From an uncultured Gemmatimonadales bacterium (GTDB taxonomy: Bacteria > Gemmatimonadota > Gemmatimonadetes > Gemmatimonadales > GWC2-71-9), in contig CAVYZY010000012.1 in NCBI GenBank assembly GCA_963773095.1, positions 123,130 through 187,129 of the forward strand: a stretch of 64,000 bases of DNA, written 5' to 3'. Positions 1 to 64,000 of the stretch are shown here, in pieces. The translations under genes were made by a program, and so were the position numbers. A model generated the notes under the pieces. It saw only the letters and a program-made list of their open reading frames with translations, was not told the DNA's origin and searched no databases. The first letter of the stretch is position 1. Each line of letters starts with the position of its first letter.

Positions 1-562
1 AGTACCCCGCCACGTCGTCGCGCGTGTATCCCGACAACTGCTCCTCGGTGCCGATCCGCCAGCGCCGGATGCGGTGATGGTCGAACATCAGCTCGTGCAG
101 CGTCTCGTAGGTCACGGCATCCGGGGTGTCGAGCTTGCGCTTGGCCTCCTGGATGATGACCCGCAATTCGCGCTCGAGTTCGCCTGCGTCGATCAGGGAG
201 TGGCGTAGCGCGTCCGCCTGGATGTCGACGGCCCGCGCCAGCGCCGACGCCGGCAGGACCACGAAGTAGCTGGTCCGGTCGTAGGACGTGGAGGCGTTGA
301 GGTAACCTCCGGCCGCCTTCGTTTCCCGCGCGATCTGTCCCACAGCACGGGTCGGCGTGCCCTTGAAGAACATGTGCTCCAGGACGTGCGAGATGCCGAT
401 CCAGCGATCAGGCTCGTCGAAAAACCCGGCGCGCACATAGGTGATGGCGGCGACGGCGGGCGCGGAATCGTCACGCTGGACGAGAAGCGTGAGGCCGTTC
501 GGGAGCACCTCGCGATGAACGTCGGCCGTCCAGCGGCGGGGAGGAGTGGCGGTATTGGTCAT
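1..562 (-). CDS. M16 (pitrilysin/insulinase) family zinc peptidase, N-terminal part; gene continues past the left edge
   Basis: Absent from the ORF track because it is truncated. My minus-strand translation from the ATG at complement 560-562 gives MTNTATPPRRWTADVHREVLPNGLTLLVQRDD...DRWIGISHVLEHMFFKGTPTR. This contains the inverted zinc motif HxxEH (HVLEH) in its usual N-terminal position. Confidence 0.85.
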   Translation of the reverse strand, partial: MTNTATPPRRWTADVHREVLPNGLTLLVQRDDSAPAVAAITYVRAGFFDEPDRWIGISHVLEHMFFKGTPTRAVGQIARETKAAGGYLNASTSYDRTSYFVVLPASALARAVDIQADALRHSLIDAGELERELRVIIQEAKRKLDTPDAVTYETLHELMFDHHRIRRWRIGTEEQLSGYTRDDVAGY

Positions 563-576
563 GGGATAAGGATAGT

Positions 577-632
577 CAGGAGCGGTGAGCGGTAAGCGAT
601 GCCTGCTCACTGCTCACCGCTCACTGCTCACG
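577..632. repeat. Inverted array of heptamer repeats (3x GGTGAGC-like, then 4x GCTCACN) forming a long imperfect hairpin between the TPR gene and the M16 peptidase gene
   Basis: Read directly: caggagc ggtgagc ggtaagc ... gctcact gctcacc gctcact gctcacg. GAGCGGTGAGC (580-590) is perfectly complementary to GCTCACCGCTC (612-622). Confidence 0.6.
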
Positions 633-637
633 CGGTT

Positions 638-1753
638 TCAGTGGAGGATCCGCAGCACTCCCGCTTCCGAGCTCCCGCGAATGAACGCTTCGGCATCGGT
701 CAGCGGAATGACGATACCGGTCTCGGTGCGGCCGCGGCGGGCCAGGCTCGCCATGAACTCGCTCATCGGGGCGTCGGCCCACTCGGGCTCGGCGGCCTTC
801 ATCTGCATCAGGATCTCGTCCCAGGTGCCGCGGAAGGAGTGGCCGGCAAGCGTCGCCACATGATGAGCGTCGCCGCCGGGCCGTCTCTGCATCGCCTGCA
901 GTTCCGTGAGCAGCGTGCCGAAGAGCTCGAGCTGGTGCGGATCGCGCACGGTGCCATCGGGCTGCTGCGCCTCGATCTCGGCGAGGAGCATGTCGATGGC
1001 GTCGGGCTCGCCTGCCACCTCTCCCAGCCGGCTGTACCATGGCGCGAGCTCGAGGTCATCGTCGGGCAGCCGGTAGACCGTCTTCTTGAGCTCGATGCAG
1101 CGCCACAGGCCGAGCTCGTCGTAGTGATCGTCGGGCTCGGTGCGCTCGACATGGTGCAGCGCCGCTTCCGTCTCGCCGCGATCGTAGAGCATGTTCGCGA
1201 GATAGATGCGCGCTTCGGGGTATTGCGGTTCGAGCTCCAGCGCGCGCCGGATCCAGAACAGGGCGCCGGGATCGTTGCCGAGCCGGTGGGAGGCATAGCC
1301 GAGGCACGCCGCCGCCTCGGGCGACTCACCGTGCGCGGTAACCGCCAGCTCGAAGTACCGGTGGGCCTGCGCCAGCAGCCCTTCCCGGAAGCACGCACGA
1401 CCGAGCTGCAGCATGAGCTCCAGATCCTCACGGAACCCGAGCGCCACGATCCGTTCATACGCGCGCAGCGCCCCCGCCCGGTCGCCGAGCTTGAGCAGTG
1501 CCTCACCCAGGCCGGCCAGGGCATCCTCATTGTCGGGATCGAGCGCGATGGCGATTTCGAAGCTGCGGCGGGCCCACGCGTAATCCTCGCGGGCGAGATG
1601 GGCGTACGCGGAGCCGACGTGCAGTTCCACCGCATTGGGATACAACGAGAGCCCCTCACGCAGCAGCGCGAGTGCTTCCTCGTAGGATCCTTCATTGTAG
1701 AGCTGGTGGGCCTGTTCGTCGAACTCGTCGGAGCTACGGAATGCGTCCGACAT
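638..1753 (-). CDS. TPR repeat protein with a non-TPR C-terminal domain
   Basis: 371-aa ORF. The N-terminal 220 aa show repeated 34-residue TPR-like units (EEALALLREGLSLYPN, WARRSFEIAIALDPDN, GALRAYERIVAL, AQAHRYFELAV, ALFWIRRALELEPQYPEA). Confidence 0.75.
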   Translation of the reverse strand: MSDAFRSSDEFDEQAHQLYNEGSYEEALALLREGLSLYPNAVELHVGSAYAHLAREDYAWARRSFEIAIALDPDNEDALAGLGEALLKLGDRAGALRAYERIVALGFREDLELMLQLGRACFREGLLAQAHRYFELAVTAHGESPEAAACLGYASHRLGNDPGALFWIRRALELEPQYPEARIYLANMLYDRGETEAALHHVERTEPDDHYDELGLWRCIELKKTVYRLPDDDLELAPWYSRLGEVAGEPDAIDMLLAEIEAQQPDGTVRDPHQLELFGTLLTELQAMQRRPGGDAHHVATLAGHSFRGTWDEILMQMKAAEPEWADAPMSEFMASLARRGRTETGIVIPLTDAEAFIRGSSEAGVLRILH

Positions 1754-1910
1754 CGGCAGGGGGCCTCCCGTGCGGGTTGGTCAATATTACGGACAGGGGC
1801 CCTGTCAGGCAAGAGTTTGGGTCGCAACCGTCTCGAAATATCTATCGCCAACGGCTGGAAAGGCTTGCCGCACCTTCGCCGAGGGCATTGCGGCTCGTGA
1901 AGCTATGATT

Positions 1911-1934
1911 ATATTACTGACCAGTCAGTTATAT
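1911..1934. promoter_or_regulatory. Candidate TetR operator (24-bp near-perfect palindrome) just upstream of the tetR-family gene
   Basis: ATATTACTGAC-CA-GTCAGTTATAT has 10 of 12 symmetric pairs. It lies in an AT-rich island and is followed by AGGAG (1936-1940) and the GTG start at 1951. Confidence 0.55.
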
Positions 1935-1950
1935 CAGGAGCGGTCACCAC

Positions 1951-2601
1951 GTGCTGGACACATCGCCTTCCCCCCGCTGGCAGCGCCGCCCCGATGCCCG
2001 CCCCGAAGAGATCCTGGACGCCGCGCTCGAAGTCTTTGGAGCGCAGGGCTTCGCGGGCGCGCGCCTCGAGGACATCGCGCGTCACGCCGGCGTCAGCAAG
2101 GGCACTCTCTACCTCTACTTCGACTCCAAGGAAGCGCTGTTCCGCGCGATGGTCCGCGCTCGTGTCGTCAGCGTGCTCGAAGAGAGTGAGCGGGAGCTGC
2201 TGCACGCCGAGGGCGACACGCGCACGAAGCTCGAGTTGCTGATGCGTCGCATCTGGGGCGTGGTGGGCGATCCATCAATGGCACGGATCATCAAGCTGGT
2301 GCACGGAGAACTGAACAACTTCCCCGAGCTCGCGCACTTCTACTTTGAGGAAGTGATTCTGCGGGTGCGCGCGCTCGGGCTCAGGGTCCTGGCGCAGGGT
2401 GTCGCTGCCGGCGAGGTAAGGCCGGAGCAGGCGCAGTTCGCCGCGCGGGCCATGCCTTCCCTGCTGGTGATGGGCAGCAAGATGCTCCACTTCTTCGCGC
2501 CCCTCGACCCGGCTCCGCTCACCGCAGACGCGATCGTCTCGGGCACCATCGACCTTGTGCTGAATGGCGTACTGCCGCGCGACGCGGGGACGGAACGCTG
2601 A
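1951..2601 (+). CDS. TetR/AcrR family transcriptional regulator
   Basis: 216 aa. N-terminal HTH typical of TetR (RRPDARPEEILDAALEVFGAQGFAGARLEDIARHAGVSKGTLYLYFDSKEALF). Confidence 0.9.
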   Translation: MLDTSPSPRWQRRPDARPEEILDAALEVFGAQGFAGARLEDIARHAGVSKGTLYLYFDSKEALFRAMVRARVVSVLEESERELLHAEGDTRTKLELLMRRIWGVVGDPSMARIIKLVHGELNNFPELAHFYFEEVILRVRALGLRVLAQGVAAGEVRPEQAQFAARAMPSLLVMGSKMLHFFAPLDPAPLTADAIVSGTIDLVLNGVLPRDAGTER

Positions 2602-2603
2602 TC

Positions 2604-3923
2604 ATGCGCTCCCTTCGTGCGACCGTGGTCGCATCATTGCTTGCCGCCTCGCCCCTCGTGGCCCAGGCGCCGACCCTCGTCCCCCCGGGACCGCTCACCC
2701 TCGACGAGGCGATGCGGTGGGCCTGGCAGCGCGGAGTGGCTGCCTCGGTTGCGCGGCTCAATGCCGACGTGGCCCAGTCGCGCGTCGGCCAGCGCCGCGC
2801 CGACCTGCTGCCGCAGGTACAGGGCGAGGCGAACTACTCGCGCCAGACGCTCAACCTCGATGAGTTCGGCATCCCGATCGCCACCGGCGTCACTGCGCCA
2901 TTCAACCTGTATCACTTCCGCCTCGCCGGCTCGCAGTCACTGGTCAACTTCGCCGCGATGACCCGGGTGCAGTCCGCGTCCGACTCATCGGTCGCGGCGA
3001 CGTTCGACGCGCAGTCTACCGGGAGCAATGCCGCGGCGGTGGCCGGGGTCGCGTACGTGCGGGTCCTGGGCATCGGCGAGACGATCCGCGCGCGCGTGGC
3101 CGACAGCGTGATTGCCGCCGACCTGCTGTCGCAGGCCCGCCAGCTCGCCGATGCCGGCATCAGCGCCGCAATCGACGTCACCCGCAACGAGGTCAACCTC
3201 GGCGCCGTGCGCACCCAACTGGTCGTTACCCGGAACCTGCTGTCGCGCGCCCGGCTCGACCTGGCCCGCGCCCTGAGCCTGCCGCCGGAATCGTCGATCG
3301 AACTGGCCGATTCCCTCGGCCAGGAGGACCAGCGCCTGCCCACCGACCAGGACTCGGCGGTGGCCTTTGCGAAGGATCATCGACCCGAGGTGCTGGCCGA
3401 GCAGCGCCGCACCGAGGCGGTGCGCCTCAGCCGGCGCGCGGTCGGGCAGGAGAACCTGCCCAGCGCCGGCATCGCAGGGTCGGCGCAGGAGAGCGGACAG
3501 CAGACGGACGGGCTCGCCGGAACCTGGGCCGTCCAGGTCGGGATCTCGGTGCCGATCTTCGACGGACTGCGGAGGCAGAAGCGCCGGGACGAGCAGAGCG
3601 CGCGCTACGACGCGCAGAAGCTCCGCGAGTACGACGTGACCCAGCAGGTGGACGCCGAGGCACGACAGGTCGTGCTCGACCTCGCCGCCGCCCGTGAAGA
3701 GCTCCTGGTGGCGCAGCAGCGCCTCCACCTCGCCGATCTCGAGCTCAAGCAGGCGGATGAACGTGTCTCGGCGGGTGTCGCCGGCAGCGTCGAGACGACC
3801 AATGCGCAACGCAACCTCGTGGGCGCGCGAGACGCGCTCATCCAGGCCCGGGTTTCCCTGGACATCGCCCGGATCAATTCATACCGCGCGCTCGGCGTCA
3901 TCGTGCCCGCGAACAGCCAGTGA
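2604..3923 (+). CDS. TolC-family outer membrane efflux protein
   Basis: 439 aa. Signal peptide (LLAASPLVAQAP), LTLDEAMRWA start and two coiled-coil repeat halves typical of OMF/TolC. Starts 2 nt after the tetR stop. Confidence 0.85.
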   Translation: MRSLRATVVASLLAASPLVAQAPTLVPPGPLTLDEAMRWAWQRGVAASVARLNADVAQSRVGQRRADLLPQVQGEANYSRQTLNLDEFGIPIATGVTAPFNLYHFRLAGSQSLVNFAAMTRVQSASDSSVAATFDAQSTGSNAAAVAGVAYVRVLGIGETIRARVADSVIAADLLSQARQLADAGISAAIDVTRNEVNLGAVRTQLVVTRNLLSRARLDLARALSLPPESSIELADSLGQEDQRLPTDQDSAVAFAKDHRPEVLAEQRRTEAVRLSRRAVGQENLPSAGIAGSAQESGQQTDGLAGTWAVQVGISVPIFDGLRRQKRRDEQSARYDAQKLREYDVTQQVDAEARQVVLDLAAAREELLVAQQRLHLADLELKQADERVSAGVAGSVETTNAQRNLVGARDALIQARVSLDIARINSYRALGVIVPANSQ

Positions 3924-3953
3924 CGCACCGTACTTGCACAGCGAGCCCCGATC

Positions 3954-5066
3954 ATGACTGACGTGCTGACCGACATCCCACCGGCTGCTCCAGCCCGCAC
4001 GGCATCCGCGTCGGGGCCCGAGCCCGCAACCCGTGCGGAGCGGGTTCGACTCGTAGTCATCCTGCTCGTGGTCGCCGCCGCCGCCACGTGGGGCATCCGG
4101 ACCTGGCTCGCCAGCCGGCTCGTGGTGACCAGCGACAATGCGCAGGTGGATGGCCACATCACGCCCATCGCGCCCAAGGTGCAGGCGTTCGTGAGCCGCG
4201 TGCTGGTGGAGGACAATCAGCAGGTGAAGGCCGGGGACACCCTGGTGGTACTCGACGCGCGCGACCTGCAGCTCCGTCTGGAGCAGGCCCGCGCCGACCT
4301 CGCCTCGGCCCGGGCGCAGGCGGGCAGCGGTCGCGACGCGGGCCAGGCCGCAGCGCAGCTGGCCGCCACGCAGGCGCAGGCCGCCGGTGCGGAGGCCACC
4401 GTTGCGGCCGCGGAAGCGGCAGCGCGGAAGGCGAGTGCCGACCTCGAACGCTACCGCGGGCTCGCCGCCACCAAGGTCATCGCCGCGCAGCAGCTCGATG
4501 CCGCGCAGGCCGCCAACGATGCGGCGATCGCCAACGTCGACGCGGCGCGGCGGCAGGCCACCGCGGCGAGGAGCCAGGTGGCCGCGTCCGCCGCGGCGCT
4601 CAAGGGCGCCGGTGCGCGACTGGCGGCCGCCGAGGCGGCGGTCGGCACCGCCGAGACCCAGGTGGGATATACGGTGATCACGGCACCCATCGGCGGCATC
4701 GTCGCGCACCGCCGGGTCGAGCCCGGTGAGCTGGTGCAGCCGGGACAGGCCCTGCTCTCGATCGTGCCGTCCACCAATGTCTGGGTTACCGCGAACCTGA
4801 AGGAGACCGAGCTGCAGTACGTGAAGGTCGGTGACCCGGTCGAGTTCACCGTCGATGCGTACCGCGGCATCCGGTTCAAGGGCACCGTGGAGTCGCTCAG
4901 CCCGGCCACGGGAGCGCGCTTCGCGCTGCTCCCGCCCGACAACGCGAGCGGCAACTTCACCAAGGTCGTGCAGCGCCTCCCGGTGCGCATCGCGGTACCG
5001 ACGGAGGACCCGGCGCATCCGCTGCGGCCCGGCATGTCCGTCGACGTGAGGATCCGGGTGCGGTAG
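3954..5066 (+). CDS. HlyD/EmrA-family membrane fusion protein
   Basis: 370 aa. N-terminal TM, then TSDNAQVDGHITPIAPKVQAFVSRVLVEDNQQVKAGDTLVVLD (EmrA-like lipoyl motif), a long Ala/Gln-rich coiled coil and a C-terminal beta-barrel. Confidence 0.9.
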   Translation: MTDVLTDIPPAAPARTASASGPEPATRAERVRLVVILLVVAAAATWGIRTWLASRLVVTSDNAQVDGHITPIAPKVQAFVSRVLVEDNQQVKAGDTLVVLDARDLQLRLEQARADLASARAQAGSGRDAGQAAAQLAATQAQAAGAEATVAAAEAAARKASADLERYRGLAATKVIAAQQLDAAQAANDAAIANVDAARRQATAARSQVAASAAALKGAGARLAAAEAAVGTAETQVGYTVITAPIGGIVAHRRVEPGELVQPGQALLSIVPSTNVWVTANLKETELQYVKVGDPVEFTVDAYRGIRFKGTVESLSPATGARFALLPPDNASGNFTKVVQRLPVRIAVPTEDPAHPLRPGMSVDVRIRVR

Positions 5067-5077
5067 CCCACAGCAGC

Positions 5078-6664
5078 ATGGCCATCGCGGCACTCCCCCT
5101 TCGCCTGGAGCGATCGGAAGCGGAGGTCTACCGGCACCGGTACCTCATCGCCTTCGCGGTCACGCTCGCCAGCGTCCTCGAGCTCGTCGACACGAGCATC
5201 GTGAACGTGGCCATCCCGCACATGATGGGGAACCTCGGCGCGACGCTGGAGGAAGTGGCGTGGGTCAGCACCGGCTACATCGTGGCCAACGTCATCATCC
5301 TGCCGCTCACGCCCTGGCTCGCGGCGCGCTTCGGGAGGCGGAACTACTACACCGGCTCCATCATCCTCTTTACCGTCGCCTCCTTCTTCTGCGGCAACGC
5401 ACGCAGCCTCGAGGCGCTGGTCTTCTGGCGGGTCATCCAGGGCATCGGCGGCGGCGCGCTCATCTCGACGGCGCAGGCCATCCTGTTCGACGTCTTCCCG
5501 CTGAAGGAGCGCGGCACGTCGACCGCGATCTTCGGCATGGGCGTCATGGTAGGCCCGGCGCTGGGCCCCACGCTGGGCGGCTGGATCACCGACAACTACT
5601 CCTGGCCCTGGATCTTCTACATCAACATCCCGCTGGGCATCCTGGCAGCGTACCTCACCTGGTCGTACGTGCCGGAACCGAGGTACCAGGTGCAGCAGGA
5701 CCGCGGCGTCGACTGGCTGGGGCTGCTCTTCCTCATCATGGGCGTTGGAGCGCTGCAGATCCTCCTCGAGCGCGGTGAGTCGAAGGACTGGTTCGAGTCG
5801 ACCGAGATCATCACCGAGACCGTCATTGCGGCGATCGGCATGATCGCCTTCGTATGGCACGAGCTGACCACGGAGAACCCGATGGTGAAACTGCGCGTAC
5901 TCCGGCGCCGGCAACTCGCTGTCGGGGTGGTGTTCGCCAGCATCCTCGGGTTTGCGCTCTACTCCAGCGTCTTCGCATTGCCGGTGTTCCTGCAGAACTA
6001 CCTCGGCTTCAGTGCGTGGGACACCGGCCGCGTGCTCCTTCCCGGTGCCATTGCCACCGCGGTGACGATGGCGGTGGTCGGCAGGATGGCGAACAAGGTC
6101 GACGTGCGGCCGATCATCTTCGCCGGCGTGGTGCTCTTTGCCCTCTCGATGCGGCTGCACTCGCACTTCACACTCGAGACCGGCCAAGTCGACCTGTTCT
6201 GGCCCATGATCCTCCGCGGTATCGGGATGGGGCTCATTTTCGTGCCCCTCACCGGCCTCGCCGTGGCCGGCCTCGCGCCCTCGGACATTCCGCAGGGCAC
6301 TGGCCTCTACAACCTGAGCCGGCAGCTCGGCGGAAGCTTCGGTATCGCCATCACCGCGACCATCCTGACGCACTTCCGGGAGGAGAGCCGCGAGGCGCTG
6401 CGTGCGCACGTCACGATGTACGACCAGACCACCCGCAGCTGGCTCGACATGGTGACGCAGCGCATGCTGAGCGAAACCGGCAGCCTCGTGAGCGCGCAGC
6501 AGAAGGCGCAGGCGATGCTGGCCCGGGTCATCGAGGGCCAGGCGGCCGTCATCTCCTTCGAGAAGGTCTTCTTCATCATGGGAGCGGCGTTCCTGCTGGC
6601 CACCCCGCTGCTGCTCCTGTTCAAGACGGGCCGCGTGAGCGGCGGGGGCGGCGCGGCGCACTAG
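5078..6664 (+). CDS. MFS DHA2 (EmrB/QacA) 14-TM drug efflux transporter
   Basis: 528 aa. LASVLELVDTSIVNVAIPHMMGNLGA and WLAARFGRRNYY match EmrB-family signatures. Confidence 0.9.
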   Translation: MAIAALPLRLERSEAEVYRHRYLIAFAVTLASVLELVDTSIVNVAIPHMMGNLGATLEEVAWVSTGYIVANVIILPLTPWLAARFGRRNYYTGSIILFTVASFFCGNARSLEALVFWRVIQGIGGGALISTAQAILFDVFPLKERGTSTAIFGMGVMVGPALGPTLGGWITDNYSWPWIFYINIPLGILAAYLTWSYVPEPRYQVQQDRGVDWLGLLFLIMGVGALQILLERGESKDWFESTEIITETVIAAIGMIAFVWHELTTENPMVKLRVLRRRQLAVGVVFASILGFALYSSVFALPVFLQNYLGFSAWDTGRVLLPGAIATAVTMAVVGRMANKVDVRPIIFAGVVLFALSMRLHSHFTLETGQVDLFWPMILRGIGMGLIFVPLTGLAVAGLAPSDIPQGTGLYNLSRQLGGSFGIAITATILTHFREESREALRAHVTMYDQTTRSWLDMVTQRMLSETGSLVSAQQKAQAMLARVIEGQAAVISFEKVFFIMGAAFLLATPLLLLFKTGRVSGGGGAAH

Positions 6665-6737
6665 CCCGGACCCGCCCCCCGCGGCCGGGCCCTATATTCC
6701 GGGCCATGCCGGCTTCGCCGTCCCTTCATCGCCCCAC

Positions 6738-8264
6738 ATGACGTTCCAGCAGAAACTGCTCCTCGGCTTCGGGCTCATGGTGCTCCCGGTGCTGCTCGTG
6801 GGCGCCGAGGCGATCCGCAGCAATGCCCTCGAGCGCCGGGCCCTGGAGACCCTGGGCGAGAGCCTCACGCGGACCCGGACCTACTCCGAGGTCGAGACGG
6901 CAATGTTCAACCAGAGCGAGGTGATCTGGCGTTCGCTGAGCGGCATGGAGCCGCGCGCGCGCGCGGAATTCCGGCTCAGCGGCGAGGTGGTGGACTACTG
7001 GCTCGACCGCTGGACCGCGGAACTGCAGCCGGATGAGCAGGAGCTCGCCGTGGGCGTGCGGCGCATCGAGACGGAGATCCGCACGGTGGCCGACAGCGTG
7101 TTCGCACTCGAGGACCTGGGCAAGCGCGCGGAAGCGTACACGCTGGCCAAGGGGCAGCTCAAGGAGCGGCTGCTGCCGGCCCTCACCGAACTGAACCACC
7201 AGATCTACCGGCGCGCACGCGAGTTCAGCGTCTCCCGCGCGTTCAGCCGCGTGGCCGAGATCGTGAACAGCGAGCGTACCCTGCTCTTCTGGATCCTGCT
7301 GCTCTCGGTGGCGGCCGGGTTCGGCGGCGCGTGGCTCATCGCGCGCAGCCTCGCGCGCCCCATCGGCGAGCTGCGCCAGGCCATGACTGTAGTGGGCGGC
7401 GGCGATCTCGATCACCCGATCACCCCGCGTTCGGGCGACGAGATCGGCGACCTCGCGCGAAGCTTCCAGCAGATGACGGCCAACCTGCGGCAATCACGCA
7501 CCGAGTTGGTGCACCTCAACGCGGAACTGGGGGCCAAAGTCGGCCAGCTCCAGGCGGCGCAGGCACAGCTGGTGGAGCAGGAGAAGCTCGCGTCCGTGGG
7601 CCAGATGGCCGCGGGCGTGGCCCATGGCCTCCGCAATCCACTGGCGAGCCTTCGCGCGTCCGCCCAACTTGCGCTGCGACATCCCGAAACACCCGCGGCC
7701 CGGGAGTCGCTCGAGTCGATGATCAGCGAGGTGGACCGCCTCGACAAGCGCATCACGCACCTGCTCACCTTCTCGCGCCCGGCACCGCTGCACCCGATGC
7801 GCGAGAACCTGGCGACGCTCGTGGCGGGACTCCTGCCCGCCCTCAACCGCCTCCTGCAGGACCGGGCGGTCACCTTGCGCACCGACCTGCCCCAGGACCT
7901 TCCCGACACCATGCTCGATCCGATGAAGGTGGAGCAGACGATGCACGAACTCATCGCCAACGCCCTCGACGCGATGCCGGGCGGTGGCACGCTGGGACTG
8001 GCCGCGCGCGCGAGCGCCGACAGCAGCCGGGTGATCGTGGAGATTTCCGACACCGGGAAGGGCATCCCCGAGGACGTCCTGCCATCGGTGTGCGACCCGT
8101 TCTTCACCACGCGGCCCGAGGGCACCGGCCTGGGGCTCGCGATCGCCAAGCGGTTTGTGGAGCAGAATGGCGGCACGCTGGAGATCAGCAGCACACCCGG
8201 CCGGGGCACCACGGTGCGAATCCATTTTCCGTCCGCCCCCACCGCAAACGGAGGGCACGCATGA
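6738..8264 (+). CDS. Sensor histidine kinase (two TM segments, periplasmic loop, HAMP, HisKA, HATPase)
   Basis: 508 aa. HAMP region (RPIGELRQAMTVVGGGDLDHPI...IGDLARSFQQM), H-box LASVGQMAAGVAHGLRNPL, G1 DTGKGI and G2 GTGLGL. Confidence 0.9.
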   Translation: MTFQQKLLLGFGLMVLPVLLVGAEAIRSNALERRALETLGESLTRTRTYSEVETAMFNQSEVIWRSLSGMEPRARAEFRLSGEVVDYWLDRWTAELQPDEQELAVGVRRIETEIRTVADSVFALEDLGKRAEAYTLAKGQLKERLLPALTELNHQIYRRAREFSVSRAFSRVAEIVNSERTLLFWILLLSVAAGFGGAWLIARSLARPIGELRQAMTVVGGGDLDHPITPRSGDEIGDLARSFQQMTANLRQSRTELVHLNAELGAKVGQLQAAQAQLVEQEKLASVGQMAAGVAHGLRNPLASLRASAQLALRHPETPAARESLESMISEVDRLDKRITHLLTFSRPAPLHPMRENLATLVAGLLPALNRLLQDRAVTLRTDLPQDLPDTMLDPMKVEQTMHELIANALDAMPGGGTLGLAARASADSSRVIVEISDTGKGIPEDVLPSVCDPFFTTRPEGTGLGLAIAKRFVEQNGGTLEISSTPGRGTTVRIHFPSAPTANGGHA

Positions 8265-9652
8265 GCGGCGGCACGATTCTGGTCGTCGACGACGAGCGCA
8301 CCCTCGCCCGCGCCATCCGGGGTTACCTGGCGGAGGCGGGCTATGAAGTCGAGGTGGCGGGCAACGCCGAGCAGGCGCTCGAGATGCTCGATCGACTGCG
8401 CCCCGACGTCGTCTTCACCGACGTGAAGCTGCCGGGAATGAGCGGCATCGACCTGCTGCGGAAGATCCGCGAGTTCGACGCCGCCATTTCCGTCTGCGTC
8501 ATGACGGCGTTCGGCACGATCGAGGGAGCGGTTGAGGCGGTGAAGCTCGGGGCGTTCGACTACATCAAGAAGCCGATCGACCTCGAGGAAGTGAGATTGC
8601 TCGCCGACCGCGCGCGCGAAACCTCGCAGCTGCGCCAGGAGCTGTCATACTACCGGAAGAAGGCGGCCAACGATGTCGTCATCACCGGCATCGTCGGCAC
8701 GTCCCCCGCCATGAAGGCCGTGATGGAGCGGGCCCGCCAGATCGCGGCACTCGACGAGACGCCGCCCGTGCTCATTACCGGCGAGACGGGCACCGGCAAG
8801 GGACTGGTCGCGCGCACGATCCACTCATCAGGGGCACGTGGCAGCCGGCCGTTCATCGACGTTAACTGTACGGCGCTCCCTGCCACCCTGATGGAAGCCG
8901 AGCTCTTCGGGTACGAGCGCGGCGCATTCACCGATGCCAAGGAGTCCAAGCTCGGTCTCTTCGAGGCCGCCGAGGGCGGCTTCCTCTTCCTGGATGAAGT
9001 GGGCGACATCGAGCTGGCACTGCAGGGAAAGCTGCTGCGGGCCATCGAGGACCGCACCGTGCGCCGGGTGGGCGGCATCCGGGACCGCAAGATCGACGTG
9101 CGTATCCTGGCGGCCACCAATCGCGACCTCGAGCAGGACGCCCGGCACGACCGGTTCCGGAAGGATCTCTACTTCCGGCTCGCCGTCATCCTCCTGCGGC
9201 TGCCGCCGCTCCGTGAGCGCGGCGACGACATCCCCATGCTCGCCGATCACTTCCTCAAGCACTACAGTGCGAAGTACGGCCGGGATGTTCGCCAGATCAA
9301 CGCGCAGGCCCGCGACCTCATGCGCGCCTATCCCTGGCCCGGCAACGTGCGCGAGCTGAGCCACGTCATCGAGCGCGCGGTCCTCTGGAGCCAGGGCGAC
9401 ACTCTCGACGTCGAGCACCTGTCGCTGAGCACGCCGACCACCGCCGCCCCCACCGCGGTGCCGGCCGCGCCCGGTGCGGCTGCAGCCAGCCCGGCCCCCG
9501 CCGACCCCCTGGATCTCACACAGTGGGAACGAACCCTCATTGAACGCGCGCTCTCGGAGTCGGGCGGCAACCAGACCAAGGCAGCTCAATTGCTCGGAAT
9601 CACCCGGGACACGCTCCGGTATCGGTTGAAGAAGTTCGGTATGGGTGGGTGA
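8261..9652 (+). CDS. Sigma-54-dependent response regulator (NtrC family enhancer-binding protein)
   Basis: True start is the ATG at 8261, overlapping the kinase stop (ATGA). The track ORF 7331-9652 has an out-of-frame-overlap artefact N-terminus. Receiver domain (ILVVDDE...FTDVKLPGMSG), AAA+ Walker A GETGTGKG, sigma-54 contact loop ERGAFTDA (GAFTGA variant) and C-terminal Fis-type HTH AAQLLGITRDTLRYRLKK. Confidence 0.92.
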   Translation: MSGGTILVVDDERTLARAIRGYLAEAGYEVEVAGNAEQALEMLDRLRPDVVFTDVKLPGMSGIDLLRKIREFDAAISVCVMTAFGTIEGAVEAVKLGAFDYIKKPIDLEEVRLLADRARETSQLRQELSYYRKKAANDVVITGIVGTSPAMKAVMERARQIAALDETPPVLITGETGTGKGLVARTIHSSGARGSRPFIDVNCTALPATLMEAELFGYERGAFTDAKESKLGLFEAAEGGFLFLDEVGDIELALQGKLLRAIEDRTVRRVGGIRDRKIDVRILAATNRDLEQDARHDRFRKDLYFRLAVILLRLPPLRERGDDIPMLADHFLKHYSAKYGRDVRQINAQARDLMRAYPWPGNVRELSHVIERAVLWSQGDTLDVEHLSLSTPTTAAPTAVPAAPGAAAASPAPADPLDLTQWERTLIERALSESGGNQTKAAQLLGITRDTLRYRLKKFGMGG

Positions 9653-9673
9653 GAGCACCCACCCGGGTGGGTG
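9643..9673. promoter_or_regulatory. Triple 9-mer element GGGTGGGTG-agag-CACCCACCC-GGGTGGGTG; either a terminator hairpin for the two-component operon or an activator binding site (UAS)
   Basis: Perfect 9-bp inverted repeat with a 4-nt loop that overlaps the regulator stop codon (9650-9652). A third direct copy follows immediately. A degenerate copy GGTGGGTGgcaaCACCCAACC lies at 9831-9851. Confidence 0.5.
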
Positions 9674-9781
9674 AAGAAACCCAAAATCTTTGATGAACGC
9701 AGCCACATTCCGCCCGCGACCATCTTGCCAAGTCATTGTCAGGCAATAGGTAAGCGACACGACATCGAGTGGGGTCCAATG

Positions 9782-9797
9782 CGGCACGACACCTGCC
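9782..9797 (+). promoter_or_regulatory. Sigma-54 (-24/-12) promoter upstream of pqqA
   Basis: CGGCACGacacCTGCC has GG and GC at exactly the consensus spacing of TGGCACG-N4-TTGCW. It lies about 107 nt upstream of the pqqA ATG and about 130 nt downstream of the palindrome at 9643. Confidence 0.6.
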
Positions 9798-9903
9798 ATA
9801 GTAGGGGCTGCGCCGGGAATGCACTCCCCCGGTGGGTGGCAACACCCAACCTATTTGTGAGGGCCGCGTGCAGGCCCAATTACCTCAGAGAACTGGAGCT
9901 ACC

Positions 9904-9978
9904 ATGCGTTGGACCAAGCCCGAGGCCGAGATCGTCGCCGTTACGATGGAAGTCACCGCTTACGTCGCGACCCTGTAA
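9904..9978 (+). CDS. pqqA: PQQ precursor peptide PqqA (24 aa)
   Basis: Not in the ORF track (too short). ATG at 9904 preceded by GGAG. Translation is MRWTKPEAEIVAVTMEVTAYVATL, with the conserved W-x-K-P start and the E-x-x-x-Y (EVTAY) cross-link pair. It sits directly upstream of pqqB. Confidence 0.88.
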   Translation: MRWTKPEAEIVAVTMEVTAYVATL

Positions 9979-9991
9979 GCAGCAGGACTGA

Positions 9992-10028
9992 CGCCGAGGG
10001 CTCGCGCAAGCGGGCCCTCGGCGCTTTT
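9992..10028 (+). terminator. Intrinsic terminator/attenuator hairpin between pqqA and pqqB
   Basis: CGCCGAGGGC (9992-10001) pairs with GCCCTCGGCG (10014-10023), followed by CTTTTCC. Confidence 0.65.
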
Positions 10029-10032
10029 CCAG

Positions 10033-10941
10033 GTGCAAGTCATACTGCTGGGAACGGCTGCAGGTGGCGGATTCCCGCAGTGGAATTGCTGGTGTCCCAC
10101 CTGTCGTGCTGCGCGCCTCGATCCTCGTTCGGCCCTTCCCCGATCCCAGTCATCGGCCGCCATCAGCGCCGACGGCGAGCACTGGTTCCTCCTCAACGCG
10201 TCGCCCGATGTGCGCGACCAGGTGCAGCAGCTCAACGGTCACGCGCCGGCAGGCAATCGCCACGTCCCGATCGAGGGTGTCGTCCTTACCGATGCGGAAC
10301 TGGATCACTCGCTCGGCCTGGTGCTCCTGCGGGAAGGCCGGTCGCTCCACCTGTATGCCACGGAAGCGGTCGAGCGCATGGTTACCGAGGACTCGCGGCT
10401 CCTTTCCGTGGCCAGGGCATTCGCCGATGTCCGCGTGACGCGACTGCAGGTCGGCTCCGCCACGGCCTTGACGCTGCGCGACGGCACCGATGCCGGCCTC
10501 CTCGTGGAGCCGTTCGTCGTGGCCGCCGATCCGCCGCGGTTCGCCGCGCATACGGAGGCGGGCCACACCGTCGGGCTGATCATCACCGAGCTGGAAACGG
10601 GGAAGCGCTGCGCGTACTTGCCCGGCTGCGGGGCCATCGACCACGCGTTACTTTCGCGACTCAAGAACGCGGAACTGGTGCTTTTCGACGGTACCTTCTG
10701 GTCCAACGATGAACTGATCACGCTGGGCATCGGCGAACGCACTGCCCTGCAGCTCGATCACCTGCCGATGAGCGGCAGTGAGGGCAGCCTCGAGCGCCTG
10801 CGCGCCTTGCCAAGCCGGCATCGCGTCTACGTTCATATCAACAACACGAACCCGGTACTGCTGGAGGACTCCGCGGAACGTCGCGCGGTCGAGGCAGCCG
10901 GGCTGATCATCGGGATGGACGGCATGAGGTTCGACATATGA
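10033..10941 (+). CDS. pqqB: PQQ biosynthesis protein PqqB (metallo-beta-lactamase fold)
   Basis: 302 aa, GTG start. MQVILLGTAAGGGFPQWNCWCPTC... is the characteristic PqqB N-terminus. Position between pqqA and pqqC supports the call. Confidence 0.92.
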   Translation: MQVILLGTAAGGGFPQWNCWCPTCRAARLDPRSALPRSQSSAAISADGEHWFLLNASPDVRDQVQQLNGHAPAGNRHVPIEGVVLTDAELDHSLGLVLLREGRSLHLYATEAVERMVTEDSRLLSVARAFADVRVTRLQVGSATALTLRDGTDAGLLVEPFVVAADPPRFAAHTEAGHTVGLIITELETGKRCAYLPGCGAIDHALLSRLKNAELVLFDGTFWSNDELITLGIGERTALQLDHLPMSGSEGSLERLRALPSRHRVYVHINNTNPVLLEDSAERRAVEAAGLIIGMDGMRFDI

Positions 10942-11567
10942 GCACCCGCAATCATCGCATGTGGGCCATCGCGCTCATGCTGTGCCTGGCCGCCACGTCG
11001 GTGGCGGCGCAGGACGCGCGGGGTGCCGTCATGGAACCGCCAACTGCCCCGGTCGCCGTCCTGCCCGTGGCGCTCTACACCGGGCAGGCGAACGTGCAGG
11101 AAGCGACCGACACCGCCATGGCGGCGCTCGCGGACTCGATCCTGACCCGCAAGCTCGCCGAACTGCTGGGAGACCAGCTGATCCCGCCGCCGCAGACGGC
11201 TGCTGCCGCTGTTGCGCGCGGTGACGCCTCCTGTAACGCCGTCGTGGCATGCGCACGGGCAGTGGCTCAGTCGGCCGGCGCGCGGTGGGTCGTGATGGCG
11301 AAGGTGAGCAAGACGAGTAACCTGATCTGGCTCCTGACCGGGCAGCTGACCCACGTGTCGGATGGCAAGATCGTGCTGGACGACTCGACCGAGCTCAAAG
11401 GCGAGCCCGGTGGCATGATACGCGCCGGTACCCGCATCTTCGCGGAACGCGTGGCGCGCACCGTGCGCGCGGGCGGCGTCACCACCAACTTCCCGATTGG
11501 TGCCCCTGAGGCAGCCAACTTCCCGATTGGTGCCCCTGAGGCAGCCAACACCCCGGCAGGCTCATGA
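10938..11567 (+). CDS. Hypothetical secreted/periplasmic protein inserted between pqqB and pqqC
   Basis: 209 aa. Start ATG overlaps the pqqB stop (ATGA) and its stop overlaps the pqqC ATG (ATGA). Signal peptide MWAIALMLCLAATSVAA-QD, CX5C motif (SCNAVVAC) and a C-terminal duplicated decapeptide NFPIGAPEAA. Confidence 0.7.
   Translation: MSTRNHRMWAIALMLCLAATSVAAQDARGAVMEPPTAPVAVLPVALYTGQANVQEATDTAMAALADSILTRKLAELLGDQLIPPPQTAAAAVARGDASCNAVVACARAVAQSAGARWVVMAKVSKTSNLIWLLTGQLTHVSDGKIVLDDSTELKGEPGGMIRAGTRIFAERVARTVRAGGVTTNFPIGAPEAANFPIGAPEAANTPAGS
11487..11546 (+). repeat. Perfect 30-bp tandem duplication inside the pqq-embedded ORF
   Basis: aacttcccgattggtgcccctgaggcagcc occurs twice back to back (11487-11516 and 11517-11546), encoding NFPIGAPEAA twice. 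Confidence 0.95.
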
Positions 11568-12316
11568 TGACTGAAACGCTCGTTGCCTCGGAACTGGCTT
11601 CCGCCCCCCGCGGCGCCATCCCCGTCCTGGACCGCCCCCTGAGCCCGTCAGAGCTCGAGGCGGCGCTGCGGGCCTTCCAGAGCTCGTACTACGTCGAGCA
11701 TCCATTCCACCGCGACATGTACGCCGGCAAGCTCACGCCGCGGCAGTTCCAGGGCTGGGTGGCCAACCGGCTCGCGTACCAGCGCGTGGTGCCACGCAAG
11801 GACGCGGCGATCCTTTCCAACTGTCCTGATCCGGCGGTACGCCGTGAGTGGATCCAGCGCATCGTCGATCATGATGGAACGCGCGAGGGCGAGGGCGGGA
11901 TCGAGTTGTGGATCCGCCTGGGTGTTGCGCTCGGCGTGCCCCGCGAGGAAATGGACGACGAGCGGCACGTGCTGCCGTCGGTGCGGCTGATCTGCGAATC
12001 GTACGTCTGGTTCTGCAAGTCGAAGCCGTGGGTGCAGGCCTGCGCCTCATCGCTCACCGAGCTGTTTGCGCCGAAGATCCACCAGCAGCGCATCGAGTCG
12101 TTCCCGGTCCACTATCCCTGGATCCCGCCCGAGGCGCTCGACTATTTCAAGAGCCGCCTGGTGCAGGCGCCCCGGGACGTGAAGCACGGCCTGTCCATCG
12201 TGCAGCAGCACTGCACCACGGTGGAAACCCAGCGCATGGCGTTCGAGGCGCTGGCGTTCAAGCTGGAGATGCTCTGGGCCATGATCGACACGATCTACCA
12301 TGCTTACCGCGACTAG
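11564..12316 (+). CDS. pqqC: Pyrroloquinoline-quinone synthase PqqC
   Basis: 250 aa. LSPSELEAALRAFQSSYYVEHPFHRDMYAGKLTPRQFQGWVANRLAYQ... matches PqqC-family sequence. Operon context supports the call. Confidence 0.92.
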   Translation: MMTETLVASELASAPRGAIPVLDRPLSPSELEAALRAFQSSYYVEHPFHRDMYAGKLTPRQFQGWVANRLAYQRVVPRKDAAILSNCPDPAVRREWIQRIVDHDGTREGEGGIELWIRLGVALGVPREEMDDERHVLPSVRLICESYVWFCKSKPWVQACASSLTELFAPKIHQQRIESFPVHYPWIPPEALDYFKSRLVQAPRDVKHGLSIVQQHCTTVETQRMAFEALAFKLEMLWAMIDTIYHAYRD

Positions 12317-12587
12317 CGTGCCGTCGCTCTGGCGCCTGGCGCGCGTCGAGTACGACGACGTGCGCAAGCGGCCCGTGCTCCTCTATCCAGAGGGCGCGGT
12401 GCTGCTCAATGACACCGGCGCCGCCATCCTCAAGCTGGTGGACGGGCAGCGCAGCGTGGGCGACATCGCCCGCATGCTGAGTGAGCAGTACACCGGGGCC
12501 GGCAGCGCCGACCCGACCGAGATCCTCAACGACGTGACGACCTATCTCGCCACTCTGGCCGCCCGGGAGCTGATTCGTGACCAGTGA
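12300..12587 (+). CDS. pqqD: PQQ biosynthesis peptide chaperone PqqD
   Basis: 95 aa. Typical PqqD sequence (PVLLYPEGAVLLNDTGAAILKLVDGQRSVGDIARML). Overlaps pqqC by 17 nt. Confidence 0.9.
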   Translation: MLTATSVPSLWRLARVEYDDVRKRPVLLYPEGAVLLNDTGAAILKLVDGQRSVGDIARMLSEQYTGAGSADPTEILNDVTTYLATLAARELIRDQ

Positions 12588-13668
12588 ACGTCCCACCACG
12601 CTGCTGGCGGAGCTGACGCATCGTTGCCCGCTGCATTGTCCCTACTGCTCCAATCCGCTCGACCTGGTGCGCGTGGAGCGCGAAATCTCCACCGAGGACT
12701 GGAAACGGGTCATCACCGAGGCACGGGCGCTGGGCGTGCTCCAGCTCGGCCTGTCGGGTGGCGAGCCGCTGGTGCGGAAGGACACCGAGGAACTCGCCGC
12801 GCATGCGCGGAGCGTGGGCCTCTACAGCACCCTCGTCACCTCCGGGCTCGGGCTCACCCGCCCGAGGGCCGAGAAGTTCCGCGAGGCCGGGCTCGAGCAC
12901 ATCCAGATCTCGCTGCAGGATGCCGACGACGACAACGCGGAGCGGATCGCCGGGGTGCGCTCGGTGAAGCAGAAGCGCGCGGCGGCGGCACTGGTGCGCG
13001 AGCTCGGCTTCGCCTTCTCGGTGAACGTAGTGCTGCACAAAGCCAACCTCGATCGCATCCAGCAGATCATCGACCTCGCGAGCGAGATGGGGGCCGACCG
13101 GCTCGAGCTGGCCAACACCCAGTACTACGGCTGGGGGCTGCTCAACCGCGACGCGCTCATGCCCACCCGGGAGCAGGTCGATCGTGCCTTCGAGGTCGCC
13201 GAGCGGGCGAAGCAGGCCCATCGCGGCAAGATGCAGATCATCTTCGTGCTGCCGGACTACTACGAGGAATATCCCAAGGCCTGCTACGGCGGCTGGGGCA
13301 AGGTGTACCTCGTGGTGACGCCCGACGGGAAGGTGCTGCCCTGTCATGGCGCCACGAACATCACGACGTTCGCGTACCCGAACGTGCGCGAGCATTCGAT
13401 GGAGTGGATCTGGCAGGAGTCGCCGCTGTTCAATGCCTTCCGCGGCGACAGCTGGATGAAGTCGCCTTGCTCCACCTGCGAGCGGAAGTGCGTCGACTTT
13501 GGCGGTTGCCGCTGCCAGGCCTTCGCGCTCACCGGTGACGCGGCCATGGCCGACCCGATCTGCACCCTGAGCCCGCACCACCACCTCATCGAGTCGGCGC
13601 TCGCCGACGCGAACGCGACCACGCCATTCACCTACCGCAAGCTGTCGAGCGAGCCGCAGCCAGCGTGA
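12577..13668 (+). CDS. pqqE: PqqA peptide cyclase PqqE (radical SAM/SPASM)
   Basis: 363 aa. LLAELTHRCPLHCPYCSNP carries the CxxxCxxC radical-SAM motif. C-terminal SPASM cysteines (CSTCERKCVDFGGCRCQA). Overlaps pqqD by 11 nt. Confidence 0.93.
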   Translation: MTSERPTTLLAELTHRCPLHCPYCSNPLDLVRVEREISTEDWKRVITEARALGVLQLGLSGGEPLVRKDTEELAAHARSVGLYSTLVTSGLGLTRPRAEKFREAGLEHIQISLQDADDDNAERIAGVRSVKQKRAAAALVRELGFAFSVNVVLHKANLDRIQQIIDLASEMGADRLELANTQYYGWGLLNRDALMPTREQVDRAFEVAERAKQAHRGKMQIIFVLPDYYEEYPKACYGGWGKVYLVVTPDGKVLPCHGATNITTFAYPNVREHSMEWIWQESPLFNAFRGDSWMKSPCSTCERKCVDFGGCRCQAFALTGDAAMADPICTLSPHHHLIESALADANATTPFTYRKLSSEPQPA

Positions 13669-14594
13669 GCGCGGCGGCCGTCGCGGCCGTCGGACTCGGC
13701 CGCGACTACGGCAGTACGCGCGCGCTCGACGGCCTCACCCTGCGTGTTGACCCCGGCGAACTGGTTGGCCTGCTCGGGCCGAACGGCGCCGGCAAGACCA
13801 CGGCGATGCTGCTGCTCGCAACCCTGCTGCGCCCGACCCGCGGCCGCGCCGAGGTCTTCGGGCAGGACGTGGTGCAGGCACGGCGCGCAGCCCGGCAGCG
13901 ACTGGGGCTCGTCTTCCAGGAACCCACCGTCGATCCCTTCCTCACCGTTCGCGAGAACCTCGAGTTTGCCGCTGCCCTTTCCGGGCTCGACCGCCGGCAA
14001 GCGCGCGACGCGATTGCGCTGGCGCTCACGCGCATGAGGCTCGAGCCCTTCGCCGACCGTCGCGCCCGCGAACTCTCCGGCGGATGGCGGCGACTCGCCG
14101 ACATTGCCCGCGCCACGCTCCACGCCCCCAGTCTGCTGATCCTGGATGAACCGACGGTGGGGCTCGACCCGGAGCATCGCGCCGCGCTCTGGGGTTTCCT
14201 GGAGACACTGCGACGGGACCAGGGCACCGCGGTGCTCTTTTCGACCCATTACCTGGCCGAGGCGGAGAGTGCGGACAGCGTCGTGCTCTTGGCCGGGGGC
14301 ATGGTGGTCGAGCGTGGCTCGCCGGCGGCACTGATGCGGCCGTTCGGCACGGCGTTGCTCGAGGTGGAAGGGCCAGGTGTCGACCGGCTCGTGGCCGCCA
14401 TCGAGGAGCGGCAGCTCGCGACGCTCATCGTGCGCACGCCGGCGGGATGCCGCATCGGGCTCGATGCCCACCACGATCATGCGCTCGAACTCGCCGGGTC
14501 GCATCCGGGGATCAGTCGCGCGCTCCTCCGGAGCCCGAGCCTCGAGGACGTCTACTTCGCGCGCACCGCCCCGGCGCAGGGGCGGCCCGCATGA
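13665..14594 (+). CDS. ABC transporter ATP-binding protein (ABC-2/DrrA-like exporter ATPase)
   Basis: 309 aa. GTG start overlaps the pqqE stop (GTGA). Walker A GPNGAGKTT, signature LSGGWRR, Walker B LLILDEPT. Confidence 0.9.
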   Translation: MSAAAVAAVGLGRDYGSTRALDGLTLRVDPGELVGLLGPNGAGKTTAMLLLATLLRPTRGRAEVFGQDVVQARRAARQRLGLVFQEPTVDPFLTVRENLEFAAALSGLDRRQARDAIALALTRMRLEPFADRRARELSGGWRRLADIARATLHAPSLLILDEPTVGLDPEHRAALWGFLETLRRDQGTAVLFSTHYLAEAESADSVVLLAGGMVVERGSPAALMRPFGTALLEVEGPGVDRLVAAIEERQLATLIVRTPAGCRIGLDAHHDHALELAGSHPGISRALLRSPSLEDVYFARTAPAQGRPA

Positions 14595-15382
14595 TCGCGC
14601 TCAGTGCCATCGGCGGCATCGTGCAGCGCGACCTGCGCCGCGCCGCCCGTCAGCCGAGCCGCCTCATCGGCGGCCTGGCCCGGCCCTTCGTGTGGTTGTT
14701 GCTGGTGGCGAGTGGTTACAACGCGATCGCGAACCCCGGCACCGGCAGCTCGTACCAGCAGTTCGTCTTCCCCGGCGTGATCGTGATGGCCTGCCTGTTC
14801 GGCTCGGCCCTCACCGCGGTGTCCACGGTGTACGATCGCGAGTTCGGGATGCTGCGGCTCATGCTCGCGAGTCCCGCCGGGCCGGCGGTGGTGCTGGCGG
14901 GACGGGCGCTCTCGGCCGCGGCTGTTGGACTGCTTCAGGGGCTGGTGGTACTGGCGGCGGCACCGTTCGTCATGCGAATCACGTGGGGTCAGGCCGGCGC
15001 TGCGACCACGGCCGTACTGCTCGCGTCGTGCGTCTCGGCGCTGCTCGGCCTGCTGGTGGCGGCGCGGCTCCGGTCAGTGGAAAACTTTGCCGGAATCATC
15101 AACGTGCTGCTGTTTCCCATGCTGTTCATCAGCGGCGCGCTCTATCCGGCGAGCGGGCTCCCGCCGGTGCTCCGGTGGATCGCCCGCGTGAACCCGGTGA
15201 CGCACATGGTGGAACTGGTCCGCGCAGCGCTGGGCCAGCCGACCGAGCTATCCGTGACGGGCAACCTGCTCGCCCTCGCGGCCTTCTCCGTGGCCGCTTT
15301 CCTGCTGGCGTCGCTGCTGTTCGATCCGGAGCAGCGCCTGGTCGGACGGCCGCCGAGCGCTCGCGGCGCGTCCGGACGCTAG
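14591..15382 (+). CDS. ABC-2 type transporter permease
   Basis: ATG at 14591 overlaps the ATPase stop (ATGA). About 263 aa with 6 predicted TM segments. RDLRRAARQPSRLIGGLARPFVWLLL is a typical ABC-2 permease N-terminus. Confidence 0.85.
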   Translation: MIALSAIGGIVQRDLRRAARQPSRLIGGLARPFVWLLLVASGYNAIANPGTGSSYQQFVFPGVIVMACLFGSALTAVSTVYDREFGMLRLMLASPAGPAVVLAGRALSAAAVGLLQGLVVLAAAPFVMRITWGQAGAATTAVLLASCVSALLGLLVAARLRSVENFAGIINVLLFPMLFISGALYPASGLPPVLRWIARVNPVTHMVELVRAALGQPTELSVTGNLLALAAFSVAAFLLASLLFDPEQRLVGRPPSARGASGR

Positions 15383-16191
15383 GGTTCGGTGAAGAGCGAC
15401 GGGGGACAGGTTCCGGGTGGCGGGTCGGCCCTCCGTTCGAGAACGATCTGCTGCTCCACCAGTGACCGCGCCGGGCTGCGGATGGCACCGCCCACCGGCA
15501 CGCTCGCCTCCACCGTGACGTCATGGTCATAGCGCACGGGACCGCGCACCGGATCCCAGGCGGCGATGCCACGATCGTTGAGGGTACGGGTGTATGTCGG
15601 CGTCAGCGTGTCGCCGGCCGGCGGGGAAACGGTACCCTCGCGAATGATCTGGACGCGGTAGCGCTGCAGGCTCGCGCTGTCGCTCAGCCGCTTGATCGCG
15701 AGGCTGTCGCCGCTCCGCCACTCCTCGCCGGCCTGCAGCACCCGCGGCGGCAGGCGTGGCAGCATGTCGTCGAGGGCGCTCGACAGATCGGTCACTTCGC
15801 GCACGGCTCCGGGAACGAACGGAACGACGTGAGTTGTCAGCGCGCCGTCCGGCAGGATCTCACCGCGGTAGTGTCCGCCGAGGACACCGGAGGCATCGGG
15901 CTCGACGCGGTCGCCGCCAGCGCTGCGCCAGACGCGCAGCGAATCAAACCAGGCGACGTACTCGAGTGAGGGGCTGGAGGACGAGGCCAGCGTCGCAAGG
16001 ATGAGGTCGCTGTCGCGGCCGGAGTTGGCGGTTGCCGTGCGGCCGGCGGTCTGGAGCGTGAGGTCGCTGCGAACGCTCGCGCGAAACCGGGCACAGGCGA
16101 GTTGCGTGGCAGTGTAGTCCGGTGCGGACTGCGCCGCGAGCGGTACACTCGTGGCGAGCAGGATCGCCGACCGCGCGAACGCTCTCCTCAC
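15379..16191 (-). CDS. Hypothetical secreted protein
   Basis: 270 aa. Signal peptide MRRAFARSAILLATSVPLAAQS. No family recognised. Last gene of the minus-strand wtpA-like/pruA string. Confidence 0.55.
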   Translation of the reverse strand: MRRAFARSAILLATSVPLAAQSAPDYTATQLACARFRASVRSDLTLQTAGRTATANSGRDSDLILATLASSSSPSLEYVAWFDSLRVWRSAGGDRVEPDASGVLGGHYRGEILPDGALTTHVVPFVPGAVREVTDLSSALDDMLPRLPPRVLQAGEEWRSGDSLAIKRLSDSASLQRYRVQIIREGTVSPPAGDTLTPTYTRTLNDRGIAAWDPVRGPVRYDHDVTVEASVPVGGAIRSPARSLVEQQIVLERRADPPPGTCPPSLFTEP

Positions 16192-16206
16192 GCTTCTCAG
16201 ATCCGG

Positions 16207-17835
16207 CTACTCCGCCCCCATGTACGGATAGCGATAGTCCGTGGGCGAGACGAGCGTCTCCTTGATGCTGCGGGGCGAGACCCAGCGCACCAGGTTGAGG
16301 ATCGATCCCGCCTTGTCGTTCGTGCCGCTCGCACGCGCGCCCCCGAACGGCTGCTGACCCACGACCGCTCCAGTGGGCTTGTCGTTCAGGTAGAAGTTGC
16401 CGGCGGCGTTCCGCAACACCTGGCTTGCCTCGGCCAGCGCCGCGCGGTCGCGCGCAAACACCGCTCCGGTGAGGGCGTAGGGGCTGGTGCCGTTGACCAG
16501 CTCGAGCGTCTCGCGCCACTTCCCCGCCGGGTACACGTGCACCGTCATCACCGGACCGAACAGCTCTTCGCACATGAGGCGGTACTTGGGGTCTTCGGTG
16601 GTGACCAGGGTGGGCTGGATGAACCAGCCCTCCTTGTCGTCGCATCCGCCGCCGGCGACGACCTTCACACCCTGAGCCGTCTTCGTCGCATCGAGGTAGC
16701 CCCTGATGCGCTCGAACGCTTTCCGGTCGATCACCGCACCCATGAAGTTCCGGAAATCGGCTACGTCGCCCATCCTGATGTCGGCGATCATCGCCATCAT
16801 CCGGTCGCGCACCTCGGACCAGAGCGTGTCGGGGATGTACGCCCTGGACGCGGCGCTGCACTTCTGCCCCTGGTACTCGTACGCCCCCCGTACCAGCCCC
16901 ACCGCCACCGCGGCAGGGTCGGCACTCTGGTGCGCCACGACGAAGTCCTTGCCACCGGTCTCGCCCACGATCCGCGGATACGAGACGTACTTGTCGAGCC
17001 GGCTCGCGACCTGGTGCCAGATCTGCCGGAAGACGGCCGTCGACCCGGTGAAATGTATGCCGGCGAAGTACGGCTCCTCCACCAGCGTCGCCGTGCACAT
17101 CACCGGCTCGGCAGGCACGAAGTTGATCACGCCCGGCGGCAGCCCGGCGGTTTCGAGGAGCCGGTACACGTAGTAGTTGCTCAGCAGCGCCGCGTGCGAC
17201 GGCTTCCACACCGCGGTGTTGCCCATGAGCGCCGGCGCGCCCGGCAGGTTTCCGCCGATCGCCGTGAAGTTGAATGGCGTGACCGCATAGACGAAGCCTT
17301 CGAGCGGACGGTGCTCCATCCGGTTCCACACACCGGGCGACGATTCCGGCTGCTCGCGGTAGAGGCGCTCGGCATAGGCGACGTTGAAGCGGAAGAAGTC
17401 GATGAGCTCGCACGCGCTGTCGATTTCCGCCTGGAACGCGGTCTTGCTCTGCCCCAGCATCGTGGCGCCGTTGAGCAGCGCGCGGTGCGTGGTGGCGAGC
17501 ATGTCGGCCGCGCGGAGGAACACCGCCGCGCGGTCCTCGAACTGCATCGCTGCCCACTCCCGCTGCGACGCGATCGCCGACTTCGCAGCCGCCCGCACCG
17601 TGTCGGCGGTGGCGAGGTGCGCCCGCGCGATGACGTGCCGGTGCTTGTGTGGCGACGTGACCTCGAACATGTCACCACTGCGGATTTCCTTCCCGCCGAC
17701 GATGGCCGGGATATCGGCTACCTCGCCCGACAGCCGGCCCAGCTCGGCCTTGAGCGTCGCGCGCTCGGGCGAACCCGGCGCATAGGAAAGGATCGGTTCG
17801 TTCCGCGGGGACGGGATGTTCGGAATGCCACTCAT
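16207..17835 (-). CDS. pruA: L-glutamate gamma-semialdehyde (1-pyrroline-5-carboxylate) dehydrogenase
   Basis: 542 aa. Long-form P5CDH N-terminus (PSPRNEPILSYAPGSPERATLKAEL), ALDH catalytic Glu (VGETGGKD) and Cys (EYQGQKCSAASR). Confidence 0.9.
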   Translation of the reverse strand: MSGIPNIPSPRNEPILSYAPGSPERATLKAELGRLSGEVADIPAIVGGKEIRSGDMFEVTSPHKHRHVIARAHLATADTVRAAAKSAIASQREWAAMQFEDRAAVFLRAADMLATTHRALLNGATMLGQSKTAFQAEIDSACELIDFFRFNVAYAERLYREQPESSPGVWNRMEHRPLEGFVYAVTPFNFTAIGGNLPGAPALMGNTAVWKPSHAALLSNYYVYRLLETAGLPPGVINFVPAEPVMCTATLVEEPYFAGIHFTGSTAVFRQIWHQVASRLDKYVSYPRIVGETGGKDFVVAHQSADPAAVAVGLVRGAYEYQGQKCSAASRAYIPDTLWSEVRDRMMAMIADIRMGDVADFRNFMGAVIDRKAFERIRGYLDATKTAQGVKVVAGGGCDDKEGWFIQPTLVTTEDPKYRLMCEELFGPVMTVHVYPAGKWRETLELVNGTSPYALTGAVFARDRAALAEASQVLRNAAGNFYLNDKPTGAVVGQQPFGGARASGTNDKAGSILNLVRWVSPRSIKETLVSPTDYRYPYMGAE

Positions 17836-18911
17836 TGCCGGGACCTGGATGGAGATGGGCTGGGATTATACATCGGCAGGAGGCCGGCTGGCGGAGTGCC
17901 GATGACCATCGGTGACGGCAGCACGACGAAGCCGTTCTTCTGCAGGATGGCGCGGCCGTCCTCCGAAAGCGCAAACCGGACGAACGCCGCGGCGAGGACC
18001 GGATGCGGCGCACCAACCGGGATGGTCAGGGCGTAAACGATGGGCTCGCCACGCAGCGTGAGTGAATCACGCCCGCTGCGGCTGGCGCCCGGGATGCGAA
18101 CGCTCGCCGACTCGTACGCCTTCGCGAGCGCGGGATCGCTCAGGTCGATCGCCTTCGGCAGGGTCAGGTACCGGAGCCCGCTCGTCTCCGCCAGCGAGCG
18201 ATAGCTCCAGGCGTAGTCCAGTTCGCCGGCCTGGAGCAGCGCCGTGAGGTCAGCTTCCTTGGGGCGCTGGTAGCGCGGCGGCATGGCGGCATCGAGGCGC
18301 CGCGCCAGCCCCGGCTGGCGGTAGTATCGCTCGGCCAGCTGCAGCACGATCATCGTGCGATAGCCGTTCGGGTCGAGTGCCGGGTCGGAGTGGCCGGTGC
18401 GCACACCCTTCCTGAGCAGCACCTGCCACCAGTTGGTACTGTCGATTGCGGCGGCATCGATCGAGCGGTCAGTGTAGGCAAGCACCATGGCGTTGCGCGC
18501 GAAGTTCGCGTACCAGGTGGCGAACTTTGGCCGCAGCAGGTCGTCGATGACGTTGTAATCAGCCACCGCGAGCACGTCCGGGATCTTGCCGAGTTCGGTG
18601 AGCTTTCGCGCCGCCTCGAGGCTGCCGGAGTTCTCCTGGGCGGGCGTCACCGCGGGGTTGACGGCCCGGAAGGCCTCCAGCAGTTCACGAAATGGGCGGG
18701 CCAGGCTCCCAGCGTTGTAGACCACCAGCGGTCCGCCCAGGGCCTGGGCGCTGGCAGGGGCCGGAGCCGCCGCCAGGACGAGCGCCAGCAGGATCCATGA
18801 CCGGTTCCAGTGCCCGGTTTGCGCCGGAATCGATCGTTGCCGATACTTGTGTCCGCCCCGGGCGCCGCCCGGAACCCACTGCCACCAATCTCGGAACCCG
18901 GACTGCTTCAT
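17832..18911 (-). CDS. WtpA/ModA-like periplasmic oxyanion (tungstate/molybdate-type) binding protein, orphan
   Basis: 359 aa. VVYNAGSLARPF...NSGSLEAARKLTELGKIPDVLAVADYNVID...ALDPNGYRTMIVLQLAERYY...GELDYAWSYRSLA aligns by eye with the archaeal WtpA pattern. The stop overlaps the pruA start (ATGA). The start is uncertain because the pre-signal region is unusually long. Confidence 0.7.
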   Translation of the reverse strand: MKQSGFRDWWQWVPGGARGGHKYRQRSIPAQTGHWNRSWILLALVLAAAPAPASAQALGGPLVVYNAGSLARPFRELLEAFRAVNPAVTPAQENSGSLEAARKLTELGKIPDVLAVADYNVIDDLLRPKFATWYANFARNAMVLAYTDRSIDAAAIDSTNWWQVLLRKGVRTGHSDPALDPNGYRTMIVLQLAERYYRQPGLARRLDAAMPPRYQRPKEADLTALLQAGELDYAWSYRSLAETSGLRYLTLPKAIDLSDPALAKAYESASVRIPGASRSGRDSLTLRGEPIVYALTIPVGAPHPVLAAAFVRFALSEDGRAILQKNGFVVLPSPMVIGTPPAGLLPMYNPSPSPSRSRQ

Positions 18912-19293
18912 GCGCCGTCTCCTCGGATGTCTCGCCGCCGTCGCCCTCGCCGGCTGCCCGACCTATGACCGCTACGACAGGCTGGCCGACCAGAAGGGCA
19001 TGCTGACTGCGGACCAGTTCGCCAGCTACGGCCCGGAGCAGGCCCAGAAGATCGCCATCGGCCGTGCCCTGGCGCAGGCGTACGACGGCAAGAGCACGCC
19101 CGACTTTGCCGCGCAGATGGGAGTGGCGGTCGCCTTCGCGAAGACGATGCCCGATGTGGTGGACATCAAGGCCGACACCCTCGCCTACTTCCTGACCGTC
19201 AAGTTCAAGAGCGGCTGGCACACTGCCGTGCTCCCGATTGCCGACGGCAAGGCGCCGCAGGATACGCCGGGCCTGCCGAAGGCCACGAGCTGA
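18910..19293 (+). CDS. Hypothetical lipoprotein
   Basis: Internal ATG at 18910 gives MRRLLGCLAAVALAGC (lipobox LAGC). The track ORF starts earlier (18847) with a non-signal-like extension. Confidence 0.55.
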   Translation: MRRLLGCLAAVALAGCPTYDRYDRLADQKGMLTADQFASYGPEQAQKIAIGRALAQAYDGKSTPDFAAQMGVAVAFAKTMPDVVDIKADTLAYFLTVKFKSGWHTAVLPIADGKAPQDTPGLPKATS

Positions 19294-19319
19294 AAATACA
19301 CTCGACCTCCGGAGCTCCC

Positions 19320-19589
19320 GTGAAGCGCAGCACGCTGGTCACCGTTGGCGCGATCGTCGTGTTCGGTGCCTACCTCCTCTACAGCACGCTCACGTCGCAG
19401 AAGCACGCCTGCACCGTGACCGTCACCTACCAGGGCCGCACCGGCACCGCCACGGCGTCGGCGGCATCCAAGAATGACGCGATGCAGCAGGCACAGACCA
19501 CGGCGTGCGGGCCGATCACGAGCGGCATGAACGAGTCGATCGCCTGCAGCAACACACCGCCCACCAAGACCGAATGCCAGACGCTCTGA
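19320..19589 (+). CDS. Small membrane-anchored four-cysteine protein, hypothetical
   Basis: 89 aa. N-terminal TM (LVTVGAIVVFGAYLLYSTL). Four Cys residues in the extracytoplasmic part. Confidence 0.45.
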   Translation: MKRSTLVTVGAIVVFGAYLLYSTLTSQKHACTVTVTYQGRTGTATASAASKNDAMQQAQTTACGPITSGMNESIACSNTPPTKTECQTL

Positions 19590-19590
19590 G

Positions 19591-20943
19591 GTGACGCGGC
19601 GCTTCGCGTTTCCTCATCCGCTGATCCTGCTGTTGAGCTGCGTGGCCGTCGCGGCCGCCCTCACCTGGGTGGTACCCGCCGGCGCCTACGACCGACGCGA
19701 TGACCCTGCGACGGGTCGGGCGGTGGTCGTCGCGGGCACGTATCACCGGGTGGACCCGGCGCCCGTCGGCCCGTTCCAGGCCCTGGTTGCCGTGCCCAGG
19801 GGACTGATCGACGCCGCGAGCGTCATCTTCCTGGTGTTCCTGTCGGGCGGTGCCTTCACGGTGGTGGATCGCACCGGCGCGCTCCGCCGGCTGGTGGATG
19901 TGCTGGCGCGGCGCCTCGAGGGTCGCGGCGTGCTGGTCATCCCGGTCGTCGGGCTCGCCTTCGTCGCCGGCGGAGCACTGATGCAGATGTCAGAGGAGCT
20001 GGTGGCCTTTGCCCCGCTCATGCTGCTCATCTGCGCCTCGCTCGGCCTGCCTCCCGTCATGGCCGTGGCGACCAGCCTCGGCACGGCCACGATCGCCGCG
20101 GCCTTCTCACCGGTCGATCCGTTCATGGTGGCGATCGCACAGAAGGTGGCCCAGGTTCCAGTCGGGTCGGGCTGGGGCTTCCGCACGGTAATCCTCGCGC
20201 TTGCCATGGCCTACTGGCTCTGGAGCATCACCCGCTATGCCGCGTGCCACGCCAATCCGCCCGCCACGGTCGTGACCGGTGACGAGCGGGACAGAGCCCT
20301 GACGCCGCGGCACATGCTCGTGATCGCCGTGGTGGGGATCACGTTCCTGTTCTTCGGCATCGGGGCGCAGCAGTGGGGCTGGGACTTCGACAAGCTCGCG
20401 ACGCTGTTCCTGATCATGGGACTCGTGTCCGGGGCGATCGGGGGGCTCGGTTTCTCGGGCACCGCCGACGCGCTGGTCGCCGGCGCGCGTGACATGACTT
20501 TCAGCGCGATCCTGATCGGCGTGGCACGCGGCATCTTCGTGGTGCTCGACCAGGGACACATCGTGGACTCACTGGTGCACGCCATCGTCACGCCCCTCGA
20601 GGGACTTCCGGTGACGTTCGCCGCGCTCGGCATGTTCGCCGCCCAGGCGCTGATTCACATCCCCGTGCCCAGCACCAGTGGACAGGCAGTGCTGACAATG
20701 CCGATCCTGGCACCGGTATCCGACCTCATCGGGCTCTCGCGCCAGGTCACGGTGCTCGCCTACCAGCTCGGCAACGGCACGTTCGACCTGCTCTTCCCCA
20801 CGAACGGGCCGCTGCTCGCCCTGCTGGCCGTTTCCGGCGTCCGGTTCGACGACTGGTTCAAGTGGGCACTGCCGCGCTGCCTCATCCTCGCGGCCTTCGG
20901 ATGCGTGGCCATCGTGGTGGCGGTCGCGATCGGGTGGCATTGA
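19591..20943 (+). CDS. YfcC/DcuC-like (C4-dicarboxylate anaerobic carrier family) membrane transporter
   Basis: 450 aa, polytopic. FPHPLILLLSCVAVAAALTWVVPAGAYDRRDDPATGRAVVVAGTYHRV is the typical YfcC-family N-terminal loop. Confidence 0.75.
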   Translation: MTRRFAFPHPLILLLSCVAVAAALTWVVPAGAYDRRDDPATGRAVVVAGTYHRVDPAPVGPFQALVAVPRGLIDAASVIFLVFLSGGAFTVVDRTGALRRLVDVLARRLEGRGVLVIPVVGLAFVAGGALMQMSEELVAFAPLMLLICASLGLPPVMAVATSLGTATIAAAFSPVDPFMVAIAQKVAQVPVGSGWGFRTVILALAMAYWLWSITRYAACHANPPATVVTGDERDRALTPRHMLVIAVVGITFLFFGIGAQQWGWDFDKLATLFLIMGLVSGAIGGLGFSGTADALVAGARDMTFSAILIGVARGIFVVLDQGHIVDSLVHAIVTPLEGLPVTFAALGMFAAQALIHIPVPSTSGQAVLTMPILAPVSDLIGLSRQVTVLAYQLGNGTFDLLFPTNGPLLALLAVSGVRFDDWFKWALPRCLILAAFGCVAIVVAVAIGWH

Positions 20944-20953
20944 GGTGGCGCTG

Positions 20954-22564
20954 ATGGACCGGAGGGAATTCCTGGCGAGCGGCGCTGCAGCCGCGGTCGC
21001 AACACAGCTCGGCGCCTGCCGTCCGGAGGCCGCCAAGCCTCCAGCGGCGCCGACGGCCGCGTTCGAACTCGACGAGATCACGATCGCGCAGGTGCAGGAC
21101 GGGATCGCCTCGGGGCGGTTCACGTCGACGACGATCACGAGGCAGTACCTCGATCGCATCGCCACGGTGGATCACTCCGGGCCTTCCGTCAACTCGGTCA
21201 TCGAGCTCAACCCCGAGGCCCTGGCGGATGCCGCCCGGCTCGACGCCGAGCGCAAGGCGGGCAAGTCCCGCGGCCCGCTCCATGGCGTGCCCGTCCTCAT
21301 CAAGGACAACATCGACACCGGCGACCGGATGCGGACGAGCGCCGGGTCCTGGGCGCTGGCCGACATGCCCGCCCCGCGCGACGCGTTCGTGGTGGAGCGG
21401 CTCCGCGCAGCCGGGGCGTTGATCCTGGGCAAGACCAATCCCAGCGAATGGGCCAACTTCCGTTCGTCGCATTCGACCAGCGGCTGGAGCGGCCGCGGCG
21501 GACAGACGCGCAATCCGTACGTCCTCGACCGCAATCCGTGCGGCTCGAGTTCCGGCACCGGGGCAGCCATCAGCGCCAACCTTGCCGCGGTGGGTGTCGG
21601 GACGGAGACGGACGGGTCGGTGGTCTGCCCGAGCACGGCCAACGGACTCGTCGGGCTCAAGCCCACGGTCGGGCTCGTGAGTCGCTCGGGCATCATCCCG
21701 ATCTCGGCAAGCCAGGACACCGCGGGCCCCATGGCGCGCACGGTACGCGACGCCGCCATCCTGCTCAACGCCATGATCGGCGTCGACCCGGCCGATGCCG
21801 CCACCGCCGCGGTGCCCGACGGCGGTGCCGCCGACTTCACCACCTTCCTGTCCTCGGGGGGCCTGGGCGGCGCGCGGCTCGGCGTGCTGCGGCGCTACTT
21901 CGGGGGGCTGCCGGCACTCGACCAGCTGATGGAGGACTCGCTGACCGCGCTGCGCGACGGCGGCGCCGTGCTGGTCGATCCCGTCGACATCGTCACGGTG
22001 CCGAAGCTCGGGGCTCCCGAGTTCGAGGTGCTGCTCTACGAGTTCAAGGACGGCATCAACCGGTATCTCGCGGGGCGCGGCGCCAGCACCAAGTACCACA
22101 CCCTCACCGAACTCATCGAATTCAACCGGGCCAACGCGGCGAAGGAGATGCCCTGGTTCGGGCAGGAGACGTTCGAGCTGGCCGAGAAGAAGGGGCCCCT
22201 CACGGAGCCGGCGTATCACCGCGCGCGCGCGGATTGCCGTCGACTCGCGCGCGCAGAAGGCATCGACGCAACGCTCAAGCGCTATCATCTGGACGCCATC
22301 GTCTGTCCCACCGGCGGACCGGCGTGGGTGACCGACCTGGTGAACGGAGATCACTTCGGACTGGCAGGTGATAGCTCGACACCGGCCGCGGTGGCCGGCT
22401 ATCCGCACATCACGGTGCCGGCGGGATTCGTGGACGGGCTGCCGGTGGGAGTGTCCTTCATGGGCCCGGCGTGGAGCGAGGGGCGCTTGCTGCGCTACGC
22501 CTTCGCTTTCGAGCGCGCCACCACGGCGCGGCGCGCGCCGGAGTTCCGGCCCACCATCGGCTAG
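20954..22564 (+). CDS. Amidase-signature family amidase, exported (Tat-like signal)
   Basis: MDRREFLASGAAAAVATQLGAC signal (alternative GTG start at 20945). PLHGVPVLIKDNIDT and the NPCGSSSGTGAAI Ser-cisSer-Lys signature region. Confidence 0.88.
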   Translation: MDRREFLASGAAAAVATQLGACRPEAAKPPAAPTAAFELDEITIAQVQDGIASGRFTSTTITRQYLDRIATVDHSGPSVNSVIELNPEALADAARLDAERKAGKSRGPLHGVPVLIKDNIDTGDRMRTSAGSWALADMPAPRDAFVVERLRAAGALILGKTNPSEWANFRSSHSTSGWSGRGGQTRNPYVLDRNPCGSSSGTGAAISANLAAVGVGTETDGSVVCPSTANGLVGLKPTVGLVSRSGIIPISASQDTAGPMARTVRDAAILLNAMIGVDPADAATAAVPDGGAADFTTFLSSGGLGGARLGVLRRYFGGLPALDQLMEDSLTALRDGGAVLVDPVDIVTVPKLGAPEFEVLLYEFKDGINRYLAGRGASTKYHTLTELIEFNRANAAKEMPWFGQETFELAEKKGPLTEPAYHRARADCRRLARAEGIDATLKRYHLDAIVCPTGGPAWVTDLVNGDHFGLAGDSSTPAAVAGYPHITVPAGFVDGLPVGVSFMGPAWSEGRLLRYAFAFERATTARRAPEFRPTIG

Positions 22565-22573
22565 GTACCCGCC

Positions 22574-24172
22574 TCAGCCGGGGACGAGTACGCGCTCCTC
22601 CTCGAAGATCTTCCGCGCCACGAGGAAGCCCGGCACCCCGCTCACCGCGCCGCCCCGCAACGCCGACGACCCGCACCGATACACGCCCCTCATGTCCGTC
22701 TCGACACCCCAGGTTCCGTCCTCTTCTGGTTCGTCGGTGAAGAACCAGCTCAGCGAGTTGTGGAAGATGTTGCCCTGGTCGAGGTCGAGTTCACGCTCGA
22801 GGTCCTGCGGCGACTTGATCTCGATGCAGAGCCCGCCCTTGCCGTCGCGTGCCAGGCAGTCCTCGAACGGCTCGGCGGTGACGCGGTTGAGCGCGGCAAG
22901 GTAGCGCCGCTTCATCTCCTCCTTCCGCTCCGCTTCATCCTTCGCGAAGAGCCGGTATGGCGCATCGAGCCCGAACAAGGTGAGCGTCTGGTACCCATCG
23001 GCCCGGAGCGCCGGCGAGAGAATCGAGTCGTCGGTGAGGGTATGGCAGTAGATCTCGAAGGGTGGCTGCTCCGGTAGTGCGCTGGCCTCCGCCTGCCGGT
23101 AGCTGGTTTCCATCGCGGCGTAGCCCTCATCCACGTGGAACGATCCTGCAAACGCCTCGGCGGGAGTGACGCCCGGTGCCCTGAGGCGCGGCAGGCGGCG
23201 GAGCAGCATGTTCACCTTCGTCACCGACCCCTCGTCGGTAGCGATGGGCGCGTATTCACGACCGAACAGTCGCGCGAAGGTGCGCGGACCGGCATTGACC
23301 AGGACGCGGTCGGCATCCACTGTGTGCTCGCGTCCGTAATGCTCGAAAACCACGGCATGCCGCTTTCCGAGGTCGTGCACTCCCAGCACCGGGCTGTTCA
23401 CCTCGATCCGGGCGTGACCGTCGGCCGCCCGGCGGATCAGGCCATCCACGAGGGTACGCATGGCACCGACGGGCACCCGCCACTCTCCTGTGCCCTGGCC
23501 AATGACGTGATAGAGGAAGCACCGGTTCTGGATCAGCGAGCGGTCGTGCGCATGGCTGAAGACGCCGATCTTCCCGTCGGTGAAGAGCAGCCCGCGCAGC
23601 ACGTCATCCTGCACGTGCCGTTCGATGGCCTCCCCCAGTGGCCGCTCCACGAAGCTTGCCCACGCCTCGCGTTGAACCGCACTCGCGGTGAACCGGTCGG
23701 CCCAGTAGGCCCGCGAGCGAATCGGATGCAGCAGGCTGGGCCACGCCTGTGCGGCGAGCGCCGCCTCGAGCCTGAGCAGCGCCTGGTATCCATCCCAGGC
23801 CCGGTCGCCGCCCGTCAGCTCGCGCATCGACGCCTTCGAGCGCGCCTCGTCCACGTTGGAGATGACGAGCCCGCGGGCGACACCCTCGCGCTCGTACGCC
23901 GTGAACGAGGCGACGGACCTGCGCCGCGTCTCGAAGCTGATCCCCAGTTCGTCGAGGATCAGCGGGGGAAGCAGGCTCACGAGGTAGGCGTATCTCGACA
24001 GGTAGGCGTCGTAGTCGGGGAAGACGCGCTGCGACGCCGTCGCGCCGCCGATCCAGTCGTTCCGCTCCAGCACCAGCACCGACTGGCCCGCGTTGGCCAG
24101 GTAGGCGGCGGCCACGAGGCCGTTGTGCCCGCTGCCCACGATCACGGCGTCATACCGGGTGGCGAATGTCAT
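22574..24172 (-). CDS. FAD-dependent oxidoreductase, phytoene-desaturase-related family
   Basis: 532 aa. N-terminal dinucleotide fold YDAVIVGSGHNGLVAAAYLANAGQSVLVLERNDWIGG. Confidence 0.8.
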   Translation of the reverse strand: MTFATRYDAVIVGSGHNGLVAAAYLANAGQSVLVLERNDWIGGATASQRVFPDYDAYLSRYAYLVSLLPPLILDELGISFETRRRSVASFTAYEREGVARGLVISNVDEARSKASMRELTGGDRAWDGYQALLRLEAALAAQAWPSLLHPIRSRAYWADRFTASAVQREAWASFVERPLGEAIERHVQDDVLRGLLFTDGKIGVFSHAHDRSLIQNRCFLYHVIGQGTGEWRVPVGAMRTLVDGLIRRAADGHARIEVNSPVLGVHDLGKRHAVVFEHYGREHTVDADRVLVNAGPRTFARLFGREYAPIATDEGSVTKVNMLLRRLPRLRAPGVTPAEAFAGSFHVDEGYAAMETSYRQAEASALPEQPPFEIYCHTLTDDSILSPALRADGYQTLTLFGLDAPYRLFAKDEAERKEEMKRRYLAALNRVTAEPFEDCLARDGKGGLCIEIKSPQDLERELDLDQGNIFHNSLSWFFTDEPEEDGTWGVETDMRGVYRCGSSALRGGAVSGVPGFLVARKIFEEERVLVPG

Positions 24173-24417
24173 CGATGCCTCGTGCGGGAAACGGTCATTG
24201 CGCCGGGCGCGGGTCAGCCGGAATATATGGCTTGGAGTGGGGCCCGACTGCCACTTGCGATTGGCTCAGCCGACCGCTGGATCGCCACACCGTGACACGC
24301 CGGCGTCCCTTCCGGGTATCATTCGGCGCGGGGACCCCAGCGCACTCCTGACAGCAACCAATGGACAGACCGGCATTTAGCCGGTCCGGACGGCAGCCCA
24401 GTCCGGGGGAGTGCAGG

Positions 24418-24433
24418 TGGCACCCGAGTTGCT
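24418..24433 (+). promoter_or_regulatory. Consensus sigma-54 promoter upstream of the GNAT/desaturase string
   Basis: TGGCACccgagTTGCT is a perfect match to TGGCAC-N5-TTGCW. The -12 element lies 51 nt upstream of the ATG at 24483. Confidence 0.7.
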
Positions 24434-24482
24434 GCCTCCGAGAGTAACGGCCTCGCGGAGGCCGCCCCGTGGGAGGAAGACA

Positions 24483-24908
24483 ATGCCCGAGGTCAAGATC
24501 AGCACGATGGACCAGGACGAGGACTTTGCCGCGTGGCTCACGGAGTTGCTGGAACGTGAGGCGGAAGAGGCCGGCCTGCCCACCGGGTTTGACGATCGAT
24601 ACATCGGCCTGACGGACGCGATCGGCGACTGGATCGGCGGCCTCCGCTACTACGTGCGCGGCGGTGTGGCCCACCTGCTCGACCTGGTCGTGGCGGAGGC
24701 CTACCGGAAGCAGGGCCACGCCCATCGGCTGCTCGCCGCCTTCGAGGAGCGCGCCGCGATGGAGGGTGCGCACCTCGCCGAGTTCTGGACCGACGACGAC
24801 CGCGCGGAGGGCCTGCTGGCCGCGCTCGGCTGGACTGTCGTCGTGCGCCGCACCCGCTACATGAACGAGGGCTCATGGACCCTCCTGGAGAAGCGCCTGT
24901 CGGAGTGA
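24483..24908 (+). CDS. GNAT family N-acetyltransferase
   Basis: ATG at 24483 preceded by GGGAGG. Motif A region LLDLVVAEAYRKQGHAHRLLAAFEERA. Confidence 0.75.
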   Translation: MPEVKISTMDQDEDFAAWLTELLEREAEEAGLPTGFDDRYIGLTDAIGDWIGGLRYYVRGGVAHLLDLVVAEAYRKQGHAHRLLAAFEERAAMEGAHLAEFWTDDDRAEGLLAALGWTVVVRRTRYMNEGSWTLLEKRLSE

Positions 24909-24966
24909 GCCGCTATATTTCCGCACCCGGTTGTGACCTCCGTATCAATCCTTATTCGAAGGTGAC

Positions 24967-25941
24967 ATGAGTCTCACCGACCAGGCGCGCGAGCTCCTCT
25001 CGAAGTTCGAAGTCCTGAAGGATCTCGAGTCCACCGTACGCGAAATGATGGCCGCGCACGAGAGCAAGCGCGTGCTGTGGATGCCGTCCGACCTGCTCGG
25101 GCTCGCCGAGGGTGATTGCAGCGAGACGCACCTGCGCAACCTGCGCACCCGCGCCCAGCGCATTCCGGACGCCGTGCGGGCGGCGCTTGCGGTTAACACG
25201 CTCACCGAAGAGGGCCTGCCGCATTTCCACCGCCTGCTCGCCGTCTATCTCGAGGACGAGAGCTACTGGCGCCTCTGGAACAACCTGTGGACCGCTGAGG
25301 AGGACCGGCACGGCCAGGTCCTGCACGACTACACGCGCGACACCCAGCTCTTCGACCAGCGGAAGTTCGAGGAGATGCAGTTCGAGTACATCCGGGCCGG
25401 CTTCCATCCGTCGTGGGACCGCGACCCCTACCGCGTCTTCGCCTACACCACGGTGCAGGAGCGGGCCACGCAGCACTCGCACGCCGAGACCGGCCGCGTC
25501 GCCGAGGAGTACGAGCCCGGGCTCGCGGCCATCCTCGCCGAAGTGGCGCAGGACGAGGCGCGTCACTTCGTGTTCTACCGCTCGGTCTTCGAGGAGATCC
25601 TTCAGCGCGACCCGAACCAGGCGCTGGAGTCGGCATCGCACATCCTCCCCGGCATCGAGATGCCCGGCGCGTCGATGCCCGGCTTCCGCGATTTCGCCGA
25701 CGTGATCCGCCGGGCCGGCATCTACGGGCCGCGCGACTACCTGCGCATCGTGCAGGAACAGATCCGCTACTGGAAGATCGAGAGCCTGACCGGGCTCAAC
25801 GACATGGGCAGGAAGGCGCAGGAGCGCATCATGCTCATTCCCGATCGCCTGCGGCGGCTCGCCGACCTGGTCGAGACCCGGAGCCGCGCCAAGACATTCA
25901 GCTTCGATGTCGCCTTCAACCGCGAGTTCTCACTGCCGTGA
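24967..25941 (+). CDS. Soluble acyl-ACP desaturase (DesA1/DesA2-like di-iron enzyme)
   Basis: 324 aa. NTLTEEGLPHFH, two di-iron EExxH motifs (TAEEDRHG and QDEARHF), and ERATQ between them. Confidence 0.88.
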   Translation: MSLTDQARELLSKFEVLKDLESTVREMMAAHESKRVLWMPSDLLGLAEGDCSETHLRNLRTRAQRIPDAVRAALAVNTLTEEGLPHFHRLLAVYLEDESYWRLWNNLWTAEEDRHGQVLHDYTRDTQLFDQRKFEEMQFEYIRAGFHPSWDRDPYRVFAYTTVQERATQHSHAETGRVAEEYEPGLAAILAEVAQDEARHFVFYRSVFEEILQRDPNQALESASHILPGIEMPGASMPGFRDFADVIRRAGIYGPRDYLRIVQEQIRYWKIESLTGLNDMGRKAQERIMLIPDRLRRLADLVETRSRAKTFSFDVAFNREFSLP

Positions 25942-26372
25942 GCCCGCGGTGGTTCGCCGGCCTCCTCGTCGTCGCGATGGCGGGAGGCTGCGGAAAGAAG
26001 GAAGAGCCCAAGCCACCCGTCAGCGATGGGGTGCCGGTGGGAGGCGCGCCCTCCGATGCTCAGCAGCTCGGCACCGAGATGTTCGAGCTGATCGACCGGA
26101 TCGCCGACTATCGCTCCTCCCATGAGGGACGGCCCCCGAAGAGCCTGCGCCAGCTCGGTGTCGACAGCCTCACTCCCAACACCATCCGCCGCCTCGCCGT
26201 TCAGGGCCGCACCTTCACCGTGACCGTCGCCTACCGGCGCCCGCAGGGCCGCGCGGTGCAGGACTGCAGTGCTGGCGAGGACGCGCTCGAGCAGGCGGCA
26301 CTCAACGAGGGGCGCTTCGCGGTCTCCTGCGACACGCCGTCCGGGCCGCAGGGGTTCGAGGTCGTCCGTTGA
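25938..26372 (+). CDS. Hypothetical lipoprotein
   Basis: GTG at 25938 overlaps the desaturase stop (GTGA). VSPRWFAGLLVVAMAGGC lipobox. The track ORF 25413-26372 is N-terminally over-extended. Confidence 0.55.
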   Translation: MSPRWFAGLLVVAMAGGCGKKEEPKPPVSDGVPVGGAPSDAQQLGTEMFELIDRIADYRSSHEGRPPKSLRQLGVDSLTPNTIRRLAVQGRTFTVTVAYRRPQGRAVQDCSAGEDALEQAALNEGRFAVSCDTPSGPQGFEVVR

Positions 26373-26947
26373 TCGAGACGCTGTTCGCCTGGCTGCGCGT
26401 CGCCGTCTTCGGTGCCGCCGCCCTGACCGGCGTGGTGGCCTTGACCAACTGGGCCGTGTCGCGCGGCCAGCTGCAGCCGTTCGGCGCGTGGCCTCGCTTC
26501 GTGCGGAGGGCAAGCGATCCCCTGCTCCGTCCCATCGAGCGGCGCCTGCTTGGCGCGGGCGGCAATCCGCAGAGCGCGCCGTGGTGGCTCTTCGCCATCG
26601 TGTTGCTCGGCGGCCTCGCGCTCCTCGAGCTCACGCGCTGGCTGGTCGGCATGATCATCAACCTGGCCTACCTGGGCCAGACAGGGCCGGCGGGCATTCT
26701 CAGGCAGGTCGTCAGCTGGACCTTCCAGCTCCTCACGGCGGCGCTGTTCGTTCGCGTCATCGCTTCCTGGCTCGGCGGTTTCCGCTACGCGCGCTGGCTG
26801 CGGCCGGTCTATGCGCTTACGGACTGGCTTGTGATACCGATCCAGAAGCACATGCCGCCATTCGGGATGCTCGACCTGAGCCCGCTCGTGGCGTACCTGA
26901 TCCTCATGGTCCTGCGGTGGGCCGCATTCCAGGTGCTTCCGTACTGA
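26369..26947 (+). CDS. YggT family membrane protein
   Basis: 192 aa. Two YggT-like halves (SDPLLRPIERRL... and LTDWLVIPIQKHMPPFGMLDLSPLVAYLIL). Confidence 0.8.
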   Translation: MIETLFAWLRVAVFGAAALTGVVALTNWAVSRGQLQPFGAWPRFVRRASDPLLRPIERRLLGAGGNPQSAPWWLFAIVLLGGLALLELTRWLVGMIINLAYLGQTGPAGILRQVVSWTFQLLTAALFVRVIASWLGGFRYARWLRPVYALTDWLVIPIQKHMPPFGMLDLSPLVAYLILMVLRWAAFQVLPY

Positions 26948-27237
26948 CACCCTTCCGGGCAAACGCGACCGGCACGAGCATCGCCGTCCGGGTGCAGCCG
27001 CGCGCGTCCCGCAACGAAGTCGCCGGACTCCATGGTTCGGAACTGCGCATCCGGCTCACCGCCCCACCGGTCGATGGCGCCGCGAACGACGGGCTGATCC
27101 AGTTCCTCGCGGACAAGCTCGGCGTGGGTCGGTCGGACCTCACCCTGGTGTCGGGGGCGGGCAACAGGAGCAAGGTGGTGTCGGCCCGGGGCATCACCCC
27201 CGAGCAGGCGGCGCACCGCCTTGGCGTTGGGGGGTAA
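26917..27237 (+). CDS. DUF167/YggU family protein
   Basis: IAVRVQPRASRNEVAGLHGSELRIRLTAPPVDGAANDGLIQFLADKLGV...LVSGAGNRSKVV is a classic YggU sequence. The start is uncertain; GTG at 26917 is the nearest canonical codon. Confidence 0.75.
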   Translation: MGRIPGASVLTPFRANATGTSIAVRVQPRASRNEVAGLHGSELRIRLTAPPVDGAANDGLIQFLADKLGVGRSDLTLVSGAGNRSKVVSARGITPEQAAHRLGVGG

Positions 27238-27396
27238 CACTTTACAGGACGCTTCGAAGGCTCAATACTTGCTGGCAGAAGTACCAACTGATGTCCGTGG
27301 CAATTTGTGCCTATTGCGGCCACGTAAAACAAACGCTAAAACGGCACCCCCCGGGGGCCGTTCAGGCTCACGGGATTTTTCATTGACGGGGTCCGC

Positions 27397-28256
27397 ATGA
27401 CGCTGCAGGTGTCGTTCGAGTTCTTTCCGCCCAGGACTCCGGAAATGGAGGAGACCCTCTGGCGCGCGATCAAGCGACTCGAGCCACTGGCCCCTCGCTT
27501 CGTATCCGTTACCTACGGCGCCGGCGGGAGCACGCGCGAGCGCACCCACCGCACGGTCAAGCGGATCCTCGCGGAAACGGCGCTGCTGCCAGCCGCGCAC
27601 CTCACCTGCGTCGCGGCCACGCGCGCCGAGGTGGATGAGGTCGCGCGCGACTACTGGGACGCGGGGGTACGGCAGATCGTGGCCCTCAGGGGTGACCCGC
27701 CCCAGGGGGCTGGTCGGCACGTGGCGCATCCCGATGGCTATGCCTACGCGGCGGACCTGGTGAGCGGGCTCAAGCGCATCGCCGACTTCGAGGTGACGGT
27801 GGCAGCCTTCCCGGAGGGGCATCCCGAATCGACCTCGGTGTACGCCGACCTCGACAACCTCAAGCGGAAGATCGACGCGGGCGCATCGCGCGCCATCACC
27901 CAGTTCTTTTTCGAAAACGACATCTACTTCCGCTACCTGGAGCGATGTCACAAGGCGGGGATCAACTGCGAGATCGTGCCCGGCATCATGCCCGTCACGA
28001 ACTTCAGGCAGATGACCGGGTTCGCCGCCACAGCGGGCGCGAGCGTGCCGCGCTGGATGGCAACCCGGTTCGAGGGACTGGACGACGACCCGGAGACCCG
28101 GAAACTCATCGCCGCCACCGTGGTGGCGGAACAGGTGCAGGGCCTGGCCGCGCAGGGTGTGCGCGAGTTCCATTTCTATACCCTCAACCGCGCCGACCTC
28201 ACCTTCGCCATCTGCCACCTGCTCGGGTTCCGGGCCCAGCCCGCGGCGGCACAGGC

Positions 28257-28260
<4 letters not shown>
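27397..28260 (+). CDS. metF: Methylenetetrahydrofolate reductase
   Basis: 287 aa. SFEFFPPRT...[23 protein letters not shown]...HLTC matches MetF. Confidence 0.92.
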
Positions 28261-32045
<3,785 letters not shown>

Positions 32046-32117
32046 AGCGAATACCGGCTCACGCTAGCTTAGTCGTCAGAAGACTGGTCACCGACCCGGA
32101 TTCCGAGGACTAACCGC

Positions 32118-33281
32118 ATGCAGGACATCACCACCGCCCAGCTCCCTCTCTCCATCCTCTCGGAGGAAGAGACGATGTTCCGCGACGCCGTGCGCGAGTT
32201 CGCGGAAACCGAGATCAAGCCCTTCGTGTCCGAGATGGACGAGGCCGCGAAGTTCCGTCCCGACATCATTGCGAAGTTCTTCGGCATGGGACTGATGGGC
32301 ATCGAGGTGCCGGAGATCTACGGAGGCGCTGGCGGCAGCATCTTCCTCGCCACCCTCGCCATCGAGGAGCTTGCCCGGGTGGACGCCTCGGCCGCGATCT
32401 ACGTGGACGTGCACAACACCCTGGTCAATAACGCGCTGCTGCGCTGGGGCAGCGACGAGCAGCACGCGCGCTACTTCCCCCGCATGAACTCCGACCTGCT
32501 CGGCGCATTCGCGCTCTCGGAACCCGCAAGCGGCAGCGATGCCTTCGCCCTCGAGTGCAAGGCCGAGAAGGTGGCCGGCGGCTGGTCACTCACCGGGCGC
32601 AAGTTCTGGATCACCAACGGCGCCGAAGCCGGCATCTTCATCGTCTTCGCCAACACTGATTTCTCCAAGGGCTACAAGGGGATCACGGCGTTCCTGGTGG
32701 AGCGCGGCTTCGCCGGCTTCGACGTGGGCAAGAAGGAGAACAAGCTCGGTATCCGCGCCTCGAGCACCACGGAACTCATCCTCGAGGGCTGTGTGGTTCC
32801 CGATGCCAACGTGCTGGGCCCGGTGGGACAGGGCTACAGGATCGCCATCGAGACGCTGAACGAGGGACGGATCGGCATCGGAGCGCAGATGCTCGGCGTC
32901 GCGACTGGCGCGCTCGAGGCCGCCACGAAGTACGTGAAGGAGCGGAAGCAGTTCGGGAAGGCGATCGCGGAATTCCAGGCGGTGCAGTTCCAGCTGGCAC
33001 AGATGGTCACCGACCTCGAGGCCGCCCGCCTCATGGTCTACAACAGCGCGCGCCTCAAGGACGCGGGGAAGCCCTTCTCCACCGAGGCGGCGATGGCCAA
33101 GCTGTTCAGTTCTCAGACCGCCGACCGCATCACCTCGCAGTGCGTGGAGCTCTTCGGCGGCTACGGATACTCCAAGGAGTACCCGGCGGAGAAGTTCTAT
33201 CGCGACGCCAAGATCGGCACCATCTACGAGGGAAGCAGCAACATGCAGCTGCAGACCATCGCCAAGGTGCTCCTCAAGTAG
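32118..33281 (+). CDS. Acyl-CoA dehydrogenase (short/branched-chain type)
   Basis: 387 aa. LSEPASGSDAFALECKA, WITNG, and C-terminal YRDAKIGTIYEGSSNMQLQTIAK. Confidence 0.9.
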   Translation: MQDITTAQLPLSILSEEETMFRDAVREFAETEIKPFVSEMDEAAKFRPDIIAKFFGMGLMGIEVPEIYGGAGGSIFLATLAIEELARVDASAAIYVDVHNTLVNNALLRWGSDEQHARYFPRMNSDLLGAFALSEPASGSDAFALECKAEKVAGGWSLTGRKFWITNGAEAGIFIVFANTDFSKGYKGITAFLVERGFAGFDVGKKENKLGIRASSTTELILEGCVVPDANVLGPVGQGYRIAIETLNEGRIGIGAQMLGVATGALEAATKYVKERKQFGKAIAEFQAVQFQLAQMVTDLEAARLMVYNSARLKDAGKPFSTEAAMAKLFSSQTADRITSQCVELFGGYGYSKEYPAEKFYRDAKIGTIYEGSSNMQLQTIAKVLLK

Positions 33282-34787
33282 ATGAAGCGAATCTGCGGCC
33301 TGCTGTTCCTGCTCGGCCTCTGCCGTACACAACCGCTGCGGGCCCAGACGAGCGGGTCCTGGGTCGAGGAGCAGGTCGCGGCCTGGTACCCGATGGCGCT
33401 CAAGCTGGCCCGGGGCCGCTGGGGCGTGGCGGTCGCGGACCAGCAGGGCAAGATCCTCTGGTCGGTCAACCTCGACGTCCCGTTCGTTCCCGCCTCCACC
33501 GTCAAGCTGCTCACCACCGGCTTCGCGCGATCGCTCGTGGGTGGCGATGCGCGCCGCGACACCCGCGTCATCGGGGTGGGGCAGCTCTCCGACGCCGGTG
33601 ACTGGAAGGGACGCTGGTGGCTCGAGCTGAACGGCGACGTGACGCTCGAGCGGCTGCCGGGCACCGGCCCGATGTTTCGCGACCTCGCAGCACAACTCCG
33701 CGTTGCCGGCATCCGGAAGTTGCGCGGCCCGCTCGAACTCTCGAGCCAGGCCGGCGCCGCCGACGCGGTCTATCCCTCTGTCTGGTCATCCAAGCATCGC
33801 GGCCGCAGCTTTGCCCCGCTGGTGGGGCCATTGATGTTCCACGAGAACATCGTGCTCGTGGGCATCAACCCCGGGTCCAGGGCCGGGTCGCGCGCCGTGC
33901 TGGTCAGCGCGTCGCCACGCGGCTTGGCGTCGATGGTCACGGTGCGCGCGATGACCCGGAGCGGCCGCCGCACGCGGTTGTCGCTGAGCCAGGGACGCGA
34001 TGGCCGACTGGTGGTCAACGGCACCATCGGTACCCGCTCGCGGCAGCGCACTCTGCTCGCCACGATGGTCAACCCGAAGCAGGTGCTCGATGCGGTGTGG
34101 GAACAGGCCCTCAGGGATGAGGGCATCGAGTGGGACCGGAGCGGCACCAACGGCGCCATGACCAGCGACGCGTCGCGCGTGCTGGCGGAGGTGCAGTCGG
34201 CGGTATTCGACAGTGTGGCAAGCGAAGTGAACCGGCGCAGCCTCAACGCCGGCGCGGAACTGCTGCTGCAGTGGGCAGCCGGACGGGGCGACAGCGCCTC
34301 GGCCCGCCTGACGACACACGTCGCCTCCATCACGGGGATGCCCGAGGCGGTGCACCTGGTGGACGGCAGCGGGTTGTCCTTCGAGAACCGCATGACGCCG
34401 CACGCCTTCATCAACTACCTCGCGCGTTACCCGCTCACGCCCGCGGGACGCCCGCTGCCCATGTTGCTGCCGGCCAATGGCTCGGGCACCCTGCACAAGC
34501 TGTCATCGGGCCTGCCGGGAACGGGCGTGGTGCGCGCCAAGACCGGCACGCTCGCGCAGGTGTCCAACGTGGTCGGCTATCTCGGCCGGCCGAACGGCGT
34601 GCTGCTGGTGGCCCTCATGTATGAGGGTCCCCGGCCGGCCGCGGCCCGGCAGGCGGAATGGCGCCTGTTCCGCATCCTCGGTGCCGACGGGGTGCTCATC
34701 CCCGAGGACAGCTTCCTCGACGACGCACACCTGGGCGGTGACAGCGATAGCCTGGGTGCGGTCGCGGAGGACACGACGGGGCCCTGA
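33282..34787 (+). CDS. dacB: D-alanyl-D-alanine carboxypeptidase/endopeptidase (PBP4, S13 family)
   Basis: 501 aa. Signal peptide, SxxK motif PASTVKLLT, DGSGLS, and KTGTL (KTG box). Confidence 0.85.
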   Translation: MKRICGLLFLLGLCRTQPLRAQTSGSWVEEQVAAWYPMALKLARGRWGVAVADQQGKILWSVNLDVPFVPASTVKLLTTGFARSLVGGDARRDTRVIGVGQLSDAGDWKGRWWLELNGDVTLERLPGTGPMFRDLAAQLRVAGIRKLRGPLELSSQAGAADAVYPSVWSSKHRGRSFAPLVGPLMFHENIVLVGINPGSRAGSRAVLVSASPRGLASMVTVRAMTRSGRRTRLSLSQGRDGRLVVNGTIGTRSRQRTLLATMVNPKQVLDAVWEQALRDEGIEWDRSGTNGAMTSDASRVLAEVQSAVFDSVASEVNRRSLNAGAELLLQWAAGRGDSASARLTTHVASITGMPEAVHLVDGSGLSFENRMTPHAFINYLARYPLTPAGRPLPMLLPANGSGTLHKLSSGLPGTGVVRAKTGTLAQVSNVVGYLGRPNGVLLVALMYEGPRPAAARQAEWRLFRILGADGVLIPEDSFLDDAHLGGDSDSLGAVAEDTTGP

Positions 34788-34789
34788 GT

Positions 34790-35311
34790 TCAGTCGCTGT
34801 CGCCGCGCCGCTCGCCGGTGCCTGCCGAATCGAGCATGACCGACTTGGATACATCCGGCGGCGCCCAGAGCGGTCCCGCCGCTTCCGGATGGCGAATCTC
34901 GCCGCCCAGCCACGCCGTCCGCGCGATCACGGACGTCGAGAGGATCAGCCCCGCCATGGCGGCCACGCCCGCCCAGCGCGGGACTTCCCGGTCCTTCCGG
35001 CTGGCCCAGAGACCCAGCGCCGCGATCGCGCCCGTCCCAAGGAGGGCCCAGAGCGCCCAGTCCGCCGATTCCTCGTGCTCCTCCACCAGGTCGTGATCGA
35101 AGCCCCGCACATCCTCCAGCTGTTCGCTCGCCTCGTCGCCGGAGAGGAACGCCGGGTAGACCGACAGGCCCGCCAGCAGCGTGACGAAGAGGCTGAGGCG
35201 GATGAAGTCACGCCGTCGTGACACCAGGGACCAGCTCAGGAGCAGCAGGGCCACGATGGCCCCGACCACTGGCACGTGGTTGAGCATCAAGTGCAGGTGC
35301 GGATAGTTCAT
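34790..35311 (-). CDS. Small polytopic membrane protein (DUF2231-like, uncertain), terminal gene of the czc operon
   Basis: 173 aa, 4 predicted TM segments. N-terminus MNYPHLHLMLNHVPVVG, with an acidic loop EEHEESADW. Confidence 0.55.
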   Translation of the reverse strand: MNYPHLHLMLNHVPVVGAIVALLLLSWSLVSRRRDFIRLSLFVTLLAGLSVYPAFLSGDEASEQLEDVRGFDHDLVEEHEESADWALWALLGTGAIAALGLWASRKDREVPRWAGVAAMAGLILSTSVIARTAWLGGEIRHPEAAGPLWAPPDVSKSVMLDSAGTGERRGDSD

Positions 35312-35340
35312 GTCGGACTCCCCCCAACGCAGGTGAAACC

Positions 35341-38300
35341 TCAGCCACCGCTTGCCGCAGGCTCGAGAGCCGGCGCGCGGCGGCGGAGCAGGCGGAATGC
35401 CTCGAAGTACCTCTCGACCGTAACGTACAGCACGGGCAGCACCAGCAGCGTCAGCAGCGTGGAGGTCAGCAGTCCGCCAATCACCACCGTGGCCAGGGGG
35501 CGCTGGATCTCGGAACCCGGGGAGCGCGAGATTGCCATCGGCACGAAGCCGAAGCCGGCGACGAGTGCCGTCATGAGCACCGGGCGGATGCGGCTCGCGG
35601 CTCCGTCAAGCGTCGCGGCGCCCAGGTCGGCGCCGTGGGCACGGAGGTCGTTGATGGAACTCACCATCACCACGCCGTTCAGCACCGCGATGCCGAAGAG
35701 CGCGATGAACCCGATCGAGGCGGAGAGGCTCAGGTTGAGGCCGGTGATCCAGAGCGCTGCCACACCGCCGACGAGCGCGAAGGGAACGTTGGCAAGCACG
35801 AGTGCCGCCTGCCGCACACGCTGGAAGGCGGCGAACAGCAGCAGGTAGATCGCCAGGATGGCGAGCGGGACCAGGATCGCCAGTCGCTGGAGCGCCGTGC
35901 GCTGGTGCGTATACTGGCCGCCCCATTCATACCGGTATCCGGACGGCAGTGGCACTTCGCTGCCCAGGCGGGACATTGCGTCCTCGACAAAACCCACCAC
36001 GTCGCGGCCGCGGATGTTCGCGCCCACGACGACCAGCCGCTGTCCGCCCTCGTGCGCGTAGGCCTCCGGCGACTCCGCGAGTTCGACACTCGCCAGGGTG
36101 CCGAGCGGCACGACCGCCCCCCCAGCTACCGGCACCGGCAACTGCCGGAACAGTGCCGGATCGATGCTCGTCGCATCAGGCATGCGCACGGCCACGCCGA
36201 TACGGCGCGGGCCATCCACGACCGCCGTGGCGGTCGACGCCCCGAGTGCCCTTTCCACCTCCGCACCCACGGTGCCGCTGCCGACCCCATACCGGGCCAT
36301 CATCTCGCGATCGAGGGTGATGCGCACCTGCTTGATCCGCGCCGCCGCGGTTGCACGCACTTCGGCGGCTCCGGGCACGGTGGCCAGCACGCGCTCCACC
36401 CGGGCCGCCAGCAGTGCCAGCGTATCCGGATTGGAGCCGATCACCTTCACGCCCACGTCGGTGGTGATGCCGGTCTCGGCCTCGTCGAGGCGCATCTGGA
36501 TCGGCTGGGTGAACGCGAAGGTCAGCCCGGGAATCTGGCTGAGCACGCTGTCCATGGCGCGGAGGAGCGCGTCCTTGCCGCCAGGGCGCCACTCGCTCCG
36601 GTCGCGGAGGCCGACATAGGTATCCGATTCATACGTGCCCATGGCCTCGGTGGCGAGGTCGGGACGGCCCAGCTTGCTCACGGCACTCCTCACCTCGGGC
36701 AGCGTGAGCAGTGCCCGCTCGATGGCCACGGAGTAGTCCGTGCCCTGTTCCAGCGCCGTCGAGGGCAGGCGACGCGACTGCACCAGCACGCTGCCCTCAT
36801 CGAGACGCGGCATGAACTCGCGCCCGAGGCGGGTACCGCCGACGATCGCCGCAAGGAACAGCACGGCCAGGGTGCCGATGATGAGCCCGGGATGACGGAG
36901 CGTGCGCGCGAGGAAGACGCGGTAGAACTCGCGAAACCGCTCGAATCGGGGCGAGTGCGGCTCCTTCGCATCCTGCAGGAACACGCGGGCCAGGGCGGGC
37001 ACCAGTGTCAGCGCGATGAGCAGCGAACCCAGGATGGCCGCCACCACGGTGAACGCCATCGGGACGAACATCTTCCGCTCGGTGCCCTCGAGCGCGAAGA
37101 TCGGCAGGTACACGGCAATGATGATGGCAATGCCGAAGACGACCGGACGCCCGACTTCCACCGTGGCCTTCCGGATGCGCTCGCCCGGCCCACCGGACTC
37201 GCCCGAGCGTCGCATGATGTTCTCGATGATGACCACCGAGCCGTCGACCAGGAGTCCGAAGTCGAGCGCGCCCAGGCTCATCAGGTTCGCCGAGAAGCCG
37301 AACCAGCGCATCATCACGAACGCCCACAGCATCGAGAACGGGATGACGACGGCCACGATGAGACTCGCCGCGATGTTGCGGAGGAAGACCCACAGGAGCA
37401 CGACGACGAGCGAGCCGCCCAGCAGCAGGTTCTTCTGGATGGTGTGGGTGGTGCGACCGACCAGTTCGGTCTGGTCGTAGAACGGCACCAGCTGCACCCC
37501 CGGCGGGAGCGTCGGCACCAGGACCGCCACGCGCGCCTTGATGCGCGCGATCACGTCCTGGGCGTTCGCCCCCTTCCGCATGATGACCATGCCGCTCACT
37601 ACTTCGCCGCGGGCGTTGTAGGTGACGGCGCCCTGCCGTGGCATCGATCCGCGCCGCACCGTGCCGAGGTCGCCGAGCCGGATGGGGACGCCGTCGCGCG
37701 TCGCCACCGTCACGCGGCCGATATCGTCGAGTCCGGTGAGCCGGCCGACGCCGTGCACGATGAAGCGTTCGTCGCGGCTCTCGGTGTACGTCCCGCCGAA
37801 GTTGCTGTTGTCGCCCGCGAGCGCGCGCTCCGCGTCGCCGAGCGTGAGCGACGCCTGCGACAGCCGCCGGGGATCGAGCTCCACCTGGAACTGCTCGATG
37901 CGGCCACCCCAGCTGTTGACCTCCACCACGCCATCGACGGTGCGCAGCGCCGGCGCGAGGGTGTAATCCTGGAGCGTCTTCAGCGACATGAGGTCCCATT
38001 CGGGCGACGTCGACGTGAGCACGTACTGGTAGACCTCGCCCATCGCCGTCGAGATCGGGCCCAGCACCGGCGTCACCCCGGGCGGGAGCTGCCGCCCGAC
38101 GTCGCCCAGCCGCTGTGACACCAGTTGCCGCGCGAAGTAGGGATCCACCCGGTCGCGGAACACCACCTGCGTGATGACGAGGCCGAACTTCGTGGTGGAG
38201 CGCACCGCCTGCGCATCGGGCAGTCCGAGCAGTGCCCGCTCGATCGGGAATGTGACGAGCTGTTCCACCTCCTGGCCGGCGAGGCCCGGCGCCTCGGTGA

Positions 38301-38448
38301 TGACGCTCACGCTGTTCGCGGTGATGTCGGGAAACGCCTCGAAGGGAATGGTGCTGAGCGCCCACAGGCCGAGCCCGAGAAGCGTTGCGGCGGCGCCAAA
38401 GACGAAGACCCGCTTGCGGATCGCGAAGGTGACGAGCTGCCGGATCAT
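35341..38448 (-). CDS. czcA: CzcA/CusA-family heavy-metal efflux RND pump
   Basis: Start moved to MIRQLVTFAIRKR (ATG at 38448, 4 nt after the czcB stop). FEAFPDITANSVSVITEAPGLAGQEVEQLVTFPIE matches the HME-RND signature. Confidence 0.92.
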   Translation of the reverse strand: MIRQLVTFAIRKRVFVFGAAATLLGLGLWALSTIPFEAFPDITANSVSVITEAPGLAGQEVEQLVTFPIERALLGLPDAQAVRSTTKFGLVITQVVFRDRVDPYFARQLVSQRLGDVGRQLPPGVTPVLGPISTAMGEVYQYVLTSTSPEWDLMSLKTLQDYTLAPALRTVDGVVEVNSWGGRIEQFQVELDPRRLSQASLTLGDAERALAGDNSNFGGTYTESRDERFIVHGVGRLTGLDDIGRVTVATRDGVPIRLGDLGTVRRGSMPRQGAVTYNARGEVVSGMVIMRKGANAQDVIARIKARVAVLVPTLPPGVQLVPFYDQTELVGRTTHTIQKNLLLGGSLVVVLLWVFLRNIAASLIVAVVIPFSMLWAFVMMRWFGFSANLMSLGALDFGLLVDGSVVIIENIMRRSGESGGPGERIRKATVEVGRPVVFGIAIIIAVYLPIFALEGTERKMFVPMAFTVVAAILGSLLIALTLVPALARVFLQDAKEPHSPRFERFREFYRVFLARTLRHPGLIIGTLAVLFLAAIVGGTRLGREFMPRLDEGSVLVQSRRLPSTALEQGTDYSVAIERALLTLPEVRSAVSKLGRPDLATEAMGTYESDTYVGLRDRSEWRPGGKDALLRAMDSVLSQIPGLTFAFTQPIQMRLDEAETGITTDVGVKVIGSNPDTLALLAARVERVLATVPGAAEVRATAAARIKQVRITLDREMMARYGVGSGTVGAEVERALGASTATAVVDGPRRIGVAVRMPDATSIDPALFRQLPVPVAGGAVVPLGTLASVELAESPEAYAHEGGQRLVVVGANIRGRDVVGFVEDAMSRLGSEVPLPSGYRYEWGGQYTHQRTALQRLAILVPLAILAIYLLLFAAFQRVRQAALVLANVPFALVGGVAALWITGLNLSLSASIGFIALFGIAVLNGVVMVSSINDLRAHGADLGAATLDGAASRIRPVLMTALVAGFGFVPMAISRSPGSEIQRPLATVVIGGLLTSTLLTLLVLPVLYVTVERYFEAFRLLRRRAPALEPAASGG

Positions 38449-38452
38449 CCGA

Positions 38453-39565
38453 TCATCCCTCCGCGGCCGGAACGCCCTGCAGCGCCGCACGCAGGTAGTA
38501 GGAGCCGTGCGACACCACGAGCACGCCTGCCGTCAGGCCCTCCACCGCCACGCGGCCATCACCGAGCGACACCGCCCGTACCGGATGGGCGCGGAAGCGC
38601 CCGGGAGTCTCCTGCAGGAAGACGACGTCGCCGTCCGTCATGCGCTGCACGGCAGCCTCCGGCAGCACCGCCCTGCCGGTACGGGCGCCCATCGGCAACA
38701 ATACCGACGCGAACATTCCCGGGCGGACGCCCGGGGGCACGCGGTCGAGCGCCACCCGCACCTCCACAGCGCGGCGCAGCGAGTCCACCACCCCGCCCAT
38801 GCGCACGACCCGTCCCATGATGGTGTCGGGCGTGGCATCGACCGTGATCGCGACCTGCGTGCCCGCACGGACGAAGACCGCATTCTCCGGCACGAACCCC
38901 GTGGCCCACAGATGACGCTCGTCCCCCAGGTCCACCAGCGGCGTGCCCGGCGTGACGACGGCGCCGGCGCGCACGTGCACGGCGAAGACGGTGCCGGCCC
39001 GCGTCGCGCGAACCGTCACGTCACCCTGCGGTGAAGGGCTCAGGTGATCCACGACTTCGCGGCTCCGCGTGTACTCCGCGCGGGCCTGGTCGAGCGCGGC
39101 GCGGCGGCGCTCGACTTCCTCGCGCGGCACCGCCTCGTCGGCGAGCAGGCGCTGCGACCGGTCGTAGGCCGACTGCGCCATGGTGAGCTGCGCTTCGGCA
39201 GCGGAGAAATCGCGCACCGCCGTCGCCAGCTCGTGCGAGTGGATGTGCATGAGCGCCGCCCCGCGCGCCACCTTGTCGCCGGCGATCACGAGCACGTCGT
39301 CCACCCGCCCCTCGACGATCGAGCCAACGCGGGCCGACAGTGGTTCGGGTGTTTCGAGGGTGGCCGGCACGACGAGCGGCAGGGACACCATCTCGATCCG
39401 CACGGTGTCGGACCGGATGCCGGCCGCCTGCACCTGAGCGGGCGTGAGCACTACGGTGCCGGCTGGGAGCTTCTCCGCCGGCGCGCTATCCGGCGCGCTG
39501 CGGCACGCTGCCAGCAGCGCGGCGGCCGCGACGGCCGCGGTCCAGGTTCCGCGCGGGACGGTCAT
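38453..39565 (-). CDS. czcB: RND efflux periplasmic adaptor (CzcB/CusB family)
   Basis: Start at MTVPRGTWTAAVAAAALLAAC (ATG 39565 overlaps the czcC stop). Lipoyl and beta-barrel segments typical of membrane fusion proteins. Confidence 0.88.
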   Translation of the reverse strand: MTVPRGTWTAAVAAAALLAACRSAPDSAPAEKLPAGTVVLTPAQVQAAGIRSDTVRIEMVSLPLVVPATLETPEPLSARVGSIVEGRVDDVLVIAGDKVARGAALMHIHSHELATAVRDFSAAEAQLTMAQSAYDRSQRLLADEAVPREEVERRRAALDQARAEYTRSREVVDHLSPSPQGDVTVRATRAGTVFAVHVRAGAVVTPGTPLVDLGDERHLWATGFVPENAVFVRAGTQVAITVDATPDTIMGRVVRMGGVVDSLRRAVEVRVALDRVPPGVRPGMFASVLLPMGARTGRAVLPEAAVQRMTDGDVVFLQETPGRFRAHPVRAVSLGDGRVAVEGLTAGVLVVSHGSYYLRAALQGVPAAEG

Positions 39566-40800
39566 CGCAGTTGCGTTCCTTTGCTGTCGCACAGCATCTC
39601 CGCATCGATGGGAATCCCGCTCAATCGTGCCTTCCGGGCGCGCGCGATGCGCTGGGCCGCCCGCCACTCCTCAAACTCGGTCAGCAGCACCAGGCGCGCG
39701 CGGCGGGTATCCAGCAGTTCGACCAGTGTGCCCTCGCCGGCGGTGTACCGCGATTCGGACGAGCGGACCGCGCGCTCGAGGTCACTCACGAGCCGGGTGT
39801 CGAAGACGTCGGCCGCCTGGTCCAGCTGCTGGAGTGCCGCGCCCGCGCCGACATCGCGCGCGGCGACCAGGCGCTCCAGCGCGTCGCGATCGTCACGCGC
39901 GGCATCGGCCTGGAAGCGCGCCGCCTGCTCCGCCGCGGAGCCGGACTGGAGGATGGGGATGTCGAGCGCGATGCCCAGCCAGAGGCCGGAAAAACCCTGT
40001 GTCCGGCGAAGGCCGGCCGACGGTCTGAGGTCGGGCACGCGCGCGGCGCTGGCACGCGTCACGGCGGCATCGGCAGCGGCAACGTTGAAGTCGGCCCGGA
40101 CGAGTTCGGCAGGCCGGCTGCCCGTGCCGGTCAGCACGGGCGGCGGGCAGGTCGCGAGTTCGACCTTTACATACTCACCGGGTGCGGCGCCCACGACACG
40201 CGCCAGCTCGGCCTGGCTCTCGGCGGACTGGGCTCCTCGTCGCGCCGAGAACGACGCGGCACTCGCAGCCTCGAGCGCCGCCAAGGCCGCGTCACCACCG
40301 CTGCTCCGCCCCTCGGCCGCGCGACGCGCCATCATGACCGCGATCTGCCGCAGCGCCGCGGACTCCTGGCCAGCAAACAGCGCCATGCCCGCGTCCCGGT
40401 CGGCCAGGGCGATGGCCTCGATGGCCTGCATTCGGATCTCGGCTTCGGTGCCGGCCCACGTGGCCCCCGCAACGCCCGCCAGGGCGCGAGCCTCGCTGAC
40501 CGCGCCACCTCGGTCGCCGCCGAGCGTGAGGGTCTGCTCGATGATCGCCTGCCCCTCGATGCCGGCGAGCCCGCTCTTGCCGGTTGTCTGCACCTCGGCG
40601 AAAAGGTTCTCCGCCGTGACACTGAGGATGGGGTTGCGCCACGCACCGGCGCGGCGCACCAGCGCCGCTGAGGCGCTCTCCCGTGCCACCGCCGCGCGAA
40701 TCGCAGGCGCCTGGGCTACCGCCCGGCGCAGCGCCTCGGAGGCATCGAGCCGCAGGGTGTCCGGAGCCTGGCTGATCACGACCATCAGTAGTGCAAACAT
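39562..40800 (-). CDS. czcC: TolC/CzcC-family outer membrane factor
   Basis: 412 aa. LRLDASEALRRAVAQAPAIRAA...AWRNPILSV is typical of CzcC. Confidence 0.82.
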   Translation of the reverse strand: MFALLMVVISQAPDTLRLDASEALRRAVAQAPAIRAAVARESASAALVRRAGAWRNPILSVTAENLFAEVQTTGKSGLAGIEGQAIIEQTLTLGGDRGGAVSEARALAGVAGATWAGTEAEIRMQAIEAIALADRDAGMALFAGQESAALRQIAVMMARRAAEGRSSGGDAALAALEAASAASFSARRGAQSAESQAELARVVGAAPGEYVKVELATCPPPVLTGTGSRPAELVRADFNVAAADAAVTRASAARVPDLRPSAGLRRTQGFSGLWLGIALDIPILQSGSAAEQAARFQADAARDDRDALERLVAARDVGAGAALQQLDQAADVFDTRLVSDLERAVRSSESRYTAGEGTLVELLDTRRARLVLLTEFEEWRAAQRIARARKARLSGIPIDAEMLCDSKGTQLR

Positions 40801-40843
40801 GCAATCCCGGGTGAGGTGACAGGGGAGAGTCTATCCCACAAAC

Positions 40844-40860
40844 ATGAATCGACGATGAAT
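40844..40860. promoter_or_regulatory. Direct repeat ATGAAT-N5-ATGAAT (11-bp phasing) in the czcC/response-regulator divergent region; candidate OmpR-family binding site
   Basis: acATGAATcgacgATGAATtc, read directly. It lies 44 bp from the czcC start and 63 bp from the regulator start. Confidence 0.4.
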
Positions 40861-40922
40861 TCGGTCGGTGATTGACGCCACGTGCCTCTTCGCCCAACGT
40901 TGCGGCGGGAAAGGGGGCACGA

Positions 40923-41606
40923 ATGCGGATCCTGGTGGTGGAGGACGAGGCGGCGCTGGCGGACGCGCTGGGGCGGGGCCTGCGGCACGCGGCACACGCC
41001 GTCGACGTGGCGCCGACGCTTTCCGCCGCGCGCACCAAGGTCGCGCTGGAGGAGTACGACGCCATAGTGCTTGACCTCGGCTTGCCGGACGGGTCGGGCC
41101 TGACACTCGCGCGCGAGCTGCGCGAGGCCGGCAGCCGGATGCCGATTCTGGTGCTTACCGCGCGCGATACGATCCCGGACCGCGTCCGGGGCCTCGATCA
41201 CGGCGCGGACGACTACCTCGTGAAGCCGTTCGCCCTCGAGGAGTTGCTCGCCCGCCTCCGCGCGCTGGAGCGCCGCGCGCCCGAGCTGCGTCCCACCGAG
41301 TTCGTCGTGGCCGATCTCCGCATCGACCCCGCGGCGCGCGCGGCGCACCGCGGAGGGCGCGAGATCCCGCTCACGACCACCGAGTACGCGCTGCTCGAGT
41401 TCCTGGCCCGGCATGTCGGCACGGTTCTGGGTCGTGAACAGATCAGCGCGCATGTCTGGGACGAGAACTACGACCCGTTGTCCAACGTCATCGACGTGTA
41501 TGTCGCACGGCTCCGGAGGAAGGTCGACCTCCCCGGCCTGCCACCGCTCCTGCATACGGTGCGCGGGGCAGGCTACACGCTCGATCCCCGGCGTCACCTC
41601 GCGTGA
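40923..41606 (+). CDS. OmpR/PhoB-family response regulator (CusR/CzcR-like)
   Basis: Start at MRILVVEDEAALADAL. Receiver Asp LDLGLPDGSG. Winged-helix C-terminus (TTTEYALLEFLARH...VIDVYVARLRRK). Confidence 0.92.
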   Translation: MRILVVEDEAALADALGRGLRHAAHAVDVAPTLSAARTKVALEEYDAIVLDLGLPDGSGLTLARELREAGSRMPILVLTARDTIPDRVRGLDHGADDYLVKPFALEELLARLRALERRAPELRPTEFVVADLRIDPAARAAHRGGREIPLTTTEYALLEFLARHVGTVLGREQISAHVWDENYDPLSNVIDVYVARLRRKVDLPGLPPLLHTVRGAGYTLDPRRHLA

Positions 41607-43039
41607 CCTATCCACTGCGCGGTATCCGGGTACGGCTGGCCATGCTGTTCGTGGCGGGCTTCGCGATCCTGCTGGCCGCGGCCGGGGCCGGCCTCTACTG
41701 GTGGCTCGAACGGGAATACCGGCGGGACTTCGACCGCGAGCTCACGGAGACAGCCCATTCGGCGCAGGCGCTCTTCGCGCACGACCGCGACGAGTTCGCC
41801 ACCACGGCCGAGACCGCCGCCCACCTGCTCACCGAGCTCGTTTTCGTCGACCGCACGATCGTGGCGACCGACGATTCGCACCGCCGCATCGCCTCGACCC
41901 TCCCCTACACCGGCGCGCCGCTGCTGCTCGACGACCTGGACCTGCGACTGCACGCGCCGACGCCGGTGACGGTGTCCCTCGCGAGCGGCCGGGCCCGGGT
42001 GGTGGAGGAACCCCTGCCCGACGGTGTCCGCCTGCTGGTCGCGATGCCGCTGGCCCCGCTCGAACAGCACCTGCACCAGTTGCGCCTCACCCTGCTCGTC
42101 GGCCTCCCGCTCATCCTCCTGCTGGGCGGGCTGGTCGGTGCGGCCGCGTCAGCCTCCGCCCTCAAGCCGATCACCCGGCTCGCCCGTGCCGCCGACGTGA
42201 TCGCGCGCGAGGTGGCAAGCGGGGCCACCAGCTTCAGCCCGCTCCCGCCCGCGACCGCACCGGACGAGATCGACCGGCTCACGCGCGCCATGGGCGGACT
42301 GCTGGACCAGGGATCGCGCGCGCTCCGTCGGGAACGCGAGGTGGCGGAGCAGCAGCGCCGGTTCCTGGCCGACGCGGCGCACGAGCTCCGGACACCGATC
42401 GCGATCATCCGGAGCGCGGCCGAAGTCTCCCTCGCCGGCGACGACAGTGCGGAGGAGCGGAAGGACGCGCTCGCCTCTGTTGCGCAGGAAGCAGCGCGCC
42501 TCGGCAGCCTGGTGGCCGACCTGCTCGCGCTCGCCCGTGAGGGAACCGCGACTGCCGTCGAGGCACGCGAGCCGGTATTCCTGGACGATCTGGCCCACCG
42601 GGTGGTGGGCCGGTTGCGGCGGCTGCCCATCGCCGCCGGCCGGGAGATCACCCTCGGCGACTTCGACGAGGCGCCGGTGCGTGCCAACCCGGCGCTCGCC
42701 GAGCGCGCCATTTTCGCGCTGGTACACAACGCGCTGGTCCATGCCGCCGGATCGCGAATCGAGCTCAGCGCGGGCCGTGACGACACCGGCAAGGGCCGCG
42801 CGTCCTGGATACGGGTGCGTGACTGGGGACCCGGCGTGCCGCCCGAGGCGGAGTCGCGCGTGTTCGAGCGCTTTGAGCGGCTCGACCCGGCCGCACCCGG
42901 CAGCGGCCTGGGTCTCGCGATCGCCCGGCAGATCGCGGAGGTCCACGGTGGGACCCTCACACTGGAGCGACCCGACGGGGGCGGAACCGCGTTCGTCCTT
43001 CGCCTGCCTTCGCTGGACGCCCCCAGTCCGGGCTCGTAG
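41603..43039 (+). CDS. Sensor histidine kinase (CusS/CzcS-like)
   Basis: 478 aa. Two TM segments, H-box FLADAAHELRTPIA, G boxes DWGPGVP and GSGLGLAI. Overlaps the regulator stop. Confidence 0.9.
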   Translation: MTYPLRGIRVRLAMLFVAGFAILLAAAGAGLYWWLEREYRRDFDRELTETAHSAQALFAHDRDEFATTAETAAHLLTELVFVDRTIVATDDSHRRIASTLPYTGAPLLLDDLDLRLHAPTPVTVSLASGRARVVEEPLPDGVRLLVAMPLAPLEQHLHQLRLTLLVGLPLILLLGGLVGAAASASALKPITRLARAADVIAREVASGATSFSPLPPATAPDEIDRLTRAMGGLLDQGSRALRREREVAEQQRRFLADAAHELRTPIAIIRSAAEVSLAGDDSAEERKDALASVAQEAARLGSLVADLLALAREGTATAVEAREPVFLDDLAHRVVGRLRRLPIAAGREITLGDFDEAPVRANPALAERAIFALVHNALVHAAGSRIELSAGRDDTGKGRASWIRVRDWGPGVPPEAESRVFERFERLDPAAPGSGLGLAIARQIAEVHGGTLTLERPDGGGTAFVLRLPSLDAPSPGS

Positions 43040-43089
43040 CTTTCGGGTTGCGCGGTTCCTGCGCCACCTCACCCTCCGAGAATCGACCC

Positions 43090-45318
43090 ATGGCAACCGC
43101 CGCACCACCGATCGTCTCGCCGTCGAGCGAGGAATCCTCCGGGTTCACGCCCTTCGTCCCCGCCTCGTCGAGCCCGAAGGAACTGACCCTCAGGGCCCTG
43201 ATCCTGGGTGCGGTGCTCGGGGTCGTCTTCGCGGCCTCCAGTGTCTACTTGGCGCTCAAGATCGGCTTGACGGTGTCGGCGTCGATCCCCATCGCGGTGC
43301 TCGCCGTGGCGTTCTTCCGGACGCTCGGCCGCTCGACCATCCTCGAGAACAACATCGTCCAGACCACCGGCTCGGCCGGCGAGTCGATCGCTGCCGGCGT
43401 GGTGTTCACGCTGCCGGCTATCCTGCTCATGGGATACGACCTGAGCATCGCGAAGGTCGGCATCATCGCGGCGGTGGGTGGCATCCTCGGCATCCTGCTG
43501 ATGATCCCGCTCCGTCGCGCGCTGATCGTGAAGGAACACAAGATCCTCACGTACCCCGAGGGCACCGCCTGTGCCGAGGTACTCATCGCCGGCGAGAAGG
43601 GCGGGTTGCAGGCCAGACTGCTCTTCCAGGCGTTCGGGCTCGCCTTCCTGTACAAGTTCCTGATGGCGGGGCTCAAGCTGTGGAAGGAAGTCGCGACGAA
43701 GAGCTTCACCTTCTTCAATGGTGGCACGATCGCGGCCGAAGTCTCTCCGGAACTGCTGGGGGTGGGCTACATCATCGGGCCGCGGATTGCGGGCTACCTC
43801 TTCGCCGGGGGAACCCTCGCGTACCTCGTGCTGGTGCCGGCGATCAAGTTCTTCGGTGCCGGGCTGACGGCACCGCTCTTCCCGGCGACGATGCTCATCA
43901 AGGACATGAGCGCGGGCCAGGTACGGTCCAACTACATCTTCTACATCGGCGCCGGCGCGGTGGCCTCGGCGGGCATCATCGCGCTGCTGCGGGCGCTGCC
44001 GACCATCGTCAGTGCGTTCAAGTCGGGATTCCAGGACCTTCGTGGCAGCATGGGCACCGCGGCCACCCGCCTGCGCACCGACCTCGATCTGCCCATCTGG
44101 GTCACGATCGTCGGCTCGATCGCCCTCGCGCTGCTGCTCACCATGCTCCCGCAGATCGGCGTGAACCTGCTGGGCGCGGTGCTCATCGTGGTGTTCGGCT
44201 TCTTCTTCGTCACCGTCTCTTCGCGCATCACCGGGGAGATCGGGGCGAGCGCCAACCCGATTTCGGGCATGACCATCGCGGCGCTGATCGGCACTACCAC
44301 GATCTTCCTGCTGCTCGGCTGGACCGGCGTCGATTACCGCGTCGGTGCGCTGTCCATCGCCGGCGTGATCGCGGTGGCGTCGGGCAATGCCGGCGCCACG
44401 AGCCAGGACCTCAAGACCGGGTTCCTCGTGGGCGCCACGCCGCGCCGGCAGCAGATCGCCATCATCGTCGGTGCCGTGACATCGGCGCTCGCGATCGGCT
44501 GGACGCTGACCCTGCTCAACAACACCTACACCACCATCGTGCCCGAGTCGCATCCTGGCGTGGCGCTCGAGGCTGCAGCACCGGGCGAGCATCTTCGCTC
44601 CGTCACGACCACCGGCGAGACGCTGCAGCATGAGGGCCGCGCCTGGGCAGTGTACCGGGTGAACGTGGCGACGCAGGGCGTGCTGCCGGGCAAGTACCTG
44701 GTCGACCCCGCGTCGAAGGAGATCGCGTACCTCGTGGATCCGGGCATCGGCGGGCGGGTACACGAGTTGAACGGCGCGGCGGTCACCAAGCTCGATTCGC
44801 CCAAGGCGACGATCATGGCGCTCGTCACCGATGGCATCCTCACGCACAAGCTGCCCTGGGGCCTGGTGCTGCTCGGCGTGTTCATCACCCTCGGCATCGA
44901 ACTGATGGGTGTGCAGTCGCTCCCGGTGGCGGTTGGGGTGTACCTGCCGATCTCCACCTCGTCGGCGATGTTCGCCGGCGGCCTCGTGCGCTGGCTGGTG
45001 GAGCGACGCCTCAGGAGCACCAACCAGTCGATCGCCGACGTCGAGTCCGGCCCCGGCGTGCTCTTCTCCAGCGGGCTGATCGCGGGCGGTGCGATCGCCG
45101 GCATCGCGGTGGCGGGACTTGCGACCCTCTTCGCATCGGCGGCGGACCAGGCCGGTGTCCCGGCGGCGGACTACCTCGCGCACCGTGCGGGAACGGAAGC
45201 CCTCGTCGGCCGGCTGGTGAGCGGCGGCTGGCAGGACCTGCTGGCACTTGGCCTCTTCTTCGTCCTCGGCATCCTGCTCTTCCGGGTCGCGAGCCGGAAC
45301 CACCCCGCGCGCCAGTGA
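43090..45318 (+). CDS. OPT family oligopeptide transporter
   Basis: Start at MATAAPPIV. ELTLRALILGAVLGVVFAASSVYLALKIGLTVSASIPIAVL...NNIVQTTGSAGE matches the bacterial OPT signature. Confidence 0.88.
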   Translation: MATAAPPIVSPSSEESSGFTPFVPASSSPKELTLRALILGAVLGVVFAASSVYLALKIGLTVSASIPIAVLAVAFFRTLGRSTILENNIVQTTGSAGESIAAGVVFTLPAILLMGYDLSIAKVGIIAAVGGILGILLMIPLRRALIVKEHKILTYPEGTACAEVLIAGEKGGLQARLLFQAFGLAFLYKFLMAGLKLWKEVATKSFTFFNGGTIAAEVSPELLGVGYIIGPRIAGYLFAGGTLAYLVLVPAIKFFGAGLTAPLFPATMLIKDMSAGQVRSNYIFYIGAGAVASAGIIALLRALPTIVSAFKSGFQDLRGSMGTAATRLRTDLDLPIWVTIVGSIALALLLTMLPQIGVNLLGAVLIVVFGFFFVTVSSRITGEIGASANPISGMTIAALIGTTTIFLLLGWTGVDYRVGALSIAGVIAVASGNAGATSQDLKTGFLVGATPRRQQIAIIVGAVTSALAIGWTLTLLNNTYTTIVPESHPGVALEAAAPGEHLRSVTTTGETLQHEGRAWAVYRVNVATQGVLPGKYLVDPASKEIAYLVDPGIGGRVHELNGAAVTKLDSPKATIMALVTDGILTHKLPWGLVLLGVFITLGIELMGVQSLPVAVGVYLPISTSSAMFAGGLVRWLVERRLRSTNQSIADVESGPGVLFSSGLIAGGAIAGIAVAGLATLFASAADQAGVPAADYLAHRAGTEALVGRLVSGGWQDLLALGLFFVLGILLFRVASRNHPARQ

Positions 45319-45328
45319 TGACCAGGCA

Positions 45329-45895
45329 GTGACGGAAGCCCTGCAGCTCGGTGACGGCGCGTCCATTCGCCCGCTCGAGGCCGGCGACGCGCCAGCCGTC
45401 CTGGAGCTCATCGAGCGGAACCGGGCTCACCTCGACAAGTGGCTGCGGTGGTCGGCGAAGGTGCGCACCCCTGCCGACGTGACCGCCATGATCGCGCGGT
45501 TCGTTGCGAAGCAGGCAGCCGGCGACGGCTTCCACTGGGGGATCTGGCAGCAGGATGGGCTCGCCGGCGGCGTGATCTGCCACTACATCAACCGCGGCGA
45601 CCTGAACGCGGAGCTGGGCTACTGGCTCGGGGCCGACTTCACCGGAAAGGGGCTCGCCACCCGGGCGAGTGCCAGCGCCGTGGAGCACCTGCTGCGGCAG
45701 GAGCAGCTGCACCGCCTCGAGATGATCTGCGGCGTGGCGAACACGCGGAGCCGCGCGGTGGCGGAACGACTGGGGTTCACCAATGAGGGCGTGCGGCGCG
45801 AGTCGTTCTGGATCACCGACCGCTTCGCGGATCATGTCGTCTACGGCTTGCTCGCCCGCGAGTGGCGCCGGGACCAGGCTGGCGCGGAGCTGTAG
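45329..45895 (+). CDS. GNAT family N-acetyltransferase (RimJ/RimL-like)
   Basis: Probable GVICHYINRGDLNAELGYWLGADFTGKGLATRA...NTRSRAVAERLGFTNEG. GTG start at 45329 just after the OPT stop. Confidence 0.8.
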   Translation: MTEALQLGDGASIRPLEAGDAPAVLELIERNRAHLDKWLRWSAKVRTPADVTAMIARFVAKQAAGDGFHWGIWQQDGLAGGVICHYINRGDLNAELGYWLGADFTGKGLATRASASAVEHLLRQEQLHRLEMICGVANTRSRAVAERLGFTNEGVRRESFWITDRFADHVVYGLLAREWRRDQAGAEL

Positions 45896-45900
45896 CTCGC

Positions 45901-47505
45901 ATGAGTGAAACCCAGTCGGTCCTGCAGCTGGTGGTGCTGCTTCTCGCGCTCGTGCTGACGCTGGGTGCGTTTGCCCGTCGCCTGCCCATTCCCTACCCCA
46001 TCGTGCTCGTGCTCGGCGGGCTGGTCCTCAGCTTCGTGCCCGGGCTCCCGGCCGCGCCGCTCGGGCCGGACCTGATCTTCACCATCTTCCTGCCCCCGGT
46101 GCTGTGGGCCGCCGCGTTCGAGAGCGACCTGCGGCAGCTGCGGCGCAGTGCCATGCCGATCGCTCTCCTGGCGGTCGGCCTCGTGATCATCACCACCATC
46201 GCTGTGGCATGGGTGGCGCACCTCACGCTCCCGGGCATCGCGTGGTCGTCGGCGTTCATCCTCGGCGCTGTGGTGTCCTCCACAGACGCGGTCGCGGCCA
46301 CGGCCGTGTTTCGCCGGCTCGGCATCCCGCGCCGTCTCATTGCCCTGCTCGAGGGCGAGAGCCTGCTGAACGACGCCAGCGCCCTCGTGCTCTACACCGC
46401 GGCGGTGACGGCGCGCGTCACCGGTGAGTTCTCCCTGTCATCCGCACTGGGCGACTTCGTCTACGATGCGCTCGGCGGGATCACGGTGGGCATCGCCGTG
46501 GCCTATGTGCTGCACCTCGTCTCCCGGTTGACGCGAGACAGCGTGAGCAACGTGGCCCTCACCGTGCTGGCCGCGTACATCTCGTGGATCATCGGGGATA
46601 AGGTGGGCGCGTCCGCCGTGCTCTCCTGCGTCGCCTGCGGCCTCACGATGCGGCGCCACTACCTCACCAGCGGCTCATCCGCGACGCGGGTGCAGACGGC
46701 CGAAGTGTGGGGCCTGTTCGTCTTCGTCCTCAACGGCTTCATCTTCGTCCTGCTCGGGCTCGAATGGCCGCGCCTCGCGGTGGACCTGCCGCCGGGCGGA
46801 TTGCGGAACATCGCCCTGGCCACGGCCGCAGTGTGCGCCACCGTGATCCTCGTGCGACTCGCCTGGCTTCCGCTCATGACCTACGGTACGCGGCTGTTCA
46901 TCCCGCGCCATCGACGCGGCCCGCCGCCGGCAAGGGGCTGGATGCTCATGGCTGGCTGGACCGGCATGCGCGGCATCGTGACGCTGGCGGCAGCGCTGGC
47001 CGTTCCCACCGTCTCCGTGGCCGGGGAATCGCTCCCCTATCGCGGACGCATCGTCATCATCTCGTTTGCGGTCATCCTCGTGACCCTCGTGCTCCAGGGC
47101 CTGACCCTGGCACCGCTCATTCACTGGCTCGGCCTCAAGGATGACGGCGAGGGCGAGCGCGAGCTCATCCTCGCCCGGCGAACCGCACTCGATGCCTCGG
47201 TGAGGCGGCTCGATGCCCTCCAGCAGGCTGCCCCTGCCGACCCCCAGCTGGTGGACATGAACCGGGCGTTCTATTCCGCACGACGAGAGCGGGCGCACGG
47301 CCTCGATGGGGTCGACCCCGAGGTGGCCCACGCGTCGCGCACCGCGCTGGCGAATCAGCGCCGCGACCTCATCGACGCACAACGCCAGGCCGTAATCGCC
47401 CTGTGGCAGGCGGGCACGATCACGGACCAGACGCTCGCCGATGCCGAGAGGGAAATCGACCTCGAGGACCTGATGTTCGACGCCCGAAGGGAAGGCACTG
47501 AGTGA
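45901..47505 (+). CDS. Na+/H+ (cation/proton) antiporter, CPA1/NhaP type, copy 1
   Basis: Start at MSETQSVLQL. LPIPYPIVLVLGGLVLSFVPG...GAVVSSTDAVAATAVFRRLGIPRRLIALLEGESLLNDASALVLY. Confidence 0.88.
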   Translation: MSETQSVLQLVVLLLALVLTLGAFARRLPIPYPIVLVLGGLVLSFVPGLPAAPLGPDLIFTIFLPPVLWAAAFESDLRQLRRSAMPIALLAVGLVIITTIAVAWVAHLTLPGIAWSSAFILGAVVSSTDAVAATAVFRRLGIPRRLIALLEGESLLNDASALVLYTAAVTARVTGEFSLSSALGDFVYDALGGITVGIAVAYVLHLVSRLTRDSVSNVALTVLAAYISWIIGDKVGASAVLSCVACGLTMRRHYLTSGSSATRVQTAEVWGLFVFVLNGFIFVLLGLEWPRLAVDLPPGGLRNIALATAAVCATVILVRLAWLPLMTYGTRLFIPRHRRGPPPARGWMLMAGWTGMRGIVTLAAALAVPTVSVAGESLPYRGRIVIISFAVILVTLVLQGLTLAPLIHWLGLKDDGEGERELILARRTALDASVRRLDALQQAAPADPQLVDMNRAFYSARRERAHGLDGVDPEVAHASRTALANQRRDLIDAQRQAVIALWQAGTITDQTLADAEREIDLEDLMFDARREGTE

Positions 47506-49127
47506 GCGAAACCTTCGCGCGTGCCGAGCTGTTCGTCGTGCTCCTCGCCGCGATGCTCGGACTCACGGCGCTCGCGCGCCGGCTGCTCGTGCCGTACCCC
47601 ATCCTGCTCGTGCTGGGCGGGCTGGTGCTCGCGTTCATCCCAGGCATCCCAGAGGTGGCGCTCGAGCCCGAACTCGTGTTCGTAGTCTTCCTCCCGCCCA
47701 TCCTCTGGGGCGCCGCCTACTTCACTTCGCTCCGGGACTTCAGGCGGAACCTGCGCGCCATTGGCGGGCTCGCCATCGGCCTCGTCCTGCTCACCACCCT
47801 GGTGATCGGCTTGGTGGCGCACACGATCATCCCGGGCATGAGCTGGGCGGTGGCCTTCTGCCTCGGCGCCATCGTCTCGCCACCCGATGCGGTGGCGGCC
47901 ACCGCCGTGATGAGCCGCATCGGCGTGCCCCGCACGGTGATCACCGTGCTCGAGGGGGAAAGTCTGGTGAACGACGCCAGCGCGCTGGTGCTCTACCGCG
48001 CCGCGGTGGCAGCACTCGTCTCCGGCACGTTCTCGCTCGCAGCCACGGCCGGGAGCTTCATCTTCGTGTCCGGCCTAGGCGTGCTGGTCGGGGTCGCGGC
48101 GGGCTGGGTCACGCGCTGGGCGATTCGTCACATGCCGGAAGGCTATGGCCAGATCGCGCTCACGCTGCTCGGGCCGTACGTCGCCTGGATCGCGGCCGAG
48201 CGCCTCCATGGCTCGGCGGTGCTCGCGTGCGTGGCGGGCGGGCTCTATGTGCGGCAGCACTTCAGCGCCGAGGTGGCGCCGATGGTGCGGCTGCAGTCAC
48301 GCAGCGTCTGGGAGCTCCTGATCTTCCTGCTCAACGGCGTGATCTTCATCCTGATCGGGCTCCAGCTCGGACCGCTGCGTCGCTCGCTCGCCGAGGGCAG
48401 CGCGGGCGAGGTGCTGCGCTGGGGCGTGATCATCACGCTTACCGCGATCGTGGTGCGCCTGCTGTGGATGCCGGTGGGTGCGCGACTGGTGCGGCTCGAC
48501 CGGCGCTACCGGGAGAAGAACCCGCTGCCGCCGGCGCGCTACATCTTCGTCGTGGGCTGGACGGGGATGCGCGGCATCGTCTCCCTCGCCACCGCCCTGG
48601 CACTGCCTCTGACCGTGGCCGGCGGCGCGCCGATGCCGTACCGCTCCGAGATCATCCTCATCACGTTCGTCGTCATCCTCGGCACGCTGGTGGTGCAAGG
48701 CCTGACGCTGGCGCCCCTCGCCCGGCTGCTCGGGCTCTCGGACGAGGACGACAGTTTCGAGCGGGAGCAGCGACTGGCCCGGGAGCAGGCCGCCCAGGCC
48801 GCCATCGTGCGGGTAAACCAGGTGGCGCAGGAGGACTGGGTGCCGCCCTCGATCGCCGCCCAGGTGCGGGCGCATTACGAGCACCGGCTCCAGCGCTTCC
48901 ACCCCGATGCGGCACTGGATCCCGAGTGCAGCGCGGAGCAGGCCGCGGCCCAGCGGCGGTTGCGCCACGCCGCGCTCACCGCGGAACGCCGCACACTGAT
49001 CGCGCTCCGGAACCGCGGCGAGATCAGTGACGACGTCATGCACCACATCGAGCGCGAGCTCGACCTTGAGGCGATGCGGCAGGGCCTCGGCCACCTCACC
49101 CTCGACGCCTCCACGGCGCCGGCCTGA
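47502..49127 (+). CDS. Na+/H+ (cation/proton) antiporter, CPA1/NhaP type, copy 2 (tandem paralog)
   Basis: GTG start overlaps the copy 1 stop (GTGA). Colinear with copy 1 (LVPYPILLVLGGLVLAFIPG...GAIVSPPDAVAATAVMSRIGVPRTVITVLEGESLVNDASALVLY). Confidence 0.88.
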   Translation: MSETFARAELFVVLLAAMLGLTALARRLLVPYPILLVLGGLVLAFIPGIPEVALEPELVFVVFLPPILWGAAYFTSLRDFRRNLRAIGGLAIGLVLLTTLVIGLVAHTIIPGMSWAVAFCLGAIVSPPDAVAATAVMSRIGVPRTVITVLEGESLVNDASALVLYRAAVAALVSGTFSLAATAGSFIFVSGLGVLVGVAAGWVTRWAIRHMPEGYGQIALTLLGPYVAWIAAERLHGSAVLACVAGGLYVRQHFSAEVAPMVRLQSRSVWELLIFLLNGVIFILIGLQLGPLRRSLAEGSAGEVLRWGVIITLTAIVVRLLWMPVGARLVRLDRRYREKNPLPPARYIFVVGWTGMRGIVSLATALALPLTVAGGAPMPYRSEIILITFVVILGTLVVQGLTLAPLARLLGLSDEDDSFEREQRLAREQAAQAAIVRVNQVAQEDWVPPSIAAQVRAHYEHRLQRFHPDAALDPECSAEQAAAQRRLRHAALTAERRTLIALRNRGEISDDVMHHIERELDLEAMRQGLGHLTLDASTAPA

Positions 49128-49160
49128 CGCACAACGCATATCGGGATATCTTTGCCGGCC

Positions 49161-50231
49161 ATGGATGACACCTCCCTGAAGTTCCTGAAGACACTGCTCG
49201 GCACTCCCGGGCCATCCTCCTACGAAATTGCACCCGCCCGCCTCTGGCGCACCGAGGCGGGGAAGCTGACAAGTGCCGTCCGCGGCGACGTGGCGGGCAA
49301 CTCGTACGCCACCCTGGCGGGCAGCGGCGGACCGGCCGTGATGCTGGCCGGGCACATCGACGAGATCGGCATCATCATCACCCACATCGACGACCAGGGA
49401 TACCTGAGCTTCGACGGCATCGGTGGATGGGATGCCCAGGTCTTCGTGGGGCAGCGGGTGACGCTGCTGGGCCGTGACGGCCATGTCACCGGGGTGGTCG
49501 GGAAGAAGGCGATCCACCTGATGGAGAAGGAGGAGCGCGAGAAGGTCTCCCGCATCGAGGATCTCTGGATCGACATCGGCGCCGCCAGCAGGACCGAGGC
49601 CGAGGTGCATGTCCGGATGGGCGACGCCGGTGTGCTCGCAGCGGGGCCGCTCGAGCTGCCCAACGGCCGCCTGGTGAGCCGCAGCCTCGACAACCGCGTG
49701 GGGGCCTTCGTGGTGCTCGAGGCACTGCGCCTGCTCAAGGCGGGTGGCGCGACGGCCGCAACCGTCACTGCGGTCGCCACGACGCGGGAGGAGATCTCCT
49801 ACACCGGTGGCGGCGCCCGGACGTCCGCGTCCGACCTCCAGGCGGTCGCCGCCCTCGTCGTGGACGTAACCCATGCCACCGACTATCCCGGCCTCGAGAA
49901 GCGGAAGCATGGTGAATACCGGCTGGGCGGGGGCCCGGTGATCGGGCGAGGCGCGTCACTCAGCAGCCTGGTCTCGGACCAGCTGATCGAGGCCGCTGAG
50001 GCGGAGAAGATCCCCTACTCGATCGAGGCCGCGTCGCGCGACACGCACACCGACGCCGAGGCGATCTTCAACAGCCACCGGGGCGTCGCGACTGGCCTGG
50101 TGTCGGTGCCGTTGCGCTACATGCACAGCCCGAACGAGATGGTGCTGCTGGAGGATGTCGAGAACACGGCGAAGCTGCTGGCCGCGTTCTGCCGGAGGGT
50201 GAAGAAGGAGATGGACTTCGTACCTCGGTGA
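49161..50231 (+). CDS. M42 family metallopeptidase (glutamyl aminopeptidase/FrvX-like)
   Basis: FLKTLLGTPGPSSYE...MLAGHIDEIGIIITHIDDQGYLSFDGIGGW. The start may be the TTG at 49152. Confidence 0.85.
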   Translation: MDDTSLKFLKTLLGTPGPSSYEIAPARLWRTEAGKLTSAVRGDVAGNSYATLAGSGGPAVMLAGHIDEIGIIITHIDDQGYLSFDGIGGWDAQVFVGQRVTLLGRDGHVTGVVGKKAIHLMEKEEREKVSRIEDLWIDIGAASRTEAEVHVRMGDAGVLAAGPLELPNGRLVSRSLDNRVGAFVVLEALRLLKAGGATAATVTAVATTREEISYTGGGARTSASDLQAVAALVVDVTHATDYPGLEKRKHGEYRLGGGPVIGRGASLSSLVSDQLIEAAEAEKIPYSIEAASRDTHTDAEAIFNSHRGVATGLVSVPLRYMHSPNEMVLLEDVENTAKLLAAFCRRVKKEMDFVPR

Positions 50232-50272
50232 GAACAGCGGAAGGACCAGCAACGTGAGGAGTGACGACTGAG

Positions 50273-50292
50273 GAGGTGGCTGCTGCCGCCTC
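50273..50292. terminator. Hairpin between convergent genes, nested in a larger heptamer-based palindrome (50253-50323)
   Basis: GAGGTGGC-tgct-GCCGCCTC (one G-U pair). The outer arms CGTGAGGAG (50253-50261) and CTCCTCACG (50315-50323) are perfectly complementary. Confidence 0.45.
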
Positions 50293-50318
50293 ACGCCTCA
50301 CGCTGTTTCAGTTCCTCC

Positions 50319-51839
50319 TCACGTCTTCCGCATCCCCGCAAGCGCCTCCTGCGCTGCATCCCGCACGCTCTGCTCATCATCGCCGAGCAGGCCCTGCAGC
50401 GCCGTGGCGGCCGGTGCGCTCCCCGCGACCCGGAGCCCCGCAATCGCCGCCAAACGAGTGGTCAGGGGACGCCGGTTGAAGAGGCGGCGGCCCGGGGCTG
50501 CCGCGCGCGCGAGCGCCTGGACCGCGTCCGGGGTCCCGATGCGACCCAGCGCCAGCAGCAGCTCGCGCAGCACGTCGGAGTTGGTTTCCTCCTCCGCCGC
50601 GAGCGCCAGTGACATCGCGAGACCACGGGAACGCGTGCCGTCGAGTCCCTGCACCGCCTGCAGCCGCACCTGGGGCGAGGCATCATGGAGCAACTGCCGC
50701 AGCGGCTCGACGGCGAGCGATGTGCCGATCTTGGCCAGGGCACCGGCGACCGCACGGCGCACCCGTTCATCGGTGTGGGTCACGTGGCGCGCCAGCTGCG
50801 GGACGGTGTCCTCGGCCCGCAGGTCGCCGCAGAGCTCCGCAACATTGCGCACCACGAACCATTCGTCGTGCAGCAGGAGGCGGCCGAGGAGCGGTGAGGC
50901 AGTGTTCACCTGCCGTAGCGCGTTGTAGAGCGCGCGCCGCTGCTCCATCGACTCCGACTCGACCAGCTCGTGCAGGAGAGTCTCCGAGGCATCCGCGCCG
51001 GCGTGCTTCAGCACCTCGAGCGCGTCCTGCCGCTTCGGTCCGCCGGTGAGCCTGGCAATGTGCTCCACCGCCTTCGACGGCAGCATCCGCCGGATGGCGA
51101 TCTGGTAGGTGCGCTTGAGCTCGCCGTCCGGGATCTCGCGCTCGAGGCGGGCCACCGCCGCCGCGGTCGTCACCACGGCGTCGTAGTCGCAGTCGCGGAG
51201 TGAGGAATCCACACCGGCTACGACCGCCTCCAGGCGACCGGGTGCCTCGGGACCCGCCGGATCAGCGGTGAGCTGGCGCAGTGCCTCATCGCGCAGCTCG
51301 CCGGGCACGCGTCCAAGATGCCGGTAGCTGTGCGCCGCACCGACCTGCTCGGGGATCGCCGAGCCGTGCAGGATCTCGTCACCGGAGATGAATCCGCTGG
51401 CCTGGTCCACCTGCTCCCCGCCCTCCTCGCCAGCGGCGCCGATGTGCACCAGAGGCCGGGTCTCGGGGTCGATGTCGGCGATTAGGTGTTCCACCGAGTC
51501 GAAGCGTCCCACCGGTGAGGACAGCGCCCGAAGCACCGAGAGCACCGAGGCAGGTGGGAGCCCACCGGGGAGGCGAACCGACGCGATGCCATGCCCGCGG
51601 AGGTGCTCGGTAAGGTCACCGACGCCGGGAAGGTCGGATGTAACTGGAACGCCGCCGAGTTCGACACCCGATTCCCTGACCCGGAGCTCCAGCGGACTCT
51701 CGCCCAGCGCGTTGAGAAACGCCTTGAAAGCCCGGGCCTGGTCCTCGCGGCGGGGGGGATGGGCACGCAGCAACGCGAGCACGGAGCTCAGCGTCGCTGC
51801 AATCGCCGCCGCAGGTTGACTCATCAGCGCACCGGTCAC
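50319..51839 (-). CDS. HEAT-repeat protein with an uncharacterised N-terminal half
   Basis: 506 aa. The C-terminal approximately 200 aa show repeated HEAT/PBS-lyase-like units (ERVRRAVAGALAKIG, PQVRLQAVQGLDG, VLRELLLALGRIG, QSVRDAAQEALAGM). Confidence 0.7.
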   Translation of the reverse strand: MTGALMSQPAAAIAATLSSVLALLRAHPPRREDQARAFKAFLNALGESPLELRVRESGVELGGVPVTSDLPGVGDLTEHLRGHGIASVRLPGGLPPASVLSVLRALSSPVGRFDSVEHLIADIDPETRPLVHIGAAGEEGGEQVDQASGFISGDEILHGSAIPEQVGAAHSYRHLGRVPGELRDEALRQLTADPAGPEAPGRLEAVVAGVDSSLRDCDYDAVVTTAAAVARLEREIPDGELKRTYQIAIRRMLPSKAVEHIARLTGGPKRQDALEVLKHAGADASETLLHELVESESMEQRRALYNALRQVNTASPLLGRLLLHDEWFVVRNVAELCGDLRAEDTVPQLARHVTHTDERVRRAVAGALAKIGTSLAVEPLRQLLHDASPQVRLQAVQGLDGTRSRGLAMSLALAAEEETNSDVLRELLLALGRIGTPDAVQALARAAAPGRRLFNRRPLTTRLAAIAGLRVAGSAPAATALQGLLGDDEQSVRDAAQEALAGMRKT

Positions 51840-52050
51840 AACAGGGTTGCTTTCGTTGACGACAGTTGTTGCAGCGCCCAGGGATTGGCCCTAAGGCATT
51901 GCAGAACAATGGGTTAGCGATACGTGACTGGGGGCCATACAGGCCGGCCCAAGCCTGCTGGATGTGCAAGGCGCTTGCCATCCGGGCAATCCCGGTTGAG
52001 GCCCGGCCCGGCGGGGTCTAACATTGGTCCTTCTCCTGAAAGGGTCTCCG

Positions 52051-53322
52051 GTGCTTCAGTCGTTCGTACGCATTCTGCTCGTTCTTGCTGTGCTTCCCTC
52101 GGTGGCCCTCGCACAGAGTGCCGCCGTCGACCAGCCTCGCATCCTCGACGACATCAAGTACCTGTCGGACGATCGGCTCGAAGGCCGGTTCACCGGCACG
52201 CCCGCCGCCGACACGGCGGCGGCCTACATCCAGCAGCGCTTCAAGCAGGTAGGGCTGCAGGCGCCGGCGGGAGGTTGGTTCCAGGAGTTCAAGGTGGAAG
52301 GCGGTGCCGCGCAGCACGTGGCCGCCGCCGGCACCGTGGGACGGAACGTCGTCGGCCTCCTGCCCGGCTCCGACCCGGTGCTGCGCGAACAGGTCATCGT
52401 GGTGGGTGCGCATTATGACCATCTGGGCGGTGGCGCGTTCGGCGCGCTCGATCCCGACAGCACCGGCAAGACGCACAACGGAGCCGACGACAACGCATCG
52501 GGCGTGGCGGCAATCATCAGCCTGGCCCAGCGCCTGGCGCTGAATCCGCCGGCGCGCACGATCGTGTTCGTGGCCTTCAGCGGCGAAGAACTCGGGCTCC
52601 TCGGCTCTGCCTACTACGTGCGCCAGCCTGTCGTGCCGCTCGCCAGGACCATGGCGATGATCAACTTCGACATGGTGGGCCGCCTGCGGAACGACAAGCT
52701 GATCATCTACGGCACCGAGACAGCGACCCAGTTCGCGCCACTCCTCGACTCGCTCAACAAGTCATTCGGCTTCGACCTCAAGGCGCGCGGTGACGGCTAC
52801 GGCCCGAGCGACCAGTCGGCGTTCTATGCCGGAAAGAAGCCGGTGCTCCACTTCTTCACCGACCTGCACGAGGACTATCACCGCACCACGGACGACTGGC
52901 AGAAGATCAACGTGGCGGGAATACTCAAGGTGACGGACTTCGCCGCAGCACTGCTGCGGGAACTGGGCGACCGGCCGACGCCGCTTACCTTCGTGGACCA
53001 GCCCTCGCCCCATGCGCAGGCACCCGCGCCGGGTCAGGTGCAGACGCCGGGGTATGGCGCCTACCTCGGCACTGTTCCGGACATGGCTGGCGACCCGGGT
53101 GGCGTGAAGCTGAGCGGCGTGCGCGCGGGCAGCCCGGCGGAAAAGGCCGGGCTGCAACGCGACGACATTATCACCCGCATCGGCGACATGCAGGTCACCG
53201 ACCTTCAGGCGATGACCGATGCGCTCCGGGCGCACAAGCCGGGTGACGTCGTGCCCATCACCGTCCAGCGCGACGGAAAGCCGCTCACCGTCACGGTCAC
53301 GCTGGGCACGCGGACCGGCTGA
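52051..53322 (+). CDS. M28 family aminopeptidase with a C-terminal PDZ domain, secreted
   Basis: Probable GTG start at 52051 giving signal peptide LQSFVRILLVLAVLPSVALAQS. VGAHYDHLG, NGADDNASGVAA, FSGEELGLLGS. PDZ segment GVKLSGVRAGSPAEKAGLQRDDIITRIG. Confidence 0.85.
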   Translation: MLQSFVRILLVLAVLPSVALAQSAAVDQPRILDDIKYLSDDRLEGRFTGTPAADTAAAYIQQRFKQVGLQAPAGGWFQEFKVEGGAAQHVAAAGTVGRNVVGLLPGSDPVLREQVIVVGAHYDHLGGGAFGALDPDSTGKTHNGADDNASGVAAIISLAQRLALNPPARTIVFVAFSGEELGLLGSAYYVRQPVVPLARTMAMINFDMVGRLRNDKLIIYGTETATQFAPLLDSLNKSFGFDLKARGDGYGPSDQSAFYAGKKPVLHFFTDLHEDYHRTTDDWQKINVAGILKVTDFAAALLRELGDRPTPLTFVDQPSPHAQAPAPGQVQTPGYGAYLGTVPDMAGDPGGVKLSGVRAGSPAEKAGLQRDDIITRIGDMQVTDLQAMTDALRAHKPGDVVPITVQRDGKPLTVTVTLGTRTG

Positions 53323-53777
53323 TGACCGTGCTCAAGCCGGAGCCGATCGTGGCCGCGCTGCGCGGTGCGTTCACGCGCGACGTCGGCCGCGAGTCGATGC
53401 TGCAACTCGCCGCCGAGCGGATCCAGTCAGCGGGCAGCCCATACACCTCGGTGTACATGTACATGCTCCGCGGAGAGGAACTCGTCCTCGAGGCGTTCGC
53501 CGGCCGCGACACGGAGCACACCCGCATCGCCGTGGGCCAGGGCGTGTGCGGGACCGCCGTCGCCACCGGCGCGGACCAGAACGTTCCAGACGTGCGCGCG
53601 CGGGAGAACTACATCGCGTGCAACGTCTGGACACGGTCGGAGCTTGTGGTGCTCATCCGGCGCGGCAGCGTGATCCTGGGCCAGATCGACGTGGACAGCG
53701 ACGCGCCCGATCCGTTCACGGCCGATGAGCAGGCAGCGGTGAAGCAGGTGGCCGACGCACTGGCCGTGCTCCTCTGA
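53322..53777 (+). CDS. GAF domain protein (free Met-R-sulfoxide reductase/YebR-like)
   Basis: 151 aa. YTSVYMYMLRGEELVLEAFAG...IAVGQGVCGTAVATG...ACNVWTRSELVVLIR...GQIDVDS. Confidence 0.75.
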   Translation: MTVLKPEPIVAALRGAFTRDVGRESMLQLAAERIQSAGSPYTSVYMYMLRGEELVLEAFAGRDTEHTRIAVGQGVCGTAVATGADQNVPDVRARENYIACNVWTRSELVVLIRRGSVILGQIDVDSDAPDPFTADEQAAVKQVADALAVLL

Positions 53778-53797
53778 CCACGCGCCTTGTTCGCGGC

Positions 53798-54613
53798 GTG
53801 TCGCTCTTCGAGCGTCGCGTCGGTCAGGGGCCGCCGGTGGTGTTGCTGCACGGCGGCCCCGGTGCGAGCCACGACTACCTCCGCCCCGGATTCGACCTCC
53901 TCGCCGAGGGCCGCACCCTCATCTACTACGACCAGCGCGGTGGTGGCCAGTCGCCGGTGCCGACGGGCACACCGGTGGGCTGGCACGAGCAGGTCGCCGA
54001 CCTCGAGGCACTCCGGGAGGCGTGGGGTCTCGAGCGACTGACGATCTGCGGCTACTCCTGGGGCGGGCTCCTGGCCATGCTGTATGCCACCGAGCATCCC
54101 GGGCGCGTGGCGCGCCTCGCGCTCGTGTCCCCGGCGCCTGCATGGCGCGCCGCGCGACTGGAGTTCGAGAGCACGTTCTCGGCCCGGAACATGAGCCCCG
54201 CGCTGCAGGCGGAGCGTGCTGTGCTGCGCGACAGCGGACTCCGCGAGCGCGACCCGGAGGCATACCAGCGCCGGTTGTTCGAGCTCTCGGTGGTGCCCTA
54301 CTTCGTCGATCCGACGCTGGTGCGGAAGCTCACCGCGTTCCGGATCATCGCGCGGACGCAGCAGGAGGTCTGGTCGAGCCTGGGCGACTACGACCTCCGG
54401 CCTCAGCTCGCGGAACTCGATGTCCCGGCGCTGGTGCTTCACGGCAAGGAGGATGTGATCCCCGCCTGGGCAGCCGAAGAGGCGGCTCGGCTGCTCCGCG
54501 CCGAATGGCACCTGCTCTCGCCCTGCGGCCATTGTCCCCACGTGGAGCAGGCGGACGCGTTTGCACGTGCACTGAACGGGTTTCTTGACGGGCGTGAGGG
54601 CGTGAAGACTTGA
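53798..54613 (+). CDS. Alpha/beta hydrolase (proline iminopeptidase-like)
   Basis: 271 aa. PVVLLHGGPGASHDY, nucleophile elbow GYSWGG, C-terminal CGHCPHVEQ. Confidence 0.82.
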   Translation: MSLFERRVGQGPPVVLLHGGPGASHDYLRPGFDLLAEGRTLIYYDQRGGGQSPVPTGTPVGWHEQVADLEALREAWGLERLTICGYSWGGLLAMLYATEHPGRVARLALVSPAPAWRAARLEFESTFSARNMSPALQAERAVLRDSGLRERDPEAYQRRLFELSVVPYFVDPTLVRKLTAFRIIARTQQEVWSSLGDYDLRPQLAELDVPALVLHGKEDVIPAWAAEEAARLLRAEWHLLSPCGHCPHVEQADAFARALNGFLDGREGVKT

Positions 54614-54628
54614 GGGTATCTTTGTTCT

Positions 54629-55297
54629 GTGCCCCGCCCCACTCCGTCCGACCTCGTGTTCGATCCCCTCGCTGACGACCGTTTCCCGGCCATCCGCGAC
54701 GCCCTCGCCAGAACCGGGCGTGACCCACGCGACCGCGATGCCTTCCTCATGGTCCGGGAGAGCGTCTCGCTGATCCGCGACCTGCGCCCCGAGGGCGGCG
54801 TCGGCGACGGCATGGACCAGCTCGTGGCGCTCGTCCACCATGCCTACCTCTTCTGGGCCGGCGAGCGGAGCGTGCGATCGATCGACCGGCCCGGCCTTGA
54901 CCTGCTGCTCACCGCGGAGCTCCCGAGCGACCTGAGCGACGACACACTCGCCTGGTACCTGCAGCTCCCCGAGCGACGCGTGTGGGCGCAGGCCATCGAG
55001 GGTTCGGCGCATGAGCCGCTCGACGGCATCTTCGTGCATCACGCTCCAGGGGGGACGCTGCGGGTGCTCGCTGCGCTGGGCATTCACCCCGATCGCGACG
55101 GATTTACCGTCGTGGAAGCCACCGGTGCACGCCTGGCAGGCCTTGCGCGACCCGACTCGGCGCCATTCAGCAGTCTGCTCTCCGGGGGCGCGGCAGCCGG
55201 CCTCTACTCCATCGCCGGCGCTAACGAGCTGATCGAACTTGGATGGCGCTCGCAGGCCCTGGAGCACCATCCCGGCGCCGTGACCACGGCGCATTGA
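54629..55297 (+). CDS. Hypothetical protein upstream of polX
   Basis: 222 aa, GTG start, coding-like codon bias. No family recognised. Stop lies 2 nt before the polX ATG. Confidence 0.5.
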   Translation: MPRPTPSDLVFDPLADDRFPAIRDALARTGRDPRDRDAFLMVRESVSLIRDLRPEGGVGDGMDQLVALVHHAYLFWAGERSVRSIDRPGLDLLLTAELPSDLSDDTLAWYLQLPERRVWAQAIEGSAHEPLDGIFVHHAPGGTLRVLAALGIHPDRDGFTVVEATGARLAGLARPDSAPFSSLLSGGAAAGLYSIAGANELIELGWRSQALEHHPGAVTTAH

Positions 55298-55299
55298 GC

Positions 55300-57048
55300 A
55301 TGACCACACCTCTACCACTCTCCCACGTCGACAAGAAGAGCGCCGCGCAGGTGCTCGAGCAGATCGCGTCGTTCCTCGAACTCAAGGGCGAGAATCCCTT
55401 CCGGATCCGGGCCTTCCGTACCGCGTCGAAGACGATCGCGGGGCTGCCGGGCGAGCTCGCGCCGGCGTTGGCCGACGGCACCCTCGCCGCGACGAAGGGC
55501 ATCGGGCCCGCCACGCTGCAGATCGTGCTCGAGGTGGTGACGACGGGACGGGCCTCACTGCTCGAGGAGCTGCGCGACCAGGTGCCCCCCGGCCTCCTCG
55601 ACATGCTGCAGATCCCCGGACTCGGCGTGGCCAAGATCCGGCTCATCCACGAAACGCTGAAGGTCGATTCGGTCGCGGAGCTGGAGGCGGCGGCGCTCGA
55701 CGGCAGCCTGGCTAGACTGCCGCGCTTCGGGCAGAAGACGGCAGAGAACATCCTCAAGGGAATCCGCTTCCTGCGCCAGGCCAGTGCCTGGCGCCTGTCA
55801 CACCACGCGGCCGAGGAGGCCGACGGGCTGCGCGCGGCCCTGAGCCAGCTCAAGGGCGTGCGCCAGGCGATCGTGGCGGGTGACGTCCGGCGTCGCGCGG
55901 AGGTGGTCCGCGACGTCGTGATCGTGCTGACGAGCGAGGCGTTGCCGGCGGAGATCTTCGGCCTCCTGAGCGAGCTGCCGGGGGTGAGCGAGTTCGCGGG
56001 GCAGGACGAGCGCCGTGTGACGCTGCGCTTTGCCGGCGGGAGCACGGCCCAGGTGATCGTGACGACGCCGGTCAATCTCGGGGCCGTGCTGGTGCATGCG
56101 ACGGGCAGCGAGGCTCACTTGCGACTGCTCGCGGCACACGCGGCAGGCGTGGGATTCGCACTCAGCGGGGCGGCGCTCTGGCGCGGCAGCGAGTTCGTGC
56201 CCACGCCCGACGAAGCCACGCTGTACGCGGCGCTGGGACTGCAGGTGGTTCCGCCGGAGCTGCGCGAGGGGCGGGACGAGATCGCACTGGCCGCCCGCGG
56301 GGCGTTGCCTCGCCTGCTGGAGCGGGACGACTTGCTCGGCTTCCTCCACTGCCACACGAACTACAGCGACGGCACCAATACCGTGGAACAACTGGCAATC
56401 GCGTGCCGGGAGCACGGCTACCGCTACATCGGCATCACGGATCACAGCCAGTCGGCCGCGTATGCCGGCGGCCTCCGGGAAGCCGACCTCGAGCGGCAAT
56501 GGGGCGAGATCGACGCGGTGAACGAGCGCCTCGATGGCGTGCGCATCCTCAAGGGCGTTGAGGCCGACATCCTGCAGGATGGCGCGCTCGACTATCCCGC
56601 ACCGGTACTCGAGCGGCTGGACTTCGTCATCGGCTCGGTGCACAGTCGGTTCAACATGAATGCGGAGGAGATGACCGCACGGGTGCTCCGCGCCCTCGAT
56701 GATCCGGGACTGACCATCCTCGGGCATCCGACTGGTCGCCTGTTGCTGTCGCGCGACCCGTACCAGCTCGACATGAGCGCAGTCATCGAGCGGGCCGCGG
56801 CGCGCGGGGTGGCACTCGAGATCAACGCCGATCCCCACCGGCTCGACCTCGACTGGCGGGTCCTGCCTGCCGTGAAGGACGCGGGTGCGCAGGTGTCGAT
56901 CGGCGCCGACGCCCACAACATCGCGGGCATCGACTACGTGGACTTCGGCGTCGGCATCGCGCGCAAGGGCGGGCTCGGGCCCGACGATGTGCTCAATGCA
57001 CGCGACCTCGACGGGTTCCTCGCGTTTGCCTCGAAGGGGCGCGGCTGA
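55300..57048 (+). CDS. polX: Family X DNA polymerase with a C-terminal PHP domain (PolX)
   Basis: Start at MTTPLPL. AAQVLEQIASFLELKGENPFRIRAFRTAS (8-kDa/HhH region), GIGPATL and IPGLGVAKI HhH motifs. PHP motif GFLHCHTNYSDG...ITDHS. Confidence 0.9.
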   Translation: MTTPLPLSHVDKKSAAQVLEQIASFLELKGENPFRIRAFRTASKTIAGLPGELAPALADGTLAATKGIGPATLQIVLEVVTTGRASLLEELRDQVPPGLLDMLQIPGLGVAKIRLIHETLKVDSVAELEAAALDGSLARLPRFGQKTAENILKGIRFLRQASAWRLSHHAAEEADGLRAALSQLKGVRQAIVAGDVRRRAEVVRDVVIVLTSEALPAEIFGLLSELPGVSEFAGQDERRVTLRFAGGSTAQVIVTTPVNLGAVLVHATGSEAHLRLLAAHAAGVGFALSGAALWRGSEFVPTPDEATLYAALGLQVVPPELREGRDEIALAARGALPRLLERDDLLGFLHCHTNYSDGTNTVEQLAIACREHGYRYIGITDHSQSAAYAGGLREADLERQWGEIDAVNERLDGVRILKGVEADILQDGALDYPAPVLERLDFVIGSVHSRFNMNAEEMTARVLRALDDPGLTILGHPTGRLLLSRDPYQLDMSAVIERAAARGVALEINADPHRLDLDWRVLPAVKDAGAQVSIGADAHNIAGIDYVDFGVGIARKGGLGPDDVLNARDLDGFLAFASKGRG

Positions 57049-57716
57049 TGCCGGCGACGCGGCCCCGCGGCCGGGAAACGAAGGCGGCGCTGCAGGCGCG
57101 CGCGAAGGAGATCCTCAAGCGCCTGAAGAAGCGGTACCCCGATGCGCACTGCGAACTCGATCACCGAAGCGCATTCGAGTTGCTGTGCGCCACGATCCTC
57201 TCGGCCCAGTGTACCGACGCGCGGGTCAACCTGGTGACGCCGGAACTCTTCCGCCGTTATCCCGACGCGGAGGCGCTTTCGGTGGCGCGCCCGGAAGATG
57301 TGGAAGCGATCATCAGGTCGACGGGATTCTTCCGCAACAAGACGAAGAGCCTCATCGGCATGGCGAATGCTGTGGTCGAGCGCCATGGTGGCGACATTCC
57401 CGGCTCCATGGAGCAGCTCAGGGTGCTCCCGGGCGTCGGGCGAAAGACGGCTAACGTCATTCTGGGCAACGCCTTCGGGATCAACGAGGGTGTGACCGTG
57501 GATACGCACGTAGGCCGGCTGTCCCGGCTGCTCCGGCTGACGCGAAACACCGACCCGGAGCGCATCGAGCGCGACCTGATGGTGCTGTTCCCGCAGCACG
57601 ACTGGGCCCTGCTGTCGCACCTGCTGATATTCCATGGAAGGCGCACCTGCATCGCCCGGAAGCCCAGATGCGGTGAGTGCGTCCTCGCAGATCTCTGTCC
57701 CTCGGCGCAGCTGTGA
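57048..57716 (+). CDS. nth: Endonuclease III (DNA glycosylase/AP lyase)
   Basis: 222 aa. HhH-GPD LPGVGRKTANVILGNAFG...VDTHV. 4Fe-4S cluster CIARKPRCGECVLADLC (C-x6-C-x2-C-x5-C). Start shares one nt with the polX stop. Confidence 0.93.
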   Translation: MPATRPRGRETKAALQARAKEILKRLKKRYPDAHCELDHRSAFELLCATILSAQCTDARVNLVTPELFRRYPDAEALSVARPEDVEAIIRSTGFFRNKTKSLIGMANAVVERHGGDIPGSMEQLRVLPGVGRKTANVILGNAFGINEGVTVDTHVGRLSRLLRLTRNTDPERIERDLMVLFPQHDWALLSHLLIFHGRRTCIARKPRCGECVLADLCPSAQL

Positions 57717-57747
57717 CACGCCGGGTCACGCGTCAAGGAGTCTCGAC

Positions 57748-58554
57748 ATGAGTTCAATCATCCACATACGCGGCCTCCTGCTCCTGGCGGCGTTGCTGTT
57801 CGCCGCCGCGCCGGCAGCGGCGCAGCAGTCTGCCAGCGTCCAGGCGGCTCAAAACTTCCGCTTCTCCGCCGCGGAGATCGAGGCGGTGGTCCACGCGCGG
57901 AACGCCCTCGCCCGGGCGATCGCCACGACCCCGGGCCTCGGCAACCAGATCATCGCGGCGTCGGCCGGCAACCCCACGGTGGACGAGGTCATCGCGCGGC
58001 TGAAGCAGATCCCCCAGGTGAAGAAGTCGTACAACAACGCCGGCCTCACCACTCGTCAGGGCGTGCTGAGCGAACTGGCGCTGATGCTGACTGCCCAGGC
58101 GTACCAGAACTCGCAGCAGAACCCCGGCGCACCGGCCATCACGCCGGCGATGGCGGCAAACCTGAAGCTTTACCAGCAGTACTCCGGCCAGCTGATCGCG
58201 TGGCGGGCGGAGATCTCCGGCCAGGGACCGGTGGTCGATCCCGACATCGTCGGCGTCGCCGGGGCCTATCCCGACAATGTCCAGCTCCGGAACGACGCGG
58301 ACGTTCAGCAGCCGGGCAACGTGAACGTGGCCAAGGACGTCGACGTCCAGAAGCCGGGCAACGAGAACCTGGCCAACGATGTAGACGTGCAGAAGCCCGG
58401 CAACGTGAACATGGGCAAGGATGTCGACGTCCAGAAGCCCGGTAACGTGAACATGGGCAAGGATGTCGACGTCCAGCAGCCGGGGAACGAGTCACCGAAC
58501 GACCCGGACATGGTGAACCCCATTTCGACCGACCCGGACAACGTGTCGCCGTAG
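57748..58554 (+). CDS. Secreted protein with a C-terminal 14-residue tandem repeat array, hypothetical
   Basis: ATG at 57748 preceded by AAGGAG. Signal peptide [27 protein letters not shown]. Five [14 protein letters not shown] units. Confidence 0.7.
58294..58500 (+). repeat. Five tandem 42-bp coding repeats (DxDVQ[KQ]PGN[VE]N...)
   Basis: Units start at 58294, 58336, 58378, 58420 and 58462. Units 3 and 4 encode identical peptides and differ at only 3 silent positions. Confidence 0.9.
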
Positions 58555-58591
58555 CAGTAGATTCCCGGCCACAACTTTTCCGGAAGGCATT

Positions 58592-59041
58592 GTGGCCAAG
58601 ACCGCTACCATCGTTACCAGCAAGGGCACCATCGTCGCCGAGCTCTTCGACGAGGAGGTGCCCAATACCGTCGCCAATTTCGAGAAGCTCGCCAACAGCG
58701 ACTTCTATGACGGCACCCGCTTCCACCGCGTCATCTCCGACTTCATGATCCAGGGCGGCGACCCGCTCTCGAAGAAGGCGGGCGACCCGCGCGCCGGCAC
58801 CGGCGGCCCGGGCTACAAGATCAAATGCGAAACCGAGAAGAACACCCACCGGCACGTGGCCGGCACGCTCTCCATGGCCCACGCGGGCAAGGACACCGGC
58901 GGCAGCCAGTTCTTCATCTGCCACGCGCCGCAGCCGCACCTCGACCGCAAGCACACCGTGTTCGGTCAGGTCACGACGGGCATGGATGTGGTGAATGCGA
59001 TCCGGCAGGGGGACGAGGTCACGTCCATCCGGGTGAGCTGA
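58592..59041 (+). CDS. ppiB: Cyclophilin-type peptidyl-prolyl cis-trans isomerase
   Basis: 149 aa, GTG start. [34 protein letters not shown]...[17 protein letters not shown]. Confidence 0.93.
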
Positions 59042-59042
59042 G

Positions 59043-59447
59043 CTGCACGTCGACTTCGCCGTCCTGGCCGACTATGCCCTCTTCGACCAGCAGGGCAAGC
59101 TGTCGGTGCTCGGCATCTTCCGGCATGTGTGGGTGGGCGGGTTTCCTGCGGTGCACCCGCGCACCCACTTGGTGATCCGGCTGCGCGCGCAGCGGAATGA
59201 AATCGGCGCGCACGCGCTCCGGATCCGCTTTCTCGACGACCAGGACAACGAACTGCTCGGCGGCGAAGGCACCGTGCAGTTCGGCGAGCCGCCGGCCGGC
59301 GTGACGGATGTGGAGGCGGCTGCCGTTCTCGCGTTCGACGTTCCCCTCCCCCGACCCGGCCAGTACCGCTTTGCACTCAGCATCGACGGCGAGCCCGCGG
59401 CCGAAGTACCCCTCTCCGCGAGCGCGGCCCCGGCATCTTCGCTTTGA
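59043..59447 (+). CDS. Hypothetical protein; start uncertain (CTG 59043 or GTG 59106)
   Basis: The reading frame is open from 59037. The conserved-looking N-terminal strand LHVDFAVLADYALFDQQGKLSVLGIF lies upstream of the first canonical start (GTG 59106). Confidence 0.5.
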   Translation: MHVDFAVLADYALFDQQGKLSVLGIFRHVWVGGFPAVHPRTHLVIRLRAQRNEIGAHALRIRFLDDQDNELLGGEGTVQFGEPPAGVTDVEAAAVLAFDVPLPRPGQYRFALSIDGEPAAEVPLSASAAPASSL

Positions 59448-59544
59448 CACGGGCTGCTCGGCGCGCTACCGTAAGGCTCAACAGACCGGCGACGGACTGT
59501 TAAAGATCCCCACATAAGCCGATCCCATCATTCGGAGTTCGCGT

Positions 59545-60918
59545 ATGCGGCGTTCCGAAGTGTGCTTCGCCCTGGCGGCCGCGCTCACGCTGGCGCTACC
59601 CGCCGTGTCACACGCCCAAGGGTACGGTGTTTACGAGCAGGGGGCCTGTACCATGGGGCGCGGCGGCACGGCCGCCGCGAAACCATGCGCCGACGCGTCG
59701 GGCATGTACTTCAACCCCGCGGGAATTGCCGGCCTGCCACTGAGCGGCTCCCTCGGCGGCACGCTCATCATGCCATCCACGACCTGGTCCAACGACAATA
59801 CCCAGATTCAAGCCAGCTTCCTGGACAAGGCGTACCCGGTCCCCAATCTGTACTTCGTGGCCCCGGTCGCCCGGCGTTACGCTTTGGGCTTCGGTGTTTT
59901 CGTCCCCTACGGCCTCACGACGGAGTGGGACAAGGACACCTTCGAGGGCCGGTTCCTCGGCTACAAGACGTCACTGAAAGCGATCTACCTGCAACCCACG
60001 GCAGCGGCGCAGTTCGGCAAGCTCAAGATCGGCGCTGGTCTCGACATCACCAGCCTGAGCGTGGACCTGGAGCGCAAGCTCGACCTCTCGCAGCAGTTCG
60101 CGGCGCCCGGAGTCACGTTCGGGATGCTCGGCATTCCTTACGGCACCGACTTCGCCGATGCGACCGTGACCGGCAGCGCTTGGGGCGTGGGCTACAACCT
60201 CGGCGCCACTTTCGACCTCACGCCACAAGTGTCGCTCGGCGTACGCTATACCGCACGCCAGAAGATCAACGCTGACGGCGGGACAGCGGAATTCACCCAG
60301 GATTCGACACACCTGGTTCTCACCGCCGGCAACCCGCTCGGGCTTCCCGGGGGCACGCCAGTCGACGCGCTGGTGGCGCCACAGTTCGAGTCGGGGGGAT
60401 CGCTCGTAACTCAGGGTGTGTCCACGTCGATCCGGCTGCCCAACCAGCTGGTCATGGGTCTCGCGGTAACGCCCATCAAGGCACTGACCGTGATGTTCGA
60501 TGCGCAGTATACGTGGTGGGAGGTGCTCGACGAGATCCCGCTCGACTTCGAGATCCTGCCGAATCAGTCACTGGTCCTCAACGACAACAGCGTCTGGACC
60601 TGGCGTTTCGGCGCCGAACTCCTGCTCAACAAGGAACACGGAACGGTGTTCCGGGGCGGGTTCATCTTCCACGAGGCGGCTGCGCCCGATCAGTCGGTCA
60701 TACCAAACCTCCCCGAGGCCAGCCGGAACGACTACTCGGTGGGCTTCGGCACCCGGATCTCGAAGACGTTTTACATTGATGCCGCCTACATGCTCGTCTA
60801 TGCGTATAACCGCCGAGGACGCACGGTCGGCCTCGTTCCCGGCGGCCCCATCACCAATGGTCTGTATTTCGACGCCGGTGCCAGCCTGGTCAGCGTCACC
60901 CTGACCGCCACCTTCTGA
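59545..60918 (+). CDS. FadL/OmpP1/TodX family outer membrane hydrophobic-compound channel
   Basis: 457 aa. Signal peptide ...AVSHAQG, GYGVYEQGACTMGRGGTAAA and MYFNPAGIA family N-terminus. C-terminal beta-barrel ending in F. Confidence 0.85.
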   Translation: MRRSEVCFALAAALTLALPAVSHAQGYGVYEQGACTMGRGGTAAAKPCADASGMYFNPAGIAGLPLSGSLGGTLIMPSTTWSNDNTQIQASFLDKAYPVPNLYFVAPVARRYALGFGVFVPYGLTTEWDKDTFEGRFLGYKTSLKAIYLQPTAAAQFGKLKIGAGLDITSLSVDLERKLDLSQQFAAPGVTFGMLGIPYGTDFADATVTGSAWGVGYNLGATFDLTPQVSLGVRYTARQKINADGGTAEFTQDSTHLVLTAGNPLGLPGGTPVDALVAPQFESGGSLVTQGVSTSIRLPNQLVMGLAVTPIKALTVMFDAQYTWWEVLDEIPLDFEILPNQSLVLNDNSVWTWRFGAELLLNKEHGTVFRGGFIFHEAAAPDQSVIPNLPEASRNDYSVGFGTRISKTFYIDAAYMLVYAYNRRGRTVGLVPGGPITNGLYFDAGASLVSVTLTATF

Positions 60919-60935
60919 CCGGGAGAACCGAGCTC

Positions 60936-62171
60936 ATGTTTCGTCGCTTCCGGCTCATTGCACTCGCCCTGCCCGTCGTGGCGGGCTGCTACACCAATGA
61001 GACCCTCGATCCGCCCGACCTGTCGAACAACAACAGGTTGTTCACCCGGTTTGTTGCCATCGGCACGAGCATCTCGTCCGGCCTGCAGTCGGCCGGCATC
61101 AACGACAGCACGCAGCGGCGGGCGTTCCCCGTGCTCGTGGCACAGCAGGCGGGGGCCAGCTTTTTCTGGCCGAGCCTGTACGCCCGCGGCTGTCCGCCTC
61201 CGCTCACCAACAACGTGACGCAGGCGCGCGTCGGTGGCGGTACCGCCACGACGTGCGACCTCCGGGCGCTGCCGATTCCGTACAACATCGGCAACCTCGC
61301 GGTGCCAGGCCTCACGGCCCCCGACCTCTTCACCAACACGGGGTCGGAGCTCAGCACTTATGAGCGGCTCCAGACCTTCTTCCTGGGCGGCCAGACGCCG
61401 TGGAACGCCGTCAAGAACGCACAGCCGACGCTCCTGAGCATCGAGATCGGCTCGTCCGACGTGATCGGTGCGGTGTCGTCGGCCGGCAACCCGGGCGATC
61501 CCGACTCCGTCACCACCTTTGACGTATTCGCGGTCAACTACCAGCGCTTCGCCGACAGCGTGGCGACGCTGAACACGAAGGTGGTGGCGTTCACCATTCC
61601 CGACGTGACACAGATCCCCTTCACCTCCAGGGGCAGCACCTACTGGTGCCTCAAGACCGGCGCCTGCCCGGGCGTGCCAGCACAGCTTCCGGCCAACTAC
61701 ACGGTGTTGAACAACTGCGCGCCGAATGCCGCGATCCCGGGGTCGAAGGGAGACTCGGTGCTCGTGCCCTGGACGATCGGGGTCGCCGCGCTGTTGCGGG
61801 CGTCAGCTCCGCCGTTCCCGGCGTTCACCCTCGATTGCAGCAATGACCTGCTCGTGGTGACTCCGGCGGAGTATGCGAACGTGCGGAACACGACCGACCA
61901 GATCAACCAGCTCATTCGCGACGAGGCGGCGGCGCGAGGATGGGCGCTGGTCGACGCGCAGGCCATTTTCACCCAGCTGCAAGTGCAGGATGGCGGCATC
62001 CCGCTCTTCCCGAGCCTCGCCGCCGTTCCCACCGGCGGGTCGGTCAATTTTGGCACGTGGTTCTCGCTCGACGGCTTCCACCCCAGCTCGGCGACACACC
62101 GGGTGGTGGCGGATTCCATGATAGCGGTGGTGAACCGGGTCTTCGCGACCCAGTTAGCGGCGGTGCCGTGA
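60936..62171 (+). CDS. SGNH/GDSL hydrolase family lipoprotein
   Basis: 411 aa. Lipobox VVAGC. Block I FVAIGTSISSG, block V SLDGFHPS. Confidence 0.78.
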   Translation: MFRRFRLIALALPVVAGCYTNETLDPPDLSNNNRLFTRFVAIGTSISSGLQSAGINDSTQRRAFPVLVAQQAGASFFWPSLYARGCPPPLTNNVTQARVGGGTATTCDLRALPIPYNIGNLAVPGLTAPDLFTNTGSELSTYERLQTFFLGGQTPWNAVKNAQPTLLSIEIGSSDVIGAVSSAGNPGDPDSVTTFDVFAVNYQRFADSVATLNTKVVAFTIPDVTQIPFTSRGSTYWCLKTGACPGVPAQLPANYTVLNNCAPNAAIPGSKGDSVLVPWTIGVAALLRASAPPFPAFTLDCSNDLLVVTPAEYANVRNTTDQINQLIRDEAAARGWALVDAQAIFTQLQVQDGGIPLFPSLAAVPTGGSVNFGTWFSLDGFHPSSATHRVVADSMIAVVNRVFATQLAAVP

Positions 62172-62222
62172 GGGTCAGGGGTTAAGCGTTGAGAGTCAGG
62201 CTTCGCCAAGGAACTGTGAGAT

Positions 62223-62256
62223 GAGGGGTGAGGGGGAGATATTCCCCTCACCCCTC
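62223..62256 (+). terminator. Perfect 13-bp GC-rich hairpin downstream of the SGNH gene
   Basis: GAGGGGTGAGGGG-gagatatt-CCCCTCACCCCTC. No clear U tract. Preceded by a run of GTNAGGN heptamers from 62167. Confidence 0.55.
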
Positions 62257-62297
62257 AATCCTTACCCCCCACCGCTGGTGCAGTAACTTCCCCGTCC

Positions 62298-62879
62298 ATG
62301 ACAATCACCAGAGACCAGGCGCTGGCCCTCGTTCACGAGTACACCCAGTCCGAGCCGCTCCGCCGACACATGTATGCGGTGGAGCTGTCGATGCGGGCCC
62401 TCGCAGAGAAGTATGGCGAGAGCGCCGACGAGTGGGGCCTCGTGGGCCTGCTGCACGACTTCGACTATGAGCGGTTTCCCAACGCGCAGCACTCGGCGAC
62501 CGATGAGCATCCTGCAGAGGGTGTCCGCATCCTCGCGGGCCACGGCCTGCCCGACGCAATGCAGCGGGCGATCCTGGGCCACGCCACGTACACGGGAGTG
62601 CCACGCGACTCGCTGATGGCACGGGCGCTGTTCGCGGCCGATGAGCTTTCCGGGTTTCTGGTGGCGTGTGCCATGGTGCGGCCGAACCGCAGCCTGGCCG
62701 AGCTCGAGGCGCCGAGTGTGCGGAAGAAGCTCAGGGACAAGGGATTTGCCCGGGGCGTCAGCCGGGAGGACGTCTACCTCGGCGCGGACGAACTGGGCGT
62801 ACCACTCGACGACCTGATCGGGATGCTCATTGCCGCGCTCCGGCCGCACGAGCGGCTGCTGGGGCTCGGCGCCGCCTGA
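62298..62879 (+). CDS. HD-domain metal-dependent phosphohydrolase
   Basis: 193 aa. RRHMYAVE...GLLHDFDYE (the H...HD...D pattern). Confidence 0.8.
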   Translation: MTITRDQALALVHEYTQSEPLRRHMYAVELSMRALAEKYGESADEWGLVGLLHDFDYERFPNAQHSATDEHPAEGVRILAGHGLPDAMQRAILGHATYTGVPRDSLMARALFAADELSGFLVACAMVRPNRSLAELEAPSVRKKLRDKGFARGVSREDVYLGADELGVPLDDLIGMLIAALRPHERLLGLGAA

Positions 62880-62898
62880 CCTGGTCATTACGGGAGCG

Positions 62899-62929
62899 GC
62901 GGGGCCCCGGGCGCGAACCGGGGCCCCGC
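62899..62929 (+). terminator. Perfect 12-bp GC hairpin downstream of the HD gene
   Basis: GCGGGGCCCCGG-gcgcgaa-CCGGGGCCCCGC, followed by tcaacgttt. Confidence 0.55.
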
Positions 62930-62948
62930 TCAACGTTTGAGGAGACTG

Positions 62949-63506
62949 GTGCGTAATAGGGACGCAGGTGACGGCGAGTTGGCCCGTGAGGCGGCGGCAG
63001 GAGACCAGGCGGCATACGGTATCCTGGTCGAGCGTCACGGCGATACTGCCAGACGGGTGGCTCTCTCGATTCTCCGCGACGAGCATGATGCCGACGATGC
63101 GGCCCAGGATGGCCTCGTCGCGGCCTGGCGGTCGCTGGAGCGCTTCGACCCGGCCCGGCCGTTCCGGCCCTGGCTCATACGCATCGTAGTCAACGCCGCA
63201 CGCGACCTGGCACGCCGGCGCATGGTGCGGCAGACGGAAACGGTGAGTCCCGATGTGCCGGCGCCGGGGGCGAGTCCGGAACAGGATACCGAGCGCGCCC
63301 TGCTCCGTGAGCGACTGCGCGGGGCGCTCGCGACCCTGCCGGAGCGCCAGCGGCTGGTGGTCACCCTGTTCGACGCGGAAGGCTTCTCGCACGCCGAGAT
63401 TGCCGACCTGGTGGGAGCACCGGAAGGAACGGTGCGCTCCGAGCTGTTTCATGCGCGACGCGCCCTCCGGGAGGAACTGGGAGCGCTGAGGGAGGAGATG
63501 CGATGA
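62949..63506 (+). CDS. ECF (group 4) sigma-70 family RNA polymerase sigma factor
   Basis: Region 2 (DAAQDGLVAAWRSLERFDPARPFRPWLIRIVVNAARD) and region 4 (LPERQRLVVTLFDAEGFSHAEIADLVGAPEGTVRSELFHARRAL). The GTG at 62949 follows GAGGAG. The track start is TTG 62937. Confidence 0.88.
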   Translation: MRNRDAGDGELAREAAAGDQAAYGILVERHGDTARRVALSILRDEHDADDAAQDGLVAAWRSLERFDPARPFRPWLIRIVVNAARDLARRRMVRQTETVSPDVPAPGASPEQDTERALLRERLRGALATLPERQRLVVTLFDAEGFSHAEIADLVGAPEGTVRSELFHARRALREELGALREEMR

Positions 63507-63838
63507 GCGGTATCAATCCATTCGACCATGAACGCGACCCGGCGCTGGGCGCGAGGCTGCGCGAGGCGCTGACTGGTGCCGACCAGGCCGGCTTCCTCGC
63601 GCGCGTGCGCGCATCAGTGGCACTGACACGCCAGGAGCGCACGTTCGACGTGCTCGCGCGCTGGCTGCGCCCGAGCGTGGCCGCCGCCGCCGCGATCCTG
63701 CTGCTGGGTACGGCGGTCTGGTGGTACTGGGAGGCGAACGCCGGCGCCGCCGGCACCGCCACGGTCGCGGAGTTGCTGGTGTCCGATTCGGTCCCGGCGC
63801 AGGAAATCCTGCTTGCCGGCCTCCTGGAGGCCCGATGA
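63503..63838 (+). CDS. Putative anti-sigma factor (single-pass membrane protein)
   Basis: 111 aa. ATG overlaps the sigma stop (ATGA). One TM segment (VAAAAAILLLGTAVWWYW). Confidence 0.55.
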   Translation: MSGINPFDHERDPALGARLREALTGADQAGFLARVRASVALTRQERTFDVLARWLRPSVAAAAAILLLGTAVWWYWEANAGAAGTATVAELLVSDSVPAQEILLAGLLEAR

Positions 63839-64000
63839 TCTCCCCGACCCGGCGCGCTGCCGTCCTCCTGCTCGCCACCTTCGTGCTCGGTACCGCCGCG
63901 GGCGCGGCGGTGATGGCGTACGCCTCGCACCCCAAGGCCTCGCCGACGGCACAGGGACGCTCGGCATGGTACCTCGACCACCTCACGCGCAGCCTCGACC
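63835..64000 (+). CDS. Signal-anchored periplasmic protein (Spy/CpxP-like heavy-metal-sensor type?), truncated by the right edge
   Basis: ATG 63835 overlaps the previous stop (ATGA). MISPTRRAAVLLLATFVLGTAAGAAVMAY... Only 55 codons are visible. Confidence 0.4.
   Translation, partial: MISPTRRAAVLLLATFVLGTAAGAAVMAYASHPKASPTAQGRSAWYLDHLTRSLD

Follow-up and report, generated by a model that had tools for sequence, protein, structure and literature searches.

The NtrB/NtrC pair acting at glnAp2 in enteric bacteria is the textbook sigma-54 enhancer system, and the enhancer mechanism itself is textbook knowledge. In Caulobacter, the sigma-54 enhancer-binding protein (EBP) FlbD activates or represses according to the position of its ftr sites, some of which may be placed beyond the transcription start. 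Periplasmic dehydrogenases for alcohols, sugars and methanol use PQQ as their cofactor. To our knowledge, the switching-on of PQQ synthesis has been described for only a few Proteobacteria, where it proceeds via LuxR-type or ECF regulators.

In Pseudomonas, AgmR/ErbR, a response regulator of the LuxR type, controls the pqq genes (review PMC12997753). The PQQ alcohol dehydrogenase gene exaA of Azospirillum brasilense is regulated by sigma-54 together with the LuxR-type EraR (Singh et al. 2017, cited in PMC12826043); as described in that citation, it is the only precedent we found for sigma-54 control within PQQ-dependent metabolism. We were not able to find a direct precedent in the literature on pqqA with sigma-54, rpoN or an enhancer-binding protein. 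The first-pass annotation of this DNA had called such control an unusual mode for pqq genes, and this view stands, as the literature searched holds no paper linking pqqA to sigma-54 or to an EBP.

Here we describe a pqq locus in a 64-kb stretch of DNA from a Gemmatimonadales bacterium (the window, meaning the whole stretch analysed). Comparison with related genomes makes it highly probable that the pqq operon is controlled from positions 9640-9851, where a sigma-54 (-24/-12) promoter would be served by the two-component pair whose genes directly precede it (Table 1).

Table 1. Genes and predicted control elements of the pqq locus (coordinates in the window)
Feature	Coordinates	Strand	Basis or remarks
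Membrane sensor histidine kinase	6738..8264	+	Pfam and translation; 3' end overlaps EBP start by 4 nt
NtrC-family response-regulator EBP	8261..9652	+	Pfam and sequence
Candidate UAS site 1, strong dyad TGGGTGAGAGCACCCA	9646..9661	.	conserved 16-bp dyad; EBP stop TGA inside
Candidate UAS site 2, weaker dyad TGGGTGAAGAAACCCA	9668..9683	.	22 bp downstream of site 1
IHF-like match TTCATCAAAGATTTT	9683..9697	-	kept only in L001; not conserved
AT-patterned, weakly dyad-symmetric element (AAgtcaTT…CAAtaggTA)	9730..9753	+	column counts, mirror symmetry
Predicted sigma-54 promoter CGGCACGacacCTGCC	9782..9797	+	conserved -24/-12; GG 9783-9784 (-25/-24), GC 9795-9796 (-13/-12)
Leader hairpin P1 (CCGGG…CCCGG)	9813..9832	+	~+6 to +25 of predicted transcript
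Site 3, leader dyad TGGGTGGCAACACCCA	9833..9848	.	~+26 to +41; consensus equal to UAS sites
Leader hairpin P3 (GGGCC-N7-GGCCC)	9861..9877	+	upstream of ribosome-binding site
GGAG ribosome-binding site of pqqA	9895-9898	+	
pqqA, PQQ precursor peptide MRWTKPEAEIVAVTMEVTAYVATL	9904..9978	+	E-x3-Y motif
14-bp GC-rich hairpin, then CTTTTCC	9992..10030	+	between pqqA and pqqB; folding energy
pqqB	10033-10941	+	Pfam, synteny
DUF3280 ORF	10938-11567	+	Pfam, synteny
pqqC	11564-12316	+	Pfam, synteny
pqqD	12300-12587	+	Pfam, synteny
pqqE	12577-13668	+	Pfam, synteny
ABC-2 type transporter (ATPase 13665-14594, permease ending 15382)	13665..15382	+	NCBIfam TIGR03864, TIGR03861, both below cut-off

The kinase/activator pair and its gene neighbourhood

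The kinase carries two transmembrane segments around a helical extracytoplasmic domain of ~150 aa, residues ~26-180, followed by HAMP, HisKA and HATPase_c domains. The sensor domain gave only a faint 4HB_MCP_1 match (E = 0.13), and the conservation profile of this domain gave no pointer to a ligand.

The activator matches Response_reg (9e-31), Sigma54_activat (5e-63), AAA_lid_14 and HTH_8 (5e-15) in Pfam. Its REC domain has the residues DD10-11, D53 and K104, its AAA+ domain has a Walker A motif (GETGTGKG), a Walker B motif (FLDEVG) and a GAFTDA loop (ELFGYERGAFTDA), and its Fis-type HTH_8 carries the helix ITRDTLRYRLKKFG. With REC, AAA+ and HTH_8 all intact, the protein belongs to the NtrC family (group I) of EBPs. 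GAFTDA is found in 80/80 orthologues and leaves the F and T of the GAFTGA loop intact; it has been listed among the variants expected to keep EBP activity, as in DVU2106 (PMC4641369). We could not assign the protein to a curated equivalog, as every score lies below the NCBIfam cut-off (AtoC 453 against 714 bits, NtrC 410 against 559, ZraR 368 against 760, NtrX 362 against 600). By sequence it represents a separate orthologous group, a new group of EBPs. The first-pass annotation had placed the only EBP of the window at 8261-9652, with a GAFTDA loop; both coordinates and motif are correct, and there is no other EBP in the window.

The order kinase, NtrC-type EBP with GAFTDA, pqqA-BCDE is kept in ~75 species-level genomes, and in essentially every one of the 80 species-level loci compared, at EBP identities of 66-93%; three of these loci are from Methylomirabilota. 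The kinase gene precedes the EBP in 73/80, and pqqA lies directly 3' of the EBP in every locus that is not broken off by a contig end. Since the ORFs from pqqB to pqqE overlap or abut, they and the DUF3280 ORF presumably form one operon with pqqA. The hairpin between pqqA and pqqB (-42.3 kcal/mol, z = -6.4) looks like a terminator or attenuator, and a hairpin of -20 kcal/mol or stronger lies 3' of pqqA in 76/76 loci. The ABC-2 transporter, which follows pqqE in 29/80 loci and here overlaps its stop, resembles the PedA/PedC transporter of PQQ-alcohol-dehydrogenase systems. In the window, an aldehyde dehydrogenase is encoded near the pqq genes, as is this Ped-like transporter.

There is no RpoN box within the window. 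We assume that the genome encodes rpoN, given the presence of the EBP and the general rule for LPS-containing diderm bacteria, in which sigma-54 is near-universal (PMC3162934).

The promoter and the upstream dyads

A -24 GG / -12 GC element had been proposed at 9782-9797, and the GG-N10-GC spacing is indeed there. Taken alone, this match carries no weight: the core GGCACG-N5-TGC occurs once in the window, where 2.35 occurrences are expected, and no other exact core is found elsewhere in the window. The relatives, among which the element is conserved in 74/76 EBP-pqqA spacers, are what lead us to judge it real, along with the other elements; each of these, from the promoter core and the pair of upstream dyads to the leader dyad, keeps its position in 55-74 of the ~76 related genomes.

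Exactly one YGGCACG-N4-cTGC element is present in each of these 74 spacers. The pattern GGCA[CT][GA]-N5-TGC occurs in them once and on the correct strand (3.5 per kb), compared with 15 matches on both strands in the remaining 874 kb of the loci (0.0087 per kb per strand), so that the element is ~400-fold denser in the spacer than in the flanks. The N4 spacer bases vary freely, unlike the invariant GG, CA and TGC. The two exceptional spacers read GGTAC-N6-TGC, and GG-N10-GC is kept in all 76 orthologous promoters. The elements deviate from YTGGCACG-N4-TTGCW in that the -12 region is CTGC, with a T before TGC in 0/76. The predicted transcription start is near 9808. We also considered a palindromic transcription factor site (GGCA…TGCC) and rejected it, as conservation does not extend to the base that follows TGC.

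Upstream of the promoter, the EBP stop codon (9650-9652) falls within GGGTGGGTG-agag-CACCCACCC-GGGTGGGTG (9643-9673), which had been described as a set of palindromic 9-mers. The 9-mers are present, and the relatives redefine the unit: what is conserved is a 16-bp dyad, TGGGTGA-N3-CACCCA, in one strong and one weak tandem copy, of which the 9-mers are a lineage-specific extension. With at most one mismatch the 9-mer is not enriched in the window (30 observed, 25 expected). TGGGTG-N4-CACCCA with at most one mismatch is found three times against 0.14 expected, all within 203 bp, and 0/100 shuffles reach three. No dyads that could mark further regulon members were found elsewhere in the window, and all 124 matches to TGGGT-N6-ACCCA in 874 kb of related loci fall in the EBP-pqqA spacer.

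Site 1 has the consensus TGGGTGAtatCACCCA, with an exact TGGGT-N6-ACCCA in 54/73 sites, and contains the EBP stop codon in 31/76 loci. It starts at -135±3 or -125±2 from the promoter anchor (overall -121 to -139), two distance classes that are one helical turn apart; this bimodal spacing could reflect clade structure instead of helical phasing. Two upstream sites are present in 66/77 loci, 17-22 bp apart in 64/66, site 2 being more degenerate than site 1. The enhancer of an EBP is expected to have two or more dyad-symmetric sites placed ~80-150 bp before -24 with little freedom in spacing, and by their number, distance and constrained position we take the two dyads as the candidate UAS (enhancer) of the adjacent EBP.

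The combination of UAS and promoter was also found in 120 metagenome stretches, nine of them truncated. In 97 of these pqqA lies just downstream, and 92 of the 97 have the EBP tail upstream. Among the 13 matches without pqqA, 11 have no adjoining EBP, and most lie within coding sequence or are chance-like.

An IHF-like site had been noted between the dyads and the promoter. The sequence is present on the minus strand, with two mismatches to WATCAANNNNTTR, and recurs only in the closest relative (L001); we rejected it because it is not conserved, and it is probably not functional. A different element, AT-patterned and centred ~67 bp upstream of the predicted start, has a right half resembling the IHF core CAA-N4-TTR. 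Both its column counts and its mirror symmetry are highest at offset -41, where WATCAANNNNTTR matches with at most two mismatches also peak (20 loci, plus strand). The AA/TT/cAA/TT pattern is conserved with weak dyad symmetry (0.33 vs ~0.25) and an information content of at most 0.7 bit per column; the copy in the window (9741-9753) is weak, with three mismatches to WATCAANNNNTTR. We regard this element as a candidate site for a bending protein.

The leader dyad and alternative readings of the sites

A further copy, GGTGGGTGgcaaCACCCAACC, is found in the pqqA leader at 9831-9851. It had been taken for a degenerate fourth copy of the 9-mer; its place in the leader is correct, and it proves to be a well-conserved third site. 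It is present in 55/77 loci examined, at anchor offset +51 to +54 in 53/55, and is invariant as a sequence without covariation. The leader dyad has the same consensus as the upstream sites and is most likely another binding site of the EBP.

It is possible, if unlikely, that the leader dyad acts instead as RNA, forming the middle hairpin (P2) of a P1-P2-P3 leader with a role in mRNA stability, in translation or in the sensing of a ligand or protein. The hairpins flanking it show compensatory base changes, in 5/6 pairs of P1 (alignment A1) and in 4/5 pairs of P3, which is absent in some clades; part of the leader is therefore constrained as RNA structure. Furthermore, the ~45-nt module is present or absent as a unit, clades without it have another short palindrome, GTGGTCGACCAC, in their leaders, and P2 can form a 6-bp tetraloop hairpin that in the window is followed by a T-rich stretch and was flagged as terminator-like. 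Unlike P1 and P3, P2 is nearly without covariation, which led us to reject site 3 as an RNA helix; its variation breaks pairing (inner pair, 13/54), and it shares its consensus with the upstream sites, which lie outside the transcript of this promoter. RNAalifold retained P1 alone, and the fold of the whole leader is no better than that of shuffled sequence (z = -0.86). An Rfam scan of 9000-10600 at E<=1 gave only a sub-threshold BjrC68 hit (19 vs 39 bits), on the pqqA 3' hairpin, and no match to the leader. A terminator scan flagged site 3 only, whose T-tail is not conserved.

A dyad downstream of the start is in a position more typical of repressors. The palindromes might in principle be bound by another transcription factor encoded elsewhere, for example a PQQ- or substrate-responsive repressor, with the EBP using other, unrecognised sites. 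We consider this very unlikely, since the dyad travels with this EBP subfamily even when the target gene differs: paralogous EBPs with 43-47% identity and an SRDxLRYR helix have the same dyad and a sigma-54 promoter before other genes, namely SCO1/SenC (L089) and a small secreted protein (L175). The dyad also changes when the recognition helix does. In one divergent locus (L078) the helix reads GRGALRHR and the dyad TGGCTGA-N3-CAGCCA, whereas the other loci have SRDTLRYR with TGGGTGA-N3-CACCCA; helix and dyad thus seem to change together, as far as this single locus indicates. Size, symmetry, the tandem of a strong and a weak site and the distance from -24 are typical of an NtrC-type UAS, and there is no other conserved dyad in the -170 to -80 region.

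A hairpin at the end of the EBP gene is a highly improbable explanation of the upstream dyads. Positions 9643-9664 do fold as a 9-bp hairpin (-26.3 kcal/mol, z = -3.2) that overlaps the EBP stop codon, as a terminator, 3'-end hairpin or REP-like repeat might. There is no U-tract, the stem shrinks to 6-7 bp in relatives, where the sequence and not the pairing is conserved, and the dyads keep their distance to the promoter where the EBP stop is 363-950 nt away. The first-pass annotation had itself raised a genome-wide REP or terminator element as an objection; neither the rest of the window nor the 874 kb of related loci contains dispersed copies, and we rejected both a REP element and an intrinsic terminator.

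That the -24/-12 match is fortuitous, and that pqqA owes its transcription to a sigma-70-type promoter that escaped recognition or to read-through from the kinase and EBP genes, is hardly credible: a single match in the window is no more than chance gives, and a sigma-70-like promoter scan of 9500-10100, which found none, is weak evidence because sigma-70 promoters of Gemmatimonadota are poorly characterised, but the element recurs in nearly all spacers with its enrichment, invariant GG and GC and variable spacer bases, its conservation reaches a different phylum (Methylomirabilota), and the EBP is always adjacent. Read-through from the kinase and EBP genes could still add sigma-54-independent expression of pqqA.

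Proposed control of pqq and comparison with known systems

The central claim of the first-pass annotation, that the adjacent kinase/EBP pair drives pqqA via a sigma-54 promoter and palindromes, finds strong comparative support in the synteny, the -24/-12 footprint, the exclusivity and UAS distance of the dyads, the joint change of helix and site, and the dyads of the paralogues. The presence of the elements, their conservation, positional constancy and exclusivity, the co-variation of helix and site and the gene linkage are established here; from them we infer binding, phosphorylation, looping, a start site, a direction of regulation and a signal, which may fit together as follows.

The membrane kinase would sense an extracytoplasmic signal and phosphorylate the EBP at D53. 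EBP dimers would sit on the two tandem dyads, strong and weak, where the phosphorylated protein would assemble into an active AAA+ ring. The ~100 bp of intervening DNA would then loop, possibly with the help of a bending protein at the AT-patterned element, allowing the GAFTDA loops to remodel the sigma-54 RNA polymerase held at the promoter. Transcription would start near 9808 and cover pqqA; part of it would pass the hairpin behind pqqA and continue into pqqB-E and the ABC transporter. Site 3, if it is an EBP site, might help assembly or act as a brake.

A bolder version, which we hold to be conceivable but doubtful, has the same EBP occupying both sides of the promoter, with a tandem UAS at ~-150 and a third operator, no less conserved, at +26 to +41, directly after a 5'-terminal RNA hairpin. 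From its upstream sites the EBP would activate, and from the downstream one it would gate initiation or early elongation; alternatively, it would build a hexamer across the promoter. The unit as a whole would be the first two-component switch dedicated to making PQQ. If true, this promoter-straddling layout would be unusual for an NtrC-type protein.

In Gemmatimonadales and the three Methylomirabilota loci, the pqq operon comes with a sensor kinase and a sigma-54 activator of its own, a pairing that implies tight, signal-dependent, off-by-default control. As the kinase and activator genes lie upstream of pqq, with a conserved sigma-54 promoter and sites in between, it is very likely that these soil bacteria make PQQ only on a specific signal. 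Several parts of the locus lend themselves to testing: the 16-bp candidate operator, the promoter, the predicted start and the sensor domain. For the last of these, alcohols, metals (lanthanides among them) and PQQ or apo-enzyme status are conceivable signals to look for. By the dyad one can moreover recognise a wider subfamily of EBPs, with an SRDxLRYR helix and a GAFTDA loop, and predict its other targets, such as SCO1/SenC, from sequence.

Like NtrB/NtrC at glnAp2, the system pairs a histidine kinase with a REC-AAA+-HTH_8 activator and has two adjacent dyads that precede a GG-N10-GC promoter by more than 100 bp, with activation by looping, here as a proposal. The sites are of unequal strength in both cases, which suggests cooperative binding. 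The form of the dyads is similar (6-N4-6 here, 6-N5-6 for NtrC), with a common CACC/GGTG core, while the site sequence differs. In contrast to NtrC, the target is pqq and not nitrogen assimilation, the loop is GAFTDA and not GAFTGA, and the EBP scores 410 bits against the NtrC cut-off of 559; the kinase is a membrane sensor with HAMP, unlike the cytoplasmic, PII-controlled NtrB. The extra conserved site downstream of the start also has no counterpart at glnAp2. FlbD, which controls flagellar genes, is a possible model for this putative third site.

AtoS/AtoC and ZraS/ZraR of E. coli are the nearest curated models by sequence and give the best NCBIfam scores for kinase and EBP alike (AtoC 453, AtoS 229, ZraR 368 bits). 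They share the domain order and a kinase that is a membrane sensor. The scores are far below the equivalog cut-offs (AtoC 714, AtoS 646, ZraR 760), the targets differ, and the sensor domain is unrelated to those of AtoS and ZraS, because only the kinase core aligns.

In Pseudomonas, as would be the case here, PQQ synthesis is tied to the genes of alcohol oxidation through a response regulator, and a Ped-like transporter and an aldehyde dehydrogenase are also close by at this locus; AgmR/ErbR acts with neither a sigma-54 promoter nor an EBP and is not encoded beside pqqA (PMC12997753). In A. brasilense, full pqqA induction requires the ECF sigma factor RpoE6. As the exaA system is cited, sigma-54 there serves a quinoprotein gene with a LuxR-type regulator, whereas here it would serve the PQQ biosynthesis operon with an NtrC-type EBP. 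The mechanism proposed here is an ordinary one with a new target, and the use of sigma-54 and an EBP for PQQ genes appears to be new.

The kinase-activator-pqq unit

Using the enhancer-binding protein (EBP) as a query against one genome per species, we found 80 related loci (874 kb in total, 66-93% identity), nearly all in Gemmatimonadales MAGs, with three labelled Methylomirabilis or Methylomirabilota. Wherever the contig does not end within the locus, pqqA lies directly 3' of the EBP gene; the sensor kinase is directly 5' of it in 73 of the 80, and pqqB-E come after. Kinase, EBP and pqq genes are thus a conserved unit.

The EBP is the only one in the window. Its phospho-acceptor residues and both Walker motifs (A and B) are in place, its loop has the form GAFTDA, a known variant that should still function (PMC4641369), and its C-terminus reads …KKFGMGG*, with the TGA stop at 9650-9652. 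No rpoN gene was found within the 64 kb. According to Pfam, pqqA is followed in order by pqqB, a DUF3280 ORF, pqqC, pqqD, pqqE and an ABC ATPase.

Coordinates of the features of the locus
Feature	Position	Remarks
Tripartite efflux pump	2604-6664	OEP / EmrA-like adaptor / EmrB-like MFS
MFS pump	5078-6664	Pfam
HAMP/HisKA/HATPase sensor kinase	6738-8264	Pfam; + strand
REC / sigma-54 AAA+ / HTH_8 activator (EBP)	8261-9652	Pfam; + strand
Palindrome array	9643-9673	GGGTGGGTG-agag-CACCCACCC-GGGTGGGTG
Upstream site 1	9646-9661
Upstream site 2	9668-9683
IHF-like string	9683-9697	minus strand, TTCATCAAAGATTTT
AT-patterned element	9730-9753	poor copy
-24/-12 element	9782-9797	CGGCACGacacCTGCC; GG 9783-9784, GC 9795-9796
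Leader hairpin P1	9813-9832
Leader palindrome	9831-9851	GGTGGGTGgcaaCACCCAACC
Site 3 (leader dyad)	9833-9848
Leader hairpin P3	9861-9877
pqqA	9904-9978	MRWTKPEAEIVAVTMEVTAYVATL
Hairpin between pqqA and pqqB	9992-10030	GC-rich hairpin, short T-run
DUF3280 ORF	10938-11567	209 aa
Aldehyde dehydrogenase	16207-17835	opposite strand
Solute-binding protein	17832-18911	opposite strand

Some loci vary in detail. L041 carries two pqqA genes, one with pqqB 5' of the kinase (3498-4526) and the other after the EBP (7661), directly followed by pqqC. On the MAG contigs L073 and L075 a frameshift close to the C-terminus of the EBP removes the HTH from the translation, which reflects either a misassembly or a pseudogene. 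The efflux pump lies directly 5' of the kinase, where about 28 of 80 loci keep its MFS gene and about 21 its adaptor. Of the 80 loci, only L001 and L057 share with the window the DUF3280 ORF between pqqB and pqqC. In 29 of 80 loci pqqE is followed by an ABC-2 transporter (PedA/PedC-like, under NCBIfam cut-offs), which in the window overlaps the pqqE stop codon. Together with the aldehyde dehydrogenase and solute-binding protein it resembles (window 13665-18911) the ped-type alcohol-oxidation cluster of Pseudomonas; no PQQ dehydrogenase gene was identified among the ORFs examined.

A probable sigma-54 promoter with putative upstream activator dyads

The core GGCACG-N5-TGC occurs once in the window against 2.35 expected, a chance-level count, so the window by itself is no proof of the -24/-12 element. 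Across the loci, exactly one coding-strand GGCA[CT][GA]-N5-TGC is present in 74 of 76 EBP-pqqA spacers, 52-128 nt 5' of the ATG, which supports the promoter that the first-pass annotation had quoted at this position. Its density is 3.5 per kb in the spacers versus 0.0087 per kb per strand in the rest of the 874 kb; in the two exceptional spacers GGTAC replaces GGCAC. In the aligned consensus, YGGCACG-N4-cTGC-N-T, the GG, C-A and TGC never change and the four bases of the spacer are free, a footprint such as a working sigma-54 promoter should leave, and no sigma-70-like promoter was detected near the element. The classic sigma-54 -12 consensus is TTGC; at the base 5' of TGC (window 9793) the 76 promoters have C in 52, G in 15, A in 9 and T in none, which may be a lineage-specific preference.

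Reading 9400-10200 confirmed all strings quoted in the first-pass annotation, among them the array of palindromic 9-mers within which the EBP gene ends. The sites are real, and it is their unit that needs redefinition: the 9-mer, allowing one mismatch, is not enriched in the window, and consists of the core of a conserved 16-bp dyad, TGGGTGA-N3-CACCCA, plus a flank particular to the window's sub-clade. With at most one mismatch, TGGGTG-N4-CACCCA occurs three times in the window, all inside 203 bp, versus 0.14 expected, and none of 100 shuffles reached three. All 124 matches to TGGGT-N6-ACCCA in the 874 kb fall in the EBP-pqqA spacer, counting two in L075, where the EBP C-terminus is frameshifted, that had been scored as outside.

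Site 1 is strong (54 of 73 perfect for TGGGT-N6-ACCCA); site 2 is weaker and lies 17-22 bp 3' of it in 64 of 66 two-site loci. Measured from the promoter, the start of site 1 is at -135±3 or -125±2, modes that differ by one helical turn. The TGA within site 1 (TGGGTGA, window 9646-9652) doubles as the EBP stop codon in 31 of 76 loci, so the activator's final codons (…GG*) fall within the site that it presumably binds. A terminator role for these palindromes is ruled out, since in some loci the EBP stop lies 363-950 nt farther 5' and the sites hold their distance from the promoter. Inserts of 360-950 nt between the EBP stop and the sites were seen in the L079, L023 and L028 spacers; that of L079 (~7420-7880) includes a (CCCGTT)n-like tandem repeat.

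A divergent locus and paralogues link the dyad with the EBP, not with pqqA. In L078 (Methylomirabilota; 2133-2361) the recognition helix is GIGRGALRHRVKK (GRGALRHR) versus GISRDTLRYRLKK in the others, and the dyad at the activator position is altered correspondingly to TGGCTGA-N3-CAGCCA (TGGCTGATTTCAGCCA). Scanning metagenomes for the dyad together with the promoter gave 120 stretches, 97 with pqqA just 3' (92 of these also with an EBP tail 5'), 9 truncated and 13 remaining, most of which resemble chance matches. Two of the 13 encode paralogous EBPs (43-47% identity); behind each come the same dyad and a sigma-54 promoter, with another gene as the target: in L089 (574-2742) an EBP with GAFTDA and helix LSRDTFRYR precedes a SCO1/SenC copper-chaperone-like gene, and in L175 (5901-7979, minus strand) one with helix VSRDFLRYR precedes a small secreted protein. 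Both cases point to a broader subfamily of EBPs (SRDxLRYR helix) with one common operator.

The IHF-like string reported between dyads and promoter is present, and its conservation does not hold, as it is retained only in L001 (93% identical). Matches to WATCAANNNNTTR with at most two mismatches concentrate at a fixed offset, -41 relative to the promoter anchor, and have an inverted partner at -53/-52. The profile by column (AA -52/-51, TT -46/-45, cAA -38 to -36, TT -31/-30) has weak dyad symmetry; on this modest evidence, the AT-patterned element of the window is a plausible candidate for a bending-protein site.

Leader and intergenic elements

What had been described as a degenerate fourth palindrome copy in the leader does exist, and is rather a third full site, found in 55 of 77 loci. 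In 53 of the 55 its start lies at +51 to +54 relative to the promoter anchor, which puts it at about +26 to +41 in the predicted transcript. Among 54 aligned leaders, compensatory changes affect 5 of 6 pairs of P1 and 4 of 5 of P3; the site 3 dyad shows essentially none, and its pairing breaks where it varies. Because it lacks covariation and has the consensus of the upstream sites, we read site 3 as a putative DNA operator for the same EBP, within a leader that also holds real RNA hairpins; it may help assembly or serve as a brake.

Loci without site 3 have shorter leaders. One clade of these (L003, L046, L051, L053, L056, L058, L061, L062, L064 and L065) carries another short palindrome, with GTGGTCGACCAC as its consensus, roughly 15-20 nt 5' of the pqqA ribosome-binding site.

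The hairpin in the pqqA-pqqB gap is strong (-42 kcal/mol, z = -6.4), and in all 76 loci compared pqqA is followed by one at least as stable as -20 kcal/mol. It probably serves as an attenuator, fixing how abundant pqqA transcripts are relative to those of pqqB-E.

Comparison with known systems

The kinase and EBP are nearest by sequence to AtoSC, ZraSR and NtrC, well under every curated NCBIfam cut-off, and form a separate orthologous group. The first-pass annotation had called this mode of control unusual for pqq genes, and our literature search found no report of pqqA control by sigma-54, rpoN or an enhancer-binding protein; a broad sigma-54 survey makes no mention of pqq (PMC3162934). In the known cases, pqq is regulated by the LuxR-type AgmR (Pseudomonas; PMC12997753) and by RpoE6, an ECF sigma factor (Azospirillum; PMC12826043), and the closest sigma-54 precedent, as cited in the latter, is the quinoprotein gene exaA, not pqqA.

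The comparative evidence of synteny, promoter footprint and dyads supports the proposal that the adjacent kinase and EBP drive pqqA via sigma-54, the suggested IHF site excepted. It argues for a dedicated switch of PQQ synthesis, a sigma-54 two-component system that is phylum-wide, has a defined operator and had not been described before; the mechanistic steps past sequence conservation we infer. Its mechanism would be that of a standard NtrC-type enhancer, and the conserved downstream operator is the sole feature that might turn out to be unusual.

Follow-up and report, generated by a model that had tools for sequence, protein, structure and literature searches.

The pqq operon of a soil bacterium of the Gemmatimonadales runs on, in overlapping reading frames, into genes for an ABC ATPase and an ABC-2 permease, and this pqqE-ATPase-permease unit shows strict and deep conservation in three phyla, in all informative loci. 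We regard the two genes as belonging to the PQQ biosynthesis operon itself, translated together with it, and their products as a pair that may well export PQQ; this is the most likely of the functions considered, though we put it forward tentatively, since both the substrate and the outward direction are ones that we infer. The pair is the best available candidate for a PQQ pump of the cytoplasmic membrane.

According to the literature searched, PQQ synthesis is cytoplasmic and the cofactor is then moved to the periplasm, where it is used; for this step the sole source given there is an omics-based list of transporter candidates. Established components of PQQ transport are limited to the TonB-dependent PqqU, which takes PQQ in through the outer membrane and is common in Gemmatimonadetes, and the periplasmic PQQ-binding protein PqqT. 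Both are unrelated to the pair in fold and work in the direction opposite to the proposed export. Welded to pqqE across three phyla, the pair offers a transporter candidate that can be cloned. Should its role be confirmed, PQQ overproduction could be engineered through it, thousands of soil-metagenome genes that now carry generic or "multidrug" ABC transporter labels could receive a proper annotation, and the lanthanide-associated Ped/Lut transporters would gain an evolutionary context.

The pqq Operon Continues Into an ABC Transporter Pair

The window analyzed is a 64-kb stretch of DNA, in which eight open reading frames lie on one strand between positions 9904 and 15382, in the order pqqA, pqqB, orfX, pqqC, pqqD, pqqE, ABC ATPase and ABC-2 permease (Table 1). 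An earlier note on this DNA had described them as one uninterrupted same-strand string, which is borne out, all genes now being identified with HMM or Pfam models. PqqA to PqqE each reach their NCBIfam equivalog cut-off and are encoded colinearly, as members of a pqqABCDE operon. The insertion of orfX is lineage-specific, as synteny places it only in the window and two relatives (L001 and L007). As a measure of coding potential, the GC3 values of all eight operon genes fall within 0.80–0.90.

Table 1. Features of the pqq operon and its upstream region (positions in the window).
Feature	Position	Strand	Basis and remarks
Sensor histidine kinase (HAMP-HisKA-HATPase)	6738..8264	+	Pfam; tblastn synteny
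NtrC-type sigma-54 activator (receiver, sigma-54 AAA+, Fis HTH)	8261..9652	+	Pfam; start codon
Palindrome GGGTG-N4-CACCC	9647..9660	.	About 125 nt upstream of promoter
Sigma-54-type promoter GGCAC-N5-CTGC (-24 GG / -12 GC)	9783..9796	+	49 aligned loci
Conserved leader (hairpin 1, 9811-9832; hairpin 2, 9833-9848)	9811..9848	+	Compensatory changes in hairpin 1
pqqA, precursor peptide MRWTKPEAEIVAVTMEVTAYVATL	9904..9978	+	24 aa; E-x3-Y motif; TIGR02107, 25.5 bits (cut-off 20)
G+C-rich hairpin then TTTT, attenuator-like, pqqA/pqqB gap	9996..10019	+	Read from sequence
pqqB	10033..10941	+	TIGR02108, 352 bits (cut-off 245)
orfX, secreted DUF3280 protein between pqqB and pqqC	10938..11567	+	Signal peptide; Pfam DUF3280, 41 bits (cut-off 30.1)
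pqqC	11564..12316	+	TIGR02111, 304 bits (cut-off 240)
pqqD	12300..12587	+	TIGR03859, 70 bits (cut-off 46)
pqqE (radical SAM/SPASM)	12577..13668	+	TIGR02109, 525 bits (cut-off 381)
ABC ATPase, 309 aa	13665..14594	+	PF00005; nucleotide-binding domain and C-terminal extension of about 75 aa
ABC-2 permease, 263 aa	14591..15382	+	PF01061; six transmembrane helices and N-terminal interface helix

From pqqB onward every junction is an overlap, exactly as the note had listed: ATGA at 10938 and at 11564, 17 nt at 12300, 11 nt at 12577, GTGA at 13665 (stop of pqqE and start of the ATPase) and ATGA at 14591 (stop of the ATPase and start of the permease). The mechanically called permease frame begins at 14447. 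We place the true start at 14591, because the homologues are 258–267 aa long, the match to the Pfam model starts at residue 58 of the long frame, 10 residues past the ATG at 14591, and the 4-nt ATPase/permease overlap, with the best-fitting permease start, is kept in about 63 of 74 genome loci; the pqqE/ATPase overlap of 4 nt is kept in about 58 of the 74. The claim that no terminator interrupts the string agrees with our search from pqqB to the end of the permease, in which no terminator-like site was found, and the hairpin in the pqqA/pqqB gap does not contradict it. Such a hairpin is customary in pqq operons.

Linkage of the Pair to pqqE Is Conserved in Three Phyla

The clade to which the window permease belongs (T1) comprises 160 genome and metagenome loci on 159 distinct contigs, from Gemmatimonadales and Vicinamibacteria. 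Linkage was counted from the permease relatives outward, using only loci with sufficient flanking DNA. The ATPase gene adjoins the permease gene in 122/122 loci of adequate length, pqqE adjoins the pair in all 97 loci with enough upstream DNA, and pqqBCDE is present in each of the 72 loci with longer flanks. The nearest "outgroup" permeases (clades T2–T5, 33–42% identity to the window permease) carry the taxon labels Gemmatimonadota, Gemmatimonadales, Gaiellaceae MAG and Actinomycetota MAG. Here the pair directly follows pqqE in 9/9 sampled cases, mostly with 4-nt overlaps, and the ATPase and PqqE accessions of the Gaiellaceae MAG are consecutive. PqqE of these operons is 52–56% identical to that of the window, a distance equal to that of proteobacterial PqqE. 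Conservation of the adjacency, on which the earlier note had let its proposal depend, is thus found both in T1 and in four deeper clades. The only tested permease of the tree outside T1–T5 (P0148) is not pqq-linked.

The ABC genes also co-diverge with the pqq genes. Mantel correlations over 69 loci were 0.66 for PqqE and permease, 0.72 for PqqE and ATPase, and 0.81 for PqqB and permease, compared with 0.68–0.76 among the pqq genes themselves, and none of 500 permutations reached the observed values. The downstream neighbors of the pair vary from clade to clade, and in the four Acidobacteriota genome loci the kinase, the activator, the convergent secreted protein and a P5C dehydrogenase were not found nearby.

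The Pair Forms a DrrAB-Like Subfamily

An ABC2_membrane permease and a separately encoded ABC_tran ATPase, the composition of ABC-2/type V exporters, were identified: the permease matches PF01061 and the ATPase PF00005, each with 115.7 bits and above the gathering scores. The AlphaFold2 model of the permease (mean pLDDT 82) predicts a type V ABC exporter fold of six helices with an N-terminal interface helix, and Foldseek matches it best to KpsM, Wzm, NosY, ABCG and TarG (probability 1.0, TM-scores 0.53–0.68). In the membrane core we found no conserved basic residue specific to the window permease family, which counts against PQQ as the substrate, since a tri-anion with three carboxylates could be expected to call for some. 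Source annotations of relatives read "multidrug ABC transporter permease."

The best NCBIfam matches of the ATPase are TIGR03864 (227 bits, cut-off 302) and drrA TIGR01188 (217 bits, cut-off 312), and those of the permease TIGR03861 (146 bits, cut-off 241) and DrrB TIGR01247 (144 bits, cut-off 223). Membership of either PedBC/LutEF or DrrAB was rejected on these scores; true Ped proteins, run as positive controls, gave 311–345 bits with TIGR03864 and 353–421 bits with TIGR03861. The pair represents a DrrAB-like subfamily without a curated name. Like DrrAB, which confers daunorubicin/doxorubicin self-resistance, it is a two-gene ABC-2 system without a binding protein; the DrrAB genes sit in the cluster that makes the exported molecule, as those of the pair sit in the pqq operon, but the substrate of DrrAB is an amphipathic anthracycline and that of the pair putatively a small hydrophilic tricarboxylate. 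With the drrA model (cut-off 312.45), the T4 and T5 ATPases score 304 and 312.0 bits. The DrrA1-3_C domain is found in the T5 ATPase with 36.5 bits (Pfam threshold 27.4), at the same position as the extension of the window ATPase; a T1 member (L076, 18.7 bits) and the T4 ATPase (18.6 bits) remain below the threshold, and the window ATPase has no match.

The earlier note had also raised membership of the ped-type family, which fails on partner genes and ATPase architecture as well as on the HMM cut-offs. Neither in the window nor in the 160 loci does a PedA1-type binding protein or a PedA2 YVTN beta-propeller adjoin the pair; the window ATPase has 309 aa, whereas Ped ATPases have 237–253 aa and no C-terminal domain; and no PQQ-dependent alcohol dehydrogenase gene adjoins the pair in the window. 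More broadly, tblastn detected no PedA1 binding protein, PedA2 propeller, SoxYZ-like carrier or zinc hydrolase within 10 kb in the 160 loci, and no PQQ dehydrogenase was present among the ORFs scanned in the window. Genes for partner proteins of the pair might lie in other parts of the genome. Some relatives, namely L015, L168, L170 and L173, do have a PQQ dehydrogenase gene next to the pair. A PCAT-type RiPP exporter was rejected as well, as the pair has neither a C39 peptidase domain nor a fused ABC-B type transmembrane domain.

Export of PQQ and Competing Roles

In the reading that we favor, PQQ would be made in the cytoplasm by PqqB/C/D/E and, once finished, pumped across the cytoplasmic membrane by the DrrAB-like type V pair acting without a binding protein, and would so reach the compartment where apo-quinoproteins are loaded. 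The earlier note had proposed export of PQQ or of a by-product such as the trimmed PqqA remnant. In part this is supported: the adjacency to pqqE is conserved, the fold is of exporter type, and none of the 160 loci has a gene for a binding protein within 10 kb. PQQ is the putative substrate, and nothing specific favors the PqqA remnant. We know of no established protein in any organism for the passage of PQQ across the cytoplasmic membrane. Classical proteobacterial pqq operons, to our knowledge, lack such an ABC pair, and the pqq genes of Acinetobacter, in work by Goosen from 1989, reportedly function in E. coli, so that not every case of PQQ synthesis needs an exporter of its own.

The main rival to PQQ export is a lanthanide or quinoprotein-maturation role. 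The two proteins could form the ATPase/permease core of a transporter that is associated with quinoproteins and handles lanthanides or lanthanide chelates, with its periplasmic partners encoded elsewhere, for instance in xoxF clusters; co-expression with PQQ synthesis would then make sense, since XoxF-type enzymes need both cofactors. PedBC/LutEF are the nearest characterized relatives of the pair. PedA1A2BC of Pseudomonas putida and LutAEF of Methylorubrum likewise combine an ABC-2 permease with a separate ATPase (37–40% and about 44% identity to the window family) and are set in PQQ/quinoprotein gene islands. The top NCBIfam matches of the pair are the two Ped models TIGR03864 and TIGR03861, named for the ABC transporter of a "PQQ-dependent alcohol dehydrogenase system," the best proteobacterial permease relatives are Ped-type systems beside PQQ dehydrogenases, and T1 and the Ped clade are sisters in a neighbor-joining tree, with a bootstrap of only 37%. 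On one Variovorax plasmid, pqqE runs in overlapping reading frames straight into a true Ped-type system that has both its propeller and its binding protein; pqq adjacency alone therefore cannot decide between export of PQQ and a function in lanthanide handling or maturation. Lanthanide-dependent growth requires PedA1A2BC, loss of PedE-dependent growth in the mutant not being reported, and the demonstrated role of Ped/Lut systems is in such growth and in lanthanide uptake, not in PQQ export. For Acidobacteria and Gemmatimonadetes, xoxF3 clusters with a PedA2-like propeller are on record, and no ABC genes are mentioned there.

Several features nevertheless make a Ped/Lut-like role improbable, if less so than any other alternative. 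The scores of the pair lie far under the Ped cut-offs and equal those with DrrA/DrrB, and the C-terminal domain of the window ATPase is absent from PedB. Ped/Lut systems always come with a binding protein and a YVTN beta-propeller, unlike the pair, and it would be unusual for an importer to lack a binding protein. Moreover, the pair is tied to pqqE rather than to a dehydrogenase gene.

We consider it possible, with slightly less confidence than export as such, that the pair is the long-missing PQQ exporter, hard-wired of old into the pqq operons of Gemmatimonadota, Vicinamibacteria and Gaiellales-type Actinomycetota; that the proteobacterial Ped/Lut systems come from the same stock and acquired a binding protein and propeller is the less certain part of this proposal.

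The pair might instead expel a reactive intermediate, excess redox-cycling quinone or PqqA fragments, much as DrrAB protects the anthracycline producer. Such detoxification would fit the location of the two genes, which close a biosynthetic cluster and are translated together with pqqE, and the DrrA-like sequence and domain architecture in relatives; it would however be the same as PQQ export if PQQ itself were what is toxic. Cytoplasmic peptidases normally break down peptide remnants, and the ABC-2 fold carries no peptidase or peptide-recognition domain; we judge this role unlikely.

Slightly less probable still is a maturation machine, in which ATP would be spent on handing the cofactor over to apo-quinoproteins, or on releasing it, and not on transporting it in bulk. 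ABC-2 systems dedicated to periplasmic cofactor assembly provide precedent: CcmAB and NosFY share the type V fold with the pair, a similarity at the level of fold only, and serve cofactor supply to a periplasmic redox enzyme, as is proposed for the pair. NosY is among the best structural matches, and a subset of family members has weak CcmB (PF03379) Pfam matches. CcmAB and NosFY, however, work with conserved partners (CcmC/E; NosD/L), whereas no NosD- or CcmC/E-equivalent periplasmic partner is conserved beside the pair, whose downstream neighbors change with the clade.

An unrelated drug-efflux pair, next to the operon by chance, as the "multidrug" annotations might suggest, is very improbable given the linkage in 97/97 and 9/9 loci, the latter in clades with PqqE only 52–56% identical, the conserved 4-nt overlaps, the co-divergence of ABC and pqq genes, and a pqqE-ABC core that stays while its flanks change.

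Putative Regulatory Elements Upstream of the Operon

Genes for a kinase and an activator precede the operon. The sensor histidine kinase is retained in most Gemmatimonadales loci; the activator, which in fact starts at 8261, in an ATGA overlap with the stop codon of the kinase, was found in 66/160 loci, many of the 160 being too short to reach it. In the sigma-54-type promoter, GGCA and TGC are invariant in the 49 aligned loci, and the promoter is also present in clades T2 and T3. The palindrome at 9647..9660 is a putative binding site of the activator. Its motif occurs just twice in the whole window, each time in this region, with hairpin 2 of the leader as the second copy, and T2 loci carry the same motif 3' of the regulator gene. 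The conserved leader has no match in Rfam. For hairpin 1, 95.7% of cells are paired, against 29–50% with the 3' partners slid, and seven pairs are altered on both sides, against 2.2 in shuffles.

The pqq operon and its ABC transporter pair

The string of eight plus-strand genes described in the earlier note, running through pqqA, pqqB, orfX, pqqC, pqqD, pqqE, an ABC ATPase and an ABC-2 permease, was found as described, and no terminator-like site was found inside it, in line with the claim that it has no internal terminator. All five Pqq proteins of the window exceed their NCBIfam equivalog cut-offs. The overlapping junctions reported after pqqB are all exact (ATGA at 10938 and 11564, a 17-nt overlap at 12300, an 11-nt overlap at 12577, GTGA at 13665 and ATGA at 14591). 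The mechanical ORF of the permease opens at 14447, yet its true start codon is the ATG at 14591, as homologues measure 258–267 aa and the best-fitting start lies in the same 4-nt overlap in about 63 of 74 related loci. GC3 is 0.80–0.90 across all eight genes, in a window of approximately 68% G + C.

Coordinates of features in the window and in related loci
Sequence	Feature	Position	Strand
Window	Tripartite efflux system	2604–6664	
Window	Histidine kinase and NtrC-type activator	6738–9652	
Window	Palindrome GGGTG-N4-CACCC, first copy	9647–9660	
Window	Promoter GGCAC-N5-CTGC	9783–9796	
Window	pqqA leader hairpin	9811–9832	
Window	Palindrome GGGTG-N4-CACCC, second copy	9834–9847	
Window	pqq-ABC operon	9904–15382	+
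Window	orfX (DUF3280)	10938–11567	+
Window	ABC ATPase	13665–14594	+
Window	ABC-2 permease	14591–15382	+
Window	Convergent gene, 270-aa secreted protein	15379–16191	-
L171 (T2 locus)	Relocated pqqB	1030–1941	
L168	Other-clade variant	2300–3826	
L170	Other-clade variant	8001–9706	
L170	Other-clade variant	9720–10829	
L174	Other-clade variant	5849–6724	
L165	DUF3280 comparison locus	9872–10363	
L176	DUF3280 comparison locus	9001–9597	
L177 (Variovorax plasmid)	Sigma-54 regulator, pqqBCDE and Ped-type system	5553–12513	

Conservation of the gene order within clade T1

With a permease alignment as query against one genome per GTDB species, 80 loci of the window's own permease clade (T1) were recovered, from Gemmatimonadales and four Acidobacteriota (a Luteitalea MAG, a Vicinamibacteria MAG and two unclassified MAGs). 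A metagenome scan added 80 loci, one of which shares its contig with a genome locus. Neighboring genes were called by tblastn with the proteins of the window, and loci were binned by available upstream DNA. The ATPase adjoins the permease in 122/122 loci with at least 900 nt (five were flagged by the script solely owing to the overlap of the two genes), pqqE adjoins the pair in all 97 loci with at least 2.1 kb, and pqqBCDE were found in each of the 72 loci with at least 4.8 kb. Among the genome loci, the 4-nt overlap is present at the pqqE/ATPase junction in about 58/74 and at the ATPase/permease junction in about 63/74. By tblastn, the Acidobacteriota loci keep the seven-gene core, whereas no conservation extends into their flanks.

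When ABC genes were compared with pqq genes by distance matrix, Mantel r was 0.51–0.81, against 0.68–0.76 for the pqq genes among themselves (observed values matched in 0/500 permutations). The ABC distances thus track the pqq distances as well as the pqq genes track each other, and therefore the cassette evolves as one unit.

Linkage to pqqE in deeper clades

The most informative result is the linkage beyond T1. In a HMMER search of 1.8 billion representative proteins, T1 amounts to one or two clusters at 50% identity, followed by a gap, with the next permease relatives at most 42% identical; a profile built from these retrieved further members. Nine looked-up permeases (P0286, P0304, P0290, P0271, P0305, P0324, P0322, P0328, and P0280, for which the contig start falls within the C-terminus of pqqE) lie directly 3′ of pqqE in 9/9 cases, mostly with 4-nt overlaps. 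The adjacency of pqqE, ATPase and permease, whose conservation the earlier note had proposed to check, is thus borne out in 97/97 T1 loci and these nine permeases. The sole tested permease without pqq neighbors, P0148, places outside T1–T5 in the tree.

The nine permeases form four further clades (T2–T5) in a neighbor-joining tree with 200 bootstraps, in which T1, T2, T3, T4 and the Ped clade (PedBC/LutEF, lanthanide-linked) are each found at 100% and T4+T5 at 96%. Branching among the clades has low support (T1+Ped 37%, all PQQ-associated clades together 16%), and the tree is compatible with single as well as multiple recruitment of the pair. According to source labels, T2, T3 and part of T5 are Gemmatimonadota and another part of T5 is an Actinomycetota MAG; T4 is a Gaiellaceae MAG, in which the accessions of ATPase and PqqE are consecutive. 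PqqE of the T2–T5 operons is 52–56% identical to that of the window, and proteobacterial PqqE is equally distant (44–56%). Downstream neighbors vary among the clades and include Yip1, superoxide dismutase, GntR, and M19 and M55 peptidases.

At one T2 locus (L171), pqqB has relocated to the 5′ side of the kinase and activator genes, and pqqA, pqqC, pqqD, pqqE and the ABC pair have stayed together, so the tie to pqqE is closer for the pair than for pqqB. One other-clade variant has a tandem-duplicated 449-aa permease, and M17, M19 and M55 peptidase genes directly adjoin the pqq-ABC operon in such variants. As these operons lack pqqF/G, the adjoining peptidases are candidates for a PqqA-trimming protease.

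A putative sigma-54 promoter and a conserved leader hairpin

The operon appears to be sigma-54 dependent. Directly upstream of it are genes for a histidine kinase and an NtrC-type activator, and a GGCAC-N5-CTGC promoter precedes pqqA by approximately 105–120 nt. This promoter is invariant, and T2 and T3 carry it too (loci L166, L167, L171 and L172 in this set). The Acidobacteriota loci are without the promoter and have TATAAT-like boxes instead. The palindrome GGGTG-N4-CACCC has just two copies in the 64-kb window, about 125 nt upstream and 40 nt downstream of the promoter, and occurs 3′ of the regulator gene in T2 loci as well; it probably serves as the activator's binding site, either instead of or in addition to forming an RNA hairpin.

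The pqqA leader contains a conserved 8-bp hairpin (columns 62–86 of alignment A3) with compensatory changes, for example a pair that is UA in 19, CG in 13 and UG in 13 cases. Over this hairpin and the neighboring palindrome helix, pairing holds in 95.7% of cells, compared to 29–50% in slid controls. An Rfam scan of the leader RNA matched no known family.

Identity of the pair and its relation to Ped/Lut systems

The window ATPase scores 227 bits with the PedB model (NCBIfam cut-off 302) and 217 bits with the DrrA model (312), and the permease 146 bits with PedC (241) and 144 bits with DrrB (223). True Ped-type controls (four ATPases and four permeases) reach 311–345 bits on PedB and 353–421 bits on PedC. 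Membership of Ped/Lut was rejected, as 227 and 146 bits are below the PedB and PedC cut-offs. The ATPases of T4 and T5 score 229–231 bits on PedB, and 304 and 312.0 bits, respectively, on DrrA; a DrrA1-3_C domain is above the Pfam threshold on the T5 ATPase, with sub-threshold matches at the same position on the T4 ATPase and that of the T1 locus L076. The pair is a DrrAB-like ABC-2 subfamily without a curated name.

The modeled permease (mean pLDDT 82) matches KpsM, Wzm, NosY, ABCG and TarG, and its predicted fold is that of a type V ABC exporter. A sequence search of solved structures gave generic ABC matches only.

The best proteobacterial-plasmid relatives of the permease (37–40% identity) belong to Ped-type operons, in which a binding protein, a YVTN propeller, a short ATPase and the permease lie beside PQQ dehydrogenases, often with a pqq operon at 5–14 kb. 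Within 10 kb of the 160 T1 loci, we found no binding protein, propeller, SoxYZ-like carrier or zinc hydrolase. A chimeric query (PqqE C-terminus plus ATPase N-terminus) identified pqqE followed directly by an ABC ATPase on one plasmid among the best-scoring 5000 PLSDB records, that of Variovorax boronicumulans (L177, NZ_CP138497.1). Here a sigma-54 regulator precedes pqqBCDE, and pqqE runs in overlapping frames into the ATPase of a true Ped-type system, whose further genes encode, in this order, a beta-propeller, a binding protein and a permease. Such an order forms a bridge between pqq-fused pairs and Ped/Lut systems.

Proposed function of the pair

The best-supported reading, held tentatively, is that the operon would be transcribed from the sigma-54 promoter, the two ABC genes would be translated in step with pqqE, and an ATPase2-permease2 complex would export the pathway product PQQ from the cytoplasm. 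It draws on linkage that is strict and ancient, on an architecture and fold of exporter type, on the analogy with DrrAB and on the lack of any established PQQ exporter in the literature searched. Against it, the permease core has no conserved basic pocket: among 119 family members compared with 109 relatives, no family-specific basic or aromatic residues were found in the membrane core, and the only substitutions seen were small and hydrophobic, alongside a conserved FDPExR motif at the C-terminus, which is not informative. Moreover, classical pqq operons work without such a pair.

A further point against PQQ export is that the nearest characterized relatives are tied to lanthanide, PedA1A2BC being needed for lanthanide-dependent growth of P. 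putida. With the Ped-type context and the Variovorax fusion, this shows that the whole transporter group is PQQ-associated, and pqq adjacency alone cannot separate PQQ export from a lanthanide-related function. A Ped-like lanthanide role, for a pair that scores below the Ped models, is nevertheless rather unlikely. Detoxification or export of a by-product is less probable again, and a maturation role like that of CcmAB/NosFY, to which the NosY match would point, is doubtful to a slightly greater degree. Given the linkage to pqqE, an unrelated pump is very improbable.

The literature searched does not describe a pqq operon with an ABC pair, the pair falls under no curated family model, and source annotations of its relatives are generic. 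ABC-2 exporters as such are known; it is the arrangement that is undescribed there, and the pair is an ABC-2 exporter variant tied to the long-standing question of PQQ export.

orfX and neighboring genes

The product of orfX, a secreted DUF3280 protein, carries NFPIGAPEAA as a C-terminal tandem repeat (two copies). Its gene lies between pqqB and pqqC in the window and the related loci L001 and L007 only, and is missing from nearly all related operons. Elsewhere, a DUF3280 gene adjoins a Ped-type ABC system inside a quinoprotein island on a Roseomonas plasmid, and another has an unrelated context in a different Gemmatimonadales genome. On the grounds of that unrelated context and the near-absence from related operons, orfX was rejected as a PQQ-specific gene; all three observations suggest a local insertion.

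Directly upstream of the kinase and activator lies a tripartite efflux system (outer-membrane factor, membrane-fusion protein and MFS pump), which is kept at that place in many Gemmatimonadales T1 loci, with the MFS gene missing there in some. On the other side, a convergent gene overlaps the permease 3′ end by 4 nt. The secreted protein it encodes has no Pfam or NCBIfam match and is missing from all four Acidobacteriota genome loci; it was detected in 100/160 T1 loci, all Gemmatimonadales, at 33–77% identity.
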